The notes beneath the pieces are model-generated. The model had not been told where the DNA came from. It searched no databases and saw only the letters and a list, made by a program, of their open reading frames with translations. A stretch of 64,000 nt of DNA from Vicinamibacterales bacterium (GTDB lineage: Bacteria; Acidobacteriota; Vicinamibacteria; Vicinamibacterales; 2-12-FULL-66-21): positions 67,574 through 131,573 of the forward strand of contig DATBJJ010000103.1 of the NCBI GenBank assembly GCA_036556425.1. Direction: 5' to 3'. Positions 1-64,000 of this stretch are shown piece after piece (within the stretch, counting starts at the first letter, position 1; every line of letters begins with the position of its first letter). The position numbers and the translations under genes were made by a program.

Positions 1-2
1 AA

Positions 3-722
3 GCCAAGCGCAAGCGCGAAGAGGCCGAAGCGCGCCGCAGGCGCGAGGAAGAGGAACGCAAGCGGCTCGAGGCCGAAGCGGAGCGCAAGCGGCTCGAAGC
101 GGAGGCGACGCGAAAGCGCCTCGCCGCCGAAGTCGAACGGAAGCGCCAGGAAGCGGAAGCCAAGCGCAAGCGCGAAGAAGAAGCGGCGGCCGAGCGCCGG
201 CGCCTCGAGGCGGAGGCGGAAGCCGCGCGTCAGCGCGAAGCCGAGATCAAGCGCGAAGCCGAACGCCAGCGCGAAGCGGAGCGCAAGCGGGAGGCGGAGC
301 GTTTGCGCCTGGCCGTCGAAGCCGAGCAGGCGCGCAAGCGCGAAGCGGCCGAAGCGGAACGCCGTCGTCAAGAGGAAGCGGCTCGAGAGGAGGAAGCCTC
401 ACACGTCGATCGTTTCGCCGAGTTCCGCGCGGATCACGACGAGCCGACAGGCATCCTGCGCCTGATGCCGCTCAACGGATGGGCGCGGGCCGAGACGAGC
501 CGAAACGGCGATGAGCCGGCCGCCACGGACGATCTGCAGCACTTGATCGAAGGGCTGCGCATTCCGACGAACGTGGCCGCGATCAGTTATCCCCAAGGCT
601 GCCGCATTCGCCGCGTCCGCGTGCGGGCGCAAAAGCAGGCCGCGAGCCACGGCGAGAGGCGCAGCCCGCTCATCGTCTCCCGCCGCGCGCTGCGCGACGC
701 GCCGGACGACGCGCGATCGTAA
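3..722 (+). CDS. 5'-truncated CDS: K/R/E/A-rich charged-repeat (coiled-coil-like) protein with a non-repetitive C-terminal domain
   Basis: The frame of ORF 303..722 stays open to the window edge (stop TAA 720-722). It translates as AKRKREEAEARRRREEEERKRLEAEAERKRLEAEA... An exact 22-nt repeat lies at 1-22 and 157-178. CGCAAGCGGCTCGA occurs at 57-70 and 84-97. Confidence 0.7.
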   Translation, partial: AKRKREEAEARRRREEEERKRLEAEAERKRLEAEATRKRLAAEVERKRQEAEAKRKREEEAAAERRRLEAEAEAARQREAEIKREAERQREAERKREAERLRLAVEAEQARKREAAEAERRRQEEAAREEEASHVDRFAEFRADHDEPTGILRLMPLNGWARAETSRNGDEPAATDDLQHLIEGLRIPTNVAAISYPQGCRIRRVRVRAQKQAASHGERRSPLIVSRRALRDAPDDARS

Positions 723-723
723 G

Positions 724-2202
724 GTGCGCGCGTCGCCGATTGCGCTTTGCCGCGTGACGATGTGGGCGTTCATCGCGCTCGTCGTCACCACGACCATCGC
801 CGACGCGGATCTCTGGGGCCACCTGCGCTTCGGCCTGGACGTGCTCGCGTCGAAGTCGCTCCACACGAGCGATCCCTACTCGTTCACGGCCGATCGGCCG
901 TGGATCAACCATGAATGGTTGTCCGAGCTGTTGATGGCCGGCGCGTACGCCACGCTCGGATCGCTCGGCCTCGGACTCCTGAAGGTTGCGACGATCGGGA
1001 TCGTCTTCACCACGCTCGCGGCGACCGCGCGCGAAGAGCACGCGCGTCCGCTCGCGCGCGATCTCTTCATCGCGCTCGCGGTCTTCGTGTCGTACAGCCG
1101 CACGCAAGTCGTCAGGCCGCAGCTGTTCTCGGTCGCCGTGTTCTGCACGATCCTTTATCTCCTTCGGCAGGCGGATCGCGGCCGACCGAAAGCGCTTTGG
1201 TTCGTACCTCTGTGCTTCGTGGCGTGGGCGAATCTGCACGGTGGCTGGATTGTCGGCGTGGCGGTGCTGGGCGTATGGATCGCAGGAGACTGGCTCGAGC
1301 AGCCAACGCTGAATCGTGCCGTGATGCTCGCGAGCGTCGGCCTGCTCTCGATTGCTGCGACGCTGATCAATCCGTACGGGTTGGGACTCTGGCAGTTCGT
1401 GATGGAGACGGTGCGGCCGGCGCGGCCCGACATCACCGACTGGAAGCCGTTGCTGCAATTGCCGCCGGCGGTCCTCGCGATCGAAGCGATTCTGCCGGTC
1501 GTCGCGCTCGCCGCGTGGTGGAAGTCGCGGGCGCTCTATCGTCCGGTCGCGCGCGACCTCGCCGTGCTCGCGCTGCTGACGATCGCGACCTTCCGCGTCG
1601 GCCGGGTCGACGCCTTCCTTCAGGTCGCGATCGCGTTCGTGCTCGCGCGGCCGATCCTCGCGCTGTTCAACTCGCTCGATTTCAACCTGCGGCCGAGCCT
1701 CACACGCGAGTCGACGGCGGTTGCCGTCCTCGCCGCGTGCTTGGCGTTATACGTCGGCGCCGCCGCGGTCCGGAATCTCCGCGTCATTCGCGTCGAGGGG
1801 TACTGGATCCCGGATCGCACGGCGGCGATGCTCCTGCGCGACGCGCGGCCCGGCGCGAAGATCCTCACCTGGTTCGATTGGGGTGAATATGCGGTGTGGC
1901 AGCTCTCACCCGCCGGGATCCGCGTTTCGATGGACGGCCGGCGCGAAACCGTCTACAGCGATCGCGTGACGCAAGACCATCAGCGGTTCTACGCCGGGAA
2001 CTTGGACATGGTCGACTATCCCGATCGCATCGGCGCCGATCACGTCTGGCTGCCGTCGAACTTTCCAATGATCGAACCGCTGACGCGCAACGGATGGGCA
2101 AAGGTGCTCGACACCGGCAAGTCCGTCGTGCTCGCGCGGAACGGAACGCCGATCGAGCACCGTCCGGTCGCCGAGGGCGACAAGATCTTTCCCTGGCCGT
2201 AA
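724..2202 (+). CDS. Polytopic integral membrane protein with a C-terminal soluble domain; possibly a GT-C-fold glycosyltransferase-like protein
   Basis: 492-aa ORF with many hydrophobic helices and an acidic ADADLW motif just after the first helix. The C-terminal ~130 aa are hydrophilic. GTG 724 lies 1 nt after the upstream stop; ATG 760 is an alternative start. The functional call is weak. Confidence 0.45.
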   Translation: MRASPIALCRVTMWAFIALVVTTTIADADLWGHLRFGLDVLASKSLHTSDPYSFTADRPWINHEWLSELLMAGAYATLGSLGLGLLKVATIGIVFTTLAATAREEHARPLARDLFIALAVFVSYSRTQVVRPQLFSVAVFCTILYLLRQADRGRPKALWFVPLCFVAWANLHGGWIVGVAVLGVWIAGDWLEQPTLNRAVMLASVGLLSIAATLINPYGLGLWQFVMETVRPARPDITDWKPLLQLPPAVLAIEAILPVVALAAWWKSRALYRPVARDLAVLALLTIATFRVGRVDAFLQVAIAFVLARPILALFNSLDFNLRPSLTRESTAVAVLAACLALYVGAAAVRNLRVIRVEGYWIPDRTAAMLLRDARPGAKILTWFDWGEYAVWQLSPAGIRVSMDGRRETVYSDRVTQDHQRFYAGNLDMVDYPDRIGADHVWLPSNFPMIEPLTRNGWAKVLDTGKSVVLARNGTPIEHRPVAEGDKIFPWP

Positions 2203-2356
2203 GCGTCATCGCCGGTCATTCCGCACCGGCAGGATTTGCGATACCTCAGAGTTTGGTCGTACGAAGAATCTGCGACCACTGATTCATCCAGCGCCGGGTT
2301 CTCGCGTAATTTCCGTCAACCGCTCGACGGCATGAGCGTTGCCTCACGCCCGCGGC

Positions 2357-4795
2357 ATGACGCCGCACGAGCGACGAACGTGGCTAACGGGCTCGCAGGT
2401 CTTCGTTCGCGGCCGGCGTTGGCGGCTCGCGGGCACGATCGCCGGCGAGGATTGCGACGCGCTTCGCTTGATCGCGCTCGGCGCATCTGCGGCAGCTCCA
2501 TCGCTGACGATCCTCGTTCCGTTCGATCGCCCAACGGTTCGGCAGAACGCGACAGCCATCAAAGTCCTCAGGCCGCGCCGCTGGCTCCACGAGCTCGATC
2601 GCGTCCTCGCGAACCTGCATCCGTTCGGCGCGCTGTCGGAGACGGCGCGCGCGAGGATTCGCCTGATCGCGTATCAGCTCGAGCCCGCCCTTGCGGTACT
2701 CCGCGACGGCGCCACTCGTCTCTTGATCGCTGACGCCGTCGGCCTCGGCAAAACGATTCAGGCCGGCGTGCTCCTCGCCGAACTGCACGCCTCAAACGAT
2801 GGCTTTCGCGCTATCGTGATTGTCCCTGCCGGCTTGCGCGAGCAATGGGCGGCCGAGCTTCGCTCGCGGCTCAATCTCGCCGCCGCGGTCGTCGACGCCG
2901 CCTGGCTGCGCCACGCGCTCGCGGATCGTCCGCCCGACGTGAACCCATGGTCGCTGCCAGGCATCTACGTCGCGTCGCACGATTTCGTGAAGCGCGCCGA
3001 AGCGCTCAAGCCCCTCGAGGACGTCACCTGGGATCTCGCGATCGTCGACGAAGCGCATCACGCGAGCCTCGGCACGGACCGCCGCGCCGCGATCGACGCG
3101 ATTGCTTCGCGAAGCCTTCGCGTGGTGCTGCTCACGGCGACGCCGCCGCGCGATCCGTTGGAGTTCCAGGCGCTCTGCAGAATCGGACGTGAGGGGGAAT
3201 CGGGAGAGTCGCCCGCGCTGTTCGCGCGCCAGAGAGCGGATGTCGAATCGAGCGTCCCGAGACGGAGCACGGTGCTCTGTGTAACGCCGTCTCCAGCGGA
3301 AGCGCGCATGCACGCGCTGCTGGACCGCTACACCAAAGAGGTCTGGAAGGAAGCGCGCGCGCGCGATGACGAGGGAGCGCGGCTTGCGTCGATCGTGCTG
3401 CGCAAGCGGGCGCTGTCGAGCGCCGGCTCGCTCGCGGCGTCTGTCGACCGCCGGCTGACGCTGCTCGTCTCTCCGGGTGCCGAGCAGATCGCACTGCCGC
3501 TCGACGATCGCGACGAGGATCCGCTCGACGACGACGTTCCCGCGAGCGCGCTCGCGGTTCCAGGTCTTGCGGACGGCCGGCGTGAGCGGCGATGGCTGTC
3601 GGCGATCGCGGAAGCCGCCCGCAGCGCGGCTCGCGCGGAAACGAAGGTCGCGTATCTCCTGCGCCTGCTCCGGCGGGTGCGAGAACCCGTCATCGTGTTC
3701 ACCGAGTATCGCGACACGCTGTTGCGGCTGCAGCGGCATGTGTCCGCGACCGGGCGACCGGTCGTCGTTCTGCACGGAGGAATGGATGCCATCGAGCGGT
3801 CCCGCGTGCCGCGCGCGTTCGATTCCGGGGCGCTGACGCTCCTCGCGACCGATGCGGCCGCCGAGGGCCTGAATCTCCAGCGCCATTGCCGCGTTGTCGT
3901 TCACTTCGAGCTGCCGTGGAATCCGGCTCGGCTCGAGCAGCGCGCCGGCCGCGTCGATCGCATTGGTCAAACCCGCCGCGTCCACGAGATCGCCCTCGTC
4001 GCGTCGTCCACCGCCGAGCGGCTCGTGATCGCGCCGCTCACGATCAAGGCGAGTCAAAGTGGTGAGCCAGTGGGGCGGACGCCGATGCTCGGCGCGCTCA
4101 CGGAATCTCGCGTCGCTGCCGCAGTGATGGCTGGAATATCGGAGCTCCGCAAGTCGGTCGCCACGCCGCGACCGCCGCGATCGACGGTCTCGGTCGAAGC
4201 CATCCGGGAGGCCGAGCGCCTCGAACATGTTCGCGCGCTGTCGAGGCGGTCGCCTGCGATTCGAGAAGCCGCGGCGATTCGGGACGCTCCATTCATCACG
4301 CGGCTGACGCGGAACAGAGCGAACGACGGGTATCTCGCGCGTGCGCGGGCATCGCTAGTGTTGCTGTACTCGATCGCTCTCGAATCGAGCGATGGACGGC
4401 GGGCGCACGAAGAGATTCTCGCGCTGGCGGTGCCGCCGATGGCCAAGTGTTCTCCGAGTCGGCGCATGGAGCTTCGAGCGTTATTCGAGCCGGACTCCCG
4501 CGCGTCGGGCGCCATCGGTCAAGTCGTCGAGGACAAGTGCCGGGAGATCGCCGGACGCGTCAAGGCGGCAGACCATCGGCGACGGCAGCGGCTCGAGGAA
4601 CGAAGCCGTGCGATCGACACGATCAAACGATCCGCCGCACGGGTCCTCGTCCAACTCGCGTTGTTCTCCCGTCGCCGCCGGCAGGACGCGGAGCGCGATC
4701 CCGCGCCTGCGCCGGTCGAAACTCAGAATCCGCCGCCATTGGAGATTCGCGCGCGGCTCATTGCAGGCGTCGTGATCGACGGGAGGCGCCGGTGA
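2357..4795 (+). CDS. SNF2/RapA-like superfamily-2 helicase (DEAH box) with uncharacterised N- and C-terminal regions
   Basis: Motifs DAVGLGKT (I), DEAHH (II), LLTATP (III), LATDAAAEGLNLQ (V) and QRAGRVDRIGQ (VI). The N-terminus has a VFVRGRRWRL Tudor-like pattern. Start is ATG 2357, or TTG 2339. Confidence 0.88.
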   Translation: MTPHERRTWLTGSQVFVRGRRWRLAGTIAGEDCDALRLIALGASAAAPSLTILVPFDRPTVRQNATAIKVLRPRRWLHELDRVLANLHPFGALSETARARIRLIAYQLEPALAVLRDGATRLLIADAVGLGKTIQAGVLLAELHASNDGFRAIVIVPAGLREQWAAELRSRLNLAAAVVDAAWLRHALADRPPDVNPWSLPGIYVASHDFVKRAEALKPLEDVTWDLAIVDEAHHASLGTDRRAAIDAIASRSLRVVLLTATPPRDPLEFQALCRIGREGESGESPALFARQRADVESSVPRRSTVLCVTPSPAEARMHALLDRYTKEVWKEARARDDEGARLASIVLRKRALSSAGSLAASVDRRLTLLVSPGAEQIALPLDDRDEDPLDDDVPASALAVPGLADGRRERRWLSAIAEAARSAARAETKVAYLLRLLRRVREPVIVFTEYRDTLLRLQRHVSATGRPVVVLHGGMDAIERSRVPRAFDSGALTLLATDAAAEGLNLQRHCRVVVHFELPWNPARLEQRAGRVDRIGQTRRVHEIALVASSTAERLVIAPLTIKASQSGEPVGRTPMLGALTESRVAAAVMAGISELRKSVATPRPPRSTVSVEAIREAERLEHVRALSRRSPAIREAAAIRDAPFITRLTRNRANDGYLARARASLVLLYSIALESSDGRRAHEEILALAVPPMAKCSPSRRMELRALFEPDSRASGAIGQVVEDKCREIAGRVKAADHRRRQRLEERSRAIDTIKRSAARVLVQLALFSRRRRQDAERDPAPAPVETQNPPPLEIRARLIAGVVIDGRRR

Positions 4796-7700
4796 GCGGC
4801 GTTCAGCAAGGACGCATTCCGGGAATGCGCGGCTCGCTCCTATCGCAAGACGCGCTCGTCGACGCGGTGCCGGATCGGCTTCGAGGTCTCCTCGACGAGA
4901 GCGGCCGTGCGCGTGCGAGACGGCACTTGCGGCGTTGGCATCTCCCGCTTCGCCGCCAGCTCGGACCGGCGTCCGCGCCGCGCACGATTCACGACAGGCT
5001 CGCGGCGCCGCTCTTCGCGCAGCTCGGATACCGCGTGCTGCCAGACGCCAGCGCCCCGGCTCGATCGGGAACCCTGCACAGTCTCCTGACAGTGGCCGGA
5101 CGCACGGTCGCCGTTCTCGTCGTCGCCGGTTGGGGCGACGACGCGGCGGCGCGCTGGCGCGAATCCGTCCACTACGGCATCGCGCACGACGTGCGATGGT
5201 GCTTCCATCTCGCCGGTCCATCGCTTCGGATCGTCGACTGCGCGCGGACCTACTCACGGCAGTATGTCGAGCTCGAGCTCGATGCTGCGTTCGACGACGA
5301 GCGCGCCTTTGCGGTGTTGTGGGGGTTGCTGCGGGCCTCTGCCGCCGACGGCGGACTGCTCGAGCGGGCGATCGCGATCTCGGAAGATCATCGCGCCGTC
5401 GTTCGATCGTCGCTGCAGACGGGCGTCGACAGCGCGCTGCTCCATCTGCAGGGCGCGTTTGCCGCGGCGGCGCGCTCACGCCGCCGGCATGCGCCGGATC
5501 GCGCCGTCCAGTCCGCCTTCGACGAGGCGCTCATCGTCATCTATCGAATTCTCTTTCTGCTCTTCGCCGAGGCCCGCGGCCTCGTGCCGCGATGGCATCC
5601 GATCTTCCGCGACGGCTACACGATCGAGGCGCTTCGGCATCCGATCGAAACGCTGCCGCGACCGCGGGGTTTGTGGGAGACCATCCAATCGATCGCGCGG
5701 CTCGCGCATCGGGGGTGCCGCATCGGCGCGCTGCGTGTGACGCCCTTCAACGGCCGGCTCTTCTCGCCGACCGAGTCGCCGCTCGCGGATTCCGTTCCGC
5801 TCGACGACGGTGTCGTTCGTCAGGCGCTGCTCGCGCTGACGACGCGGCGAGCGCATGGTGGCCGTCAACGGATCGCGTATGGCGATCTTGGCGTCGAGCA
5901 GCTCGGCGGCGTGTACGAGCGCGTGCTCGACCTCGAGCCCAGGTCGATCCGCCGAGACTCGCGAAAGTCGACCGGATCGTTCTACACGCCGCGGGCGCTC
6001 ACGGAGTTCGTCATTCGGCGCGCGCTCGCGCCGCTCGTCGAGCGCGCCTCCGCCGAGGAGATCCTGGCGCTGCGCATTCTGGACCCGGCGATGGGCAGCG
6101 GCGCGTTTCTGGTAGCGGCCTGCCGGTATCTGGCGGCGGCGTACGAGCGCGCGCTCGTTCGCGAGGGGCCCGGCGGCAACGACGAGATCGACGAGCGCGA
6201 TCGCGCGGACTTCCGCCGGCTGGTCGCGCAGCAATGTCTCTTCGGCGTCGACGTCAATCCGATGGCCGTCCAGCTCGGACGGCTCTCGTTGTGGCTGGCA
6301 ACACTGGCGGCGGATCGTCCGCTCACGTTTCTCGATCACCGCCTGCGCGCCGGCAACAGCCTCGTCGGCGCGACGCCCGAAGACCTGTCGCGGCAGGCGC
6401 CCGGCGGACGCACGCGCGCGGCGCGCGCCGTGCCGCTGCCGCTCTTCGACGATCCCGCGCGCGACGCCGGAATCCTCGACGCCCTCGCCATTCGACGCTC
6501 GATCGCGGTGGAGCCAGGCGACACGCTGATCCAGGTGCGGGCGAAGGAGCACGCGCTGACGAGGCTCGCGCAGGAGAACGCGCCGCTCGCGCGTTGGAAG
6601 CGCGCGTGCGATCTGTGGTGCTCGTACTGGTTCCCTCCTGCGAGCCGGCGTCGCATCGCGGTACCGTTCGGACCGCTCGCCGATGCGATCTTCGGGCGCG
6701 GCAGCTTGCCGCCGCATCTCGCCGCCCCGGTTCTGGACGACGTCCGATCGGTGGCCGAGCGCGAGAAGTTCTTTCACTGGCCGTTCGAGTTCCCCGAAGT
6801 CTTCCTCGCCGGCGGCAGATCGGGATTCGATGCGGTCATCGGAAACCCGCCGTGGGAAATGCTGCGCGGCGATCGAGGAGACGCGGATCGCCGCAGGTCC
6901 GCGCGCGATGCCGCATCCGTGCTGACCGGTTTCGCGCGCGGCTCCGGAGTCTACTCACTCCAAGGCGACGGCCATGCGAATCTCTACCAACTCTTCCTCG
7001 AGCGCATGATGTCGCTCGCGCGTCCGGGTGGACGGCTGGGCGTCATCCTGCCGTCAGGCCTCGCGACGGATCAGGGAGCCGGACCGCTGCGCCGCTACGC
7101 TTTCGATCGAACGGCAATCGACACGTTCGCCACGATCGAGAACCGCGAAGGAATCTTTCCGATTCATCGTGGGCTGAAGTTCCTGCTGCTGACGACAACG
7201 AAGGGCGCGCCAACGAGTTCGGTGCCGTGCAGATTTGGTTTGCGCGCGCCGGCGCAGTTGGATCGCGTACGAGAACTGGGCATCGACGCGGAAGCCGTGA
7301 TGGTGTCGCGACGGCTTCTCGACCGAACGGGCGGACGCGATCTCGCGGTGCCGGACGTTCGGTGCCGCGCGGACGTGGAGATCTTGAGTCAGCTTGCCTT
7401 CGCGTTTCCGGCTCTCGGCGACGCGAACGGCTGGAACCTCGCGTTCGGCCGCGAGCTGAATGCCACCGACGACCGGCCGCACTTCGTCCGCATGCCGGAG
7501 CGCGGCGCGCTCCCAATCGTCGAGGGCAAGCTCGTCACGCCGTTTAGGGTCGACCTGAGCCGCGCTCGATTGGGAGTCCCACGCGCGGCGGCAGCGACGC
7601 TGCTCGATCCCGCGCGGACCTTCGATCGTCCTCGCCTTGCGTACCGCGACGTCGCCGCGGCGACCAACCGTCTCACGCTCATCGCCGCGATCGTCCCGGC

Positions 7701-8076
7701 CGGCGCGGTTACCACCCATACACTGTTTTGCGCGAAAGCGCCGCTGGATGCGGAATCTCTCAGTTACCTATGCGGGATGTTCAACAGCTTCGTCGCGAAT
7801 TATCTGGTACGGTTTCATGTGGGGACGCACGTGACCGCGGGCATCATCAGCCGACTGCCGATGCCGCGGCCGGCGCACGGGTCGCGCGAGCTCGCCGAGA
7901 TCGCCTCGCTCGCGGACAACCTCATCACTAATTCGAATGATGGCGATACACGTGCCCGTTTACAAGCTGCGGCGGCCCGCGCCTACGGACTGTCGCCGGC
8001 GCAATTTCGGCGCGTCCTCGAGACGTTTCCGCTCGTCCCACGCGTGGATCGCGACGCGGCGCTCGCGGCGTTCTGA
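4792..8076 (+). CDS. Large Eco57I/type-IIG-like N6-adenine DNA methyltransferase with a target-recognition-like C-terminal half and an unassigned N-terminal domain
   Basis: Motifs FYTPRALTEFV, ILDPAMGSGAFLV (SAM motif I), FGVDVNPMAV and GNPPW (motif IV). GTG 4792 overlaps the helicase stop TGA 4793-4795 (GTGA). ATG 4825 is an alternative start. The ORF portion upstream of 4792 is Arg-rich and overlaps the helicase, so it is not coding. Confidence 0.85.
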   Translation: MSGVQQGRIPGMRGSLLSQDALVDAVPDRLRGLLDESGRARARRHLRRWHLPLRRQLGPASAPRTIHDRLAAPLFAQLGYRVLPDASAPARSGTLHSLLTVAGRTVAVLVVAGWGDDAAARWRESVHYGIAHDVRWCFHLAGPSLRIVDCARTYSRQYVELELDAAFDDERAFAVLWGLLRASAADGGLLERAIAISEDHRAVVRSSLQTGVDSALLHLQGAFAAAARSRRRHAPDRAVQSAFDEALIVIYRILFLLFAEARGLVPRWHPIFRDGYTIEALRHPIETLPRPRGLWETIQSIARLAHRGCRIGALRVTPFNGRLFSPTESPLADSVPLDDGVVRQALLALTTRRAHGGRQRIAYGDLGVEQLGGVYERVLDLEPRSIRRDSRKSTGSFYTPRALTEFVIRRALAPLVERASAEEILALRILDPAMGSGAFLVAACRYLAAAYERALVREGPGGNDEIDERDRADFRRLVAQQCLFGVDVNPMAVQLGRLSLWLATLAADRPLTFLDHRLRAGNSLVGATPEDLSRQAPGGRTRAARAVPLPLFDDPARDAGILDALAIRRSIAVEPGDTLIQVRAKEHALTRLAQENAPLARWKRACDLWCSYWFPPASRRRIAVPFGPLADAIFGRGSLPPHLAAPVLDDVRSVAEREKFFHWPFEFPEVFLAGGRSGFDAVIGNPPWEMLRGDRGDADRRRSARDAASVLTGFARGSGVYSLQGDGHANLYQLFLERMMSLARPGGRLGVILPSGLATDQGAGPLRRYAFDRTAIDTFATIENREGIFPIHRGLKFLLLTTTKGAPTSSVPCRFGLRAPAQLDRVRELGIDAEAVMVSRRLLDRTGGRDLAVPDVRCRADVEILSQLAFAFPALGDANGWNLAFGRELNATDDRPHFVRMPERGALPIVEGKLVTPFRVDLSRARLGVPRAAAATLLDPARTFDRPRLAYRDVAAATNRLTLIAAIVPAGAVTTHTLFCAKAPLDAESLSYLCGMFNSFVANYLVRFHVGTHVTAGIISRLPMPRPAHGSRELAEIASLADNLITNSNDGDTRARLQAAAARAYGLSPAQFRRVLETFPLVPRVDRDAALAAF

Positions 8077-8116
8077 GATATAGTCACGAGATCTCGCGGA
8101 GAATTCTTTCTCGCCG

Positions 8117-9157
8117 ATGCCGTCCTCAGAAGATCGCGCTCCGGTCTGGGCCATCTGGCTGCTGATCGTGTTCGGCGCCGCGCAACCAGTCGCGTGGGCG
8201 CTCGGCGTCGGCCTTCCGCGCCACCCTCTCGCGCTCGTTCCGCTGCTCGTCGTCTGGATCGCCCTCCTCGCGCTCGCCGCGCTTGCCACGCGTCGAATCA
8301 CCGCGCTCACACAGCAGTTGATGCAGAAGCGGCAGGCGCACGCCGTCACGCTGAGCGAAGTCGATCAGCTGCAGACGCAGAACGCGATGCTCGACATCAT
8401 CGCGCGATCCGTCGACGTGCCGCTCGCGTTCCAAGCACTCGCGTCCCGCGTGGCGCGGCTCGTCTCATGCGATCGCGTCGGCCTCGCGCTGCTGTCTGAG
8501 GACGGCCGAGAGTTCCAGACCTACACCGCGCGCGTCCAGCAGGAGGAGCGCCGGTCGCGCCCGCGGCCGGAAATCGTCTTCAAGGTCGAGAGGACGCTGC
8601 TCGGGGAAGTCGTGCAATCGGGAAAGCCGATGCTCATCCCCGAGATCTCGAAGGTCGCGCCGGACTATCTCGACGCCAACATCCTCCTGACGTCAGGATT
8701 CAGCTCGGCGCTCCTCGTCCCGCTGGTCTCGCGCGGCCGCGCGGTCGGCACCCTCAACGTCGTCGCGCGCCAACCCCACGCGTTCACGCAGACGCACGTC
8801 GATGCGCTCCATCCGATCGCCGAGATCCTCGCGGTCGCTTGGGTCGCTCAGCAGCTGCACATGACGCTCGGCAAGCACCGGACGATGGAAGTGATGTCGG
8901 ATCTCACGCTGGCCGTCGCGGCGGAGATCAACGGCGCGCTGCAGACGATCATCGGGCACTGCGATTTGATCGAACGCGGCCAGTCCGATCCCGCGCTGCA
9001 GCGCGATTTGCGGACGATCACGGCGCAGGCGCAGCGGATCATGCTGCTCCTCGACAAAATGCGGACCGCCGCCCACGATCGCCTACGCGAGACGACGGAC
9101 GCGATCAGCCAGGAAGGGCTCACGGCGGGCGACGCCGTCGACGAGAAACACATCTAG
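8117..9157 (+). CDS. Membrane-anchored GAF-domain sensor with a DHp-like helix but no phospho-acceptor His and no ATPase domain (pseudo-histidine kinase)
   Basis: Two N-terminal hydrophobic helices are followed by a GAF-like core (CDRVGLALLSEDG...RAVGTLNVVAR). The H-box-like segment reads AVAAEINGALQTIIGH where kinases have aHEInNPL. The protein ends about 60 aa later. Confidence 0.6.
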   Translation: MPSSEDRAPVWAIWLLIVFGAAQPVAWALGVGLPRHPLALVPLLVVWIALLALAALATRRITALTQQLMQKRQAHAVTLSEVDQLQTQNAMLDIIARSVDVPLAFQALASRVARLVSCDRVGLALLSEDGREFQTYTARVQQEERRSRPRPEIVFKVERTLLGEVVQSGKPMLIPEISKVAPDYLDANILLTSGFSSALLVPLVSRGRAVGTLNVVARQPHAFTQTHVDALHPIAEILAVAWVAQQLHMTLGKHRTMEVMSDLTLAVAAEINGALQTIIGHCDLIERGQSDPALQRDLRTITAQAQRIMLLLDKMRTAAHDRLRETTDAISQEGLTAGDAVDEKHI

Positions 9158-9465
9158 CCCGCTCGCGCGCTGAGCGCGACGATCATCGTCACCGTCAGCT
9201 GCACGAGCACGACGGCGGTGACGAACACGAAGAACCAGTCGCGCATCCGCGCGTACTCGACGACGGAGAACAGGACGCGCATCGCCGGCGTCGCCATGAG
9301 AATCAGCAGGCCGACGCTCAGAAATCGAGGCGCGAGCGGCGTGCCCTGCGCACCGAGGAACAGCGCGAGCCCGCACACGAGCGCCGCCGCGCTGAGCGTG
9401 ATGCCCGCGAGGAACAGACGTCCGAGGCGGCGTTCGAGCCGCGCGATGCCGTGTTCGTTCTCCAT
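9154..9465 (-). CDS. DUF1634-like small membrane protein
   Basis: MENEHGIARLERRLGRLFLAGITL... has three hydrophobic helices. ATG 9465-9463 overlaps the TauE stop (ATGA). As I recall, this family is typically adjacent to TauE/SafE. Confidence 0.6.
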   Translation of the reverse strand: MENEHGIARLERRLGRLFLAGITLSAAALVCGLALFLGAQGTPLAPRFLSVGLLILMATPAMRVLFSVVEYARMRDWFFVFVTAVVLVQLTVTMIVALSARAG

Positions 9466-10289
9466 CACATGACTTTGAAGAAATAGAGCACGGAGACGAG
9501 CGCCAGCACGATTGCCATCAGCAGCTTGACCGAGCGCGCCTTCGCGCGTCCACCGAAATAGAGACCCGCGCGCGAGCCGGCGAGCACGCCAAGCACCGCC
9601 GCCGCCGCGAGCGGCGGATGGATGTAGCCGTTGGCGTACTGGATCGGCACCGAGGCGAGCGCCGTGACGCCGATCATCAGCGCGCTCGTGGCCGCGGCCG
9701 CGCGCAGCGGCACGCCACACCATGCGATGAGCATCGGCACTTTCAGAATGCCGCCGCCGATCCCGAGCGAGCCCGACACGATCCCGGCGGTGGCCGACAC
9801 CATCATCGCGACCGGCAGGCGCTTCACGCGATACGCGATCTCGCGGCCGCTCTCCTCGTCGAAGTATCGGCCGCCGAGCCTGCCTGGATCGATCTTCGGG
9901 TCGAGCACGTTGCGCCGATCGAGCCGCGTGATCATCAGCGCGGCGATCGCCGCGGTCACGACGGCGAACCAGATGTAGAGCATGCGCTCCGATAAACGCT
10001 CGAACGTCAGCCCTGCGGCAAGGCCGCCGGCCGCCGACGCGACCTCGAGCACCATGCCGAGCCGAAGGTTGATCAGATTGCGCCCAGCGGTGCCCGCGGA
10101 CACGGCACTCGAGGTCGCGATCACCGTCATCAGGCTCGTCGCGATCGCCACCTTGATCGGAAGACCGACGACGCTGTTCAGGAAAGGGACGAGGAAGACG
10201 CCGCCGCCGATGCCGAGAAGCGCGCCGAGTCCACCGGCGAGCACACCAGCGATCATGACGACTGCGATGAGGATCGGAGTGATGATCAC
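9465..10289 (-). CDS. TauE/SafE family sulfite/anion exporter (DUF81)
   Basis: 274-aa polytopic protein with GALLGIGGGVFLVPFL and a second SGSLGIGGGILKVPML half-repeat. GTG start at 10289. Confidence 0.8.
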   Translation of the reverse strand: MIITPILIAVVMIAGVLAGGLGALLGIGGGVFLVPFLNSVVGLPIKVAIATSLMTVIATSSAVSAGTAGRNLINLRLGMVLEVASAAGGLAAGLTFERLSERMLYIWFAVVTAAIAALMITRLDRRNVLDPKIDPGRLGGRYFDEESGREIAYRVKRLPVAMMVSATAGIVSGSLGIGGGILKVPMLIAWCGVPLRAAAATSALMIGVTALASVPIQYANGYIHPPLAAAAVLGVLAGSRAGLYFGGRAKARSVKLLMAIVLALVSVLYFFKVM

Positions 10290-10316
10290 GCGCGTTGGGA
10301 TCGTGCGAACGGCCGG

Positions 10317-10338
10317 AACCGAATGCTATGATTCGGAT
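10317..10338. promoter_or_regulatory. Inverted repeat AACCGAAT-N6-ATTCGGAT in the divergent TauE / MBL-rhodanese promoter region (candidate operator)
   Basis: CCGAAT (10319-10324) and ATTCGG (10331-10336) are perfect complements. They lie 18 nt upstream of ATG 10356. Confidence 0.35.
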
Positions 10339-10355
10339 TGGTTGGATTTTACCTC

Positions 10356-11726
10356 ATGTTTCAGAGGTTCTCGGATGAAGGGCTTGCGCAGAGCTCGTAT
10401 CTGGTCGCATGCGAGCGGACGCGCGACGCGGCCGTCGTCGATCCTCGACGCGACGTCGACGTGTACACGATTGCCGCCGAGCGGCACGGGCTGAAGATCA
10501 AGTACGCCATCGAGACGCACACGCACGCGGATTTCGTCTCCGGCGCGCGTGAGCTGGCTAGCCTCGGCGCCTCCGTCGTCGCAGGGCCGGGCGCCGATCT
10601 CCAGTTTTCCTTCCATGAAGCAGCGCCCGGCGAGTCGTTGATGGTCGGCGACATCGCGTGCCGGCTGCTCCACACGCCGGGACATACGCCCGAGCACATC
10701 TCGATCCTCGTCGAAGAGCCGGGTGTGCAGGCGCGAGTGCTCACCGGCGACACGCTCTTCGTCAGCGCGGTCGGCCGTCCCGACCTGGTCGGTACCGAGC
10801 ACACGCGCGAGCTCGCCGACTCGCTGTACGACTCGCTCTTCGATACGCTGCTTCGCCTCGACGATGCCGTCGAAGTGCATCCCGGACACGGCGCGGGATC
10901 GCTGTGCGGCGCGGGCATCGGCAAGGAGCCGTACTCGTCGATCGGCAACGAGCGCCGTTTCAATCCGCTGCTGCAGAAGCGATCGCGCGAGGACTTCGTC
11001 GCGGCGGTGATGGCGGATCTGCCGGAAACACCGCCGTACTTCGCGAGGATGAAGCGCGTCAACCGTGCCGGACCGCCGCTCCGCGACCTCGCCAAGGGCG
11101 TTCCGCTGCCGAGGCCCCTCGATCCACACGACGCCGCCACGCTCGTTCAGGACGGCGCGCTCTTGATCGATCTCCGATCGCCGGAGGCGTTCGCCGCGGG
11201 CCATCCGAGCGGCGCGCTCAACATCGGCTTCGGCGCGCGCATCGGCTATTGGGCGGGATGGCTCCTCCCCGCCGGCGCTCGCGTCGTGCTGCTCCCGGGC
11301 GAGCGGCGTCAGGCCGAAGAGGCCACGCGCCAGCTCCTTCGCGTGGGCGTCGACGACGTCGCCGGATACGTCGAGGGCGGCTTCGACGCATGGCGCGCCG
11401 CACGGGCGGAGACGTCGACGCTCGAGCTGATTTCCGCGCGCGAGCTGCGCGATCGCCTCGCGCGCCGCGAAGCGCAGACGCTCGTCGACGTGCGCTCGCA
11501 CCACGAGTGGACGAGCGGTCACATCGATGAATCCATCAACATTCCGGTCGGCGATCTGGTCGCGCGCGCGGCCGATCTCCGCGGTCCCAACGTCGTCGCC
11601 ACGATCTGCGAGAGCGGCTTTCGGTCCAGCCTGGCCGCGAGCTTGCTGCTGCGCGCCGGCGTTCGCGTCGTGAACGTCAGCGACGGCACCGCGGCCTACC
11701 GCATGCTCGAGCGTCGACGATCGTGA
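10356..11726 (+). CDS. MBL-fold metallo-hydrolase (persulfide-dioxygenase-like) fused to two rhodanese domains
   Basis: ETHTHADFVSG metal motif and HTPGHTPEH. The C-terminal rhodanese has the active-site loop CESGFRSS; the first rhodanese-like domain lacks the Cys. Confidence 0.8.
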   Translation: MFQRFSDEGLAQSSYLVACERTRDAAVVDPRRDVDVYTIAAERHGLKIKYAIETHTHADFVSGARELASLGASVVAGPGADLQFSFHEAAPGESLMVGDIACRLLHTPGHTPEHISILVEEPGVQARVLTGDTLFVSAVGRPDLVGTEHTRELADSLYDSLFDTLLRLDDAVEVHPGHGAGSLCGAGIGKEPYSSIGNERRFNPLLQKRSREDFVAAVMADLPETPPYFARMKRVNRAGPPLRDLAKGVPLPRPLDPHDAATLVQDGALLIDLRSPEAFAAGHPSGALNIGFGARIGYWAGWLLPAGARVVLLPGERRQAEEATRQLLRVGVDDVAGYVEGGFDAWRAARAETSTLELISARELRDRLARREAQTLVDVRSHHEWTSGHIDESINIPVGDLVARAADLRGPNVVATICESGFRSSLAASLLLRAGVRVVNVSDGTAAYRMLERRRS

Positions 11727-14032
11727 TCCTTACCCCGGGTTCCCGAATTGCGCAGTACGAAGTCCTGTCGACCATTGGCGCCGGCGGCATGGGCGAGGTC
11801 TATCGCGCCCGCGACCCGCGGCTCGGCCGCGACGTGGCGATCAAGGTGATGGCGCCGCACGTGGCGGCGGATCCCGAGATGCGCCGGCGGTTCGAGACCG
11901 AAGCGCGCGCCATCGCCGCGCTCTCGCACTCGAGCATCGTCGCGATCCACGAGCTCGCGTTCGTCGACGACCTGCCCGTGGCCGTCATGGAGCTGCTCGA
12001 GGGGCAGACGCTCCGGCAGCACATGAAGGCTGGACCGATCGAGTGGCGAGAGGCCGCGCGAATCGGCGCGATGATTGCCGATGGCCTCGCGGCGGCGCAT
12101 GCGCGCGGGATCGTGCATCGCGACCTGAAGCCGGAGAACGTCTTTCTCACCACCGACGGCGCGGTGAAGATTCTGGACTTCGGGCTCGCGCTCCGGCGGC
12201 ACGTGATGCCCGGAACGAGCAGCGAAGGGCCGACCGTCGCGCCCACGGCCGCGCACGTGATCCTGGGAACGTTCGGCTACATGGCGCCCGAGCAGGTGAC
12301 GGGCGATCCCGTGGATGCGCGAACCGACATCTTCGCGCTCGGATGCATCCTTTACGAGATGGTCAGCGCGCGGCCGCGGTTCTCCGGCGCGACGCCGCAG
12401 GAGATCGTGGCGCAGCTGCTGCACGACAGCGGCCGGCACCTCACGGCGATCGACGCCCTCGGCCCGCGCGAGTTCAGCGCGGTTGTCGGGCGCTGCACCG
12501 AGCGAGCCGCATCGGCGCGATTCGAGTCGGCGGCCGACGTCGCGATGGCGCTGCGCGCGCTGCAGAGCGGATCGCCCCTCACGATAGCGGCCGCGGAGGC
12601 GCGCCGCAGCAAGCCGAAGGGAAAATCGCTCGCCGTTCTGCCGTTCGTCAATTCGGGCGCCGATCCGTCGACGGAATTCCTCACGAACGGCATCACGGAG
12701 AACATCATCAACAGCCTCTCGCAGATCAGCGGCCTGCGCGTGGTCCCGCGCAGCCTCGTGTTCCGCTACCAGGGCCCGCAGGATCCGTCGACGATTGGCG
12801 CGGCGCTCAATGCGCGGCTCATCCTCACCGGACGCGTCAGCCAGCAGGGCGACTACCTGACGATTCAAGCGGAGCTCGTCGACACTGTGAGCGAATCGCA
12901 GATTTGGGGCGATCAGTTCCGTCCGAAGCTGACCGAGCTCGCGAACGTGCAGCAGGACATCGCCTGGCAGATCACCGAAGCCCTGCGCTTGAAGCTCACG
13001 GGCGCGCAGAAAAAGAAGCTGCGGCGGCGCGCGACCGTGAATCCAGAGGCGTATCAGGAATACCTTCGCGGCCGGCACTTCTTCAATTCGTGGTCGCCCG
13101 ACGGATTCCGCCGCGCGCTCCAGCACTTCGAGCGCGCGATGGATCTCGATCCGACGTACGCGCCTTCCTATTCCGGATTCGGCGACACCGTCGGCTGCAT
13201 GACGTACTACGGCCTCATCCCGCCGCAGGATGGATTTCCGCGGGCGCAAGCCGCCGCGCGTAAAGCCATCTCGCTCGATCCGGAGCTCGCCGACGCATAC
13301 GCGACGCTCGGAATGGGCGAGCTCTTCTTCGAATGGAACTGGCCGGCGGCGGAGCAGAACTTCCTCAAGTCGATCGCGCTGAACCCCAACGTCGCGACCG
13401 TCCGCGCGTTTCACGCGCTCATGCTCGCGACGTCTGGGCGCCACGAGGAATCCATTGCCGAAGCGCGCCATGGGCGTCAGCTCGATCCGCTCTCGCCGCT
13501 CGTGAACATGTCGGTCGGATGGGCGTTGTTCTTCGCCGGGCGGCTGAAGGAAGCGATCGACGAGCTGATTCAGGTCCGCAAGATCCTGCTCGGCGAAGCC
13601 AACCATGAAGCCGGAAGCGTGATCATCGTCGCGCACGAAGCGCTCGGACGATTCGAGGAGGCCGCGCGGTTAGCGAGCGGCACGACCTGCTTTGGAATCC
13701 CGCTCGACGGCAACGCGCTCCTTCGAGCCTGGCGCGAAGGCGGCGCGCGCGGATACTGGCAGGAACGGCTCGCGCAATTGCAGCGTGCGACGCTCCCGCC
13801 GTCGCTCGGCCACTACAACACGGGCGTCGTGCTCTCGCAAATCGGACGGCTCGACGACGCCATCTCCGAGCTCGAAGCGCTCGTCGCGGACCGGCACGGC
13901 GGACCGGTGTTCTTCGGCGTCGACCCGACGCTCGCCCCGCTTCGCGGTCATCCCCGCTTCGAGGCGCTGCTCACGCGGATTGGGGCGCCCCGTTCGCCCA
14001 CGGTTTCAGCACCGCATACAACGCGGAGGTAA
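11723..14032 (+). CDS. Ser/Thr protein kinase with a TolB-N-like/TPR C-terminal region
   Basis: GAGGMGEVYRA...AIKV (ATP site), HRDLKPENVFL, DFGLA and a GTFGYMAPE-like segment. These are followed by KSLAVLPFVN...GITENIINSLS and TPR-like repeats. GTG 11723 overlaps the upstream stop (GTGA). Confidence 0.88.
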   Translation: MILTPGSRIAQYEVLSTIGAGGMGEVYRARDPRLGRDVAIKVMAPHVAADPEMRRRFETEARAIAALSHSSIVAIHELAFVDDLPVAVMELLEGQTLRQHMKAGPIEWREAARIGAMIADGLAAAHARGIVHRDLKPENVFLTTDGAVKILDFGLALRRHVMPGTSSEGPTVAPTAAHVILGTFGYMAPEQVTGDPVDARTDIFALGCILYEMVSARPRFSGATPQEIVAQLLHDSGRHLTAIDALGPREFSAVVGRCTERAASARFESAADVAMALRALQSGSPLTIAAAEARRSKPKGKSLAVLPFVNSGADPSTEFLTNGITENIINSLSQISGLRVVPRSLVFRYQGPQDPSTIGAALNARLILTGRVSQQGDYLTIQAELVDTVSESQIWGDQFRPKLTELANVQQDIAWQITEALRLKLTGAQKKKLRRRATVNPEAYQEYLRGRHFFNSWSPDGFRRALQHFERAMDLDPTYAPSYSGFGDTVGCMTYYGLIPPQDGFPRAQAAARKAISLDPELADAYATLGMGELFFEWNWPAAEQNFLKSIALNPNVATVRAFHALMLATSGRHEESIAEARHGRQLDPLSPLVNMSVGWALFFAGRLKEAIDELIQVRKILLGEANHEAGSVIIVAHEALGRFEEAARLASGTTCFGIPLDGNALLRAWREGGARGYWQERLAQLQRATLPPSLGHYNTGVVLSQIGRLDDAISELEALVADRHGGPVFFGVDPTLAPLRGHPRFEALLTRIGAPRSPTVSAPHTTRR

Positions 14033-14909
14033 TCGGCACGCTGACGCCGGCGCGCGACGCGCGGCGGACGACCGACCCGTGCAGCTGCTCGACCTCGATG
14101 CGCTTGCCCTGCGAGAGATCGATCAGGAGCGACGACCGCATCGTCCCCGGAATGTTCTCGATGTACTTCGAGATCCGATCGACCGTATCGGCGGCAACGG
14201 GGACGCCTTCCGCGCGCGCGAGCCGTTCGATCTCGCGGCATCCCTCGAGGAACGTCGCGCGAATCACGGGATCGGCCCAGACCGGCCCGATCGGCAGCCG
14301 TGACGCGCCCGTGAAACCCGCGAGCGAGACGAGGAAGATGAATTTCTCCCAGATCGGAATCCTGCCATCCTCGACTGCTTCGACGATGATGTCCGCGCCG
14401 GCCAGCGCCGACGCGATCGACCTCACGCGATCGCTCATGCGCGGAAGACGTCCGAACACTTCACCCATGACGATGCGTCGGTGCGTGCCGGTCTGCTCGA
14501 TGACGCCCGGCGCCGACACCGCGGTCGCGATGTACGTCGTCGCGCCAATCACCGGCTCTTCGCCGAAGAGCGCCGATAGCTCGTTGACGCTGTCGACGCC
14601 GTTCTGAAGCGGAAGAACGGTCGTCGCAGATCCAATCATCGGAGCGACGAGCGGCAGCGCGGAGCCGTTGTCGTACGCCTTCACCGCGACGATCACGACG
14701 TCGACCGGACCGACGCGCGACGTATCCTCTTCGGCTCGCGCATGGACGACGAAATCGCCGAGCATTGGACTGCGGATCTGGAGTCCGCGCTCCCGAATCG
14801 CGGCGAGGTGCGCGCCCCGCGCGATGAACGTGACGTCGTGGCCCGCCCGCGCGAGCTTGGCGCCGTAATATCCGCCGACCGCGCCCGAGCCGAGAACGGC
14901 GAATCTCAT
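13971..14909 (-). CDS. panE: 2-dehydropantoate 2-reductase (ketopantoate reductase family)
   Basis: MRFAVLGSGAVGGYYGAKLARAGHDVTFIARG Rossmann N-terminus and ApbA/PanE-like length and pattern. Confidence 0.8.
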   Translation of the reverse strand: MRFAVLGSGAVGGYYGAKLARAGHDVTFIARGAHLAAIRERGLQIRSPMLGDFVVHARAEEDTSRVGPVDVVIVAVKAYDNGSALPLVAPMIGSATTVLPLQNGVDSVNELSALFGEEPVIGATTYIATAVSAPGVIEQTGTHRRIVMGEVFGRLPRMSDRVRSIASALAGADIIVEAVEDGRIPIWEKFIFLVSLAGFTGASRLPIGPVWADPVIRATFLEGCREIERLARAEGVPVAADTVDRISKYIENIPGTMRSSLLIDLSQGKRIEVEQLHGSVVRRASRAGVSVPITSALYAVLKPWANGAPQSA

Positions 14910-16315
14910 GAAGGAATCCGTGCGCTCCAGAAATAGTAAACAGGCAAGCCAATCGCCAACAGACCCAAACCCGCCAGCGATTCAAACGGCCGCTCGACCA
15001 GCGTGTTGAGGACGAATGCGATCCCGCCGAGGATGAACACGATCGGTACGACGGGATAGCCCCACGTTCGATAGGGGCGATGGCGATCGGGCATCGTGCG
15101 CCGCAGCCGGAACAACGCGGCGCCTCCGGCCACGCTGAACAGCAGCGACGCGAACATCACGTACGTGAAGAGCTGCTCGTACGTGCCCGACAGCGCGAGA
15201 ATCGACGACCAGATCGTCAGGCCGACGATGGCGTAGTGCGGCGTCCGGTACTTCGGGTGCACGCGCTTCGCCGATGGAAAGAAGAGGCCATCCACCGCCA
15301 TCGCGAACAGCAGGCGCGAGCCGGCGAGAATGGCGGCGGCGTTGCAGCCGAACGTCGACAGCACGACGGTCGCCGCGACGAACGTCGCGCCCGCGGGACC
15401 GACGAGCGCCGTCGCCGCGCGCTCGGCGATCCGCGTCACGCCTTTCATTTCGTCGATCGTGAGCGCGAACAAGTACGCGACGTTGACGCTGACGTAAACC
15501 GACGTCAGAAGCAGCAGGCCGCCGAGCAGCGCGCGCGGGAGATTGCGCTGCGGATCCTTGATCTCGCCGGCCGCGTACGTGATGAAGTACCACGCTTCGT
15601 ACGTCCACAGCACGGCAATCATCGCGATGCCGAACGACGCGGCCGGCCGCGCGAGATCGGGAGGAACGATCGGCACGAACGACGGCTCCACGCGCGTGAC
15701 CGCGAGCGCCATCAGCGGAAGGGCCGCGAGGCCGCCAATTTTCGCGGCCGTCAAAACCGCGTTCACCATGTTGCCCGTGCGAACGCCGACGTAGTTGATC
15801 GCGCCGAGCGCCACGATCGCCGCGGCGGCAACGAGCTGCGCGGCGGATAGCGAGAGCGTCCCGACGCTGAAGATCACGCGCGACGACGACAGCGACGGCA
15901 CGAAATAACTGAGCCATTCCGCGAATCCGATCGCGACCGCGGCGATGCCTCCGCTGATGACGACGAGCAGCGCCGCCCATCCGTACAGGAAAGCGATGAG
16001 GGGACCGAACGCTTCGCGTAGAAACACGTAGACGCCGCCGGAGCGCGGGAACATGGCGCCCATTTCGGCGTATGTCAAGCCGCCGGCGATCGCGAGCACG
16101 CCGCCCAGCGTCCACGCCAGGAGCAGAAGCGTCGCCGACGGAATGATCGACGCCATGCCGCCCGTGGTCATGAAGATGCCGGAGCCGATCACGCTGCCGG
16201 CGACGAGCAGGACCGCCGAACCGAGTCCGATCGCGCGGACCAACCCGGCGTCGTCGTCCGTTACCTTTGGCGAATTCGTCGTCGTGGCCATCGAGCCGAG
16301 TGCGGACTGTAGCAC
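14906..16315 (-). CDS. APC-family amino acid permease
   Basis: 469 aa with 12 or more hydrophobic helices and the GSVIGSGIFMTTG signature. Its stop overlaps the panE ATG (ATGA). Confidence 0.85.
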   Translation of the reverse strand: MLQSALGSMATTTNSPKVTDDDAGLVRAIGLGSAVLLVAGSVIGSGIFMTTGGMASIIPSATLLLLAWTLGGVLAIAGGLTYAEMGAMFPRSGGVYVFLREAFGPLIAFLYGWAALLVVISGGIAAVAIGFAEWLSYFVPSLSSSRVIFSVGTLSLSAAQLVAAAAIVALGAINYVGVRTGNMVNAVLTAAKIGGLAALPLMALAVTRVEPSFVPIVPPDLARPAASFGIAMIAVLWTYEAWYFITYAAGEIKDPQRNLPRALLGGLLLLTSVYVSVNVAYLFALTIDEMKGVTRIAERAATALVGPAGATFVAATVVLSTFGCNAAAILAGSRLLFAMAVDGLFFPSAKRVHPKYRTPHYAIVGLTIWSSILALSGTYEQLFTYVMFASLLFSVAGGAALFRLRRTMPDRHRPYRTWGYPVVPIVFILGGIAFVLNTLVERPFESLAGLGLLAIGLPVYYFWSARIPS

Positions 16316-16349
16316 GGAGGGATCGAGACTGCCCCGCCCGGCGAGTGCG

Positions 16350-16358
16350 TGCTAGAAT
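16350..16358 (+). promoter_or_regulatory. Extended -10-like element TGcTAGAAT upstream of the amidohydrolase gene
   Basis: TG at 16350-16351 and TAGAAT at 16353-16358. An RBS GGAGGGG at 16396-16402 precedes ATG 16406. Confidence 0.35.
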
Positions 16359-16405
16359 CCCCGGCTGAGGGCCGACGGCTCGTGCCGCCGTTCTCGGAGG
16401 GGTTC

Positions 16406-18145
16406 ATGGCCGCCCGCCTTACTGCCTATGTCGTCGTCGGAATCGTCGCGGCGACGCTCATCGCCGGCCTCATCGTCGGCGCGCAGCGAAACGAAAACGA
16501 CAGCGACGGCCCGGTCGATCTAATCGTTCAAAACGCGAACATCTACACGGCCGGCTCGGGCGGAACGATGGCTGAAGCCATGGCCATCCGCGGCAACCAG
16601 ATTCTGCGCGTCGGCAGCGACCGCGACATCGCGCGCCTTCGGAAGCCGCAGACCACCGTCATCGACGCGAAAGGCGGCGCGGTCGTACCGGGATTCAGCG
16701 ACGCGCACGCGCACCTGGTCGACGGCGGACTCAACCTGGACCGCGTCGACTTGACGGATGCGTCGACGCTCGAAGAAATCGAGGAGCGCGTTCAGACGTG
16801 GGCCGAAGCTCATCCCGACGCCGCGTGGGTGACGGGGCGCGGATGGACGTTCGCGGCGTTCGGCAGCTCGGCGCCGACTCGCCAGCAGCTCGACGCGATC
16901 GTGCCCGGCAAGCCGGTGCAACTCGTAAGTGAGGACGGCAAAGCGTCCTGGGTGAACACGCGCGCGCTCCGCGCGGCGGCGATCACGCGGAAGACCGTCA
17001 GTCCCGAGGGAGGCGCGATCGTCAAGGACGCGCGGAGCGGCGAGCCCACCGGCGTTCTGCGCGGCGCGGCGATGTCGCTCGTCAGCCGTCACGTGCCGCG
17101 GGCGTCGATCGAAGAACGCGGACGCGCGCTGCGTGCGGCGATCGCCGAAGCGAACCGCTTCGGCATCACCAGCATCCAGACGCCGGACGGAACCGCCGAC
17201 GAGCTCGAGCTGTTCGCGGAGGCGCGAAAGGCGGGGGACCTCACGGTCCGGTTGTACTCGGCGCTTGCGCTTCGCGGAGAGGTCAACGACGCGAAGCTCC
17301 GCGAGCTGGACGCGATCGCTTCTCGATATCCAGACGATCCGTTGTTCAAATCGGGCGCCGTGAGCTTCACACTCGACGGCTCGATCGAGACGCGAACCGC
17401 GGCGCTGCTCGAGCCGTACGCCGACGAGACGTCGTCGGGGGTGCCGACGATCGCTCCCGACGATTTCAATCGCATGGTTCGTCTCCTCGACGCGCGCGGC
17501 TGGCAGGTGCTCGCGGCAGCCGTGGGCGATCGCGCGGTGCAGATGGCGCTCAATGCGTTCGAGCACGCGGTCCGGTCGAATCCGGTGCCGGAGCGCGGGC
17601 GGCGTCATCGGATCGAGCACGTCGGCACGGTCGACATCCTCGATCAGCCGAGGTTTGGCGCGCTCGGCGTGATTGCGTCGATGCAGCCGGCGACAACGTT
17701 GCCGACGGCGGGACGGATCGACCTGCTGACGTCGGCGATTGGCGCGGCACGCGCGTCGCGCGCGTCAGCATACGCGAGCATCGCGAGCGGCCGCGGCCGT
17801 CTCGCGTTCGGAAGCGATTGGCCGTTCGCCTCCTTCAACCCCATGGTCGGCCTGCACGCAGCGGTCACGCGCACGACGACGGACAATACGCCGGACGGCG
17901 GTTGGTATCCGGCCGAGCGTCTCGCATTGCCGGCCGCGATCGACGCGTATACCTCCGGCGCGGCGTGGGCGTCGTTCGACGAGCAGCGGAAGGGAACGCT
18001 TCAGGCAGGGATGCTGGCGGATATCGTCGTGCTGTCCGAGGATATCTTCGAGGCGCCGCCGTCGCGGCTCGCATCGACTCGCGTTGCGTTGACGATCTTC
18101 GACGGCAAGATCGTCTACCGCCGCGACAATTCCCACACGAACTAG
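16406..18145 (+). CDS. Amidohydrolase-3 (YtcJ-like) metal-dependent hydrolase with an N-terminal membrane anchor or signal
   Basis: VVPGFSDAHAHLVDGG metal motif, an internal HRIEHV, and a C-terminal ADIVVLSEDIF pattern. Start chosen at ATG 16406 after a strong RBS. Confidence 0.82.
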   Translation: MAARLTAYVVVGIVAATLIAGLIVGAQRNENDSDGPVDLIVQNANIYTAGSGGTMAEAMAIRGNQILRVGSDRDIARLRKPQTTVIDAKGGAVVPGFSDAHAHLVDGGLNLDRVDLTDASTLEEIEERVQTWAEAHPDAAWVTGRGWTFAAFGSSAPTRQQLDAIVPGKPVQLVSEDGKASWVNTRALRAAAITRKTVSPEGGAIVKDARSGEPTGVLRGAAMSLVSRHVPRASIEERGRALRAAIAEANRFGITSIQTPDGTADELELFAEARKAGDLTVRLYSALALRGEVNDAKLRELDAIASRYPDDPLFKSGAVSFTLDGSIETRTAALLEPYADETSSGVPTIAPDDFNRMVRLLDARGWQVLAAAVGDRAVQMALNAFEHAVRSNPVPERGRRHRIEHVGTVDILDQPRFGALGVIASMQPATTLPTAGRIDLLTSAIGAARASRASAYASIASGRGRLAFGSDWPFASFNPMVGLHAAVTRTTTDNTPDGGWYPAERLALPAAIDAYTSGAAWASFDEQRKGTLQAGMLADIVVLSEDIFEAPPSRLASTRVALTIFDGKIVYRRDNSHTN

Positions 18146-19497
18146 CGAACGATCGACTCGACGACGTACTTTCCTGGCTCGGCGGCCGGCTTGACGAGCG
18201 CGATCCGCGCGGGCTGGCCGACCGCGATGGTGACGCTCCCCTTCGCTTTCCACTCCGGCAGATCGACGATGTCGCCCGTCTTGGTTCGATCGTCGGCGAT
18301 CGGAACGGCGGTCATCCCCGTGGCGTCGATTGTGCGCAGCGCGCCGAGCGTCCGCAGATCGCCAAGATCGTCGACCGTCAGCGACATCTGCATCTCGCGT
18401 CGTCCGTCGACGATCTGCACGCGCCGGTTCGCGACGATCCCGATGTCCGCCGTGAACGGTGGAACGCCGGCGCCGTTGATGAGCGTCGCGTTGGTGATCA
18501 ACACGAACAGCAGACGCGACTCGTTCACCGGGAGCGTTTCGTAGCGGCGAGGATCGGCACGCTCGACCTGTCCGGTGGCGAGCGCGTCGAGCGCCGACAC
18601 GATCGCGACGAAGTTCAAGCGGACGAGCGCGCCGTCCGGCTCCTGCGACGGCCACGGACCGGTCTCGATCAGCACGACCGGCGTTCCCCACAACGTGATG
18701 TTGTCGCCGAACGCGCGGACCTCGAACTCGTCGTCGTACCGGCCGATCTGACCCGACGCAAACGGCTCGAGCGCGTCGCGAATCACGGCGCAGAGCTGCT
18801 TCGTCAGCGTCCGGCCGGCGTTCTCCGTCCTGGCCTCGTCGAACGCCACCGAGAGCAGCGAGATCGATGCGGGCTTCGGCGGATCGCCGACGGACGTCCG
18901 CCAGCCCTGGTTATGCAGGTTGAATCCGACGCGCGGGTTGAATCGATCGCGAAGGCCCTTGAGCGCGCGGCCTTCGGGCGTCTGCAGCCGCAGCGCGTCG
19001 CGATTGACGTCGATGCCTTGCGCGTTGCGGCGCTGAAAGCGCTCCGCGCCGTCCGGATTCAGCATCGGGACGATGTGGAGCGTGAGGCTCGCGAGGATGC
19101 GGCGGACGACCGGTTCGTCGCGGTGCTTTCGCAGGTAGTCGAAGAAATCGAACAGCGCGGAGGTCGCGGTCGGCTCGTCGCCATGCATCTGCGACCACAG
19201 CAGCACGCCTGTCGCCCCCGATCCGACGCGCACTGCGTTGATCGACCGACCTTCGACCGATTCGCCGATTCTCTCGACGGAAAAAAGCTCCGGCCCCGTC
19301 CGCTGGAGCTCGTCGAGGCGGCGGACCACTTCCGCGTGATCGACGAGCGGCGCGAGCGGCGGCGACACGTGCTCCGCGTCCCAGATGCTCGCGAGCTCCA
19401 CCGGGGAAACGAGTGCGTCGCGGGCCGGCTGACGCGCGAGCGGCGCGCTGACGATCGACGCGCATAGCGCCGCCAGCGCGGCGAGCCAGGTTTTCAT
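18142..19497 (-). CDS. Secreted M14-family zinc carboxypeptidase
   Basis: MKTWLAALAALCASIVSA signal, HGDE (HxxE) in WSQMHGDEPT, NPDGAERF and FNLHNQG. ATG 19497 is preceded by GGAG. Confidence 0.8.
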   Translation of the reverse strand: MKTWLAALAALCASIVSAPLARQPARDALVSPVELASIWDAEHVSPPLAPLVDHAEVVRRLDELQRTGPELFSVERIGESVEGRSINAVRVGSGATGVLLWSQMHGDEPTATSALFDFFDYLRKHRDEPVVRRILASLTLHIVPMLNPDGAERFQRRNAQGIDVNRDALRLQTPEGRALKGLRDRFNPRVGFNLHNQGWRTSVGDPPKPASISLLSVAFDEARTENAGRTLTKQLCAVIRDALEPFASGQIGRYDDEFEVRAFGDNITLWGTPVVLIETGPWPSQEPDGALVRLNFVAIVSALDALATGQVERADPRRYETLPVNESRLLFVLITNATLINGAGVPPFTADIGIVANRRVQIVDGRREMQMSLTVDDLGDLRTLGALRTIDATGMTAVPIADDRTKTGDIVDLPEWKAKGSVTIAVGQPARIALVKPAAEPGKYVVESIVR

Positions 19498-19508
19498 GCG
19501 GGCTCCGG

Positions 19509-20036
19509 TCAACGATAGTGCAGCGTCAGCAGCGTCGGCGGTCCCTTCGGTTCCCCCGCCGGCGTGACGAGAAACAGTTTGTCGAACTCGTCGTCCGCGA
19601 TGGCGGGCGGAGTCGCGATCCCCAGCGCTTTGACGATTGGGGGGATTGTATTCGAGTGGCCGATCACGAGCGCGTTGCCCTGTGCCGCCTTGAGCTGCGC
19701 CAGGAGCGACGCCGTATCGCCCGACTTCACCGTGATCACCGGCAGGCCGAGCGCCTTGGCGGCCGGTGCCGCCGTCTGTTGCGTGCGCTTGAATTCCGTC
19801 GCGAAGATGGCCGTGATCCCCGCGTCCTTGAGCACGCCTGCCAGCGACGCCGCGCGCGCGCGACCGATGTCCGAGAGATCGGGATCCGCACCCGCCGGCG
19901 GCGGCGTCGGCGAACCCGCGTCGGCTCGCTCGGCATGGCGCGCGATGAAGATCGTCTGTTGTGCGTTTGCGAGGCGGGCGGCGCTCAGCGCGAACGCGAG
20001 CGCGAAGAGTACACAAATCAGCGTTCGTCGCATCAT
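19509..20036 (-). CDS. Secreted histidine-phosphatase superfamily protein (SixA/PGAM-like)
   Basis: Signal peptide MMRRTLICVLFALAFALSAARLANA, then IARHAERAD (RHG-type motif) and VIGHSNTI. ATG 20036 overlaps the permease stop (ATGA). Confidence 0.7.
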   Translation of the reverse strand: MMRRTLICVLFALAFALSAARLANAQQTIFIARHAERADAGSPTPPPAGADPDLSDIGRARAASLAGVLKDAGITAIFATEFKRTQQTAAPAAKALGLPVITVKSGDTASLLAQLKAAQGNALVIGHSNTIPPIVKALGIATPPAIADDEFDKLFLVTPAGEPKGPPTLLTLHYR

Positions 20037-21352
20037 CGACTCTCCTGACCGATCGATCGGATCGCAGCAACATACAACACGGCGCCCGCCGCAATGGCAA
20101 TCGCGCCCGCGACGAGCTGCTCGGTTCGCGCGCCGGCCAACATCGCGAGCGCAATCACGATTGCGGCGGCGGGAACGAACGGGCCGCCCGGCACCACGAA
20201 CGTCGGCGGACTCACGCGGCCGTCGTAGCGAGCGGAGCGCAGCCGGAGCGTCGACGCGCACGTGGCGACGTAGACGATCAGCCGGCTGATCGCGCTGACG
20301 AGCGCAAGCTGCGCATAGCGGCCCGACAGCGCGAGCAGGAGCGCGACGCCGGACGTCACCAGAATCGCGGTGACGGGCGTGCGGAATCGCGGGTGCACCC
20401 ATCCGAAGACGCGCGGCAGATCGCCCTGCTCCGCGAGCGCGAACAGGTTGCGCGATCCGGACAGCGCCTGGCCCATGTTGTTCCCAGTGGTCGAGAACAC
20501 GGCGCCGACCGTGATCAGCGCGGCGCCGATGCCTCCCATGAAGAGCAGCGCGGCATCGGCGAGCGGCGTCTTCGAACCGGCCAGACCGGGAAGCGTGCCG
20601 AGCGCCACGACCTGCGTCAGCGTCATCACCACCGTCACGATCGCGATGGTCATGATCAGCGCGAACGGCACCGCGTGCCGCGGATCCTTCGCCTCGCCGG
20701 CGGGGACCGGGATCACTTCGTACCCGCCGAACGCGAAGATGAGCAGCAGGCCGGTCGCGGACAGCTCCGCCATCGGCAGGGTCCCCTGCGGCACGAGGCG
20801 CGACGTGTCGACGAAGAAGATGCCGACCGCGATGAACACGAGGATCGGGAGCAGCTTTCCAATCGTCAGCAGGTTCAGCACGAAGCTGCTCTGACGGATG
20901 CCGCGAATGTTGATCGCGGTGATCGCCGCGATCAGAATGACGATGAGCCCCGCGCGGAGGGGACCGGCGCCGAGCGCGGGAATGTAGAAGGCCAGCGCCG
21001 TGGCGAGCACGTTGATCACGGCGGCCCAACTGGCGGCGCGCGTGAACCACAGCATCCATCCAACTTCGAACGCCGCGAATCGTCCGAACGCCGCGCGCGT
21101 GTAGAGATACGGTCCGCCGGTTCCTTCGAACCGGCTGCCGACTTCGGCGAACGACAGCGCGATGAGGAGCGACGCGATCCCGACGGCGCCGACGAGCCAA
21201 GGGCTCCACGCGCCCACGCTCGCCGCGTAGAGCGAGGGCTGAGCGAAGATCGCCGCGCCAATCACCTGATTGACGCCGATCGCGGTGAGGTCCCACCGGC
21301 CCAGCTCGCGTCGAAGCGTGCCCGCCGGCGGCGAGGCAGCGGGACTGATCAT
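20033..21352 (-). CDS. APC-family amino acid permease
   Basis: 439 aa, polytopic, with LTAIGVNQVIGAAIF near the N-terminus. Confidence 0.85.
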   Translation of the reverse strand: MISPAASPPAGTLRRELGRWDLTAIGVNQVIGAAIFAQPSLYAASVGAWSPWLVGAVGIASLLIALSFAEVGSRFEGTGGPYLYTRAAFGRFAAFEVGWMLWFTRAASWAAVINVLATALAFYIPALGAGPLRAGLIVILIAAITAINIRGIRQSSFVLNLLTIGKLLPILVFIAVGIFFVDTSRLVPQGTLPMAELSATGLLLIFAFGGYEVIPVPAGEAKDPRHAVPFALIMTIAIVTVVMTLTQVVALGTLPGLAGSKTPLADAALLFMGGIGAALITVGAVFSTTGNNMGQALSGSRNLFALAEQGDLPRVFGWVHPRFRTPVTAILVTSGVALLLALSGRYAQLALVSAISRLIVYVATCASTLRLRSARYDGRVSPPTFVVPGGPFVPAAAIVIALAMLAGARTEQLVAGAIAIAAGAVLYVAAIRSIGQESR

Positions 21353-21381
21353 CGGCGCGCTGGTTGTATCATGAAACGGCC

Positions 21382-22518
21382 ATGCAAGATCCCGACGTGA
21401 TCGTCAAGCCGCGCGATCTGATGCCGGACACGGCGCGGACGCTGCCCGCGACGTATTACGTCGACGAGCGCTTCTTCGCGCGCGAGATGGATCGGCTGTA
21501 CCGGCGGATGTGGATCTGCGCGGGCCGCACCGAAGAGATCGCGCGCACGGGACAATTCGTCCTCCGGGATCTCGCCGGCGACAGCATCATCGTCACGCGA
21601 TCGAGCGCCGATTCGGTTCGGGCGTTCCACAACGTCTGCAGGCATCGCGGCACGCGGCTGTGCACCGAGACCTCGGGCGCGTTTCCGGGAAGCATTCAGT
21701 GTCCCTACCACTCGTGGACCTACGCGCTCGACGGACGTTTGATTGGCGCGCCGCACATGGACGAGGTGCCGCACTTCCGCAAGGAGGAGTATCCGCTGCA
21801 CCGCGTGCACGCGGACGTGTGGGACGGACATCTCTTTCTGAACGTCGCCGACGCGCCGCCGCCGCTGTCCTCACAGCTCGCGGATCTGCCGGAGAAGTTC
21901 CGGCCGTGGCGGATGCAGGATTTGCGGCTCGGCCGCCGCATCGTCTACGACGTCCGCGCGAATTGGAAGCTGATCGTTCAGAACTACAACGAGTGCCTCC
22001 ACTGCCCGAACCTCCACCCCGCGCTCAACAAGCTCTCACACTATTTGAGCGGCGAGAACGAGCCGCTGCGCGCGACCTACATGGGTGGACGGATGGATCT
22101 CCGGCCGGGCGTCGACACGCTGTCGATCGACGGCAGCTGCCCTCGCGAGCGACTTCCCGGTCTGTCCGCGGAGGACACGCGGCGCGTCTACTACTACGCG
22201 ATCTTCCCGAACATGCTCCTCAGCCTGCACCCGGACTACATGATGGTGCACACGTTGTGGCCGATCGCGCCCGACCGGACGATCAACGTCTGCGAATGGC
22301 ACTTTCAACCGGCCGAGATGGCGCGGCCCGGATTCGATCCGTCTGACGCCGTGGACTTCTGGGACGTCACGAACCGGCAGGACTGGCACGTCTGCGAGTT
22401 ATCGCAGCTGGGCATCTCGTCGCGCGCGTACACGCCGGGCCCGTACTCGAATCGCGAGGATCTGCTCTTCGCGTTCGATCGCATGATCGTCGAATTGCAT
22501 GGGGATTCTTCCGCCTGA
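21382..22518 (+). CDS. Rieske [2Fe-2S] non-heme-iron oxygenase alpha subunit
   Basis: CRHRGTRLC...CPYHSWTY Rieske motif, followed by NYNECLHCPNLHP in the catalytic domain. Confidence 0.85.
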   Translation: MQDPDVIVKPRDLMPDTARTLPATYYVDERFFAREMDRLYRRMWICAGRTEEIARTGQFVLRDLAGDSIIVTRSSADSVRAFHNVCRHRGTRLCTETSGAFPGSIQCPYHSWTYALDGRLIGAPHMDEVPHFRKEEYPLHRVHADVWDGHLFLNVADAPPPLSSQLADLPEKFRPWRMQDLRLGRRIVYDVRANWKLIVQNYNECLHCPNLHPALNKLSHYLSGENEPLRATYMGGRMDLRPGVDTLSIDGSCPRERLPGLSAEDTRRVYYYAIFPNMLLSLHPDYMMVHTLWPIAPDRTINVCEWHFQPAEMARPGFDPSDAVDFWDVTNRQDWHVCELSQLGISSRAYTPGPYSNREDLLFAFDRMIVELHGDSSA

Positions 22519-22552
22519 ACGCGGAAGCCACGCGCACCCAGTCTCGTGGCTT
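22508..22552. terminator. Two GC-rich hairpins between convergent genes; no U-tract
   Basis: CTTCCGC-N6-GCGGAAG (22508-22527) spans the Rieske stop. AAGCCACG-N12-CGTGGCTT lies at 22525-22552. Confidence 0.3.
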
Positions 22553-22570
22553 GCGGCTGTAGCCGGAAGC

Positions 22571-23770
22571 TCAGAGCGGCGGCGTCGCCATCTTGCGCGG
22601 CGGATTGAAGAACGGCGTGGCGACGACCTTCGCGTCGACCTTGTGCCGCACCGCCTCGACCGTGACCTCGACGTGCACGGTCGTCCCCACCTCGTAGTGC
22701 GGCCGATCGATCGTGGCGAGCGCGATCATCTTCTTCAACACCGGCGACCATGTCGTCGTCGTCGCGCGGCCGACCTGCCGCCCGCCGCGATAGACCGGGA
22801 CGGCAACGCGCGACGCGCTTGCGCCTACCGTCGGGGGCAGGCCCAGCCGCTCGTAGATCTTTTCGATGCCGGTCCAATCGAGCTCGAGGCCTGCGACTTG
22901 CCGCGCGTGCCCTTGCCGTTGCTCCTCGCGCAGCGCCTGCTGACCGATGAACCGGCTCTTCGTCGGCGACACCAACCGCCCGAGCCCCATCTCGAACGGC
23001 GTGTACTTCTGCTGCTCGATCATCGCCTTCTTGCTGCTGAAGAAATCGACCTCGATCAGGAGAAGCCCCGCTTCGACGCGCGCGACGTCGAGCGCGAGCA
23101 TCCCCGTCGGCTTGATGTCGAAGGGGCGTCCCTTGTCTATCAGCGCGTCCCACACGTGCACCGCGTCGCTCGACGACATCCAGACTTCGTAGCCGAGATC
23201 GCCCGTATAGCCGGTTCGGGAGATGTCGACGGGAACGCCGGCGATCGTGCCGGGCGTCACGCGGAAATACTTCAAGGTGTCGATGTCGGCGGTCGACGCC
23301 GCGCGAAGGACCTTCGCCGACGTCGGTCCCTGCAGCGCGAGCGCGGCGACTTCCTCCGACATGTCCTCGATGCTGACGTCGAGGCCCGCGGCGTTCTGCC
23401 GGAACCATCGGAGGTTTGGATCCGCCGCCGTCCACCTGAACGCCTGCTCGCCGAGCCGCGACACGGTCCCGTCATCGATGACTTTGCCGTGCTCGTCGCA
23501 CCACGGTGTGTAGTACACCTGTCCGACTGACATCTTCGAGACGTCGCGCGTGATCAGGCGATCGACGAGGCGCGCCGCGTCGGCGCCGGTCACCAGATAT
23601 TTGAAGAGCGGCGACACGTCGATCAACGCGGAGGCATTCCGGATCGCGTTGTACTCGTGCTCGTGATGGCTCTCGTACGCGCTGACCGCGTAGTACCCCG
23701 ACCATTCGCGGTAATTGAGGCTCTCGCAGAGCGGGAACGTCCGTTCGTGAACCGGCGTGCCGATCGGCAT
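22571..23770 (-). CDS. Aminomethyltransferase (GcvT) family folate-binding protein
   Basis: YNAIRNASALIDVSPLFKYLVTGADAARLVDRL matches the GcvT/DmdA-type N-terminal pattern. Length is 399 aa. Confidence 0.8.
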   Translation of the reverse strand: MPIGTPVHERTFPLCESLNYREWSGYYAVSAYESHHEHEYNAIRNASALIDVSPLFKYLVTGADAARLVDRLITRDVSKMSVGQVYYTPWCDEHGKVIDDGTVSRLGEQAFRWTAADPNLRWFRQNAAGLDVSIEDMSEEVAALALQGPTSAKVLRAASTADIDTLKYFRVTPGTIAGVPVDISRTGYTGDLGYEVWMSSSDAVHVWDALIDKGRPFDIKPTGMLALDVARVEAGLLLIEVDFFSSKKAMIEQQKYTPFEMGLGRLVSPTKSRFIGQQALREEQRQGHARQVAGLELDWTGIEKIYERLGLPPTVGASASRVAVPVYRGGRQVGRATTTTWSPVLKKMIALATIDRPHYEVGTTVHVEVTVEAVRHKVDAKVVATPFFNPPRKMATPPL

Positions 23771-23805
23771 GTTCGCTGACTATGATAGCGTCTCTCGATC
23801 GCTGC

Positions 23806-25383
23806 ATGAACCAGTACGACGTCATCGTCATCGGCGCGGGGCACAACGGGCTCGTCAACGCCGCCTATCTCGCGCGCGGTGGCCGAAAGGTCCTCGTTCT
23901 CGAGCGCCGGCACATCGTCGGCGGCGCCGCCGTCACCGAGGAAATCTTTCCTGGCTTCAAGTTCTCCGTTTGCTCGTACGTCGTGTCACTCCTGCGGCCG
24001 GAGATCATCCGCGAGCTCGATCTGCCCAGGCACGGCCTCGAGATCCTGCCGCTCGACGGCACGTTCACGCCGATGGCGGACGGCGACTACCTCTGGCGCG
24101 TGAACGATCACGCGAAAACGCGCCGCGAGATCGCGAGGCACTCCAAGGTCGACGCCGAAGCGTACGACGAGTACGGCAAGGCGATGGTCGACATGGGGCG
24201 CTTCGTGAAGCCGATCCTCAATATGCTCCCGCCGGATCCGACGTCGCTCGATCCGCGCGGGCTGGTGGATCTCATGGCGCTCGGCCGCCGCTTCCAGTCG
24301 CTCTCCAACGACGACAAATACAACCAGATTCAGTTGATGACGATGAGCGCCGTCGACTTTCTGGATCAATGGTTCGAGACCGACGTGCTCAAGGCGACGA
24401 TGTCGGCGTCGGGAATCATCGGAACGTTTCTCGGCGTGCGATCGCCGGGAACGGCATACGTGCTGCTCCACCATTACATGGGGGAGATCGACGGCGCGTT
24501 TCGATCGTGGGGCCTCTCGCGGGGCGGCACCGGCGCGATCTCGGAATCGATCGCCGGCGCGGCGCGCGAAGCGGGCGTCGAGATTCGCACGCAGACGGCC
24601 GTCTCGAAGATCATCGTGAAGGATGGCGCCGCCGTCGGCGTCGTGCTCGAGAACGGCGACTATCTGACGAGCCAGGTCGTGTCGTCGAGCGTCGATCCGA
24701 ATCTCACCTTCCTCCGAATGGTCGGCGCCGAGCATCTGCCGGACGAGTTCGTGTCGGAGATCCGGCGATACAAGTTCCGCGGCTCGTCGGGTAAGGTCAA
24801 TCTCGCGCTGGATGCTCTTCCAAATTTCACGTCGCTCCCGGGCGCCGGTCCTCATCTGCGCGGCGCGGTTTCGATCTCGCCCAGCGTCGACTACATGGAG
24901 CGCGCGTACGACGAAGCGAAGTACGGCCGCTACTCGCGGCGGCCGTATGTCGACATCGTCTTTCCGAGCTTGACGGATCCGTCCGTCGCGCCGCCCGGCA
25001 AACACGTGATGTCGTGCTTCGTCCAGTACGCGCCTTATCACCTGAAGGAAGGATCGTGGGACGAGCACCGGGAAGCGTTCGGAGACACGGTGATCGACAC
25101 GATCGCCGAACACGCGCCGAACATTCGCGACGTCATCCTGCACCGGCAGGTGTTGACGCCGCTCGACATCGAGCGTGAGTGGGGCCTGACGGAAGGCAAC
25201 ATCTTCCAGGGCGAGCTCACGCTCGAGCAGCTCTTCTTTCTTCGGCCAGCCGCGGGGTGGGCGCAATACCGGACGCCGGTCAGGAACCTCTACATCTGCG
25301 GATCGGCCACGCATCCCGGCGGCGGGATCATGGGCGCGCCGGGACGCAATGCGGCCGTGCGGATTCTGAAGGAAACGAAATAG
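23806..25383 (+). CDS. NAD(P)/FAD-dependent oxidoreductase, phytoene-desaturase (CrtI-like) family, paralog 1
   Basis: YDVIVIGAGHNGLVNAAYLARGGRKVLVLERRHIVGGAA dinucleotide-binding motif. C-terminal CGSATHPGGGIMG. ATG 23782 is an alternative start. Confidence 0.8.
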   Translation: MNQYDVIVIGAGHNGLVNAAYLARGGRKVLVLERRHIVGGAAVTEEIFPGFKFSVCSYVVSLLRPEIIRELDLPRHGLEILPLDGTFTPMADGDYLWRVNDHAKTRREIARHSKVDAEAYDEYGKAMVDMGRFVKPILNMLPPDPTSLDPRGLVDLMALGRRFQSLSNDDKYNQIQLMTMSAVDFLDQWFETDVLKATMSASGIIGTFLGVRSPGTAYVLLHHYMGEIDGAFRSWGLSRGGTGAISESIAGAAREAGVEIRTQTAVSKIIVKDGAAVGVVLENGDYLTSQVVSSSVDPNLTFLRMVGAEHLPDEFVSEIRRYKFRGSSGKVNLALDALPNFTSLPGAGPHLRGAVSISPSVDYMERAYDEAKYGRYSRRPYVDIVFPSLTDPSVAPPGKHVMSCFVQYAPYHLKEGSWDEHREAFGDTVIDTIAEHAPNIRDVILHRQVLTPLDIEREWGLTEGNIFQGELTLEQLFFLRPAAGWAQYRTPVRNLYICGSATHPGGGIMGAPGRNAAVRILKETK

Positions 25384-25399
25384 CGGCCGGACCATCTTC

Positions 25400-26974
25400 A
25401 TGGCAGATCCCGTCGTCATCATCGGCGCTGGACACAACGGGCTGACGGCCGCGTTCTACCTCGCGAAGGCCGGCATCAAGACGTTGGTCCTCGAGCGTCG
25501 CGCCGCTGTGGGTGGGTCGGCCGTCACCGGCGAGCTCGTGCCCGGCTATCGATGTCCGACGCTCGCGCACGCGATCGGTCCGCTTCGTCCGTCAATCGTC
25601 CGCGACATGCAGCTCGCCGCGCGCGGGATCGAGGTGGTCAAGCCGGATCCGCGTCTCGTCTCCTTGTCGCCGGACGGCCGCGCGCTGGCGTTCTCGTCCG
25701 ACATCCCCCGCACGGTCGATGCGATCCGTCCGTTCTCCGACACGGACGCGGCGAAGTACGCGGACTTCTGCGCCACGCTCGAGCGTCTCGGCGCCTTTCT
25801 CGGTGAGCTGCTCGAGCGGACGCCGCCGTCGCTCGACGGCCCCGGCGTCGGAGAGTTGTGGGATCTGCTGAAGACCGGCCGGCGATTTCGCGCGCTCGGC
25901 CGCGGCGACGCGTTCCGTCTCTTGCGGTGGATGCCGATGGCGGCCGCCGATCTCGTCGCGGAGTGGTTCTCGACCGATTTGCTGCAAGCCGCGATCGCGG
26001 CGCGCGGCATTTTCGGCGTCGCGCAGGGACCGTGGTCCGCCGGAACAGGCGCGGTTCTGCTGCTCAACGCCGCGATCGATCCGACGCCGGGCGGAAGCAG
26101 CGTGATGGTGAAGGGCGGGCCGGGCGTCTTGACGCGCGCGATGGCGGATGCGGCGCGGCAGGCCGGCGTCGAGATCCGCACGAACGTCGGCGTCGCGCGT
26201 GTGTCGATCCGCGACGGGCACGCGACGGGCGTCGTCCTGGAGGACGGCACGGAGATATCAGCGCGCGCGGTCGTGTCGAACGCGGATCCAAAGCGGACGC
26301 TTCTTCGCCTCGTCGATCCGATCGAGCTCGATCCAGGATTCCTGACGAGGATCCGGAACTATCGATCGCCGGGAACGTCCGCAAAGATCAACCTCGCGCT
26401 GAGCGCGCTGCCGACGTTCACCGGCGTCGCGAACCCGTCGGACTTGAGGGGCCGCGTGCAGATCGGACCGTCGATCGACTACCTCGAGCGCGCGTTCGAT
26501 GCGTCGAAGTACGGCGAGATCTCCGAGGAGCCGTATCTCGACATCACGTTTCCGAGCCTGCACGATCCGTCGCTCGCGCCGTCGGGCGCCCACGTCATGT
26601 CGATCTACGTTCAGTTCGCGCCGTACAAGCTCTCGGACGGCGCGTCGTGGAGCGAGCGCCGGGGCGATCTCTCGCGCCGCGTCCTGACGACGCTGGCGAA
26701 GTACGCGCCCGGCATCGAGCGGCTCGTCGTCGAGCGGCAGATCATCACGCCGGAAGATCTCGAAACGACCTACGGCTTGACCGGCGGCCACATCCTCCAC
26801 GGCGAGCCGGCGCTCGATCAGCTCTTCACGATGCGTCCGGTCCTCGGTTGGGCGCAGTACCGGACGCCGATCGACGGTCTGTATCTCTGCGGCGCGGGCA
26901 CGCATCCGGGTGGCGGCATCACCGGGGGATCCGGCCAGAACGCGTCGAGAGAAATCGTCAAGGATCTCAGATGA
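25400..26974 (+). CDS. NAD(P)/FAD-dependent oxidoreductase, CrtI-like family, paralog 2
   Basis: VVIIGAGHNGLTAAFYLAKAGIKTLVLERRAAVGGSA. Colinear with paralog 1 through to CGAGTHPGGGITG. Confidence 0.8.
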   Translation: MADPVVIIGAGHNGLTAAFYLAKAGIKTLVLERRAAVGGSAVTGELVPGYRCPTLAHAIGPLRPSIVRDMQLAARGIEVVKPDPRLVSLSPDGRALAFSSDIPRTVDAIRPFSDTDAAKYADFCATLERLGAFLGELLERTPPSLDGPGVGELWDLLKTGRRFRALGRGDAFRLLRWMPMAAADLVAEWFSTDLLQAAIAARGIFGVAQGPWSAGTGAVLLLNAAIDPTPGGSSVMVKGGPGVLTRAMADAARQAGVEIRTNVGVARVSIRDGHATGVVLEDGTEISARAVVSNADPKRTLLRLVDPIELDPGFLTRIRNYRSPGTSAKINLALSALPTFTGVANPSDLRGRVQIGPSIDYLERAFDASKYGEISEEPYLDITFPSLHDPSLAPSGAHVMSIYVQFAPYKLSDGASWSERRGDLSRRVLTTLAKYAPGIERLVVERQIITPEDLETTYGLTGGHILHGEPALDQLFTMRPVLGWAQYRTPIDGLYLCGAGTHPGGGITGGSGQNASREIVKDLR

Positions 26975-29127
26975 TCGCGCGCGTCGGCTCGGCGCTCGTC
27001 ATCCTGACGATGGCTCTCGTCACCGCGGCGTGGCAGCGGCCGGATCGCACGCCATTCGGCTTCGTCGCCGCACGAGCGGACAAGCACGCGTCGCTCGAAC
27101 GCAACTTCCTCGAGCTTCCATCGGCCGATCGGATCACCGACGCACACCGCTTCCTCACGGACAAGCCGCACGTCGCGGGATCCGATCGCGATCGCGAGCT
27201 CGCCGAATGGACGCGCCAGCGCTTCATCGAGTTCGGCCTGGAGGACGTGGCAATCACCACGCACGAAGTGCTGCTGCCATGGCCCGAAGAAGTCAGCGTG
27301 GAGTTGACAGCGCCGAAGGCGTGGCGCGCATCGATGCGCGAGGATCCGATTCCCGGCGACGACTACACGCGTGCGAACGTTCGCGAGGTCGGGCTGCCGT
27401 ATCACGCGTATTCGGCGTCCGGCGAAGTGACCGCGCCGGTCATCTACGCGGGCAGCGGGAATCCGTCCGAGTACGACTGGCTCGCCTCGCGCGGCATCGA
27501 CGTGCGAGGCAAGATCGCGCTGGTCCGATACTCCGTTCCTTACAGCTATCGGGGATTCAAGGCGCTCACGGCGCAGAATCGCGGCGCGGCTGGGATCTTG
27601 ATCTACTCCGATCCGGCCGACGATGGATATGGGAAGGGCAAGGTGTATCCCGATGGTCCGTGGGGACCGGAGAGCCACATTCAGCGCGGCGGAGTCGTCT
27701 ACGACTTTCTCGTGCCGGGCGATCCGCTCACGCCTGGCTGGGCCTCGCTGCCGAACGCGCGCCGAATCCCCGCGTCCGAGGCCGTATCGCTTCCGCGCAT
27801 CATCAGCGCGCCGCTCTCGTACAAAGACGCGCGCGTCATCCTCGAATCGCTCGAGGGCGAGGAAGTTCCGAAGGAATGGCGCGGCGCCCTTCCAATTACG
27901 TATCGGACCGGGTCGGGATCGACGGTCGCTCGATTGAAAGTGCGCTCCGACGATCGCGTCAGACCGATCTGGACCGTCACCGCGATGATTCGTGGAAGCG
28001 AGCGGCCGGACGAGGTCGTCGTCGTGGGGAACCATCGGGATGCGTGGATCTACGGCGGCGTCGATCCGTCGAGCGGATCGGCCGCGTTGATGGAGCTGGC
28101 GCGGACGCTCGGTGTGTTGAAGCAACGCGGCTGGAGGCCGAAGCGATCGATTCTCTTCGCGAGCTGGGACGCGGAAGAATTCACGCTGACGTCGTCGACC
28201 GAATGGGGCGAACAGAACGAATCGTGGCTGCGCGCGAACGCGATCGCGTATCTCAACGTGGACAGCGCCGCGTCGGGACCCAACCTCGCGGTGTCGGCCG
28301 TCCCGGCGCTCAACCGCGTGATCGAGGAAGCGGCGCTGACGGTCCGCGATCCTGCATCGCGGCTCACGCTCGCGGCGCGCGCGCGGGATCGCGCGACCCG
28401 AGAACGCGGGGCGCTGCCGACCGGATCGGCAACCGACTTGATCGACAACCGTCTCGGCAGCGGATCCGACTACACGGTGTTCCTGAATTTCCTCGGCGTT
28501 CCGATCGCGGACCTCTCGTTCGACGGACCGTACGGCGTGTATCACTCGATCTACGACAATCACAACTGGGTCGCGCGCATCGGCGATCCCGGCTTCCGGT
28601 ATCACGTCGCGCTCGTGCAGTTATGGGGCCTCGTGACGCTGCGGCTCGCGGAGGCGGACGTCGTGCCGCTCGACTACGAGCCGTACGCCGCGCGGATTGG
28701 CGAGTTCGCGGCGGAAATCGAGAAACGTTGGCTGAACGCGCAGCACGATCCATCCTCGCCGGCAGCGGCGCGGATGCGCGACGTCGCGGCGGCAGCCGGC
28801 GAGATGCGCGCCGCGGCGGAGCGATTCAATCGCGAGCGGGACGCCGCCACGCGTGAGGGAGATGCCGCGCGCGCGCGCCGATTGAGTCAACAGCTGATCG
28901 CCGTCGAGCGGACGCTGGTCGATCCGGACGGAATCCCCGGGCGTCCCTGGTACCGTCACCTCATCTACGCGCCCAAATTCACCTACGCGCCTGAAGTCCT
29001 CCCAGGGATCGCCGAAGCGGTGGCGGCGGCGGATTTCGATCGCGCCGCCGGCCAGGCGGACCGTCTCGCCAGGGCGCTTCGCCGCGCGGCGGCAGCGCTC
29101 GACGGCGCCGTCATTCGGGATCCGTAA
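26971..29127 (+). CDS. M28-family peptidase of the glutamate carboxypeptidase II / transferrin-receptor-like type (PA domain plus dimerisation domain)
   Basis: N-terminal anchor, GNHRDAWIYGGVDPSSGSAAL, SWDAEEFTLTSSTEW, NVDSAA, YHSIYD and PWYRHLIYAP. ATG 26971 overlaps the upstream stop (ATGA). Confidence 0.85.
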   Translation: MIARVGSALVILTMALVTAAWQRPDRTPFGFVAARADKHASLERNFLELPSADRITDAHRFLTDKPHVAGSDRDRELAEWTRQRFIEFGLEDVAITTHEVLLPWPEEVSVELTAPKAWRASMREDPIPGDDYTRANVREVGLPYHAYSASGEVTAPVIYAGSGNPSEYDWLASRGIDVRGKIALVRYSVPYSYRGFKALTAQNRGAAGILIYSDPADDGYGKGKVYPDGPWGPESHIQRGGVVYDFLVPGDPLTPGWASLPNARRIPASEAVSLPRIISAPLSYKDARVILESLEGEEVPKEWRGALPITYRTGSGSTVARLKVRSDDRVRPIWTVTAMIRGSERPDEVVVVGNHRDAWIYGGVDPSSGSAALMELARTLGVLKQRGWRPKRSILFASWDAEEFTLTSSTEWGEQNESWLRANAIAYLNVDSAASGPNLAVSAVPALNRVIEEAALTVRDPASRLTLAARARDRATRERGALPTGSATDLIDNRLGSGSDYTVFLNFLGVPIADLSFDGPYGVYHSIYDNHNWVARIGDPGFRYHVALVQLWGLVTLRLAEADVVPLDYEPYAARIGEFAAEIEKRWLNAQHDPSSPAAARMRDVAAAAGEMRAAAERFNRERDAATREGDAARARRLSQQLIAVERTLVDPDGIPGRPWYRHLIYAPKFTYAPEVLPGIAEAVAAADFDRAAGQADRLARALRRAAAALDGAVIRDP

Positions 29128-29168
29128 CCGGGCGGAAAATTTCGAAAGTCCAAGCGGATCCGCGAGAT

Positions 29169-29184
29169 CGGGGCGCTGGCCCCG
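29169..29184 (+). terminator. GC hairpin CGGGGC-GCTG-GCCCCG downstream of the M28 gene; no U-tract
   Basis: Perfect 6-bp stem with a 4-nt loop, 42 nt after the TAA stop. Confidence 0.3.
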
Positions 29185-29228
29185 AGTAGGTCGCTTACAA
29201 TAGGCGCTCATTCTAAGCGGGGAGACCC

Positions 29229-31844
29229 ATGGATGCCAGCCAAGGTGCTCTCGAGTATCGCGCGCTGACTCTCGTCGTCCTTCTGCTTTCCTACGGCGCA
29301 GTCGGCGCGCGCCAGCCCGCCGTCCGCATGGCCGTACCCCTCCCCGTCCCTTCCGAACAGCTCGCGGATTCCTTCGAGATGGTGTCGATCGATCGCGGTC
29401 ACTTCGTGCTGAACATCATCCGCACGCTGTTCGCGACGGGCGTGACCGAAGGCGATCTCAAGCAGCGCGCGAAGCTCCGCGCGTTGATCGACGGCGCCAC
29501 GGGCGCGCGCGGCGAGGCCGTCCCGCTTCCGCTCGACGCGTCGATCTGGCGCGAGACGCTTCTGCAGCGCAACGTGCCGGACGATCAGATCATGGGAGCG
29601 ATCCTCGCCGATCGACGCACGGCCCTCCTCTATCACGGACTGGCCGGCCTCGACGACGACACGCTGGCGTGGCTCGGCCCGGAGCGTGAGACGCTGCAGC
29701 ACTTGCTGAAGCATGCGGGGGCGTTCGCGGTGTTTGGTCCGAGCGTGCGCGTGCAGGCGGGAAAGATTCGAGTCCCCGGAGGAGCGGACGCCGAACCGTT
29801 GTGGCAAGAGATCGTCGGCGCCGATCCTGCGCGTCCCGCGGCGTTCGTGCGGCGACTCTTCGGCGACGAGGAAGGCCAACTCGCGTGGTTCTACGACTCG
29901 ATGGCGCAGCTCGACGAGAACCGGCTGCGATTCGCGCTGGGATCCCGACTGCCGGCGAACTCGCGCGCCGACCGCGTCCGCGCGCTCCTCGATGTGTTCG
30001 AGAACGGCGGCAGCGAATGGCGTCCCGAGGTCCAACCGTTCACGCGGCGTCCGCTCGATCCGGCGCTGACGCTGGCGCTCCTCGACGTCAACGCCGACGG
30101 GACGCTCGCGGGACCGTCGCCGCGCGCGTTTTGGGAGCGCGTCTTCGACGACGAGGCCAAGCCGATCGCGGCCGCCCCTCGTGATCTCGGTGCCGATGCA
30201 ACACCCGTCGACGCCGCATGGCTGACGGCACGAATTCACCGCGTGCCGCTCGACGTCGGACGGCGGCGTCTCGAGGTGTTTCTCTTCGGCCAGCGCGTGT
30301 TTCGCGACGTGCAGACGCCGGACGCCGTCACCACGACGGCGTTGCGCGCGCACCTGGCCTTCCCGTCGCTCCTCTCGACGCTCGAGCGCGCGGGCGTCAG
30401 GTCCGCGCAAACGATGGTCGCGGCCGCCACACGCGCGGAGTCGCTCACGCAAATCGGCGACGACGATCGGCGCCGCGTCGCGATTCTGGAATTTCAAGCG
30501 GCCGTCGGAATCCTCGAGCGCATGAATCGGGCGGGCAGCCTCGTGCGCGCGCAGTTCGAGGTCATGATTGCCGACCTCTCGAAGATCGAGCCGTCGGGCA
30601 AAGGGTACGAGGGCAAGCTCGGCGCGTGGCTCAAACGGGAGTTGGAGCGGCGATCCCGCCAGATGGTGGACGAGACGGCGGATCTTCTCGAGGACACGCT
30701 GCTCGCGGCGATGGCGGGCGCGGACGCGCACGCCGCCGACAGCCGCGTGATCGAATGGGAGGGGCGCTCGTATCGCGTGAATCCGGCGCGCGCGGAGCTC
30801 CTGCGGCTGCGGCGCATCCGCGAGCGGCAAGGCGGACTCTCGCTGACCGCCGCGCTCGACGGCGTGGCCGCTGAAAAGCAGAAGAAACAGGATCGAACCG
30901 AGGCGGCGCTGTCGGACACGCTCGTCTCGATTCTTTACGCGGCGTATCTCGGCGACCCCGACGGTCCCGCGGTCGCCAGCGGCAACATCGCGGTCAAGCA
31001 CGATCTGGCCGTCTCGAGCACGCTCGGCTGGCGCGGCGCATGGCGTCTGCCGTCGGAGGGCCACACGGGTCGGGGATGGCGCGTATCGGGATCGCTTCTC
31101 GGCCTCGACGTTGCGCTCGCGCGCATGGCGCTCCGCCGTCTCGACTCGAACGTCATGCCGCCGGAGCCGCGCCTCGTTTCCGCCGAGCGGCAGACGGCGG
31201 CGCTGTCGGTCGCGCTGCTCAATCCAGCGGCCTTGAGCGATGCCGCGCGAGACGAGATCTCGGCCGCGCTCGGACGTGGGCGCGCGCGGCTCGCGGCGGT
31301 CGACGGCGATCGACAGGCGATCGATGCCATCGCGCGCGACGCCGGTTTGAGCGCGTGGCGACGTGAAGCGCTCGCGTGGACCGCGACGCACGATCGCGAC
31401 AACCTCGCCTCGCAGCTGTCGCTCGTCGAGACGATGTGGCTCGGCAAGCCAAAGACGTCCGAAGCGATCTCGCTCGACGGATGGGGCGCGGCGGTGCTCC
31501 CGCTCAACGGCTGCGTCTGTCTGGCGATGCCGCGCGCGGCTCCGTGGGAAGCGCTCATCGGACGTCCGTCGCTCGGCCTGCTCGCGACGCGCGGCGCCGA
31601 CGTCGCGATCCTCGTCGCGGATACCCTTGCGGCTCTGAAGATGCCGGCGGAAATCGCTCCCGGCGTGATCGCGTTCGCGATGCAGGAGGTCATGGATCAG
31701 GCGCGGCCGTCGCACTTCGACGACTGGTCCGAGTTCACCCGCGCCGCGCGCGCGGTGCCGCGCGGCATGCTCGTCGATTACATCGCCGCCCAGGCCGCGG
31801 GCGGTCCGCTGCTTCCCGCGCGATCCATGCACGATCGCCACTGA
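29229..31844 (+). CDS. Large (871 aa) protein of unknown function with an N-terminal signal or anchor
   Basis: High GC3 in this frame, balanced amino-acid composition, and RBS GGGGAG at 29219-29224. The antisense ORF 29208..31850 is Arg-rich and rejected. I recognise no motif. Confidence 0.75.
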   Translation: MDASQGALEYRALTLVVLLLSYGAVGARQPAVRMAVPLPVPSEQLADSFEMVSIDRGHFVLNIIRTLFATGVTEGDLKQRAKLRALIDGATGARGEAVPLPLDASIWRETLLQRNVPDDQIMGAILADRRTALLYHGLAGLDDDTLAWLGPERETLQHLLKHAGAFAVFGPSVRVQAGKIRVPGGADAEPLWQEIVGADPARPAAFVRRLFGDEEGQLAWFYDSMAQLDENRLRFALGSRLPANSRADRVRALLDVFENGGSEWRPEVQPFTRRPLDPALTLALLDVNADGTLAGPSPRAFWERVFDDEAKPIAAAPRDLGADATPVDAAWLTARIHRVPLDVGRRRLEVFLFGQRVFRDVQTPDAVTTTALRAHLAFPSLLSTLERAGVRSAQTMVAAATRAESLTQIGDDDRRRVAILEFQAAVGILERMNRAGSLVRAQFEVMIADLSKIEPSGKGYEGKLGAWLKRELERRSRQMVDETADLLEDTLLAAMAGADAHAADSRVIEWEGRSYRVNPARAELLRLRRIRERQGGLSLTAALDGVAAEKQKKQDRTEAALSDTLVSILYAAYLGDPDGPAVASGNIAVKHDLAVSSTLGWRGAWRLPSEGHTGRGWRVSGSLLGLDVALARMALRRLDSNVMPPEPRLVSAERQTAALSVALLNPAALSDAARDEISAALGRGRARLAAVDGDRQAIDAIARDAGLSAWRREALAWTATHDRDNLASQLSLVETMWLGKPKTSEAISLDGWGAAVLPLNGCVCLAMPRAAPWEALIGRPSLGLLATRGADVAILVADTLAALKMPAEIAPGVIAFAMQEVMDQARPSHFDDWSEFTRAARAVPRGMLVDYIAAQAAGGPLLPARSMHDRH

Positions 31845-31849
31845 TACCA

Positions 31850-33007
31850 ATGCCCGCGCCGCACCGGCGTCTGCTCGTGATCGCGATCGCGCTTGCCGCA
31901 GGCATCGTCGTGTCTGCGCAGCCGCAGCAGGCGGTCGCCGTCCGCATCACCTCGCCCGCCGACGATGCCTATTTGAGCGGGCTCGTGCGCCTGGTCGCGG
32001 TGATCGAGCCGCTCTCCGCGACGCGCAACGTCAAGGAAGTCGTTTTCTTCGCCGACGCGAAAAAGATCTGCACGGTCACGCGGCAGCCCTTTCAATGCGA
32101 GTGGGACGCCGGCGATCGCGTCGTCGAGCACACGATTCGCGTGACGGCGGAACTGGCGAAGGGCGAGCGCGTCGTCGCGACGGTGCACACGCGAGGCGTC
32201 AAGTTCGCGGAAGCAGTCGACGTCGACGTCGTGCAGCTCACGGCGGTCGTGACCGACGGCGGCCGCTTCGTCACCGGCCTGAAGCCGGAAGACTTCAAGG
32301 TCTACGACAACGATCGGCCGCAGCCGATCACGAGCTTCGAGTCGGAGAACATCAGCCTCGAGATGGTGGCGGCGCTCGACGTGAGCTCGAGCATGCGAGA
32401 AGCGCTGCCGCGCGTGAAGGAATCGGCGACGCGCTTCCTCGCCGGCCTGCGCGGCGGGGATCACGTCACGCTCCTCGCCTTCAACGACATCGTCTACACG
32501 CTCGCGCAGCGAACGCGCGATCAATCCGCGCGCGCGATGGCGATCGAACGCATGCGCGCGTGGGGCGGCACGGCGCTCTACGACGTCGTCGTGGATGCGT
32601 TGAGACGGTTGGAGCGCCAGACGGGGCGGCGATCGCTGCTCATCTTCAGCGACGGCGACGATCAGTCGAGCCATGCCACATTCGAAGCCGCAATGGCGCA
32701 CGCGGAAGGCAGCGAAGCCACGATCTACGCGATCGGACAGGGCCGCGCCGTTCGGACGCGCGATCTACAGGCCGTTCTGAGCAGGTTCGCCGAAGCCAGC
32801 GGCGGCCGCGCGTTCTTCACAGAGGACGTCGACAAGCTCGATAAGTTCTTCGAGGAGATCCTCGAGGATCTCAGCAACCAGTATCTGATCTCCTACTCGT
32901 ATCCGGACCCCGAGCGCGACGGCCAGTGGCACAAGGTGCGGCTCGAAGCGGCCGGCGGAAAGTATCAGGTCCGCGTGCGTCCGGGGTATCGGCTCATTCG
33001 AAACTGA
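31850..33007 (+). CDS. Secreted VWA-domain protein (acidobacterial VWFA-related type)
   Basis: Signal peptide, FKVYDNDRPQPITSFE, MIDAS DVSSS...GGTALYD...IFSDGDD, and a C-terminal NQYLISYSYPD...WHKVRLE pattern. Confidence 0.8.
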   Translation: MPAPHRRLLVIAIALAAGIVVSAQPQQAVAVRITSPADDAYLSGLVRLVAVIEPLSATRNVKEVVFFADAKKICTVTRQPFQCEWDAGDRVVEHTIRVTAELAKGERVVATVHTRGVKFAEAVDVDVVQLTAVVTDGGRFVTGLKPEDFKVYDNDRPQPITSFESENISLEMVAALDVSSSMREALPRVKESATRFLAGLRGGDHVTLLAFNDIVYTLAQRTRDQSARAMAIERMRAWGGTALYDVVVDALRRLERQTGRRSLLIFSDGDDQSSHATFEAAMAHAEGSEATIYAIGQGRAVRTRDLQAVLSRFAEASGGRAFFTEDVDKLDKFFEEILEDLSNQYLISYSYPDPERDGQWHKVRLEAAGGKYQVRVRPGYRLIRN

Positions 33008-33013
33008 TCCGCC

Positions 33014-35806
33014 ATGAGGCACCTGCGACCACTCGTCGTGATCGGGTTCGCGGCTGCGATCGCCATTCGCGCGGACGCCGCCGCGCGCGATCAGGATCCG
33101 CAACCGGCGCAGCCGCCGTCCACGTTTCGATCGGCGGTCGATCTCGTCGCCGTCGACGTCAACGTGATGGGCGACGGCAAGCCGGTCACGGGTCTTCGTG
33201 CGACCGACTTCATCCTGACGGTCGACGGCGCGCCACGCCGCATCTCGTCCGCGGAATACGTGTCCGCGGCGAGCGCTCCCAAGCCGGCGGCAGCGGATGC
33301 GCCGACCGGCCTGCCGACGTTCAGCGCGAACACGGTCGCCGGCGGACGCCTGATCCTCTTCGTCGTCGATCAAGGCAGCATCGGACCCGGTCGCGGACGC
33401 GCCGCCATGGAATCGGCGATTCGCTTCATTTCACAGCTCTCTCCCGCGGATCGGGTCGGCCTCATCACTATTCCGAGCATCGGATCGCAGATCGACTTCA
33501 CGAGCAATCACGCGCTCGTGCAGGCGGCGCTGCCGCGGCTGGTCGGTCAGGCGGAGACGTTTCCGACGAACTATCGCATCGGCGTGTCCGAAGCGCTCGC
33601 CGTGCAGCAAGCGGACCGCACCGTCACGGCGACGATGATCGAGCGCGAGTGCGCGGGCATCAAGGCTCCTGAAGAAATCGAGTTCTGCAGGACGCAGGTG
33701 TTGAGAGATGCGCTTGGCATCTACTCGCTCGTCAGCGAACGGACGCACAATTCGATCGGAGTGCTGCGGCAGCTGGTCGACCGTCTGAGCCAGACGTCGA
33801 TCCCCAAGACGATCGTCTACATCTCCGAGGGGCTCGTGATCGAGCGCATGGCCGATCTGACGTGGCTCGGTAGCGCGGCGTCGCGCGGCCGCGTGACGAT
33901 TCACGCGCTGCAGCTCGACGCGCCGACGGCCGACGCGTCGAGCGCGCGGGAGGCCGCGACGCCCGGCCGCGATCGAACGCTCGCGCGCGAGGGCCTCGAA
34001 TGGATCGCGGGCAGCACGCGCGGCGGCTTCTTCCAGTTCGCGTCGGCGGCGGATTCCGCGTTCAACCGCCTCGTACAGGAACTCTCGGGCTATTACCTCC
34101 TCAGCTTCGAGCCGGACGCCGGCGATCGCGACGGCAAGCCTCACAAGATCAAAGTGACGGCCCCGGGGAGGAATGTCGACATCCGAGCGCGCAGCGAGTT
34201 CACCGTCGATGCAGGCACCGCGCGCAAGACGGACGAAACCGCCCTCGCCGAGATGCTGAAGGCGCCGTTCCTTTCGAACGAGATCGGCTTGAAGCTGTCC
34301 GCGTTCACGATGCGCGATCCCGCCAGCGACAAACTGCGGATCCTGATGGCGACCGAGATCGATCGGACCGGCAATCCCGACGGCAAGCTGTCGCTCGCGT
34401 ATCTGCTCACCGACGACAAAGGCCGCATCCTCGCCAGCCAGATCGATCGCGAAATCAGGTCGCCGGTCGATCCGGCGAACGTTCAGACCTACACGGGATT
34501 CATCGTCAGCGAGGCGACCGGACCGCACGTACTCAGAGTCGCGGTGATCGACGACCGCGGACGACGAGGAAGCGTGGAGCACAACTTCCGTGCCGCGCTG
34601 ACGCCCGTCGGTCCGTATCGTGTGACCGACATGGTCGTCGCGGACGATCGCGCGACGCCCGGCACGATGACGCCCGTGCTCAGCGGCGAGTTCACCAACG
34701 GCATGGTGACCGGATTCATCGAGCTGTACGCCGATTCACCCGATGCGCTCAAGAGCGCGACGGTCGTCTTCGAGGTCGCGCAGAACGAGGGCGCGCGCGC
34801 GCTCGACGGTGCGGCGGGAAAAACTCAGCCGGCGTCGGCCGATTCGCCGAACAAGCGCGCGATCGAGGGATCGGTCCCAACGGCGCTCCTGCCTCCCGGC
34901 GACTACGTGATACGCGCTGTCGTCAGCGCGGACGGGCAGAAGCTGGGCCACGTCGCTCGATCCTTCCGCGTCGGACGAACGGTCGCGGCGACGAAGGCAA
35001 CGCCGGCCGTGGGACTCAAACCGCGATCGACCGTGCCGTTCACGTCGAAGATCGAACGCTTCGAGCGCGCGTCGGTGCTCACGCCGCAAGTCGTCGGGTT
35101 CTTCATGGAGCGCATGAACCTCTCGTCCCGCGGCGAGCCGAACGCGGCCACGACGATCGAGCACGCGCGCGCGGGACGATTCGACGAAGCGGTCCAGTCG
35201 CTCGCGGGGCGCACGGGATCGATCGCCGCGCCGTTCCTGGGCGGGCTTGCCTTGTACTCCAAGGGCGAGCTCGAGGCGGCGGCCGCGAAGTTCCGCGAAA
35301 CGCTGCGCCTCGATTCGGAGTTCTTTCCCGCGGCGTTCTATCTCGGATCGTGCTACGCCGCCGGCGGACGCGACCAGGAAGCCGTCGGCGCGTGGCAATT
35401 GTCGCTCGTCACGGAGAGCGAAGCGCCGTTCATCTTCACGCTGCTCGGCGATGCGCTGCTTCGTCTGCGCGATCCGCAGTCCGCGCTCGAGATCCTCAAG
35501 GAAGCGGAAGCGGAGTGGCCCGACAGCGAGGAAGTGCAGGTCCGCCTCGGATCCGCGTATGCAATGGCGGGCAAACGCGTCGAGGCTCTCGAAAAGCTCG
35601 AGCCATATCTCGACAAGCATCCGGAGGATCTCGAACGGCTCTTCGTGGCGCTGCGGACGTTGTATCAGGCGAAGTCGGATGGCAAGCCGGTGCGATCCGC
35701 GGATGCAGACCGCGACCTGTTCACGAAGCTGGCCGCGGCATACTCGGCCGGCAAGGGACCGCAGCTGCCAATCGTCGAGCAGTGGCTGCGCGCCATGGTG
35801 CGCTGA
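33014..35806 (+). CDS. Secreted VWA-like protein with a degenerate MIDAS, a long middle region and C-terminal TPR repeats
   Basis: Same N-terminal FRSAVDLVAVDV...DFILTVDG pattern. The MIDAS position reads DQGSI. SGYYLLSFEPD...PHKIKVT. TPR-like helices occupy the last ~200 aa. Confidence 0.75.
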   Translation: MRHLRPLVVIGFAAAIAIRADAAARDQDPQPAQPPSTFRSAVDLVAVDVNVMGDGKPVTGLRATDFILTVDGAPRRISSAEYVSAASAPKPAAADAPTGLPTFSANTVAGGRLILFVVDQGSIGPGRGRAAMESAIRFISQLSPADRVGLITIPSIGSQIDFTSNHALVQAALPRLVGQAETFPTNYRIGVSEALAVQQADRTVTATMIERECAGIKAPEEIEFCRTQVLRDALGIYSLVSERTHNSIGVLRQLVDRLSQTSIPKTIVYISEGLVIERMADLTWLGSAASRGRVTIHALQLDAPTADASSAREAATPGRDRTLAREGLEWIAGSTRGGFFQFASAADSAFNRLVQELSGYYLLSFEPDAGDRDGKPHKIKVTAPGRNVDIRARSEFTVDAGTARKTDETALAEMLKAPFLSNEIGLKLSAFTMRDPASDKLRILMATEIDRTGNPDGKLSLAYLLTDDKGRILASQIDREIRSPVDPANVQTYTGFIVSEATGPHVLRVAVIDDRGRRGSVEHNFRAALTPVGPYRVTDMVVADDRATPGTMTPVLSGEFTNGMVTGFIELYADSPDALKSATVVFEVAQNEGARALDGAAGKTQPASADSPNKRAIEGSVPTALLPPGDYVIRAVVSADGQKLGHVARSFRVGRTVAATKATPAVGLKPRSTVPFTSKIERFERASVLTPQVVGFFMERMNLSSRGEPNAATTIEHARAGRFDEAVQSLAGRTGSIAAPFLGGLALYSKGELEAAAAKFRETLRLDSEFFPAAFYLGSCYAAGGRDQEAVGAWQLSLVTESEAPFIFTLLGDALLRLRDPQSALEILKEAEAEWPDSEEVQVRLGSAYAMAGKRVEALEKLEPYLDKHPEDLERLFVALRTLYQAKSDGKPVRSADADRDLFTKLAAAYSAGKGPQLPIVEQWLRAMVR

Positions 35807-35820
35807 GTAAGGTGGGGAGC

Positions 35821-36050
35821 TTTGCCCATTTATTCAGGGCTAGCGGGACGTGGCAGTCTGGGGAGACACGGATCACGCGGATTAGACGGATCGCGCGGAT
35901 ACCTGATGTTTGGAAAGTCCGGATGGGGTCGTCGAGCGACCGGCAGGCTGGCGTGGCCAGCCTGGGAAGGGTCAACATGTGGGCGAGGAGATTCTCAGAT
36001 CCGCGAGATCCGCGTTCCCATCGACCTGCACTGAAGATTTTTTGGGCAAA
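35821..36050. other. Intergenic element with four nested perfect inverted repeats (rod-like fold); candidate structured RNA or repeat element
   Basis: TTTGCCCA 35821-28 pairs with TGGGCAAA 36043-50. ACGCGGAT 35875-82 pairs with ATCCGCGT 36008-15. CGCGGAT 35894-900 pairs with ATCCGCG 35999-36005. CAGGCTGG 35944-51 pairs with CCAGCCTG 35957-64. A 15-nt direct repeat ACGGATC(A/G)CGCGGAT lies at 35868-82 and 35886-900. Confidence 0.3.
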
Positions 36051-36055
36051 CCCAA

Positions 36056-36106
36056 GGTGGGGGCTGACCCCACCGCGATCGGCGGTTGGTTGGGGTCTGA
36101 CCCCAA
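36056..36106. repeat. Two copies of a REP-like hairpin, GGGG-NCTGA-CCCC
   Basis: GGTGGGG-GCTGA-CCCCACC at 36056-36074 and TTGGGG-TCTGA-CCCCAA at 36090-36106, in the same orientation. Confidence 0.45.
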
Positions 36107-36216
36107 TTCAACCCGACCCCCTTGGTCCGGGTCTAACCGGGCAGGAACTTCGCAGAAAGCGCAACGGTCGTCGGCGGAGACGGCTGCAGATTCTTACAGT
36201 TGCAGAGAGGTCGGTC

Positions 36217-37929
36217 ATGTCGGCATCGAGACGAATCGCCTGGATCGCGGCGCTGGCGTTGTGCACGTTGACGGGATCGGCCGCCATCGCGGAGCGCGCG
36301 TCGAGCGTGCCCTCGAAGCCCGACGACCGCACGATCGTGCACGTGCTGAATCGGCTCGGCTTCGGCGCCGCACCGGGCGACATCGAGCGCGTCCGGCGCA
36401 TCGGCCTCCAGACCTACATCGATCAACAGCTCAACCCGGAGCGCATCGCAAACGAGAAGATGACCGCGCGCCTCGCGGACCTCAAGACGCTCGCGATGTC
36501 GACGAGCGAGCTCGCGACGGAATACTTCGCGCCGGCGCAGATGGCGCGCCGCGAAGCGCAGCGCAAGCAGGCCGCGCAGGATCCGTCGATGTCCGCCGAC
36601 AATCCGCCTGACCCCGCGTCGCGCCGCGAGATGATGACGCCGGAACAGGCCGAAGCGATCCGCATGGAGCGGCAGACGCTGACGGACTTGATGCAAGCGA
36701 AGATGCTGCGCGCCGTCTACTCCGAGCGGCAGCTCGAAGAAGTGATGGTGGACTTCTGGTTCAATCACTTCAACGTGTTCTCGGGCAAGGGTCCGATCCG
36801 CGTTTACCTGAACGAGTACGAACGAGACACGATTCGCCCGCACGTGCTCGGCAAGTTCGAGGATCTCTTGAAGGCGACCGCCGAGAGCCCGGCGATGCTC
36901 TTCTATCTCGACAACTGGCAGAGCGCCGCGGCCGAGGGCGCGCCGACGCTCGATCGCATGCAATCGGATCGTCGTTTCAATCCACGCAATCGCGGGCGCT
37001 TTCCTCCGAGGATGCGTCCCGGCGCGCCGAATCGGCCGGCGACGCTCGCGGACGTGCCCGGCGCCCTCAACAGACGACGGGGGTTGAACGAGAACTACGC
37101 GCGCGAGCTGATGGAGCTGCACACGCTCGGCGTCGACGGCGGCTACACGCAGAAAGACGTTCAAGAAATCGCGCGCGCGTTCACGGGCTGGACGATCGCG
37201 AATCCGCGCCAAGGTGGAGCCTTCCGGTTCGAGCCGCGCATGCACGACGCCGGCGAGAAGATCGTGCTCGGCACGAAGATCAAGAGCGGCGGCGGCAAGT
37301 CCGACGGCGATCAGGTTCTCGCGCTGCTCGCGAAGCATCCGTCCACCGCACGATTCATCGCGACGAAGCTCGCGCGGCGGTTCGTCGCCGACGATCCGCC
37401 GAAAGCGCTGGTCGATCGCGCCGCGCGGCGGTTCCTCGAGACGGGCGGCAGCATCCGCGACGTCGTGAAGACGATCGTCACCTCGGACGAGTTCTTCGCC
37501 GCCGACGCCTACCGCGCGAAGGTCAAGTCGCCGTTCGAGTTCGTCGCAAGCGCCGTCCGCTCGACCGGCCTCGATCTCCCGAACGCGATGCCGCTCGTGC
37601 AGGCCGTCCGCACGCTGGGTATGCCGCTCTACGGATGCCAGCCGCCGACCGGCTACGCGGACAAGGCGGAAGCGTGGGTCAACTCCGGCGCGCTCATCAA
37701 CCGCATGAACTTCGCGGTCTCGCTCACCTCGGGCGGCGCGCGCGGCGAGGCAATGCGCGCCCTCGCGCGGCGGACCGTCGATCGGCCCTCGATCACGAGC
37801 GACGCGCTCATCGAATCCGCGCTCGCGGGAGAGCTCTCCGCGACGACCGCGGCGACCGTGGCGCAAGCGAAGACGCAGCCGCAGGCGCTCGCGCTCCTCC
37901 TGGGCTCGCCGGATTTCCAGAAAAAGTAG
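36217..37929 (+). CDS. DUF1800-family protein (secreted)
   Basis: Signal peptide MSASRRIAWIAALALCTLTGSAAIA, then HVLNRLGFGAAPGD, FWFNHFNV, NENYARELMELHTLGVDGGYTQKDV and GGGKSDGDQVL. Confidence 0.8.
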   Translation: MSASRRIAWIAALALCTLTGSAAIAERASSVPSKPDDRTIVHVLNRLGFGAAPGDIERVRRIGLQTYIDQQLNPERIANEKMTARLADLKTLAMSTSELATEYFAPAQMARREAQRKQAAQDPSMSADNPPDPASRREMMTPEQAEAIRMERQTLTDLMQAKMLRAVYSERQLEEVMVDFWFNHFNVFSGKGPIRVYLNEYERDTIRPHVLGKFEDLLKATAESPAMLFYLDNWQSAAAEGAPTLDRMQSDRRFNPRNRGRFPPRMRPGAPNRPATLADVPGALNRRRGLNENYARELMELHTLGVDGGYTQKDVQEIARAFTGWTIANPRQGGAFRFEPRMHDAGEKIVLGTKIKSGGGKSDGDQVLALLAKHPSTARFIATKLARRFVADDPPKALVDRAARRFLETGGSIRDVVKTIVTSDEFFAADAYRAKVKSPFEFVASAVRSTGLDLPNAMPLVQAVRTLGMPLYGCQPPTGYADKAEAWVNSGALINRMNFAVSLTSGGARGEAMRALARRTVDRPSITSDALIESALAGELSATTAATVAQAKTQPQALALLLGSPDFQKK

Positions 37930-37936
37930 GACGACC

Positions 37937-39172
37937 ATGATCTCGAGACGAGTGTTCCTGAGAGACGGCGGGCTCGCGTTGGTCAGCCTCGGGTTCGCGC
38001 CGGAGTTCATCGCGCGCACCGTCGCCGCGGCGGCGCCGAGGCGCAAAGTGCTCGTGACGATCTTCCAGCGCGGCGCCGTCGACGGCCTCAACATGATCGT
38101 GCCGTTCGGCGAACGCGACTACTACGCGTCGCGTCCGAGCATCGCCATCGCGCGGCCGGGATCGTCGCCCGAGGCGGCGCTCGATCTGGACGGCTTCTTC
38201 GGCATGCACCCGCGCATGGCGCCGCTCAAGCCGCTTTACGACGCGCGTCAGCTCGCGATCGTCCATGCGTGCGGATCCCCGGACGGCACGCGGTCCCACT
38301 TCGACGCGCAGGACTACATGGAGACGGCGACGCCCGGCGTGAAGAGCACGCAGGACGGATGGCTGAACCGCTATCTCCACGCGCGCGAGCACGAGCGCGC
38401 GACGCCGTTCCGCGCGGTCGCGATGGCCCCGCAGCTGCCGCGCGCGCTGCAGGGACTCGCCCCCGCCTTGGCGATCGGACAGATCGGCCAGTTCGGCATC
38501 CGCGCCGGCCAGTCGACCGACATGGTGCAGGCGTCGTTCGAAGCGGAGTATGCCGCCGCCGCGAACGGCGTCCTGAATCGCACCGGGCGCGACGCGTTCA
38601 ACGCCGTCAAGATGCTGAAGGATGCGGATCCGTCGCGATACGCGCCGGAGAACGGCGCCGAATACCCGCGATCGCCCTACGGCGACGCGCTGAAGCAGAT
38701 CGCGCAATTGATCAAGGCGGACGTCGGCCTCGAGGTCGCGTTCGCGGAAACCGGCAACTGGGACCATCACGCGCAGGAAGGCGCGGCGGTCGGCCAGCTC
38801 GCGAATCGCCTCGCGGACTTCTCCGGCGGCATCGCGGCGCTCGTCCGCGATCTCGGCGATCGCATGAGCGACGTCGTCGTCCTGACCATGTCGGAGTTCG
38901 GACGCACCGTCGGCGAGAACGGCAATCGCGGCACGGATCACGGGCACGGCAACGCGATGATGATCATCGGCGGCGGCATCAAGGGCGGAAAGGTCTACGG
39001 AAAATGGCCGGGCCTGGCGCGCGAGCAGCTCTACGAAGGGCGTGATCTCGCGGTCACGACCGATTTCCGCACCGTCTTCGCGGAAGTCGCGGGCGGACAC
39101 CTCGGCCTCACGAACATGGCGCACGTCTTCCCCGGCTTCAAAGGACCGGTCAAGGTGGGCGCGCTGGGCTAA
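37937..39172 (+). CDS. DUF1501-family protein with a Tat-type signal
   Basis: MISRRVFLRDGGLALVSLGF twin-arginine-like N-terminus, then SEFGRTVGENGNRGTDHGHGN. It starts 7 nt after the DUF1800 gene. Confidence 0.8.
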   Translation: MISRRVFLRDGGLALVSLGFAPEFIARTVAAAAPRRKVLVTIFQRGAVDGLNMIVPFGERDYYASRPSIAIARPGSSPEAALDLDGFFGMHPRMAPLKPLYDARQLAIVHACGSPDGTRSHFDAQDYMETATPGVKSTQDGWLNRYLHAREHERATPFRAVAMAPQLPRALQGLAPALAIGQIGQFGIRAGQSTDMVQASFEAEYAAAANGVLNRTGRDAFNAVKMLKDADPSRYAPENGAEYPRSPYGDALKQIAQLIKADVGLEVAFAETGNWDHHAQEGAAVGQLANRLADFSGGIAALVRDLGDRMSDVVVLTMSEFGRTVGENGNRGTDHGHGNAMMIIGGGIKGGKVYGKWPGLAREQLYEGRDLAVTTDFRTVFAEVAGGHLGLTNMAHVFPGFKGPVKVGALG

Positions 39173-39190
39173 TTCTTCTAGACTTATGGC

Positions 39191-40330
39191 GTGAGGCTGA
39201 CCGAGCTCCGCACTCCCGCCGTCCTGGTCGACACCGCGCGCGTCGCTCGCAACATCGATCGCATGCAGGCCGCCGTTGACGCGCGCGGCATCCGCCTTCG
39301 TCCACACGCGAAGACGCACAAGCTGCCCGAGATGGCGCGCCGGCAGATCGCGCGCGGCGCGATCGGAATCTGCTGCGCGAAGCTCGGCGAGGCGGAGGTC
39401 TTTGCCGACGCGGGGATCGAGGACATCAGGCTTCCCTACCCTCTCCACCCGGTGAACGCCGATCGAGTGCTCGCGCTCCTCGATCGCACGCGCCTCTCGT
39501 TCATCGTCGATGACCTGGAGATCGCGCGCGAATGGTCGGGCGTCATGACGTCGGCGGGACGAACGGTCGACGTGCTCGTCAAGGTCGACGTTGGATTCCA
39601 TCGCTGCGGGATCGACCCCGATCGTCCTGATGCCGCGAATCTCGTCGCGAAGATCGCGGATCTCGGAGGGCTGCGCTTTCGAGGGCTCCTGAGCCATGCC
39701 GGGCATGGATACGGCGCCGCGTCGGATCAGGAGACCGCGGCGATTGCGGCGGCCGAGGCGCGGCTGCTCGCGGCGCTCGCCGAGCAGGCGGGGGACCTCG
39801 GCGTGAAGACGGATGAGATCAGCGTGGGCGCGACGCCGACGGCGCGCTTCAGCGTGCAGCAGCGGGGGATCACCGAGCTGCGGCCGGGGAACTACATCTA
39901 CTACGACCGCACGCAGGTCGGCCTCGCCGCCGCGAATTGGGAGGACTGCGCCCTCACCGTCCTCGCGCGCGTCGTCAGCACGCCGAGTCCCGATCGCATC
40001 ATTCTCGATTCAGGCAGCAAGACGCTGACGAACGATCTCGCGCGCGGCTTTGGGAGCACGCCAGGGTACGGTGTCGTGTTCGCGAGCCTGGACGCGCGCG
40101 CGCCGAACGAGTCGCTGCTCGTCGAGCGGCTGTCGGAGGAGCACGCGACCGTGCGCGTCCTCGACGGCGGCCGCGGCCTGAAGACGGGCGAGCTCGTCAG
40201 GATCCTGCCGAATCACTCCTGCGTCGTGTCGAATCTCGTCGACTCGGCATGGCTCGTCGACGGCGATGGCGCCATGGAAGACGCGAGCGTCGAAAAGATC
40301 GATATTGCCGCGCGCGGGCGGATCGCATAG
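39191..40330 (+). CDS. D-TA family PLP-dependent enzyme (D-threonine aldolase / D-serine dehydratase-like, alanine-racemase-N fold)
   Basis: [14 protein letters not shown] contains the PLP-lysine motif, and a SHAGHGY segment is present. GTG start 18 nt after the DUF1501 gene. Confidence 0.75.
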
Positions 40331-40353
40331 TAGAATACGGGTCCTCATCTCCT

Positions 40354-40641
40354 ATGGCGAAAGAGCTCCCCGGCGAAGCACTCGGCCTCGTGGAAACGCG
40401 CGGGCTGGTGGGCATGATCGAAGCGGCCGACGCGATGGTCAAGGCCGCGAACGTGCTGTTCGTCGGCTGGCAGAAGGTCGACGCGGGGCTCGTCACCGCA
40501 ATCGTCCGCGGCGACGTCGCGTCCGTCAAAGCCGCGACCGACGCGGGGGCTGCGGCGGCGCGGCGCGTGGGCGAGCTCGTGGGCGTTCACGTGATCCCAC
40601 GGCCTGCTGACGGCCTCGATAAAGTCTTTCCAATCGGCTAG
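40354..40641 (+). CDS. Bacterial microcompartment shell protein, BMC-H (PduA/EutM/CcmK-type, single BMC domain)
   Basis: [77 protein letters not shown] is near-colinear with PduA as I remember it. Length is 95 aa. It starts 23 nt after the D-TA gene. Confidence 0.9.
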
Positions 40642-40660
40642 CCGCCCGCTCCGGTGTTCT

Positions 40661-41134
40661 TCATCTCGATTTCTTCTTCCGCCGTTTGCGCGACGCGTGC
40701 ACTTTCGCGGTCAGCTCTCGGAACGTCGGCTCGCCGCCGACGACGAGGAGCGGCTGAGCGGGATCGCGGAGCACGTTGAAGAACTCGCCGCGCGTGGTGC
40801 GCGCGTAGATGTCGCGGCCGTCGGTCATGAGCGTCAGCGGACCGGTTCCGCCGATCGCGTCGAAGAGGCGGATGCCGAATTCGCTTCGCAGCGTCTCGAG
40901 CAGAAGCCGGATGCGAGCGATCGTCATGCCGTGACGCCGCAGATCCGCCAACACCATCAGCTCGAGGAGATCGACCGGCGTGTAGCGGCGCTCGGTGAAG
41001 CCGCCTGCCGCCGTCGGCTTCGGCCCGACCGCGGATTGAAAGAGCCGGCGGTCGTCCCACCACTGGAGCTGGCGCGCGGAGAGCCCCGTCAACGCGGCGA
41101 CTTCACGTGCGCTGTACGAGTTCTTCAGCTGCAT
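40661..41134 (-). CDS. MerR-family transcriptional regulator
   Basis: YSAREVAALTGLSARQLQWWDDRRL HTH at the N-terminus, with a basic KRRKKKSR tail. Confidence 0.75.
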   Translation of the reverse strand: MQLKNSYSAREVAALTGLSARQLQWWDDRRLFQSAVGPKPTAAGGFTERRYTPVDLLELMVLADLRRHGMTIARIRLLLETLRSEFGIRLFDAIGGTGPLTLMTDGRDIYARTTRGEFFNVLRDPAQPLLVVGGEPTFRELTAKVHASRKRRKKKSR

Positions 41135-41154
41135 TCAGCGCCGCTCCGGCCGCG

Positions 41155-41463
41155 TCATTTGCCGCCCATCGCGGCGGCGACATCGGACGCTCGCTGGGCG
41201 CCGGCGAAATCCTTGTCGGTCAGGCCGCCCTCGCTGTGGGTGCTGTAGGTGAGCGTCACCCGCTTGTAGTTCACGAGCATGTCGGGATGATGGTCGGCCG
41301 CTTCGGCCTCGAAGCCCAGCCGTACGACGAAGGCGATCGCATCCGGGAAGCCCGCAAAGGTGAACGTGCGGCGGATGGCCGCGCCGTCTAACTCCCAGCC
41401 GGACAGCTTCTTGAGCCGCTCGGCCGCCTCCGCTGCGCCTATGGTCGCCATGCGGAGAAGCAT
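41155..41463 (-). CDS. Pterin-4-alpha-carbinolamine dehydratase
   Basis: LSGWELDGAAIRRTFTFAGFPDAIAFVVRLGFEAEAADHHPDMLVNYKRVTLTYSTH is the characteristic PCD pattern. Confidence 0.85.
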   Translation of the reverse strand: MLLRMATIGAAEAAERLKKLSGWELDGAAIRRTFTFAGFPDAIAFVVRLGFEAEAADHHPDMLVNYKRVTLTYSTHSEGGLTDKDFAGAQRASDVAAAMGGK

Positions 41464-41519
41464 ACTCCCGAACCCACCGGCTCCGAGGCTCTGGAACCCG
41501 AGCTCGCCGCCCGACGTCT

Positions 41520-41549
41520 AACAGTGTTAATCTGTTGAACGCCGTTCAA
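41520..41549. promoter_or_regulatory. Two adjacent palindromes (candidate TetR operator) at the TetR gene start
   Basis: AACAG-N7-CTGTT (41520-41536) is immediately followed by TTGAAC-GCC-GTTCAA (41535-41549). Confidence 0.4.
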
Positions 41550-42224
41550 TGCACCATTTCTGGAGGGTTTTTGGGGGTCAAGGAACGTCAGGAGCGTGAG
41601 CGCGAGGCGGTGGCACGGGCGATTCTGGATGCCGCGCGGGACCTCTTCGTCGCCGAGGGCTATCACAACGTCTCGATGCGAAAGATCGCGGAGCGCGTCG
41701 AATACAGCCCGGCTGCGATCTACAGCTATTTCCCGAGCAAGGACGACATCTTCTTCGCGCTCGCCGAAGAAGGCTTCCGCATTCTGTTCACGCCTCCGCC
41801 AGGCGCGACCGCCAGCGACGAGCCTTCGGACTCGGTCGAGCAGCTGCGCCGCGGGTTCTGGCGGTTCTACGAATTCAGCCGATCGCATCCGGAGTACTTC
41901 GCGCTGATGTTCGTGGATCGCACGGTGCCGCGCATCAACAAGGACTGGGAGCGCTTCGGCTTCATCCGCGACATGAAAGCGCGGCTCGGCGCGACGATTC
42001 AGCGCGCGATCGACGCGGGCCAGTTTCCGGCCGGCTCCCATCCCGATGGGATCGCGCGCGTGCTCATGACGGCCATGCTCGGCGCGGCGGTGGGCCGGCT
42101 GTGCCATCGCGGCGTGCCGGGCGAGGATGCGGATGCGCTCGCGCGCGACACGCTCGAAGCCGCGCTCACCGGCCTGCGCGCGGGCTCCCCCACGACGTTC
42201 GTTTCCAGACGGGATCGTTGCTGA
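41535..42224 (+). CDS. TetR/AcrR-family transcriptional regulator
   Basis: ILDAARDLFVAEGYHNVSMRKIAERVEYSPAAIYSYFPSKDDIF HTH region. The start is uncertain: TTG 41535 or TTG 41571 after GGAGGG. Confidence 0.85.
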   Translation: MNAVQCTISGGFLGVKERQEREREAVARAILDAARDLFVAEGYHNVSMRKIAERVEYSPAAIYSYFPSKDDIFFALAEEGFRILFTPPPGATASDEPSDSVEQLRRGFWRFYEFSRSHPEYFALMFVDRTVPRINKDWERFGFIRDMKARLGATIQRAIDAGQFPAGSHPDGIARVLMTAMLGAAVGRLCHRGVPGEDADALARDTLEAALTGLRAGSPTTFVSRRDRC

Positions 42225-42273
42225 AGTGTGACTGCGCACGTGATTGTGTGACGCGAATCAAAAGAGGCACGTA

Positions 42274-43527
42274 ATGACAGGTCGGCGTTTGCATCATCTC
42301 GTTTCCCGGCAGGTATTCATTCCCGCCACCGTTCTTCTCCTCACGTCTTCGCTCGTGATTGGTTGCTCGACGAAAGCGGAGACGACGCTCGATGCGGCGA
42401 AAGCCGCCGAGCCGCTCGCGATCGCCACGGCTCCCGTCGAGAGCCGTTCGATCGATCGATACCTTCGCGTGACAGGATCGCTCGTCGCCGACGCCCAGGC
42501 GGAGGTCAGCGCGGAAACCGCCGGCCGCGTGATCGCGACGCCGGTGGAGCGCGGGACACGCGTCGCCGACGGCGCGCTGCTCGTCCGCATCTCGCCCTCG
42601 GAAACATCCGCGCAGCTTCAGGAAGCCGAAGCGAACGCCGCGCAGATCGAAGCGCGGCTCGGGCTCGACGGCAGCACGCCATTCGATCGCACGCGTGTTC
42701 CCGACGTGATCAACGCGAAGGCATCGCTCGATCTCGCGGAAGCGGAATTCAACCGCATGCGATCGCTCCTCGAACAGAAGGTGATCTCGCAGAGCGAGTT
42801 CGATCAACGCCGCACGCAGCTCGAGGCTGCGCGCCAGAGCTATCAGGCGGCGCAGAATCAGGCGGATCAATCCTATCGATCGCTCGAGGCCGCTCGCGCG
42901 CGGACCGCGCTCGCGCAGAAGGCGGTTGCCGATACGGCCGTGCGCGCGCCGATCAGCGGGCTCGTCGCCGAACGGCTCGTCAGCGTCGGCGACTACGTCA
43001 CGCGCGGCCAGCGCGTCGCGACGGTCGTTCGCGTCGATCCGCTTCGCGTCGAGCTGACCGTTCCCGAGCAGCACGTCTCGCTCGTGAAAGTCGGACAGCA
43101 GGTGCGCCTCACGGTCGACGCGTACCACGGCGAGGAATTCCCGGCGACCGTGAAGTTCATCTCGCCCGCGCTGCGATCCGATCAGCGCGCGCTGACGGTC
43201 GAAGCGATCGCGCCGAACGCGGACGGGCGGTTGAAGCCAGGCCTCTTCGCGACGGCGCTCGTGCGCCAGCCGGATGCGGCGCCGGCGCTTCTCGTCCCGG
43301 AATCAGCGGTGGAAACGATCGCCGGCACGAGTCGCGTGTACGTCGTCAAGGACGGCAAGAGCGCGCAAGGACCAAGCGGTCAAAAACAGCTAGAGGCCCG
43401 CATCGTCACGACCGGCGAGAAGCTCCAAGGTCAGATCGAGCTCACGACCGGTGTGTCGAAGGGTGACGTCGTGGCGTCCGAACCCAAGGGACGTTTGTCG
43501 GACGGCCAGTACGTGAAGGCTCGGTAA
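42274..43527 (+). CDS. Efflux RND periplasmic adaptor (membrane fusion protein), lipoprotein-type
   Basis: LLLTSSLVIGCS lipobox-like N-terminus, coiled-coil hairpin, and VRAPISGLVAERLVSVGDYV. RBS AAAGAGG at 42261-67. Confidence 0.88.
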   Translation: MTGRRLHHLVSRQVFIPATVLLLTSSLVIGCSTKAETTLDAAKAAEPLAIATAPVESRSIDRYLRVTGSLVADAQAEVSAETAGRVIATPVERGTRVADGALLVRISPSETSAQLQEAEANAAQIEARLGLDGSTPFDRTRVPDVINAKASLDLAEAEFNRMRSLLEQKVISQSEFDQRRTQLEAARQSYQAAQNQADQSYRSLEAARARTALAQKAVADTAVRAPISGLVAERLVSVGDYVTRGQRVATVVRVDPLRVELTVPEQHVSLVKVGQQVRLTVDAYHGEEFPATVKFISPALRSDQRALTVEAIAPNADGRLKPGLFATALVRQPDAAPALLVPESAVETIAGTSRVYVVKDGKSAQGPSGQKQLEARIVTTGEKLQGQIELTTGVSKGDVVASEPKGRLSDGQYVKAR

Positions 43528-43536
43528 GGTGTCGTC

Positions 43537-46500
43537 ATGCAGTGGCTCGCTTCAATCTCCGTTCGTCGTCCGGTCTTCGCGACCGTCATCACTCTCTCGC
43601 TGACCGTCGTCGGCGCCTTCGCGTTCACGCGCCTCGGCCTCGACCGGTTTCCCAAAGTCGACTTCCCGACCGTTGTCGTCACGACACGGTTCCCTGGTGC
43701 GGCACCCGAGGAAGTCGAGACCGAAGTCACCGACAAGATCGAGGAAGCGGTCAACACGATCAGCGGGATCGACGAGCTTCGATCGAATTCGTCGGAAGGC
43801 GTCTCGCAGGTCATCATCGCGTTCCTCCTCGAAAAGGACGGCGACGTTGCCGCTCAGGAAGTCCGCGATCGCGTGAACCGCGTGCTGCCGCTGCTGCCTC
43901 GAACGATCGAGCAGCCGACGGTCGAGAAGTTCGATCCCGATTCCGCGCCGGTCATGACGCTCGCGGTCTCCGCGCCCGCGCCCATCCGCGACATCACCGA
44001 ATACGCGGACAAGAAGCTGCGCCGTCAGCTCGAGAGCGTCAGCGGCGTTGGACAGGTCGTGGTCGTCGGCGGACGCGCCCGGCAGATCAACTTCCTCCTC
44101 GACGCCGACCGGCTGCGCGCTTACAACCTGACGGTCACCGACGTGTCTCGCGCGATTCAGATGCAGAACGCCGAGATTCCCGGCGGCCGCGTCGAGCAGG
44201 GCGCGACGGCCATGACGCTGCGCACGCGCGGCAGGGTCGGCGCGGTCGAACAGTTCGGCGACATCGTCGTGCGCCAGCGCGAAGGCCATCCGGTGCTGCT
44301 GCGCGACGTCGCGACGATCGAAGACGGCATGGCGGAGGCGGAGACGACCGCGAACCTCAACGGCGAGCCTGGCGTGATGCTCACGGTCCGCCGGCAGTCG
44401 GGGACGAACACCGTGCAGGTCGTCGACGCGGTCAAGGAGCGGCTCGCGGAAGTCTCCCCGCTCGCGCCGGCCGGATACCAAATCCGCGTCGTCCGCGATC
44501 TGTCGGAGTTCATCAAAGCATCGATCGCGAGCGTGGAGGAACATCTCGTCCTCGGATCGATTCTCGCGGCGGCCGTCGTGCTCGTCTTCCTGTGGAACTG
44601 GCGCTCGACGTTCATCGCCGCGGTGGCGATCCCGACGTCGATCATCGCGACCTTCGGCCTGATCTGGTATCAGGGCTTCACGCTCAACTCGATGACGATG
44701 CTCGCGCTCACGCTGGCGGTCGGCATCGTCATCGACGATGCGATCGTCGTGCTTGAGAACATCTATCGCTTCGTCGAGGAGAAGGGACGTCCGCCGATGC
44801 AGGCCGCGATCGAGGCGACGCGCGAAATCGGATTGGCCGTCCTCGCGACGACGCTGTCGCTCGTCGCGATCTTCGTGCCGGTCGGCTTCATGGGCGGCAT
44901 CGTCGGCCGCTTCATGACGAGCTTCGGATTCACGATGTCGTTCGCGATCCTCGTGTCGCTGCTCGTCAGCTTCACGCTCACGCCGATGCTCGCGTCGCGC
45001 TGGATCAAGATGCATCCGCGGCGTGAAGACGCCGAGGGTCACGCGATCGAAGAGAAGACGTCGAGGGACAAGGGTTTCTTCGGCGCGCTCGATCGGCGGT
45101 ATACGTCGATTCTCGGCTGGTCGCTCGCTCATCGCGGCATCGTTGCGGGAATCGCGGTGCTCGTGCTGCTCAGCAGCGTTCCGCTGTTCATGATCGCGAA
45201 CAAGAACTTCCTGCCGAGCGACGATCAATCGGAGTTCGAGGTCGGACTTCGAGCGCCCGAGGGCACGAGCCTCGAGGCAACCGAAATCATCGCGAATCGG
45301 ATCGCGAGCCGCATTCAGCAGGTGACGGGCGTCAGCTACACGCTCGTCACGGTCGCGGACGATCCGGCGCGGACGCAGAACGTCGGCACGATCTACGTGC
45401 GGCTCACGCCGGTCCACGAGCGCGATCTCGATCAGTTCGCCATCATGAATGCGGTTCGCGCGGAAGTGCTTCCGAACGTCGGCGTGCCGAACCTGCGCAC
45501 CGGCGTGCGTCCGGTTGCGACGATCGGCGGCGGGGGCAATCAGAACGCGGAGATTCAGTTCACGATCAGCGGTCCCGATCTGAAGAAGCTCGAGCAATAC
45601 GCGAGCGCGGTCATCGCCGAAGCGAAAAAAGAGCACGGCGTCGTCGACGTCGATACGTCGCTGAACGTCGGCAAGCCCGAGCTGTCGGTGCATCTCGACC
45701 GCCTGAAGGCGGCGGACCTCGGCGTGCAGATCTCCGACGCCGCGGAAGCGCTGCGCCTGCTCGTCGGCGGCGACGAGATCACGACCTACAACGAAGGAGG
45801 CGAGCAATACGAGGTGCACGTGCGGGCGGTCGAGGGCAACCGGCAGACGGCCGAGGCCATCGGCCAGCTGACCGTGCCGTCGAGCACCGTGGGCAGCGTG
45901 CCGCTCGTCAACATCGCCGAGCTCACGCGCGGCACGGCGCCGTCGGAAATCAACCGCCTCAACCGTCAGCGTCAAGTCACGGTGTACGCTGGACTGCTGC
46001 AGGGCGTGTCGCAGGTTCCGGCGATGGACGCAATGACGCGCGCGGCGTCCGGGCTTGGCATGGGGCCCGGCTACAGCACGCGGTTTGCGGGCCGATCGCG
46101 CGAGCTTGGCCGCGCGGCTCAAAACTTCCTGATTGCGTTCGGGCTCTCTCTCGTGTTCATGTACTTGATCCTCGCGGCGCAGTTCGAGTCGTGGCTCCAC
46201 CCCATCACGATCCTGCTGTCGCTGCCGCTGACGTTGCCGTTCGCGCTCTTGTCGATCATCATCGCAGGACAGTCGCTGAACATCTTCTCGGCGCTCGGGC
46301 TCTTGGTGCTGTTCGGTGTCGTCAAAAAGAACTCGATCCTGCAAATCGATCACGCGAATCAACTGCGTGAGCGCGGCATGGAGCGCGATCGCGCGGTGCT
46401 GCAGGCGAGCCGCGATCGGCTGCGGCCGATCCTCATGACGACGCTTGCGTTCGTGGCGGGTATGATCCCGCTGGTGTTGTCGAGCGGCGTGGGGTCGGCG

Positions 46501-48252
46501 ACGAATCGCGCCATCGGCTTCGTCATTATCGGAGGTCAATCGCTCGTGCTTCTTCTCACTCTCGTTGCCACTCCGGTCGCCTATTCCTTGTTCGACGATC
46601 TCTCGAAGATCAGGCTCTGGCGCTGGAAGCGCGCGGCCGCTCCGGCGACCGCGACGCTTCTCGCGCTCGCGCTGTGGTCCTCGTCTGCTTCCGCGCAGAC
46701 GCAAACGACCACGACGACGTCGACGGCTCCCGCGCAGGCTGGACAAATCCAACCTGCCGCCGGGCAGACCGTCTTGAAGCTCACGCGCGACGAGGCGATT
46801 CGCCTCGCGCTCGACAACAACCCTGACCTCGCGGTCAGCCGATTCGACCCGTCGATCGGTGACGCGCAGGTCGCCGCCGCGCGCGGCGCGTTCATGCCTT
46901 CGGTCCAGACAGGATTCCAACGGAACAGCCAGGCGGCGCCGGCAACGAACCTGTTCGCCGGCGACGAAGGCATCAAGACGAACCTGTGGACGTCGAACGT
47001 GCAGCTCAATCAGCTTCTGCCGTGGGGCGGCGGATCGTACTCGGCCAGCCTCGAGGCCTCGCGCAACGCGACCAACAGCCTGTTGACCAGCCTGAACCCT
47101 GAGCTGGGCGCAGGCCTCTCGTTCGCGGTCTCGCAGCCGCTGCTCCGCGACTTCCGGATCGACACCGCGCGGGCGCAGGTCGACGTGAGCCGCCGCAACC
47201 GCGAGCTCGCCGGAAGCCGGTTCCGCGAGACGACGGTGAACACGGGCGCCGACGCGGAGCGCGCGTACTGGGCGCTCGTCGCGGCGCTCGCGCTCGTGGA
47301 CGTCCAGCAGCGATCGCTCGACCTCGCGCTCGAGCTCGAGCGCAACAATCGCGCGCGCGTCGACGTGGGCCAATCGCCGCCGCTCGATCTCGTCGCGGCG
47401 CGCGCGGAGGTCGCGCAGCGTCAAGAGAATCTGATCATCGCGCGCACGGCGGCGCTCCAGACGGAAGACACGCTGCGAACGATCGTCGTCGATCCGAAGC
47501 GCGACGACTACTGGTCCATTCGGCTCGAACCCGCGGATCGCGTACCGGTCGTCGCGACCAAGCCGGACGTCGACGCCGCGGTTCGGCGGGCGCTCGGCGA
47601 ACGGACGGACGTGTCCCGCGCGAAGACCGAGATCCAGATCAACGACACGTCGGTCTCGCTCTCGAAGAGCCAGACACTACCCGACCTGCGCGTGCAAGCG
47701 AGCTATTTGAGCGACGGGGCCGGCGGCACGCGCATCCTTCGCGAGGGCTTTCTCGGGCCGGTCATCGGCACCGAGCGCACGAGCTTCGGCAGCACGCTCG
47801 GCCAAGTGTTCAGCGGGGACTTTCCCAATTGGACCGTCGGCGTGACGCTCAGCTATCCGCTCGGCAACAGCACGGCCGAGGCCAACCTCGCGCGCGCGAA
47901 GCTCGAGCGCGATCAATCCGCCGCGCGCCTGCGCGCGACGGAGCTGAACGTCGTCCGCGAAGTTCGTCAGGCGGCGCTTCGCCTGGATCAGAACCGCCAG
48001 CGCATCGAGACGACGAAGCTCGCGCGCGAGCTGGCCGAGCAGCGGCTCGACGCCGAACAGAAGCGATTCGAAGTCGGCATGTCGACGAGCTTTCTCGTGA
48101 TTCAGGCGCAGCGCGATCTGGCGATCGCACGGAACAGCGAGCTGCAGGCGCTGCTCGACTATCAGCTTGCCGTCATCGCGTTCGAGCAGGTGCAGCAGAC
48201 CAGCTCGTCGCCGGTCGTCACGATTCTCAGGGCAGCCGGCCAGGGCCAGTAA
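43537..48252 (+). CDS. RND (AcrB-like) permease continuous in frame with a TolC-like outer-membrane factor (1571-aa ORF). The junction carries a signal-peptide-like segment.
   Basis: The AcrB-type N-terminus [20 protein letters not shown] runs through 12 TM segments to ...[13 protein letters not shown] (about codon 1020). It is followed without a stop by [31 protein letters not shown]|QTQ. A TolC-family repeat pattern follows ([17 protein letters not shown]...). TTG 46588 is the only in-frame near-cognate start at the junction. Confidence 0.75.
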
Positions 48253-49333
48253 GCATCAGCGCGGGATCTTCTCGATCGTCGAGCACGAGATCGGCCACGA
48301 CGGCGGCGGTGAGCGGCGCAAGCAGCACGCCGTTGCGGAAGTGGCCGGTCGCGTACACGAGCCCGTTGATCTGCGGCGATCGGCCGATGAGCGGCAGCCC
48401 GTCGCTCGTGGCGGGGCGCAGTCCCGCTCGCGCCTCGAGGAACGTCGCGCCCCACGCCTCCGGAAGGAGATCGCAGGCGGCGTCCAGCAGATCGCGCACG
48501 CCGGCGGCGGTCGTGCGCTCGTCGTATCCAACGTCTTCGACCGTCGCGCCAACGAGCACGGTGCCGTCCTTCCACGGCACGACGTAGCAATCCTTTCCCC
48601 AGATCACATGTGAGATCGGGCTGCCGATCCACGCCAGTCTAATCGTCTGCCCGCGAACCGGGCGCACGCTGCGCGCGGCCGGCTCGGCGCGTTCGAGCTG
48701 CGACGTCCAGCTCCCGGCCGCCACGATCACCGTTGGCGCGGTCCACGACGCGCCGTCGTCCGCAACGACGCGCAGACGATCGCCGTCGGCGTCGATCGCG
48801 CGGATGTGGCGTCCGGTCTCGAGCTCCGCGCCGTGGCGGAGCGCCGCCCACACGAGCGCTTCGGTCAGCGCCGGCACAGCGACGTATCCATGCATGGGGG
48901 ATCGCAGCGCGCCCTCGATGGCGGGCGGGAGCGCCGGCTCGAGCCGACGCGCGCGCTCGGGGGTGAGCCACTCGAGCCCCGCGCCGGCGTTCGCGTCTGC
49001 CGAGGCGCGGAGGTGGTGCGCGTGCGTCGGATCGACGGCAATCTCGAGCGAGCCGCAGCGGCGGTAGTCGACGTCCGCGCCGGAGTCGTCCACGACTGCG
49101 CGAATGAAGGCGTCGTACAGCGTCAGGCTTCGCAGCGCGAGATCGAAAAACGGTCCGCGCTCGTGGCCTTCGATGTACGGCGCGAGGATGCCTGCCGAGG
49201 CGTGCGTCGCGCCGGCGCCGATCGAGCGCGCCTCGAACAACCTCACGCGTCCGCCGCGCCGCGCAATCTCATGCGCGACGGCGCACCCGATGATCCCTCC
49301 GCCGACGACGATGACGTCTGCGCCCGCGCGCAT
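48227..49333 (-). CDS. FAD-dependent oxidoreductase of the DAO family, glycine-oxidase (ThiO)-like
   Basis: [30 protein letters not shown]...[12 protein letters not shown]. The 3' end overlaps the convergent RND-OMF ORF by 26 nt. Confidence 0.7.
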
Positions 49334-49344
49334 CAGTCCATATT

Positions 49345-49406
49345 AGGGCGGGGACACCCAATCGGGACAGCCAATCGGGACACCCAACGTTGGGTGTCCC
49401 CGCCCT
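49345..49406. repeat. REP-like structure upstream of RAYT: 17-bp perfect inverted repeat enclosing three 13-nt tandem units
   Basis: AGGGCGGGGACACCCAA (49345-61) pairs with TTGGGTGTCCCCGCCCT (49390-406). The tandem units are GGGACACCCAATC / GGGACAGCCAATC / GGGACACCCAACG at 49351-49389. Confidence 0.8.
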
Positions 49407-49451
49407 TGGCGAGCTACTTGCGTCGTCAGTGCCATCCCGAGGATCCAAAAC

Positions 49452-50069
49452 ATGTCACGAAGCGCACGTCGGTTCATTGACGGTTTGCCGTATCACGTTC
49501 TGAATCGAGGGAATCGCCGACAACGGATTTTCTCGCAACACTCTGACTACGAAATGTTTTTGACCACGCTGGCGGATGCGCTTGCGAAAGTGCCACTGCG
49601 GATTCTGGCATTCGCGCTCATGCCGAATCACTTCCATTTGGTGTTGTGGCCGACAAAAGGGATTGAGATTTCTGCATTCATGGGGTGGTTCATGAACGCG
49701 CATATTCGGCGACACCACCGCTTCAGCGAGCTCTGGGGAACGGGCCATCTTTATCAAGGCCGCTACAAAGCGTTTCCTGTTCAGGACGACGGACACTTGC
49801 TCACCGTACTTCGGTACGTCGAAGCCAACGCGTTCCGAGCGCGCCTCGTTCACCGCGCCGAAGACTGGCATTGGAGCAGCTTGTCGCGCCGAACATCGCT
49901 CGACGGTCGAACGCTGGTCGCCGCGTCGCCGATAGGACGACCAGACGATTGGTTGGAAATTGTCAACGATCAACTGCCGAGCGGGATATCTGACGCGTTG
50001 CGCGCATCAGCGCAACGACAAGTTCCTTTCGGGGATCCAGAGTGGACTCGCCGCATCAAGCAACTGTAG
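49452..50069 (+). CDS. REP-associated tyrosine transposase (RAYT; IS200/IS605-like Y1 HUH transposase)
   Basis: YHVLNRGNRRQRIF, HUH motif PNHFHLVLWP, GHLYQGRYKAFPV, and the catalytic-Tyr region LRYVEANAFRARLV. Confidence 0.85.
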   Translation: MSRSARRFIDGLPYHVLNRGNRRQRIFSQHSDYEMFLTTLADALAKVPLRILAFALMPNHFHLVLWPTKGIEISAFMGWFMNAHIRRHHRFSELWGTGHLYQGRYKAFPVQDDGHLLTVLRYVEANAFRARLVHRAEDWHWSSLSRRTSLDGRTLVAASPIGRPDDWLEIVNDQLPSGISDALRASAQRQVPFGDPEWTRRIKQL

Positions 50070-50087
50070 GGCGGGGACGCCCGCCCT
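50068..50087. repeat. REP-like hairpin AGGGCGGG-GACG-CCCGCCCT downstream of RAYT; it shares AGGGCGGGGAC with the upstream repeat
   Basis: 8-bp stem with a 4-nt loop. It overlaps the RAYT stop TAG 50067-69 and sits between convergent stops, so it could double as a terminator. Confidence 0.7.
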
Positions 50088-50089
50088 TC

Positions 50090-53080
50090 CTACTGCTGCG
50101 CGGTGTTCGTCCGGCGCGACGAGGCGCGGCCGGCGTCGAGGTCGTTCCAATTTAGAATCGCGTTGAAGCCCAGGAAGAACGTGCCCTGCGTCTGCCAGCG
50201 CCAATACGGGCGGATGGCGAACATGACGACATGACCCTGACCGACGGGCGCGTCGACGACTTGCGCGCGATTCGCCAACGACTGGCCGCCGACGAGGACG
50301 CCCGACAGCAGCATGTCGTCGGCGTTCGACGGGAACGACAACACCACGCGCGGCTGCGCGTCACCGCTGCCGCCGCCGAAGCCGCCTCGACCCCCGCCGC
50401 CACGCCCGCCGCGGCCGCCGACCGCGGCTTGATCGTCGCCCGCCGCCTGACCGCGTCCGCCGCGTCCAGAGGGTGTTGACGCCGTTGGGTTGTCCGGATC
50501 CCACGTCGACAGCCGCTGCTGACTCGCGGTCGCCATCGGCGTCGTGTTCATGCCGACGCCGGGCAGCGCATCGCCGCGGCCGCCGCCGAACCCGCCGAAC
50601 CCGCCGCCGCCGCCGGCGTTCAGCACCGGATCCTGACTGAAATAGACAGGCACCTGCGCGTCGTAGCCGTACGCGATCGGGCTTCGGCGATCGGTGAACA
50701 CGCCGCGCAGAATCGATCCGCGCACGAAGAGGCCGTCTGGATTCTCGACGGTGACGCCTGACGTGACGTTGTACTCAGGAAAGATCGTCGACGTCGCGCC
50801 CTCGGTGATGAGCGTGCCGCCCTCGCGCACGAACTTGACGAGCTCCATCAGCCCGTCCCAGCCCATGCCGCCGCGAATGTCGTCAGCTTGATCCTGCGCG
50901 CCGAGGTTCGGCGTCTCCGCCGTCTTCTTGTACGGCAGCGGCATCGTCCCTGTCTTGGGAATGCCGTTGACCTGCGACTGCGCCGACCCCCCGACGTGCG
51001 GGAAGACGATCACGTCGTACTTCTGCCGGAGATTTCCCTCGCGCAGCTTGATGTCGCCGAAGTACGCATACGGCACGCCGTAGGTATCGAGCGCCGCGCG
51101 CACCCATCCTTCGTTCTGCGTGTTCGCCCACGAGTGCACGTAGCCGATCCGCGGCACGTCGAGATCGTGCATCGCCACGGACGGCGCGGCCGCGGCGGCG
51201 AATCCCGCGATGCCGAGCTCTTTCATCGTCGGCTCGATCTTCGCGCGATCGGCGCCCGCGATGACGAACGCGCCGGCGCGGAACTTCCGCCCGCCCGCTT
51301 CGAAGTCCTCCTCGGCCGCCTGCATGCGCACGTCGGCGTGCTTGAAGCGGAATTGCATCAGGACGTTGTCCGTCGTGTGATCGACGATGACGACCGCGCC
51401 AGTGCCCTCGATGCCGCCCGGCGCCTTCGCGTCCGCGGTCAGCAGCGTCGCAGCGCCCGAGAGGAGCGCTTTGTCGGTGACCGGCTTGACCACGACGTTG
51501 CGCATGTAGGGGAACGTCCAGCCGGTATCGTCGTACGGCCGGGGATTCGCCGGCGCATAGTTCTGAATCGAGAAGTACATGTCGGCAAGCGTTCGATAAG
51601 GCTGATCGCCGCGAACGACGTAATCGCCCGCCTCGACGCTGATGGTGCCGGCCTTGAACGCCGACGTCGCGCGATGGACCTCGAGACCCTGACGGCGCAG
51701 CTCGTTGACGGCGTCAGCCGCGTCCGCCTTGCGCCGCTGGCCGGCCGGAATCACCCACCCATACGTCGGACCGGTCTTCCCTTTTTCCACCGCGCGCTTG
51801 TTCTTGATCCAGTAGTTCTCGAGATACGTGTCCCGGTTCTTCGCGACGTGGTTGAGCGCGATGAGCAGCGCCGACTGCTGGATGTTCGTGTTGTTGCGCG
51901 GACCCCACTTGATCGTCGGGAGCGGCGGGTTCGGGCGGAACCACTCGCGGCTCGTCACGCCGCCGCCGCCCTGCTCGCGCAGATCCGGCCCGTAGCTCGC
52001 GACCTCGTAGAACCGGCCGATCGCATTGTGCGAGTGCGCGATGAAGAACATGTAGTTCGGCACCCAGCCGTCGTAGAACCCGTAGGTCCAGACGCCCGGC
52101 ACGCCGCGCTTGGTCATCTCCATCACTTCAGTTTTCGCGAGCAGCCACCATTCGTCGATCGTGATCGGATCGATCTGCTCGTTGTACGGACCGGTGCCGG
52201 TCGACGCGTAGAGATACGTCTGGGCCTCGTGCAGATCGTGGAGGATCGTCGGCTTCCACTCGAGGAACGTCTTCGTCGTGTTGCGCGTGAGCTTGAGGAA
52301 CTGGCCCATGCCGTCGCGGTTGTTGTCGTGCGCGACGTACTTGCCCCAATACATCAGCGGCAGGCGCGTCTCGGTCTGCGGACGCTTCTTGTTGAAGTAG
52401 TACGTGTCGACGTGCTTCTCGCGGCCGTCCACCTCGATTACCGGCGTGATGAGCGTGATGACGTTGTTGCGGATGGCTTGAATGAACGGCGTCTCCTCGA
52501 CCGCGAGCCGATACGGCAGCTCGATCAGCATTTCGGGTCCGCCGGTCTCTCCCGAGTGCATGCCGCTCGTGACCCAGTAGATCGGCTTCGCCGTGCGGAT
52601 GATCTGCTGCGCCTGCTCGTCGGTCGTCTTCCGCGGATCCGTCAGCGACGCGAGCATCCCCTTGTATTTCTCGATCTGCTTGATCGTGGCTTCGTCGGCA
52701 ACCGCGAGGAGCACCATGTCGCGCCCCTCTTCGGTCTGCCCGATCTTCCACATCGCGATGCGATCGGATGCCTTGTCGATCGCCTCGTAATACCGGTAGA
52801 TGTCTTTCGCGTATGTCAGCTCGCCAGGGGTTCCCGGCATTCTTCCGAAGAACTTCAACGGCGTCGGGATCGTGTCCGACGCGGGCAGGTGATCGACCAG
52901 TTCCGTGCTGATTCGCGGATCCTGCGTGTACTCCTTGATCTTCGCAGTGTATTCCTCGTCCAGTTTCTGCTTCGCCGGCTGACGCGACTGCGCGATGAAC
53001 GAGCCCGGCATCGACACGGCCAGCAGCACCACGGCGAATGCGAAGCGCACGAGCGGACTACCGAGCAGGGCGCGATTCAT
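50090..53080 (-). CDS. Large secreted M14-like zinc peptidase with Gly/Arg-rich low-complexity inserts near the C-terminus
   Basis: Signal MNRALLGSPLVRFAFAVVLLAVSMPGSFIA, SGMHSGETGGPE (HxxE), HDNNRDG and LHDLHEA. RBS GGAGGAGG is 6 nt upstream of ATG 53080. Confidence 0.78.
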   Translation of the reverse strand: MNRALLGSPLVRFAFAVVLLAVSMPGSFIAQSRQPAKQKLDEEYTAKIKEYTQDPRISTELVDHLPASDTIPTPLKFFGRMPGTPGELTYAKDIYRYYEAIDKASDRIAMWKIGQTEEGRDMVLLAVADEATIKQIEKYKGMLASLTDPRKTTDEQAQQIIRTAKPIYWVTSGMHSGETGGPEMLIELPYRLAVEETPFIQAIRNNVITLITPVIEVDGREKHVDTYYFNKKRPQTETRLPLMYWGKYVAHDNNRDGMGQFLKLTRNTTKTFLEWKPTILHDLHEAQTYLYASTGTGPYNEQIDPITIDEWWLLAKTEVMEMTKRGVPGVWTYGFYDGWVPNYMFFIAHSHNAIGRFYEVASYGPDLREQGGGGVTSREWFRPNPPLPTIKWGPRNNTNIQQSALLIALNHVAKNRDTYLENYWIKNKRAVEKGKTGPTYGWVIPAGQRRKADAADAVNELRRQGLEVHRATSAFKAGTISVEAGDYVVRGDQPYRTLADMYFSIQNYAPANPRPYDDTGWTFPYMRNVVVKPVTDKALLSGAATLLTADAKAPGGIEGTGAVVIVDHTTDNVLMQFRFKHADVRMQAAEEDFEAGGRKFRAGAFVIAGADRAKIEPTMKELGIAGFAAAAAPSVAMHDLDVPRIGYVHSWANTQNEGWVRAALDTYGVPYAYFGDIKLREGNLRQKYDVIVFPHVGGSAQSQVNGIPKTGTMPLPYKKTAETPNLGAQDQADDIRGGMGWDGLMELVKFVREGGTLITEGATSTIFPEYNVTSGVTVENPDGLFVRGSILRGVFTDRRSPIAYGYDAQVPVYFSQDPVLNAGGGGGFGGFGGGRGDALPGVGMNTTPMATASQQRLSTWDPDNPTASTPSGRGGRGQAAGDDQAAVGGRGGRGGGGRGGFGGGSGDAQPRVVLSFPSNADDMLLSGVLVGGQSLANRAQVVDAPVGQGHVVMFAIRPYWRWQTQGTFFLGFNAILNWNDLDAGRASSRRTNTAQQ

Positions 53081-53195
53081 GGACGTCCTCCTCCAAGACA
53101 CTTCGAGAAATGCCACGTCACGAAATGCCGGGTTATAGCACATCCAAGGCGGCGGACGGTAGCGGGATGGCAGCCGCCTTGCTCGACGAAGCCGT

Positions 53196-54137
53196 ATGCT
53201 CTGGCGCTTCGCGCTCCCGATCGGCCCGAGGGAGCTGATCAATCGCAGCGCAAAAGAAGTCGTCGAAGACGACGTGCTGAGCCTTGCCGCCCAGCAGGCG
53301 TATTACTTCTTCTTCGCGCTGTTTCCCGCGCTGCTCACGCTCGTCTCATTGGCGAGCTTCTTCCCGGTTCAACACCTGACGGATGAGATCGTCTCGACGG
53401 TCGGCCGCTTCGCGCCGCCGGAGGTGATCACGATCGTCAACGAGCAGATCCTGAAGATAGCGAACGGGGAAAACGGCGGCCTGTTCACGTTCGCGTTTCT
53501 CGTCACGCTGTGGAGCAGCTCCGGCGCGATGTCGTCGATCATCACCACGCTGAACGCGGCGTATGACATCAGCGAGGGGCGCAGCTGGTACAAGGTCCGC
53601 GGACTCGCGATCATCCTCACGATCGGACTCGCGTTCTTCATCATCATCTCGGTCACGCTCGTTGTCGTCGGACCGGCGCTCGCAGAGCGACTGGCGAACA
53701 TGCTCCATCTCGGACCCGTGTTCGAGTGGACGTGGAAGATCCTGCAGTGGCCCGTCGTCTTCGGGCTCACGTCGATGGCGATCGCGATCGTCTACTACTA
53801 CGGTCCGGATGCGGAACAGGACTGGGTGTGGCTGACGCCTGGAGCCGTGCTGGCAACGACGCTCTGGGTGACGGCGTCGCTCGCGCTCAAGTACTACCTC
53901 GTCTGGGTCGGCAGCTTCAACGAAACGTACGGCACGATCGGCGGGGTCATGGTCCTGCTGCTCTGGTTCTATGTCACAGCGGTCGCGATTCTCATCGGCG
54001 CGGAGCTGAACGCGGAGATCGAGCACGCGTCGCCGTACGGCAAAGCGCCGGGAGAAAAAGTGCCGGGACAGAAGAAGAAGCTTGGCGCCGCGGCGGAGCG
54101 CTACTACAACGAGTGCAAGGCGAAGGGATTGATTTAG
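53196..54137 (+). CDS. YihY/BrkB (virulence factor BrkB / former RNase BN) family membrane protein
   Basis: LSLAAQQAYYFFFALFPALLTL, six hydrophobic helices, and YGTIGGVMVLLLWFY. Confidence 0.82.
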   Translation: MLWRFALPIGPRELINRSAKEVVEDDVLSLAAQQAYYFFFALFPALLTLVSLASFFPVQHLTDEIVSTVGRFAPPEVITIVNEQILKIANGENGGLFTFAFLVTLWSSSGAMSSIITTLNAAYDISEGRSWYKVRGLAIILTIGLAFFIIISVTLVVVGPALAERLANMLHLGPVFEWTWKILQWPVVFGLTSMAIAIVYYYGPDAEQDWVWLTPGAVLATTLWVTASLALKYYLVWVGSFNETYGTIGGVMVLLLWFYVTAVAILIGAELNAEIEHASPYGKAPGEKVPGQKKKLGAAAERYYNECKAKGLI

Positions 54138-54673
54138 TTGCGCCGGCCCGAGGACTTCCCCGCCGTTTCCTGCGGTTGATCCCGAGGCGTCCACGCATCC
54201 GGTCTCAACTTCCCTCCCCATCCCCAATACACCGGCGGCGCGGGCTTCGGCCGCTCGACATCACGACGATCGCGCGTGTGCCGCGCGACGGGGACGGCGA
54301 TATACACGGGGACCGGAACGGCAACCTCACGAACGATCGGACGCTCTTTCTCGACGACGACGACCTGTGGTTCGGGAGGCGCCGGTGCGACGGCGTCGAC
54401 AGGAATCTGCTCCGCTTGCAGCGGCGGCGTGCGTCCGCTCTTGACCATCGCGACGATCACGCGCTCGCTCACGCCGGACTCCTTCAACATCCGGAGCGTC
54501 GCCGGATCGATCGGATACACGCGCGGATCGATCTCGATCAGCGCGAGCAGTATCTCTTCGCTGAGGCCTGCTTTCGTGAGCTCGACGATTTCTCGCAGCG
54601 TCACGGCCGACGCCGCCGATGGCACGAACGAGAGCGCGATGGCGAAGGTCGGGATCAGGAGCAGGCGTCGCAT
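54134..54673 (-). CDS. Secreted hypothetical protein with two short AGLSEE/SGVSER helix repeats and a Pro-rich tail
   Basis: Signal MRRLLLIPTFAIALSFVPSAASA. TKAGLSEEILLALIE and KESGVSERVIVAMVKSG are repeats. Confidence 0.6.
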   Translation of the reverse strand: MRRLLLIPTFAIALSFVPSAASAVTLREIVELTKAGLSEEILLALIEIDPRVYPIDPATLRMLKESGVSERVIVAMVKSGRTPPLQAEQIPVDAVAPAPPEPQVVVVEKERPIVREVAVPVPVYIAVPVARHTRDRRDVERPKPAPPVYWGWGGKLRPDAWTPRDQPQETAGKSSGRRN

Positions 54674-54918
54674 GTCGGTACCTCCGGCCGTAACCCTGTG
54701 TATCGTAGCAACGCCGGTGCCGCGGCGAAACGGGGGATTGCCAAGGATTCGATAGGGCCCGCGGCGGAGGGTCCTGCCCCGAGGACAGGACTGTCTCAAC
54801 GGGCGTGCACTTGGCGCCTCGAAACCCTGAAGAAGTGCCAGAATACAGGGGAAATACGGCGGGTGGCCGAGGCACGTCTCTTGCTCGGAACGAGTCTACT
54901 CAGGGAGCAATTCGAGCC

Positions 54919-55956
54919 ATGATTTCCAAACCTGTCGTGCTGGGACTACTGGCAGCCGCGTGCGTAACGGCGGCCGCCGGGGGCGCGTACGTCGCCGTTC
55001 GCCAGAACGACTCCGACCTCAAATTCCCAGTCGCAACGAGCCAGCCCGCGCCACCGCCGGCGTCTCCGGCCGTCGCCGAGACCGAGGCGATTGTTTCGAA
55101 GCCCGCGGCGGTGAGTCCGCAGCTTGCGCCGGCGGCGAGCGCGCCGCGCGAGAAGAAGTCCGAGCCGGCGCCGTCGATCGAGCCGAGCTCGCGAAAGAGC
55201 TCGACGCCAACATCCTCCGTTGCGCGCGCCTCGCGTCCGGAAATCGATCGGACTCCGGCGCGCACGCCATCGCGATCGCCCGAGCCGGCGGCGGAGGCTG
55301 CACCATCCGCCGAACGTACGGCGCCCGCGCGCGAACCGGTCTCGTCGTCCGCGCCAACCGCGTCGCCCGTACAGTCGATTCCGGAGCCGGTCGTCTCGGA
55401 TCCGCCGTCGCCGCCCGCGCGGCAGTTCGTCGAAGTCGTCGTCCCCGCGTCGTCTGTTCTCGGTCTGAAGGTCGAAACGCCGATCTCGAGCGAGACCGCG
55501 CGAGTCGAGGATCGTGTCGAGGCGCGCCTCACGCGCGATGTGATGGCTGATGGCCGCATCGCCATTCCCGCCGGCGCTCGCGTGATTGGCGACGTGACGG
55601 AAGTCGATCGCGGCGGCAAGATGAAAGGCAAGGCGCGGCTCGGCGTGCGATTCCACACGATCGTGCTCGACGGCACGCAGGTGTCGCTGCGCACCGATCC
55701 GATCTTCCGCGAGGGTCAATCGCCAGGCGCGGAGAGCGCGCGCAAGATCGGCGGCGCGGCGATCGGGGGCGCGGTGCTCGGCGCGATCATGGGCGGCGCG
55801 AAGGGCGCGGCGATCGGCGGAGCCACCGGCGCGGCCGGCGGCAGCGCGGTCGTGATGGCCGGCGATCGAAACGCCGCGATGCTTCCCGCGGGAACGACCA
55901 TCACCGTACGTCTCTCGTCGCCCGTCACCGTCGACGTCGAGAAGGATCCGCACTAA
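54919..55956 (+). CDS. Membrane-anchored hypothetical protein: Pro/Ser/Ala-rich linker, beta-rich domain, Gly-zipper segment
   Basis: MISKPVVLGLLAAACVTAAAGGAYVA anchor, a ~170-aa PSA-rich linker, and GGAAIGGAVLGAIMGGAKGAAIGGATGAAGG. Confidence 0.6.
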   Translation: MISKPVVLGLLAAACVTAAAGGAYVAVRQNDSDLKFPVATSQPAPPPASPAVAETEAIVSKPAAVSPQLAPAASAPREKKSEPAPSIEPSSRKSSTPTSSVARASRPEIDRTPARTPSRSPEPAAEAAPSAERTAPAREPVSSSAPTASPVQSIPEPVVSDPPSPPARQFVEVVVPASSVLGLKVETPISSETARVEDRVEARLTRDVMADGRIAIPAGARVIGDVTEVDRGGKMKGKARLGVRFHTIVLDGTQVSLRTDPIFREGQSPGAESARKIGGAAIGGAVLGAIMGGAKGAAIGGATGAAGGSAVVMAGDRNAAMLPAGTTITVRLSSPVTVDVEKDPH

Positions 55957-56080
55957 AGCACGCGCGTTCGCGCCAGCACATTCCACGACATGCGCACCCG
56001 GCAGTCGAGCTTGCCGGGGCATACCGCTTGCACCTCGATCGGCGACCGGGCTTCGCATGGACGAGCCGGTCGATGTGGAT

Positions 56081-56100
56081 GTGTGTGATTCGTCACACAC
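56081..56100 (+). promoter_or_regulatory. 5'-UTR hairpin GTGTGTGA-TTCG-TCACACAC immediately upstream of the RBS of the OMP gene
   Basis: Perfect 8-bp stem with a UUCG-type tetraloop. RBS GAGGAG at 56109-14 and ATG at 56120. Confidence 0.5.
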
Positions 56101-56119
56101 AGATGAGCGAGGAGATCAC

Positions 56120-56746
56120 ATGTCTGTTCGCAAGTTGTTCATGACGGCAGCTCTTGTTTTGGTGACATCCGCCGCCGCGCCGAGAACGGCTTCGGCCGAT
56201 TGGATGTTCACACCATTTCTCGGCTGGAACTGGGGCGGATCAGCCAACTTCGTCGACTTCAGCGACGTCGACGACGAGTTCGAGCAGAGAGCAAACTTCG
56301 GCGCGTCGCTCACCTGGATGGGCGCGGGTGCCGTCGGCTTCGAAGTCGACTTCGGTTACACGCCGAACTTCTTCGAGAACACGGTCGGACCTGGCGACTT
56401 CGAGTTCGGCGACAACAACGTGACGACGTTGATGGGCAACGTGGTCGTGGGCGTTCCCATCGGCGGGCAGCACGGACCGGGCTTCCGTCCGTATGCGGTT
56501 GCCGGTCTCGGATTGATCAAGAGCCGCATTGGCGACGCCGAGGACTTCTTCAACGTCAACTCGACGAATTGGGGATTCGACGTGGGCGCCGGCGCGAACT
56601 TCTTCTTCTCCGACAAGTTCGGCTTGCGCGGAGACATCCGGTACTTCCGGTCGCTGCAGGACGACGAGCCTGATGGCGACTTCGACGTGGGCCTCGCGGA
56701 CTTCCGCTTCTGGCGCGGCTCAATCGGCGCGACGTTCCGGTTCTAG
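56120..56746 (+). CDS. Small outer-membrane beta-barrel protein (OmpW/OmpA-like porin family)
   Basis: Signal peptide ending ASA-DW, alternating aromatic/glycine beta-strand pattern, and a C-terminal ...GSIGATFRF with a terminal Phe. Confidence 0.8.
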   Translation: MSVRKLFMTAALVLVTSAAAPRTASADWMFTPFLGWNWGGSANFVDFSDVDDEFEQRANFGASLTWMGAGAVGFEVDFGYTPNFFENTVGPGDFEFGDNNVTTLMGNVVVGVPIGGQHGPGFRPYAVAGLGLIKSRIGDAEDFFNVNSTNWGFDVGAGANFFFSDKFGLRGDIRYFRSLQDDEPDGDFDVGLADFRFWRGSIGATFRF

Positions 56747-57198
56747 AGAACGAGCCGCCACCGCTCCTCGTAGTGCTCGCCCGCAGCGCCTCGCGCGATC
56801 TCGATCGCGACGAGGCCGTGCAGCGGGAATTCGAGGAGCGGTGCTTCGCGGCCCGTGACGAGCAGCGTCAACAGCCGAGGCAAGTTCGGCATGTGACCGA
56901 CCAGCATGACCTCGCGATCTTCATGCGCGAGCGTTTCTCGAATCCAGATGGCTGGATCCTCAGGTTGCAATCCACGGATCGCCGAAAACTCAGCCAATGG
57001 GTTGCACAGGCGCAGGAACGCGTTCGCCGTCTGACGCGCGCGCAGTTTTCCGCTGTGATGAATCGCAACAGGTTTGACGCCGCGCTCCGCGGCACGCGTC
57101 GCGAGACGCTCGACCGCCGCGCGTCCGGCGCTCGAGAGCGGCCGCTGCGGATCGATGTCTGGGCCGACGGCGTCGCCATGATGCACGAGATAGATCAT
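56743..57198 (-). CDS. sixA: Phosphohistidine phosphatase SixA-like protein
   Basis: MIYLVHHGDAV... and MLVGHMPNL motifs, 151 aa. The ATG overlaps the argH stop (ATGA). Confidence 0.7.
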   Translation of the reverse strand: MIYLVHHGDAVGPDIDPQRPLSSAGRAAVERLATRAAERGVKPVAIHHSGKLRARQTANAFLRLCNPLAEFSAIRGLQPEDPAIWIRETLAHEDREVMLVGHMPNLPRLLTLLVTGREAPLLEFPLHGLVAIEIARGAAGEHYEERWRLVL

Positions 57199-58580
57199 CG
57201 CGCCGCCAACCACTCGCGAAGTTCCCCGAGCGCGGCCGCGACGGCATCCGGATGCGTGGATTGGGGCGTGCGCTTTTTTTGAATCGACGCCGCCGCGCTG
57301 ACGGCTTCGCGGACGTCTGCTTCGAACAGCGCCGAGTGCGCGCGCCAATCCTCTATCGTCAGGTCGTCGAACGAGCGCCCCTCTTTGACGAGCCGGCGCA
57401 CGAGCGCGCCGACGATCTCGTGCGCGTCCCGGAAGGGCACGCCCTTGGCGACGAGATAATCGGCGACATCGGTCGCGAGCAAGAGACCGGACGCCGCGCG
57501 TTCCGCCGCGCCTCGATTGATCGTGATGCCGCCGAGAACGGATGTTGTCGCGCGAAGCGAGGCCGCCAACGTATCTTCCGCCTCGAAGAGCGCCTCTTTG
57601 TCTTCCTGCAGATCTTTGCTGTAGCCGATCGGAAGGCTCTTCATCGTCGCGAGCCATCCGGTCAGGCGTCCGATCACGCGTCCGGCCTTTCCGCGAACGA
57701 GCTCCATCGGATCGGGATTCTTTTTCTGCGGCATCAAGCTGCTGCCGGTCGCGGCCGTGTCGGCGAGCTCGAAGAGGCCGAATTCTTCCGACGTGAAGAG
57801 GATCGTGTCCTCCGCGAGACGGCTCAGGTGCACCATCGCGAGCGACGCCGCGTAGAGGAACGTCGCCACGATATCGCGGTCGCCGGTTGCGTCGATGCTG
57901 TTGCGCACGATTCTCGCGAATCCGAGATCGCGCGCGAGCGCACCTACGTCGATCGCATAGCTCGTTCCCGCAATCGCACCGGATCCAAGCGGCAGCTCGT
58001 CGGCGTCGTCGACGAGCGCGGTGAATCGCGCGTGATCTCTACGAAGAGCGGAGGCGTGCGCGAGAAAGAAATGCGCGGCGAGGATTGGCTGCGCCCGGCG
58101 CAGATGCGTGTACGACGGCATCAACGCGGAGCCAGCGGCTTCCGCCGACGCGTGGAGCACGCGGATCAAGGCGACGATCGCATCTTGCAGCGCGGGAATC
58201 CGCCGCTTGAGATACAAGCGCAGATCGACGGCGACCTGCTCGTTCCGCGAGCGGCCGGTGTGAAGACGGCGGCCGGCTTCGCCGATGCGCTGCACGAGCT
58301 CGCGCTCGACGAACGAGTGAACGTCTTCATCCTGCGCGGCCGCGGCGGACTCGAAGAACGCGGGATCGGACCCGGCGGCGAGGACGGAGGCGAGACCGGA
58401 CTGAATGGACCGCGCATCGTCTTTGGTGAGGACGCTTGCGCGCTCAAGCGCCGCGGCCCATGCCATGCTTCCGCGAATATCGTCCTCGAACAGGCGCCGA
58501 TCGAACCCGAACGATCGCCCGAACTCGACGAGCGATGCGTCGGGATCCCCTTCGAACCTGCCGGACCAGAGATGTGCCAC
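57195..58580 (-). CDS. argH: Argininosuccinate lyase
   Basis: MAHLWSGRFEGDPDASLVEF, GSSLMPQKKNPDPMELVRGK fumarate-lyase signature. Length is 461 aa. Confidence 0.92.
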   Translation of the reverse strand: MAHLWSGRFEGDPDASLVEFGRSFGFDRRLFEDDIRGSMAWAAALERASVLTKDDARSIQSGLASVLAAGSDPAFFESAAAAQDEDVHSFVERELVQRIGEAGRRLHTGRSRNEQVAVDLRLYLKRRIPALQDAIVALIRVLHASAEAAGSALMPSYTHLRRAQPILAAHFFLAHASALRRDHARFTALVDDADELPLGSGAIAGTSYAIDVGALARDLGFARIVRNSIDATGDRDIVATFLYAASLAMVHLSRLAEDTILFTSEEFGLFELADTAATGSSLMPQKKNPDPMELVRGKAGRVIGRLTGWLATMKSLPIGYSKDLQEDKEALFEAEDTLAASLRATTSVLGGITINRGAAERAASGLLLATDVADYLVAKGVPFRDAHEIVGALVRRLVKEGRSFDDLTIEDWRAHSALFEADVREAVSAAASIQKKRTPQSTHPDAVAAALGELREWLAAR

Positions 58581-58593
58581 GGCGCGAATGTCC

Positions 58594-59655
58594 CTATGAA
58601 GCGACGAGCGTGGAGACCGTGCAGTCCCCTTTGAAGAGCCTGAGCCGAATCGATCCGCTCAGCGCGGGCTGCAGCGATGAGATGAACGCGTCGATCGTCT
58701 GGCGCGCGGGCGAGAACCACGCGCCGCTTTGAATCAGCTGAGCGTACGCGCGGCCCGACTCTTCGACGCGCGCGGCGACGTCGGGCGCAAGCCGAAGCGA
58801 TCGCAGCTCGCGCTGTGCGAGCTGCAGCAGCGCAGCGGCCGGCGCTTCGCCGATCTCGCGGCACGCCGTTCCGTCGCCGGAGCCCGCCGGCGTGTCGGTG
58901 CGTCCAACGCCGTGCGTTCCACCGATGATCTCGAGGCTCTCGATCATCTCGACGATCGGCATCTCGATCCCATTCACGCGCGAAGGCACGCCAGCCTCGA
59001 ATTCGAGCTCGACATAGGCAGGACGGTTCGGACACTCGTCGGCGGATCGGGTCAACACGTAGGTGTCGTCGGGCACACCGGTCGGCGGGTCCTGCACCCG
59101 ATCGAGCGCCACCGATCGTCCCCACAGGTTCGCGGAGACCTTCTGCCAATCGCTTCCGACGGTTGCCGGAATATCGCGGGCCCGCGCGTACTCGAGCACC
59201 GCGGACTTCGACATTTCGCACACATCAGAGGGTGCGAGCGTCCGCAGCGACGGGTTGAGCGAACGCACGAGCGCATCCATCGAGCCACGGCTCATCGCCG
59301 ATCCGCCGTACACGACCGTATCGGCGGCTTCCATTCGCGCGATGTCCACGATCGTCTTGGCGATGAGGGGGCGCGCGATGGCGGACGGCATCCATCCGCG
59401 CGCGTCGTCGAATGCGCCCGCCTGCAACGCGGGAAGGATGCAGCGGCGGACGAGATCCTCGCGCGAGTCGACGACGTGGCAGCGAACGGCGCCGAGGGTC
59501 AAGGCGCGCTCGCGCTGCTCGACGAGCTCCTCACGCCGGCCGAGATCGAGGATGACGGCGACGACCTCCGTGTTCGATGCCGCGCGCTCGGCGAGCCGCG
59601 CGATCGCGGCGGACGTCTCGATCCCGCCTGAATAGCCCATAACGATTCGATTCAT
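58594..59655 (-). CDS. Argininosuccinate-synthase-like protein, short and divergent (signature 2 not conserved)
   Basis: GYSGGIETS resembles the AYSGGLDTS P-loop. ARPLIAK, NLWGRS and GTHGVGR are retained. The G-x-T-x-K-G-N-D-x-x-R-F region reads GGSAMSRGSMDALV. Length is 353 aa. Confidence 0.6.
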   Translation of the reverse strand: MNRIVMGYSGGIETSAAIARLAERAASNTEVVAVILDLGRREELVEQRERALTLGAVRCHVVDSREDLVRRCILPALQAGAFDDARGWMPSAIARPLIAKTIVDIARMEAADTVVYGGSAMSRGSMDALVRSLNPSLRTLAPSDVCEMSKSAVLEYARARDIPATVGSDWQKVSANLWGRSVALDRVQDPPTGVPDDTYVLTRSADECPNRPAYVELEFEAGVPSRVNGIEMPIVEMIESLEIIGGTHGVGRTDTPAGSGDGTACREIGEAPAAALLQLAQRELRSLRLAPDVAARVEESGRAYAQLIQSGAWFSPARQTIDAFISSLQPALSGSIRLRLFKGDCTVSTLVAS

Positions 59656-60119
59656 GTCTGTCGCGTCTCGATGATTGCGGCAAAGCGCTCGACGAGCGCC
59701 GCCGCGTCCAGGGCGGACCGACAGATCACGAGAATCGTGTCGTCGCCGCCAATCGTGCCCGCTATCTCCGGGACCCGCGCGCGATCGATCGCGATCGCGA
59801 GCGACTGCGCCTGACCCGGATCGGTCTTCAGCACCACCAATTGCTCGACCCGCTCCTGCGTCCGGAGATATTCCTCGACCGCCCGCTTCAGCGCCGATTG
59901 GGTCACCGCGACCGCGGCGTCAGTGCCCCCCCGCCGGTACGCGCCGTCCACGGCGCGCTTGACGAGGTGGAGCTCCCGGATGTCCCTCGACATCGTGGCC
60001 TGAGTGGCCTCGATCCCCCGGGCGCGGAGGCGTTCCCTCAGCTGTTCCTGGCTGGTAATCGCTTCCTGCTCAACCAGTTCCAGGATCACAGCCTTACGGC
60101 GGGCCTTCTGAACCATCAT
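59652..60119 (-). CDS. argR: Arginine repressor ArgR
   Basis: ITSQEQLRERLRARGIEATQATMSRDIRELHLVK winged helix and a C-terminal AGTIGGDDTILVI. The stop overlaps the argG-like ATG (ATGA). Confidence 0.88.
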   Translation of the reverse strand: MMVQKARRKAVILELVEQEAITSQEQLRERLRARGIEATQATMSRDIRELHLVKRAVDGAYRRGGTDAAVAVTQSALKRAVEEYLRTQERVEQLVVLKTDPGQAQSLAIAIDRARVPEIAGTIGGDDTILVICRSALDAAALVERFAAIIETRQT

Positions 60120-60130
60120 CTGAACGAATG

Positions 60131-60160
60131 AGTATACACGACTATGCAAGTAGGCGGCAA
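60131..60160 (-). promoter_or_regulatory. Candidate argR promoter (TTGCCG-18-TATACT on the minus strand)
   Basis: The -10 is at 60136-60131 and the -35 at 60160-60155. The -10 ends only ~11 nt before ATG 60119, implying a very short leader. Confidence 0.35.
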
Positions 60161-60178
60161 CAAACCTTGAGGTTTTTC

Positions 60179-60207
60179 TTGACCTCATGGCCGTCGGCTT
60201 GTATAAG
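60179..60207 (+). promoter_or_regulatory. Candidate argC operon promoter TTGACC-17-TATAAG
   Basis: The -35 is at 60179-84 and the -10 at 60202-07. ATG 60219 lies 11 nt after the -10, and no SD is visible. Confidence 0.5.
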
Positions 60208-60217
60208 TAGAGATTCC

Positions 60218-60235
60218 GATGAATACTTATTCGCG
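60218..60235. promoter_or_regulatory. ARG-box-like palindrome TGAAT-ACTT-ATTCG overlapping the argC start codon
   Basis: gaTGAATACTTATTCGcg compared with the consensus TNTGAATWWWWATTCANW as I remember it. Confidence 0.5.
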
Positions 60236-61214
60236 GGTCAGGGTCGGTATCGCAGGGGCAACGGGGTACGCGGGGGTCGAGCTCCTCCGTCGGTTGACCC
60301 AGCACCCCGGCGCCGACGTCCGCCTCGCGATGGGGTCCAGCTCGTCAGAATCGAAGCGTGTTCCCGCGCTGAAGCGGATTTGGGATGCACCCATCGAGCG
60401 GTTCGACGTCGATCGGCTGGCGCGGGAAACGGACGCGGTGTTTCTCGCGGTGCCCGAGACGCTCTCGGCGGAGGTCGGTCCCTGTCTCGCGCGCCGCGGC
60501 CCGCGCGTGTTCGACATTTCCGGCGCGTTCCGGCTGCGCAGCCAGGCGGAGCGCGAGCGTTGGTATCCGCATTCGCCGGATCCCGGCGTGCCGGTGACGT
60601 ACGGCCTCACGGAACGGTACCGGAAGGAGCTCGAATCCGCGCCGCTGATTGCGTGCGCGGGGTGCTATCCGACGGCGGCGATTCTCGCGCTGCAGCCGCT
60701 CGTCGCGGCGGGGCTGCTGCAACCGGGCGTCATCATCGACGCGAAGTCCGGCGTGTCCGGCGCGGGAAAGACGCCGACCGAGCGCACGCATTTTTCCGAG
60801 GTGCACGGCAGTCTGGCCGCGTATGGAGTGTTCTCGCATCGCCACGGCGCCGAAATACAGCAAGAGCTTGGAACCGATGTCACGTTCGTTCCTCATCTCG
60901 TGCCGCTCGATCGCGGGATCCTCGAGACGATCTACGCGCGGCTGCAGCCCGGCGTCGACGCCGCGGCGATCGAACGCACGTTGACCGACGCCTACCACGA
61001 TTCGCCGTTCGTGCGGCTGACCGGCAGCGACCTTCCGGAGATCAAGCACGTCGCCCACACGAATTTCTGCGACATCGGGTGGCGGGTCGATCGTCCGGGC
61101 GGACAGCTCGTGATGATCTCGTGCATCGACAACCTCGTCAAAGGGGCGGCGGGACAGGCCATTCAGAACTTCAATGTCGCGTTCGGATTCGACGAAACGC
61201 TGGGGCTGAATTGA
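60219..61214 (+). CDS. argC: N-acetyl-gamma-glutamyl-phosphate reductase
   Basis: VRVGIAGATGYAGVELLRRL and the active-site region ACAGCYPTAAILALQPL. Confidence 0.92.
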   Translation: MNTYSRVRVGIAGATGYAGVELLRRLTQHPGADVRLAMGSSSSESKRVPALKRIWDAPIERFDVDRLARETDAVFLAVPETLSAEVGPCLARRGPRVFDISGAFRLRSQAERERWYPHSPDPGVPVTYGLTERYRKELESAPLIACAGCYPTAAILALQPLVAAGLLQPGVIIDAKSGVSGAGKTPTERTHFSEVHGSLAAYGVFSHRHGAEIQQELGTDVTFVPHLVPLDRGILETIYARLQPGVDAAAIERTLTDAYHDSPFVRLTGSDLPEIKHVAHTNFCDIGWRVDRPGGQLVMISCIDNLVKGAAGQAIQNFNVAFGFDETLGLN

Positions 61215-62023
61215 CGACGGTCCTCAAACTGGGCGGCGAGCTTCTCGAGGACGCGGGCGCGATGCGCTCCGCTGCCGCCTCGATCGTGCGTCTTTCCGCG
61301 GGCGGTCCGCTCGTCGTCGTGCACGGCGGCGGACGCGCCATCGACGCGGAGCTGCGCGCGCGCGGCGAGTCGCCGCGCTTCGTCGACGGATTGCGCGTCA
61401 CGGATGCCGCGGCGCTCGAGACCGTCGTCTCGGTGCTGGCAGGTCGAACCAACACGTCGCTCGTCGCGGCGATTGGCGCCGCGGGCGGACGCGCGGTGGG
61501 GCTGACCGGCGCCGACGGTGCGATCGGCCTCTCGCGCCGCGCGGAGCCGCTGCGGACGGTGTCAGGCGACCTCGTCGATCTCGGCCTCGTGGGTGAACCG
61601 ACGGGAGCCGACGCCGGACTTCTTGCCGCGCTCCTGCAGATCGGTTGCATCCCGGTCGTGGCGAGCATCGGCGTCGATCGCGACGGCGTGCTCCTGAACG
61701 TGAACGCCGACGTGCTCGCCGCGCACCTTGCGGCCATCGTGTCCGCACGCCGCTTGATCGTCGCCGGTGGAACGGCCGGCGTGCTCGACGACAACGGTCG
61801 AACGATCGACGAGCTGGCGGTCGACGCTATCGACCAGATGACTGCGTCCGGGGTCGCGCATTCCGGGATGATCGCGAAGCTCGCGGCCTGCCGCCGCGCG
61901 TTCGCGAGCGGCGTCACGGACGTATCGATTGTCGCGGGGCGGGGCGGTGTGGACTACGCGGCCGCTCCAGGGACCAGACTCGTGGCCGCGCTCGCGTGGT
62001 CACCGACGGAGACACGCGCATGA
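61211..62023 (+). CDS. argB: Acetylglutamate kinase
   Basis: VLKLGGELL, VVVHGGG, GLRVTD, and NVNADVLAAHLA. TTG 61211 overlaps the argC stop (TTGA). Confidence 0.88.
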   Translation: MTTVLKLGGELLEDAGAMRSAAASIVRLSAGGPLVVVHGGGRAIDAELRARGESPRFVDGLRVTDAAALETVVSVLAGRTNTSLVAAIGAAGGRAVGLTGADGAIGLSRRAEPLRTVSGDLVDLGLVGEPTGADAGLLAALLQIGCIPVVASIGVDRDGVLLNVNADVLAAHLAAIVSARRLIVAGGTAGVLDDNGRTIDELAVDAIDQMTASGVAHSGMIAKLAACRRAFASGVTDVSIVAGRGGVDYAAAPGTRLVAALAWSPTETRA

Positions 62024-63243
62024 CGACGGGGAGTGTTGCGGCGAAGAACGTGATGACGGTCGAGACCGATCATGTTCTGCAGATCTACAAGCGGAACCCG
62101 GTCGTGTTCGAGCGCGGCCGCGGGTGCTATCTCTTCGACAGCGATGGCCGCGCGTATCTCGATCTCCTGTCGGGCATCGGCGTTGCCGCGCTCGGCCACG
62201 CGCATCCGAGGCTTGCGGCGGCGATCGCCGATCAGGCATCGACGCTGCTGCACACGTCGAACCTCTACTACCACTCGCTGCAGGGCGAGCTGGCGACGCG
62301 GCTCGCGGCGTTGTCCGGACTGCCGCGCGCGTTCTTCTGCAACAGCGGCAGCGAAGCGATCGAAGCCTGCTTGAAGTTCTCCCGGCGCTTCTGGCACGCG
62401 CAGAAGGACTCGCGCCGCACGGGCTTCGTCGCGTTCGACCACGCGTTCCATGGCCGCACGATCGGATCGCTCTCGATCACGTGGGACGATCACTATCGCG
62501 CGCCGTTCGCGCCGCTCCTCGCCGGCGTGCAGTTCGTGCCGGCGACCGATCCGGACGCGCTTCGCGCGGCAGTGACCGAGTCGACGGCCGCCGTGATCCT
62601 CGAGCCGCTGCAGGGCGAAGGCGGCGTGCGTCCGTTTAGTCAGGCGATGGCCGATGCGATCACCGATGCCTGCCGCAGGACCGGGGCGCTCCTCATCGCC
62701 GACGAGATTCAATGCGGCCTCGGCCGAACGGGCCGGCCGTTCTACTCCTCGGCGCTCAGCCTCAGTCCGGATCTCATGGCGATCGGCAAGGCGCTCGGCG
62801 CCGGCGTCCCGATTGCCGCCGCCCTCTTCAGCGAGCGCGTCGCGAAGGCGGCGGCGTTCGGCGATCACGGCAGCACGTACGGTGGCAATCTGCTCGCGTG
62901 CCGTGCGGCGCTCGTGTTCCTCGAGGAGCTGATCGATAGAAACCTCATCGGCCACGTGGCGACGGTGGGCGCGCATCTCGAGCGCGGACTTCGCGCGATC
63001 GCGTCGCGCTATCCGATCGTCCGCGAGGTCCGCGGCGCGGGGCTCATCTGGGGACTGGATCTCGATCGCCCGGCGCTCCCCGTCGTCGAAGCCGCGCTGG
63101 AGCTGGGGCTGCTCGTGAATAGAACGTCCGAGACCGTCGTTCGTCTGCTGCCGCCATACGTCATCACGCAGGCCGAAGTCGATCAGGCGTGCTCGCTGCT
63201 GGATCGCGCGATCGGCAGAGTTGCGGAGGCACACTCATCGTGA
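62020..63243 (+). CDS. argD: Acetylornithine aminotransferase (class III PLP aminotransferase)
   Basis: FCNSGSEAIEACLKF, LIADEIQCGLGRTG and MAIGKALGAG (PLP lysine). The ATG overlaps the argB stop (ATGA). Confidence 0.9.
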   Translation: MTTGSVAAKNVMTVETDHVLQIYKRNPVVFERGRGCYLFDSDGRAYLDLLSGIGVAALGHAHPRLAAAIADQASTLLHTSNLYYHSLQGELATRLAALSGLPRAFFCNSGSEAIEACLKFSRRFWHAQKDSRRTGFVAFDHAFHGRTIGSLSITWDDHYRAPFAPLLAGVQFVPATDPDALRAAVTESTAAVILEPLQGEGGVRPFSQAMADAITDACRRTGALLIADEIQCGLGRTGRPFYSSALSLSPDLMAIGKALGAGVPIAAALFSERVAKAAAFGDHGSTYGGNLLACRAALVFLEELIDRNLIGHVATVGAHLERGLRAIASRYPIVREVRGAGLIWGLDLDRPALPVVEAALELGLLVNRTSETVVRLLPPYVITQAEVDQACSLLDRAIGRVAEAHSS

Positions 63244-63833
63244 ACACGTCAGTGACCTTGCGGACCGCCCGCGTTGCGGACGCGGCCGACATCCACCACC
63301 TGATCGCGGACAACCTCGAGGCCGGCCATCTGCTGCCTCGGACGCTCGAGGACGTGCGCGAGAACGCGGCGAGATTCGTCGTCGCGCTCGTCGATGGGAC
63401 GATAGTTGGATGCGCCGAGCTCGCGCCGTTGAGTCCCGGCGTCGCGGAAGTGCGATCGCTCGTCGTCGCCGAAGCGTTTCGAGGCCGGCAGATCGGACCG
63501 ACGCTCGTCTCGCACGTGGCCGCGACCGCGACAGCGGGCGGATTCTCCACGCTCTGCGCGTTCGCGCACGAGCCGTCGCATTTCGTGCGTATGGGGTTCA
63601 CGATCGTGCCGCACATCTGGGTGCCCGAGAAGATCGCGCACGACTGCACGTCGTGCTCGCTCTTCCGCCGCTGCGGTCAACACGCGGTGATGCTGCCGCT
63701 GCGCGCGGGCGCGCACGTCGGTCCGGAGCGTCCGGCCGCGGTGATTCACGGTACGCGGCCGACGGCGCGGCGGCTCGCGCTGCGGCCGGTCACCGAGCCC
63801 GAGCCCGATTCGGTGGAGGCGATTCCCGCGTGA
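63240..63833 (+). CDS. GNAT-family N-acetyltransferase, short N-acetylglutamate-synthase-like, with a Cys-rich tail
   Basis: VAEVRSLVVAEAFRGRQIGPTLV acetyl-CoA motif and DCTSCSLFRRC (C-x2-C-x5-C). GTG overlaps the argD stop (GTGA). Confidence 0.7.
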   Translation: MNTSVTLRTARVADAADIHHLIADNLEAGHLLPRTLEDVRENAARFVVALVDGTIVGCAELAPLSPGVAEVRSLVVAEAFRGRQIGPTLVSHVAATATAGGFSTLCAFAHEPSHFVRMGFTIVPHIWVPEKIAHDCTSCSLFRRCGQHAVMLPLRAGAHVGPERPAAVIHGTRPTARRLALRPVTEPEPDSVEAIPA

Positions 63834-64000
63834 CGAAGACGAAGACGGCCACGTTTCAGGCGATCGCGGGCGGCATCACGGCGCCGCAGGGTTTCCGCGC
63901 CGCGGGCGTCGCGTGCGGGATCAAAGCGAACGGCAAACGTGACTTGTCGCTGCTCGTGTCCGATCGCGTAGCCAGCGCCGCGGGCGTCTTCACGACGAAC
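63830..64000 (+). CDS. argJ: 3'-truncated bifunctional glutamate N-acetyltransferase / amino-acid acetyltransferase ArgJ
   Basis: IAGGITAPQGFRAAGVACGIKANGKRDLSLLVSDRVASAAGVFTTN matches the ArgJ N-terminus. GTG overlaps the upstream stop. The gene runs off the window. Confidence 0.85.
   Translation, partial: MTKTKTATFQAIAGGITAPQGFRAAGVACGIKANGKRDLSLLVSDRVASAAGVFTTN

Follow-up and report, generated by a model that had tools for sequence, protein, structure and literature searches.

What does a DNA motor paired with an adenine methylase do when no effector lies beside it? Two adjacent genes raise this question, on the + strand of the window (the whole 64-kb stretch of DNA analysed), for which an earlier note had proposed a two-gene defence module of a kind that it could not assign to a described system. 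We agree that the pair fits no described system. Its inheritance points to a function other than that of a defence island.

The SNF2 ATPase and methylase genes

The first gene (2357–4795, +; ATG start at 2357, TGA stop at 4793–4795) encodes an 812-aa SNF2-family ATPase of RapA/BrxHII/DrmD-like type, identified by its open reading frame, Pfam, PADLOC, profile comparison with the PDB and Foldseek. The database holds an identical 812-aa protein (P0121). The second gene (4792–8076, +; GTG start at 4792, stop at 8074–8076) encodes a 1094-aa PglX/DrmMI-like gamma-class N6-adenine DNA methyltransferase, identified by its open reading frame, Pfam, PADLOC and Foldseek. Direct reading of the sequence confirmed the GTGA stop/start overlap at 4792–4795 (+), consistent with translational coupling. 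Of 76 related loci, 41 keep the corresponding 4-nt RTGA overlap, and the junctions of most others fall between −10 and +25 nt. Since homologues of the methylase align from residue 9 and the RTGA overlap is conserved, the GTG start is supported; the genes form a single translationally coupled operon. The flanks are, as first described, a membrane protein (724–2202; polytopic, 492 aa, no Pfam match) and a GAF sensor (8117–9157; GAF/HisKA).

All helicase motifs ascribed to the ATPase were found, with the open reading frame, Pfam and invariant motifs in agreement: GLGKT (aa 129–133), DEAH (231–234), TATP (260–263) and QRxGRxDRxGQ (528–538). The ATPase motifs are invariant in an alignment of 34 homologues. 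ATPase lobe 1 (2648–3181, +; Pfam ResIII/SNF2-rel_dom/DEAD, aa 105–275; ResIII 1.5e-09, SNF2-rel_dom 2.5e-09) carries Walker A GLGKT at 2741–2755 and DEAH at 3047–3058, with G129, G131, K132, D231, E232, A233 and H234 invariant. Lobe 2 (3644–4036, +; Pfam Helicase_C, aa 430–537, E 1.1e-20) carries motif VI, QRAGRVDRIGQ, in which Q528, R529, G531, R532, D534, R535, G537 and Q538 are invariant. DrmD was the best PADLOC match (1.6e-71), and BrxHII also matched (3e-57). The top NCBIfam match was DISARM_DrmD, at 268.8 bits far under its 610-bit equivalog cut-off. The closest solved structure was RapA, both by profile (4e-47) and by fold (6bog; Foldseek E 1.7e-22, whole-length alignment, ~1035 columns). 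A small N-terminal beta-strand domain (aa 14–62; 2396–2542, +) without a Pfam match was seen in the AlphaFold model (strands 14–17, 20–29, 34–40 and 49–54; pLDDT ~66–87) and may correspond to the RapA N-terminal domain. The family-specific C-terminal region (aa 600–812; 4154–4792, +), modelled as a beta-sheet and a long helix, is poorly conserved, with A615, E618, H684, R749 and Q766 its few invariant residues among the 34 homologues. It had no Pfam match, and no nuclease fold was found among the top PDB matches of the SNF2 protein by Foldseek.

The methylase matched Pfam Eco57I (3.3e-21), N6_Mtase (3.3e-12) and MmeI_Mtase (8e-07). Its best PADLOC match was DrmMI (3.7e-98); type IIG models matched too. 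As had been noted from the sequence, the gamma-class motifs FYTP (aa 397–400; 5980–5991), DPAMGSGAF (431–439; 6082–6108) and NPPW (685–688; 6844–6855) are present, and they are invariant in 28 homologues. Four domains were delimited. A family-specific N-terminal domain (aa 1–230; 4792–5481, +) is followed by a helical linker (aa 231–385; 5482–5946, +) with the signature YRILFLLFAEARGL...FNGRLF, identified by alignment and PADLOC. In the linker, blocks Y251–P270 and F319–P326 are invariant and mean identity is 64% (57 relatives); the PADLOC DrmMI model PDLC02642 covers aa 171–380. The catalytic domain (aa 386–800; 5947–7191, +; Pfam Eco57I aa 481–789, N6_Mtase aa 370–503) has segment identities of 69%, 40% and 59% and contains a less conserved insert at aa 531–660. 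The C-terminal half, earlier described as resembling a target-recognition domain, is covered at aa 678–1089 by an NCBIfam Alw26I-family model, and we place the target-recognition domain at aa 801–1094 (7192–8073, +; model pLDDT mostly 85–96). Because its mean identity is 46–53% (57 relatives) and many residues are invariant up to the C-terminus, this domain is not hypervariable.

Relationship to described systems

By Foldseek, the best match of the methylase was the BREX methylase PglX/BrxX (8c45; E 7.8e-15, ~1070 aligned columns). PglX/BrxX structures (8c45, 8q56, 8zek and 9ewz) were the best full-length matches, followed by CamA, M.BseCI and M.TaqI. Both PglX and the present enzyme are large gamma-class methylases with their own target-recognition domain and no nuclease, and the BrxHII match of the motor recalls BREX type 3. 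In contrast, the methylase N-terminal domain is alpha/beta here and a helical bundle in PglX, and matches to PglX sequence models were weak (9.4e-12 with PADLOC; 42 bits with NCBIfam, where the cut-off is 500 bits). The scanned ORFs included no PglZ, BrxC, BrxL, BrxA or BrxB.

The likeness to the DrmD–DrmMI pair of class 1 DISARM, pointed out in the earlier note, holds in the PADLOC best matches and in the gene order, SNF2 then adenine methylase. Also upheld was the lack of DrmA, DrmB, DrmC or a recognisable nuclease nearby. Among ~30 larger ORFs scanned in the window, 12 of them with PADLOC, we found no DrmA, DUF1998 (DrmB), PLD (DrmC) or other defence gene. No recurrent neighbour tested in related loci matched a defence family, and no defence or mobile gene adjoined the pair among the window ORFs scanned and recurrent neighbours tested. 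Further differences from class 1 DISARM are a DrmD score under the NCBIfam cut-off, proteins shorter than their plasmid counterparts, and a syntenic chromosomal core locus rather than a mobile island.

ARMADA types I/II combine ArmA (a BrxHII/RapA-like helicase), ArmB (a PglX-like methylase) and ArmC (a YprA helicase), with or without ArmD. A RapA-like SNF2 protein with a PglX-like methylase is thus common to ARMADA and to our locus, and this helicase–methylase pair is the module that DISARM I and ARMADA share (10.1101/2025.09.15.676423). Unlike ARMADA, our locus lacks the defining YprA-family helicase: gene-family clustering of 83 related loci found no YprA-type gene up to 10 kb away on either flank, and none turned up when recurrent neighbours were spot-checked. 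The target-recognition domain is conserved here, whereas armB is the variable gene in E. coli. Four plasmid relatives at ~26–30% identity (Meiothermus, Acidithiobacillus, Rhodococcus and Nostoc) show an ARMADA/DISARM-like three-gene layout, all four with an additional adjacent DEAD/DEAH helicase of ~1700–1840 aa, in surroundings of IS elements, toxin–antitoxin, and NACHT or KAP genes. Their SNF2 proteins are ~920–950 aa against 812 aa here, and their methylases ~1280–1375 aa against 1094 aa. What our locus encodes is the class 1 DISARM/ARMADA module of a RapA/BrxHII-like helicase with a PglX-like methylase, minus the YprA/DrmA helicase-nuclease.

Two single-protein comparisons are also informative. 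RapA (HepA), the RNA-polymerase-associated SNF2 ATPase, is the closest solved relative of the motor, but the NCBIfam RapA model scored 173 bits against a 576-bit cut-off, and the motor, here coupled to a methylase, has 812 aa against ~968 aa. CamA of Clostridioides difficile resembles the methylase core and target-recognition part (7lni; E 3.4e-12, target TM-score ~0.63). As with orphan adenine methyltransferases, which also include the lineage-conserved Dam and CcrM, the methylase is conserved in its lineage, lacks a cognate nuclease and has a conserved recognition domain. Orphan enzymes act alone, whereas this one has a coupled SNF2 ATPase and keeps a large PglX-like architecture. To our knowledge, the characterised relatives of the module (DISARM, ARMADA and BREX) are all anti-phage, with no housekeeping role shown for such a pair.

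Distribution and inheritance

Relatives were found in 407 GTDB species representatives. The best 80 of these 407 are all Vicinamibacterales or Acidobacteriota MAGs, with full-length matches at 46–73% identity, and at least 80 species-level Vicinamibacterales genomes carry the pair. Wherever a related locus includes upstream DNA, the gene immediately preceding the methylase is an SNF2 gene. Tad pilus genes stand on one side of the locus and GAF/TauE/rhodanese genes on the other, in a conserved block that reads Tad pilus / receiver-coiled-coil protein / SNF2 / methylase / (PsrBC-PsrA) / GAF / DUF1634 / TauE / MBL-rhodanese / kinase / ApbA / amidohydrolase. Metabolic genes are packed tightly around the pair in some relatives. 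The 83 related loci came from methylase searches and so contain the methylase by construction; in the reverse test, anchored on the neighbouring GAF gene (n = 7), the methylase was upstream in 7/7 contexts.

Methylase identity tracks that of the flanking genes (Spearman rho 0.60–0.90). The pair's GC3 is ~0.05 below that of its neighbours in 99% of 67 loci. The low value is therefore a lineage-wide property of the genes and does not indicate that they recently entered the source genome; its persistence would fit an ancient foreign origin. Within Vicinamibacterales, the pair passes vertically as a chromosomal unit whose housekeeping locus is conserved. These results do not support a defence-island-type two-gene module: dozens of Vicinamibacterales species have the pair at this one locus, it co-diverges with its neighbours and its target-recognition domain is conserved.

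Possible roles of the pair

We give about an even chance to the reading that the pair, fixed by vertical inheritance, writes m6A on the host chromosome in an ATP-dependent manner. Self-sufficient defence without an effector is possible, if on the improbable side. Here the methylase would mark self, and the SNF2–methylase complex would bind or translocate on unmethylated incoming DNA and block its replication, in a manner resembling exclusion by BREX, or else would pass the DNA to host nucleases; order-wide retention would be incidental. The best profile matches are indeed defence components (DrmD, BrxHII, DrmMI and type IIG enzymes), BREX PglX is the structural twin of the methylase, and the GC3 offset hints at foreign origin. 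BREX and DISARM also function without an obvious or essential nuclease. In ARMADA, defence depends both on the SNF2 protein and on a methylase with its NPPW motif (10.1101/2025.09.15.676423). Yet the described systems with this module all require further components (10.1101/2025.09.15.676423), and the syntenic housekeeping locus, co-divergence, packing with metabolic genes in some relatives, lack of adjoining defence or mobile genes among those scanned, and a recognition domain conserved where armB varies even within E. coli all count against this role. These points weaken a defence role without refuting it.

A split DISARM/ARMADA-type system, in which the pair provides the modification half and a YprA-like helicase-nuclease and any PLD/DUF1998 partner lie elsewhere in the genome, is unlikely. 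Such defence systems are nearly always contiguous operons. The large helicase adjoining all four plasmid relatives examined favours a missing partner, and the literature describes the module only alongside YprA (10.1101/2025.09.15.676423). Against it, no YprA-type gene was found in the scanned window ORFs or within 10 kb at the 83 loci, and the proteins are shorter than the plasmid forms.

A type ISP or type IIG-like enzyme split in two, another suggestion of the earlier note, is very unlikely. LlaGI-type enzymes have a motor, methylase and target-recognition domain set that the pair parallels, and type ISP enzymes (LlaGI/LlaBIII) likewise combine a motor with a methylase. Type IIG/IIL enzymes (MmeI, Eco57I) share the Pfam matches and the succession of helical linker, methylase and target-recognition domain, and PADLOC type IIG models match. 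In our pair, by contrast, the motor is of SNF2/RapA type and a separate polypeptide, and no nuclease catalytic motif is present. The nuclease would have to be the methylase N-terminal domain, in which the model (pLDDT ~77–94 over aa 11–150) predicts helix 63–77, strands 81–84, 94–101 and 104–112, helix 118–131 and strands 136–141 and 144–149. This alpha-beta-beta-beta-alpha-beta order is that of PD-(D/E)xK nucleases, but the core lacks their catalytic residues. The only conserved polar residues are S18, R64, D68, R146, D149, R152, R156 and H200, leaving D68 and D149 as the only well-conserved acidic ones. The third strand reads V-T/P-x-W-G, not E-x-K, in all relatives including distant ones; the D...ExK motif is absent across the family alignment, and the domain has no Pfam match, with no nuclease family matching even at E ≤ 10. 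Because the domain lacks nuclease catalytic residues, the split type ISP reading fails. A fixed-specificity restriction enzyme at a syntenic core locus would also be atypical. A profile of the domain matched 608 clusters among 1.84 billion representatives, and in the full-length matches listed it is N-terminal in proteins of ~1030–1220 aa.

A decaying, functionless remnant of a past defence system is barely credible: SNF2 ORFs are split in several relatives, but almost all of these are nanopore-based MAGs, the one contig examined closely (L085) has neighbouring genes frameshifted too, and both genes are full length, with conserved start/stop coupling and catalytic motifs invariant across relatives at 46–73% identity.

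In the favoured reading, a writer of m6A on the host chromosome, the SNF2 translocase and methylase would be co-produced and act as a complex, a step drawn solely from the overlap that couples their genes. The target-recognition domain would read one short motif common to the whole order; the analogy with PglX, MmeI and DrmMI makes an asymmetric motif probable. Powered by ATP, the motor would load the methylase onto duplex DNA, move it there or activate it. We infer this dependence because PglX on its own lacks methyltransferase activity (PMC11341690) and ARMADA can dispense with neither ArmA nor ArmB (10.1101/2025.09.15.676423). The outcome would be an m6A-marked host chromosome. Since the pair has no nuclease or effector, the mark would most likely be of the orphan-methylase type, with an epigenetic or housekeeping role and not one in classic restriction. 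With the killing component absent and chromosomal inheritance fixed across an order of soil Acidobacteria, the pair therefore resembles a domesticated DNA-marking machine more than a mobile defence island.

Architecture of the motor and the methylase

The motor gene encodes an SNF2 ATPase of 812 amino acids (ATG at 2357 to TGA at 4793–4795, + strand) and the methylase gene an N6-adenine methyltransferase of 1094 amino acids (GTG at 4792 to a stop at 8074–8076, + strand), the two ORFs having a GTGA stop/start overlap in common (4792–4795). Pfam identified Helicase_C, ResIII and SNF2-rel_dom domains in the motor, and Eco57I, N6_Mtase and MmeI_Mtase domains in the methylase. GLGKT, DEAH, TATP and motif VI were invariant in an alignment of 34 motor homologues. 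The methylase motifs FYTP, DPAMGSGAF and NPPW, which occur in this order ahead of a C-terminal recognition domain, were likewise invariant across 28 homologues. An RTGA overlap was present at the junction in 41 of 76 related loci, with most others spaced between −10 and +25 nt. Both enzymes are intact and their translational coupling is conserved, and the ORFs, sizes, overlap and motifs read from the sequence in an earlier note were confirmed. Scans of positions 2000–9400 gave no promoter, terminator or tandem repeat exceeding shuffled background, and no phase-variation repeats.

The top PADLOC model for the motor was DrmD (1.6e-71), with BrxHII lower (3e-57); DrmA-labelled models, HmaA, DpdE and type IIG models also scored below DrmD and DrmMI for the pair. 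NCBIfam likewise placed NF038317 DISARM_DrmD first, but its 268.8 bits fall well short of the 610-bit cut-off. Equivalog-level similarity to RapA was not reached (PRK04914, 173.2 bits versus 576), although fold and profile lie nearest to this protein: a motor profile matched RapA at 4e-47 among solved structures, far ahead of eukaryotic remodellers, and the AlphaFold model (pLDDT 74) aligned to it over its whole length. Tad pilus genes lie near the pair, and a link to a 'pilus expression-regulating Snf2 helicase' was considered. This was rejected, as the NCBIfam match scored only 45.9 bits, where 1100 are required, and covered a generic helicase C-terminal domain. A literature search on pilus-linked Snf2 helicases returned nothing relevant.

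The methylase was matched best in PADLOC by DrmMI (PDLC02643, 3.7e-98). Its NCBIfam score for BREX_1_MTaseX was 42.4 bits, far below the 500-bit cut-off, with other BREX types lower still. The AlphaFold model (pLDDT 76) aligned over ~1070 columns to BREX PglX/BrxX, followed by the orphan methylase CamA, M.BseCI and M.TaqI. Four parts were distinguished: a confidently predicted N-terminal alpha/beta domain (N-domain, aa 1–230), a helical linker with a YRILFLLFAEARGL / FNGRLF signature, the gamma-class catalytic domain, and a well-predicted C-terminal target-recognition domain. The last is 46–53% identical across relatives, compared with 69% for the catalytic core, and is therefore not hypervariable. 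In ARMADA, by contrast, armB varies within E. coli. This conservation may hint at a constant specificity, as in orphan methyltransferases.

The order of secondary-structure elements in the predicted N-domain is that of PD-(D/E)xK nucleases, but the catalytic residues are missing. In the third strand, V-T/P-x-W-G stands where E-x-K would be expected, D68 and D149 are the only well-conserved acidic residues, and no conserved D...(D/E)xK was found in 58 close or 17 more distant relatives. No Pfam nuclease matched even at E ≤ 10. The N-domain was thus rejected as a nuclease, and none is detectable in either protein. The N-domain profile retrieved 608 clusters among 1.84 billion representatives, a small family. 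In the full-length matches listed, the domain lies at the N-terminus of ~1030–1220-aa proteins; the top 150 matches were all of the same architecture or fragments, with no ancestral nuclease-active form among them.

Neighbourhood and inheritance of the pair

The pair lies within a conserved gene order: Tad/Flp pilus genes, a receiver/coiled-coil protein, SNF2, methylase, GAF/HisKA, DUF1634, TauE, MBL-rhodanese, Ser/Thr kinase, ApbA, amidohydrolase and M14 peptidase. A membrane protein and a GAF protein, the flanks named in the earlier note, were both recovered. The former is a polytopic protein of 492 amino acids with no Pfam family (724–2202, + strand; 5874–7397 in related locus L001). Its gene sits between the coiled-coil and SNF2 genes in the closest relatives of the window; the other loci in which this gene was detected have it at a different place, some of them in the reverse orientation. 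The window begins inside the gene for the receiver/coiled-coil protein (~762 aa), whose C-terminus is encoded at 1–719 (+ strand). The L001 copy (3544–5850) has a receiver-like N-terminus by reading, with no Pfam family on record, and then a very long, highly charged coiled-coil with EAEAERKRLEAEA-type repeats. In ~19 related loci this gene lies ahead of SNF2 in the same orientation.

Downstream, the GAF/HisKA gene (8117–9157, + strand) lacks a histidine-kinase ATPase domain and is separated from the methylase gene by 40 nt. In several relatives its start overlaps the upstream stop by 4 nt (L087 6988, L088 8768, L089 9001, L090 1650), the overlapped gene being the methylase in some and a PsrA-like oxidoreductase in others. 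Because the GAF gene overlaps whichever gene is upstream, SNF2-methylase-(PsrBC-PsrA)-GAF may form one tightly packed operon. The oxidoreductase belongs to a ~4.3-kb insert between methylase and GAF genes in ~24 relatives (for example L007 13371–17686 and L046 12225–16476). The window lacks this insert, whose two genes are PsrBC/PsrA-like and specify a membrane subunit with fused 4Fe-4S and NrfD parts (~505 aa) and a ~920-aa molybdopterin oxidoreductase; other relatives carry xanthine-dehydrogenase-like genes at this place. Together with the adjoining TauE and MBL-rhodanese genes, the PsrBC/PsrA-like genes look like a sulfur-metabolism neighbourhood.

A missing effector was sought on both sides of the pair. 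The downstream candidates were these oxidoreductase genes, with no defence gene among them. Upstream and in distant clades, the recurrent neighbours were peptidases, a GH31 glycosidase, a histidine kinase, a radical-SAM protein and 2-oxoglutarate dehydrogenase, and the more distant clades place other housekeeping genes around the pair. No helicase, nuclease or known defence protein was found among the recurrent neighbours of related loci. A second large helicase of the DrmA/YprA type was absent from the ORFs scanned in the 64-kb window, and none lay within 10 kb of the pair in the 83 related loci (family clustering with Pfam/PADLOC spot checks). No scanned ORF matched DUF1998 (DrmB) or the PLD nuclease (DrmC), and PglZ and BrxC had no match among the scanned window ORFs or the recurring neighbours checked in related loci. 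The earlier note's statement that no DrmA, DrmB, DrmC or nuclease gene lies near the pair holds for the window ORFs scanned.

Elsewhere in the window, an uninterrupted 1571-aa ORF (43537–48252, + strand) encodes a complete AcrB-type RND transporter domain (aa 5–1019, E 1e-284) and an outer-membrane-factor OEP domain (aa 1346–1551, E 2e-47). The ORF looks like a fusion of RND and OMF components and is preceded by an HlyD-type adaptor gene (42244–43527). An 871-aa ORF at 29229–31844 (+ strand) has coding-like GC3 (0.84) and no Pfam or PADLOC match.

More than 120 full-length methylase homologues were recovered (57–72% identity), and a similar number for the motor (~48–63%). When each GTDB species was represented by one genome, 407 species proved to encode a relative; the best 80 of these were all from Vicinamibacterales or Acidobacteriota MAGs (46–73% identity). 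Wherever upstream DNA is present among the 83 loci collected by methylase searches, SNF2 immediately precedes the methylase. A reverse test anchored on GAF-gene homologues found the methylase upstream in 7/7 contexts. Methylase identity to the window tracked that of six flanking proteins (Spearman 0.60–0.90), a signature of vertical descent. The window has a G+C content of ~67%, with no anomaly in composition at the site of the pair. GC3 of the two genes is 0.78–0.80 versus 0.84–0.87 for their neighbours, and a deficit of ~0.05 relative to conserved neighbours recurred in 99% of 67 related loci. Such a lineage-wide deficit indicates a persistent gene property (weak codon bias or an old foreign origin), and recent horizontal transfer was rejected.

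Several MAGs, nearly all of them nanopore-based assemblies, have broken SNF2 ORFs and in some cases broken methylase ORFs too (L003 7430–10004, L005, L007, L027, L037 and L085). In L085, the one such contig inspected closely, neighbouring kinase, permease and amidohydrolase genes are also frameshifted. On both grounds the breaks are probably assembly errors, and pseudogenization of SNF2 in relatives was set aside. The pair is inherited vertically and in synteny, behaves like a core gene pair in its genomic context and has a conserved recognition domain. This runs against the view, put forward in the earlier note, of a candidate two-gene defence module.

Comparison with described systems

The closest plasmid relatives of the pair are only ~26–30% identical. 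Four were inspected (Meiothermus, Acidithiobacillus, Rhodococcus and Nostoc), and in 4/4 the pair adjoins a ~1700–1840-aa DEAD/DEAH helicase, amid IS elements, toxin-antitoxin, NACHT or KAP genes, or an adjacent brxL. Both proteins are longer in these plasmids (~920–950 and ~1280–1375 aa versus 812 and 1094 aa). This is the layout of DISARM class 1 and ARMADA, which have in common a 'BrxHII/RapA-like helicase + PglX-like methyltransferase' module, always with a YprA-family helicase (10.1101/2025.09.15.676423). We take the Vicinamibacterales pair to work like this module. ARMADA II defence depends on ArmA as well as ArmB, and on the Walker and NPPW motifs of these proteins (10.1101/2025.09.15.676423). 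DrmMI targets the asymmetric sequence ACACAG, and methylation is more complete when the whole system is present (10.1101/2021.12.28.474362). PglX by itself has no methyltransferase activity (PMC11341690).

Resemblance to the DrmD and DrmMI pair of class 1 DISARM, as first suggested in the earlier note, stands: the best PADLOC matches are to these families, and a DrmMI-type methylase directly follows a drmD-like gene in the confirmed order and overlap. Membership of the system does not, with the motor below the DrmD family threshold and DrmA, DrmB and DrmC not found in the scanned window ORFs or related loci. For ARMADA, the BrxHII/RapA-like SNF2 and PglX-like methylase pair is present (RapA and PglX being the best structural matches), but the defining YprA-like helicase ArmC is absent from the same ORFs and loci. 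With BREX, the methylase has only the fold of PglX in common: the PglX family threshold is not reached, and core genes for the PglZ phosphatase and BrxC ATPase were not found among the scanned window ORFs or the recurring neighbours checked. A type ISP/IIG enzyme would be consistent with a gamma-class methylase and its own target-recognition domain in one polypeptide, but not with the absence of an active nuclease domain (Mrr or PD-(D/E)xK). The pair thus falls outside DISARM, ARMADA, BREX and type ISP/IIG, since for each of them a search for a defining component was without success. The earlier judgement that it belongs to no described system was upheld. In the literature searched, we found no description of the module as a stand-alone, vertically fixed unit, and nothing useful on methylation in Vicinamibacterales. 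Automated defence annotation warrants caution here, as matches to DrmD and DrmMI, taken by themselves, would cause hundreds of Vicinamibacterales genomes to be labelled partial DISARM.

Possible role of the pair

An epigenetic or housekeeping role resembling that of orphan methylases is the most likely reading, held with evenly divided confidence, given the lack of an effector and the core-gene behaviour. As with orphan regulatory methyltransferases, no cognate restriction gene was found and the methylase is conserved across the lineage at a fixed locus. The motor and methylase proteins may form a complex in which the recognition domain would read one motif common to the order, probably asymmetric, while the SNF2 motor would load, move or activate the methylase at the expense of ATP. 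The host chromosome would thereby acquire m6A marks.

An effector-less, BREX-like exclusion system kept order-wide is possible but rather doubtful. It is improbable that the pair is the modification half of a split DISARM or ARMADA system, which would place the YprA partner elsewhere in the genome, beyond the 10 kb covered in related loci. A split type ISP/IIG restriction enzyme, raised in the earlier note, is very unlikely: its methylase and recognition domains are there, but the missing nuclease catalytic residues in close and distant relatives contradict it. A decaying remnant, for all the split ORFs in some MAGs, is scarcely credible in the face of the conservation.

Returning to an epigenetic or housekeeping role, we tentatively propose, as a conjecture that may well prove wrong, that an anti-phage motor and methylase module of the DISARM/ARMADA kind was exapted in the Vicinamibacterales ancestor, giving an order-wide host m6A system that requires or is gated by SNF2. 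If true, this would be a bacterial counterpart of the SNF2-dependent DNA methylation of eukaryotes (DDM1/LSH-type), with gated methylation possibly tied to transcription via the RapA-like motor. Among the components of DISARM class 1 and ARMADA, the pair of SNF2 and PglX-like methylase is understood least, and it is seen there only with a YprA helicase. In Vicinamibacterales, in contrast, it stands alone, coupled and vertically fixed, with catalytic motifs intact. It thus offers a naturally occurring minimal form for asking what service the motor performs for the methylase, be it loading, processivity or activation. In this large and abundant soil order, the pair may represent a defence module turned housekeeping epigenetic system.

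Follow-up and report, generated by a model that had tools for sequence, protein, structure and literature searches.

The lone BMC-H shell gene in the stretch of soil Vicinamibacterales (Acidobacteriota) DNA analyzed here (64,000 nucleotides, G+C ~67%; hereafter the window) probably encodes a satellite BMC-H, i.e., a second hexamer-forming subunit for the shell of the ACI microcompartment, the core genes of which would lie elsewhere in the genome. This core would consist of a class II aldolase bearing an encapsulation peptide at its C-terminus, the major BMC-H, a triplet of BMC-P genes and a 2-hydroxyacid dehydrogenase; the aldehyde dehydrogenase of the compartment would be located at a further site. 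The gene is most likely an ordinary satellite shell paralogue of a catalogued BMC type, with no sign of a new compartment. Satellite shell genes are already known in general and a lone BMC-H has been catalogued in ACI-type Acidobacteria; what is added here is a sharply defined, near-invariant Vicinamibacterales clade whose pore loop contains an aspartate and whose edge motif is altered.

The BMC-H gene and its neighborhood

Table 1. Genes around the BMC-H gene (positions are those of the window)
Feature	Position	Strand	Profile matches and remarks
DUF1800 protein	36220-37929	+	PF08811, 480.1 bits; context only
DUF1501 protein	37937-39172	+	PF07394, 136.3 bits; context only
Fold-type-III PLP enzyme, 379 aa	39191-40330	+	PF01168 and PF14031
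Satellite-type BMC-H shell gene, 95 aa	40354-40641	+	PF00936, 96.8 bits
MerR-family regulator	40661-41134	-	PF13411, 44 bits; convergent with the BMC-H gene
Pterin-4a-carbinolamine dehydratase	41155-41463	-	PF01329, 94.9 bits; NCBIfam NF002017, 100.8 bits (cut-off 80)

The genes for the DUF1800 protein, the DUF1501 protein, the PLP enzyme and the BMC-H protein (Table 1) are separated by spacers of 7, 18 and 23 nt, respectively. The last of these lies between the TAG stop codon of the PLP-enzyme gene (40328-40330) and the ATG of the BMC-H gene on the same strand, just as had been proposed in the first-pass annotation of this DNA; the start of the BMC-H gene at 40354 is supported by the N-terminus MAKELPGE, which is conserved in the orthologues. 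In the window, the BMC-H gene is apparently the end of a DUF1800-DUF1501-PLP enzyme unit, and in other loci it is clearly monocistronic. RNA contigs bridge the junction between the DUF1501 and PLP-enzyme genes, and the spacer between the PLP-enzyme and BMC-H genes (40331-40353) is covered by none of the RNA contigs found. For the BMC-H gene, there is an exact match of 123 nt, inclusive of the codon for D43, to a contig from a soil metatranscriptome; contamination of such libraries by DNA is possible. A scan for promoters and terminators between 38900 and 41600 yielded nothing useful.

On the other side, synteny indicates that the convergently transcribed MerR regulator gene is a conserved neighbor of the BMC-H gene in most relatives; the gene for the pterin-4a-carbinolamine dehydratase, which shares a minus-strand unit with it, is likewise a conserved neighbor. 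Beyond this pair lie a TetR gene and an RND efflux system. The translated DUF1501 protein displays a twin-arginine-like signal at its N-terminus (MISRRVFLRDGG...), and it is therefore probably exported and no candidate for a cargo protein. DUF1800 is the usual partner of DUF1501, and its upstream place is kept in the relatives.

Inspection of the BMC-H protein itself reveals a match to the whole PF00936 model (residues 9-84 to model positions 1-75; E 7.5e-28, against a Pfam cut-off of 24.5 bits). It can be aligned without gaps to several solved hexamers, namely EutM of E. coli (3MPW; residues 8-95 to 2-89, 118.9 bits), PduA (3NGK; 117.4 bits) and the HO (Haliangium) shell hexamer (5DJB). The protein has a non-permuted topology with a single BMC domain colinear with these hexamers, and the initial assignment to the PduA/EutM type is thus confirmed. 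Its pore loop reads Q40-K41-V42-D43-A44-G45, of which D43, A44 and G45 align with the three consecutive glycines of the EutM pore loop in the ungapped alignment and, by our count, with G39-S40-G41 of PduA. Further, it retains the edge lysine K30, the counterpart of the lysine in D-A-M-V-K, and the edge arginine R83; in the ungapped alignment these two correspond to the tiling residues K26 and R79 of PduA. The edge motif is PRPA and not PRPH, with A85 at the position of H81 in PduA. Both K30 and R83 are found in the window protein and in 20 of 21 fetched loci, the exception being L011 with a histidine at position 83.

The search for other microcompartment genes in the window was carried out in two ways. 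Pfam scans of ~55 candidate ORFs across the 64 kb detected no PF03319 and no second PF00936 domain, and also no PF00171 aldehyde dehydrogenase, PTAC, glycyl-radical enzyme or RuBisCO. Additionally, tblastn searches of the window with three BMC-P proteins, an ACI aldolase and a main-locus BMC-H as queries matched only the known BMC-H gene (E 2.9e-34), all other matches having E values of at least 0.26. The absence of any other BMC gene from the 64 kb, noted in the first reading of this DNA, hence holds for both the 40 kb upstream and the 23 kb downstream of the BMC-H gene.

A constrained clade of probable satellite BMC-H proteins

More than 23 public contigs carry a gene for the identical 95-residue protein, which is present in the assemblies GCA_046734615.1 and GCA_049642465.1. 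Other genomes bearing the satellite gene include OZ252293.1, CAVWRG01, CAWIWL01, CAWHUA01 and a 3.2-Mb contig of ERZ28493056. A scan with one genome per species, in which two of the search peptides are common to many main-type BMC-H proteins, recovered at least 80 loci among the matches listed, mostly from Vicinamibacterales, Pyrinomonadaceae and other Acidobacteriota MAGs. The orthologues of the window protein among them are 83-96% identical to it and, with the exception of L020, come from MAGs labelled Vicinamibacterales or Acidobacteriota.

Comparison of the BMC-H loci shows that they fall into two classes without mixing. Class 1, the satellite class, accounts for 21 of the first 88 fetched loci and for four later ones, and is defined by a (Q/E)(K/R)VDAG pore loop and a PRP(A/V/S/G) edge motif; residues G20, S57, G77 and F92 are invariant in 21 of its sequences (the window protein and L001-L020). 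Class 2, the main class, combines an EKIG(A/S)G pore loop with PRPH and is directly flanked by the gene for a class II aldolase on one side and by the three BMC-P genes on the other. In the DNA examined around the class 1 loci, up to 10 kb on each side, neither BMC-P nor aldolase genes were found near any of the 21, and the DNA examined around the four later loci likewise has none. The other 67 loci, comprising class 2 and a few other BMC-H contexts, possess BMC-P in 64 cases and both BMC-P and the aldolase in 59.

The nucleotide sequences of the satellite genes point to pronounced constraint on the protein. Between the window gene and its counterparts in five other species-level variants (L001-L005) there are 44-51 nucleotide differences, nearly all of which are in third codon positions, and no amino-acid differences. 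Over the same set, the flanking DUF1501, DUF1800 and PLP-enzyme proteins are 62-93% identical (~62-79% without L003). Judging by this codon-level pattern, purifying selection on the satellite BMC-H is strong and independent. In strength it equals the selection acting on the major shell protein.

With relatedness judged by identity statistics, the nearest relatives of the satellite BMC-H are the main-type BMC-H proteins of the ACI loci: the mean identity of the satellite class is 76% to the Vicinamibacterales main type, 74% to the Blastocatellia type, 67% to EutM and 62% to HO. Between Vicinamibacteria and Blastocatellia, the identity of the main-type proteins is 88%. Thus, main-type proteins from two different classes resemble each other more than either resembles the satellite, which is therefore an old, separately constrained paralogue and no recent copy.

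The ACI main locus and its probable link to the satellite

In independent gene calls with precomputed Pfam assignments, the class 2 loci display the order PdxJ, TPR, small ORF, Aldolase_II, BMC and three EutN_CcmL genes, the triplet often being followed by a small ORF of ~71-81 aa and, in several loci, by a 2-Hacid_dh gene. The aldolase ends in a Pro/Gly-rich linker succeeded by the amphipathic peptide DEIRLTYGELTALIEDAVRNLK. This make-up is that of the published definition of the ACI microcompartment, which is confined to Acidobacteria and occurs mainly in subdivisions 4 and 6 (Sutter et al. 2021, Nat Commun 12:3809). For such genomes the catalogue also lists an additional BMC-H that is "occasionally found ... 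by itself (H_marine)" (Sutter et al. 2021, Supplementary Data 2), and comparison with that catalogue, one of the checks suggested at the outset, accordingly finds a lone BMC-H in ACI genomes already on record.

ACI main loci are common in Vicinamibacterales, where they were found repeatedly. A single MAG among the matches listed, SMAG_U3631, carries both classes. Its class 1 gene (L011) encodes a protein with 95% identity to that of the window, and its class 2 locus (L057) has aldolase, BMC-H and BMC-P; co-occurrence in one genome was seen in this MAG alone, and MAGs can be mis-binned. Taken with the ACI loci of other relatives and the catalogued lone BMC-H, this MAG lends support to the first of the options raised in the first-pass annotation, namely that the gene is a satellite serving a main locus elsewhere. 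In the runs X1-X4 the window has a depth of ~13, 8, 5 and 3, respectively, and the depth of main-locus DNA in those metagenomes runs from hundreds to more than 1000; no main locus can be assigned to the window by depth because, in those soils, main-locus variants with a depth close to that of the window number in the hundreds. From the pattern in the relatives, we infer that an ACI main locus is presumably present in the window's own genome.

The neighboring PLP enzyme

The enzyme encoded upstream of the BMC-H gene combines an Ala_racemase_N domain (PF01168, 99.9 bits) with a D-ser_dehydrat domain (PF14031, 76.7 bits). Its best solved relative is the D-threonine aldolase of Alcaligenes xylosoxidans (AxDTA, 4V15; E 5.5e-50), to residues 22-376 of which (out of 379) its residues 4-376 align without any terminal extension. 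On account of this end-to-end colinearity there is no room for an encapsulation peptide, the presence of which on neighboring enzymes had been suggested as a signature to look for. The PLP lysine, K41, is conserved and aligns with Lys59 of AxDTA. However, the metal motif is PNHSC (His-x-Cys) as opposed to the PSHVD of AxDTA, with a cysteine at the position of the Asp349 ligand, and a glycine aligns with His193, the proposed base of AxDTA, in a part where the alignment is less certain. All D-threonine aldolases share His193 together with the metal ligands His347 and Asp349, whereas D-serine dehydratase (3ANU) and 3LLX have the His/Cys site and are devoid of His193 (PMC4401734). Among the NCBIfam models, matches were limited to the 3-hydroxy-D-aspartate aldolase BhcC (147.8 against a cut-off of 690) and alanine racemase (32.3 against 168).

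On the basis of these active-site residues, the enzyme is better described as D-serine/D-hydroxy-amino-acid dehydratase-like than as a D-threonine aldolase; it would be expected to yield a keto acid and ammonia and no aldehyde. The original rationale for a compartment at this locus, i.e., that a D-threonine-aldolase-type enzyme would release acetaldehyde in need of sequestration, falls with the dehydratase type of these residues. The enzyme is probably not a compartment component.

The first-pass annotation had further asked whether the adjacency of the two genes recurs in relatives, and it does so in part. The PLP-enzyme gene is directly upstream of the BMC-H gene or within 0.7 kb of it in 14 of 22 distinct class 1 loci, is displaced by 2-4 kb in three (L014, L089 and L090), and is missing from the flank in the remaining five (L001/L004, L017, L020, L036 and L109). 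The two are kept apart by unrelated genes on both strands in L089 and L090, and by ~3 kb in L014; hence, co-transcription of the PLP enzyme and the BMC-H is not required. L001 and L004 have no PLP-enzyme gene nearby and nonetheless encode a BMC-H 100% identical to that of the window. As the shell protein is unchanged where the enzyme gene is gone, its function is independent of this neighbor. The upstream neighbors of the class 1 BMC-H genes are variable, including DUF1501, a CarboxypepD_reg protein, DinB and RidA. That said, the presence of the enzyme gene next to the BMC-H gene or within a few kb in 17 of the 22 relatives is more than pure chance would suggest and may reflect some functional tie. 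On balance, the neighborhood is best read as inherited synteny of the Vicinamibacterales lineage. A complete BMC locus elsewhere combined with an unconserved adjacency, which the first-pass annotation had itself named as telling against its more novel proposals, is essentially what is found in the relatives, with this finding pertaining to relatives alone.

Alternative explanations

The frequency of the pairing raises the prospect of a functional module, in which the satellite BMC-H and the D-serine-dehydratase-like enzyme would jointly extend the ACI compartment, by analogy with EutABC and EutL, with the Asp-lined pore admitting or releasing a metabolite tied to the breakdown of D-hydroxy-amino acids. 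Such a module could account for the proximity of the genes in the above-mentioned 14 loci and, more loosely, in the three with a displaced enzyme gene, as well as for the short same-strand spacer in the window and for the clade-wide nature of the change in the pore; moreover, enzyme-plus-shell satellite modules that widen the substrate range are known from the catalogue (Sutter et al. 2021). It is nevertheless rather unlikely: the BMC-H is unchanged in the five lineages without the enzyme gene nearby (and fully identical in L001 and L004), the separation in L089, L090 and L014 makes co-transcription dispensable, the enzyme has no N- or C-terminal extension relative to AxDTA for an encapsulation peptide, and a dehydratase-type enzyme would yield no aldehyde. 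In addition, PF01168 and PF14031 are absent from the supplementary files of the catalogue that were examined, including the table of HMM names. The more radical version of an enzyme-centered reading, put forward in the first-pass annotation as an undescribed minimal compartment for D-amino-acid or aldehyde-generating chemistry, would have this BMC-H alone surround a D-threonine-aldolase-like enzyme to contain acetaldehyde. What speaks for it is adjacency, which is seen in the window and in some relatives and is lost in eight of the 22. Such a compartment would have to operate without vertex protein, aldehyde dehydrogenase or encapsulation peptide around an enzyme which has neither the Asp349 ligand nor His193 and instead bears the His/Cys site of D-serine dehydratase, and it is accordingly deemed highly improbable.

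BMC-H proteins alone can form sheets and tubes, and the hexamer could conversely act as such a sheet, tube or scaffold outside any closed shell, in a host that perhaps does not have a complete BMC. This compartment-independent role would be compatible with the absence of BMC-P and cargo genes from the 64 kb and with one locus, L026, that keeps the BMC-H although the ACI core genes have been lost. However, the protein retains the tiling residues and is as invariant as is typical of subunits that have to fit a multi-protein lattice, the order to which the clade belongs repeatedly has the ACI main locus (with both being found in SMAG_U3631), and no recurrent partner gene points to another function, all of which make it decidedly unlikely. 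The more specific idea in the first-pass annotation, that the hexamer is a scaffold for the adjacent enzyme, is further weakened by the loss of the adjacency in eight of 22 loci without relaxation of the constraint on the BMC-H, and by the lack of room for an encapsulation peptide on the enzyme.

Predicted role of the satellite hexamer and comparison with known systems

In the preferred reading, that of a second hexameric subunit of the ACI shell, the satellite hexamer would co-assemble as a minor subunit with the major BMC-H in the facets of the compartment, an expectation which stems from the retention of the tiling edge lysine and arginine. Its pore would be lined by Asp-Ala-Gly in place of the Gly-Ala/Ser-Gly of the major subunit, and would in consequence be ringed by six carboxylates. 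On account of its placement in a separate transcription unit, the cell could tune the permeability or charge selectivity of the shell independently of the core locus. Altered shell permeability has been proposed as a general function of satellite shell genes (Sutter et al. 2021). A bolder proposal is that the Asp-pore KVDAG/PRPA clade represents a gate subunit forming a cation- or amine-selective channel, with the dehydratase-like neighbor constituting a real metabolic link. Although this conjunction is unlikely, the link, e.g., the supply or removal of a metabolite derived from D-hydroxy-amino acids, would if true be the first clue to the ACI substrate. ACI compartments are abundant in soil and among the commonest organelle types of soil Acidobacteriota, and experiments on the permeability of the ACI shell could make good use of a second hexamer whose pore differs from that of the first.

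The closest parallel is offered by the lone BMC-H satellite of the ACI genomes. The window gene shares with it the occurrence in subdivision 6 (Vicinamibacteria), the presence of a solitary BMC-H gene at a distance from any main locus, and "mostly standard" interface motifs, the window protein having kept the edge lysine and the arginine of PRPx; further, the main locus of the relatives fits the ACI definition. The likeness between the H_marine class and the window clade is one of description. In the parts of the catalogue consulted, its account of the ACI satellite makes no mention of an aspartate in the pore, of PRPA as a variant motif or of the recurrent neighborhood formed by DUF1800-DUF1501-PLP enzyme on one side and MerR-PCD on the other. 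More distant analogies are seen with CcmK3/CcmK4, which are likewise BMC-H paralogues encoded outside the main locus and regulated separately, with a proposed role in tuning shell permeability (Sutter et al. 2021). These, however, are a pair of genes belonging to the anabolic beta-carboxysome, in contrast to the single gene of a catabolic metabolosome proposed for the window. The EUT modules (EutABC with EutL; HO, SPU3, SPU6) also place a shell gene beside an enzyme gene at a satellite site (Sutter et al. 2021); they differ in being a known functional pair, whereas the enzyme in the window has no peptide for targeting and several lineages do without the pairing.

At the level of the protein itself, EutM and PduA share the fold family, length, ungapped alignment, edge lysine and PRPx arginine with the window BMC-H, which is ~67% identical to EutM over residues 8-94. 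Unlike their genes, that of the window lies outside any cargo-enzyme operon. The pore loop is IGGG in EutM and IGSG in PduA, as opposed to VDAG in the window protein, in which the histidine of PRPH is also replaced by alanine.

Conserved neighborhood of the probable satellite BMC-H gene

The surroundings of the satellite BMC-H, the lone 95-aa shell protein gene of the window, are marked by two genes that lie directly downstream and convergent with it, one for a MerR-family regulator and the other for a genuine pterin-4a-carbinolamine dehydratase (PCD; NCBIfam score 100.8 bits, cut-off 80). Among the related loci L001-L020, L108 and L109, most retain this pair at the same place, and some relatives without the upstream PLP enzyme still keep it beside the shell gene. 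Alpha-carboxysome loci include PCD-like proteins, named acRAF; for the satellite BMC-H and its MerR-PCD neighbors nothing suggests more than synteny.

The gene for the dehydratase-like PLP enzyme is broken into two frames in one related locus (L003) and into four in another (L010), the adjoining BMC-H being intact in both; these splits may be assembly frameshift errors or real pseudogenes. The window is further endowed with many amino-acid and peptide scavenging genes, including one for a ThiO-like oxidase (score 316.6 bits, cut-off 250.8), surroundings which fit a compartment-independent catabolic role of the PLP enzyme.

Coordinates of the discussed features (within the window unless a related locus is named)
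Feature	Position	Strand	Remarks
Unannotated ORFs (four)	3-4228
Eco57I/N6-methylase protein	4447-8076	+	1209 aa; best defence-system match DrmMI
Scavenging genes	14906-20154, 48227-49333, 50090-53242		amino-acid permease, Amidohydro_3 enzyme, two M14 carboxypeptidases, ThiO-like glycine/D-amino-acid oxidase
MerR regulator + PCD	40661-41463	-	convergent with satellite BMC-H
RND-TolC-like fusion ORF	43537-48252	+	1571 aa; PF00873 + PF02321
Split PLP-enzyme genes	L003:6391-7513; L010:8825-9943
BMC-H of Pyrinomonadaceae MAG	L021:1156-1416		KIDAG, PQPH
Main-type BMC-H and its slot	L026:8000-11300		KIGAG, PRPH
Satellite-type BMC-H and its neighbors	L036:9182-12002		RVDAG, PRPA; complete chromosome OZ252293.1
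ACI main-locus region used for depth	L057:8600-10634

Variant BMC-H loci and their abundance in soil

Inspection of the related loci reveals further variants. In L026 a main-type BMC-H occupies the usual slot between PdxJ-TPR and endonuclease III, but neither the aldolase gene nor any of the three BMC-P genes is present there; the locus has the look of an ACI main locus that was eroded or relocated. A satellite-type BMC-H in a quite different gene context is seen in L036, where a RidA/YjgF-like gene is divergent and genes for DUF6526 and an M19 membrane dipeptidase adjoin. This pairing is curious, because a dehydratase-like enzyme neighbors the satellite BMC-H elsewhere and the enamines that PLP dehydratases produce are the targets quenched by RidA proteins. 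Additionally, the lone BMC-H of L021 carries an aspartate at the same pore position as the satellite type (KIDAG) but has PQPH as its edge motif, and its sequence suggests that subdivision 4 likewise possesses Asp-pore solo hexamers.

In the soil metagenome runs X1-X4, which contain the window organism, DNA matching the ACI main locus of L057 at >=80% identity attained summed depths of ~60-500 over most of the aldolase gene and ~600-1500 over BMC-H. The depth of the window organism itself is 3-15. These soils are therefore very rich in genes for ACI-type compartments.

Other features of the window

In the fusion ORF, residues 5-1019 form an entire AcrB-type RND pump of the inner membrane and residues ~1346-1551 a TolC-like outer-membrane factor, an odd topology for one protein. 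As four relatives (L001, L003, L004 and L006) encode the same fusion (1557-1582 aa), it is no assembly artefact. At the window start, the four unannotated ORFs had no match in Pfam or PADLOC. The adjacent Eco57I/N6-methylase protein matches DrmMI, the DISARM methylase, best among defence systems (327 bits), with type IIG restriction-modification enzymes ranking lower. The region may constitute a defence island.
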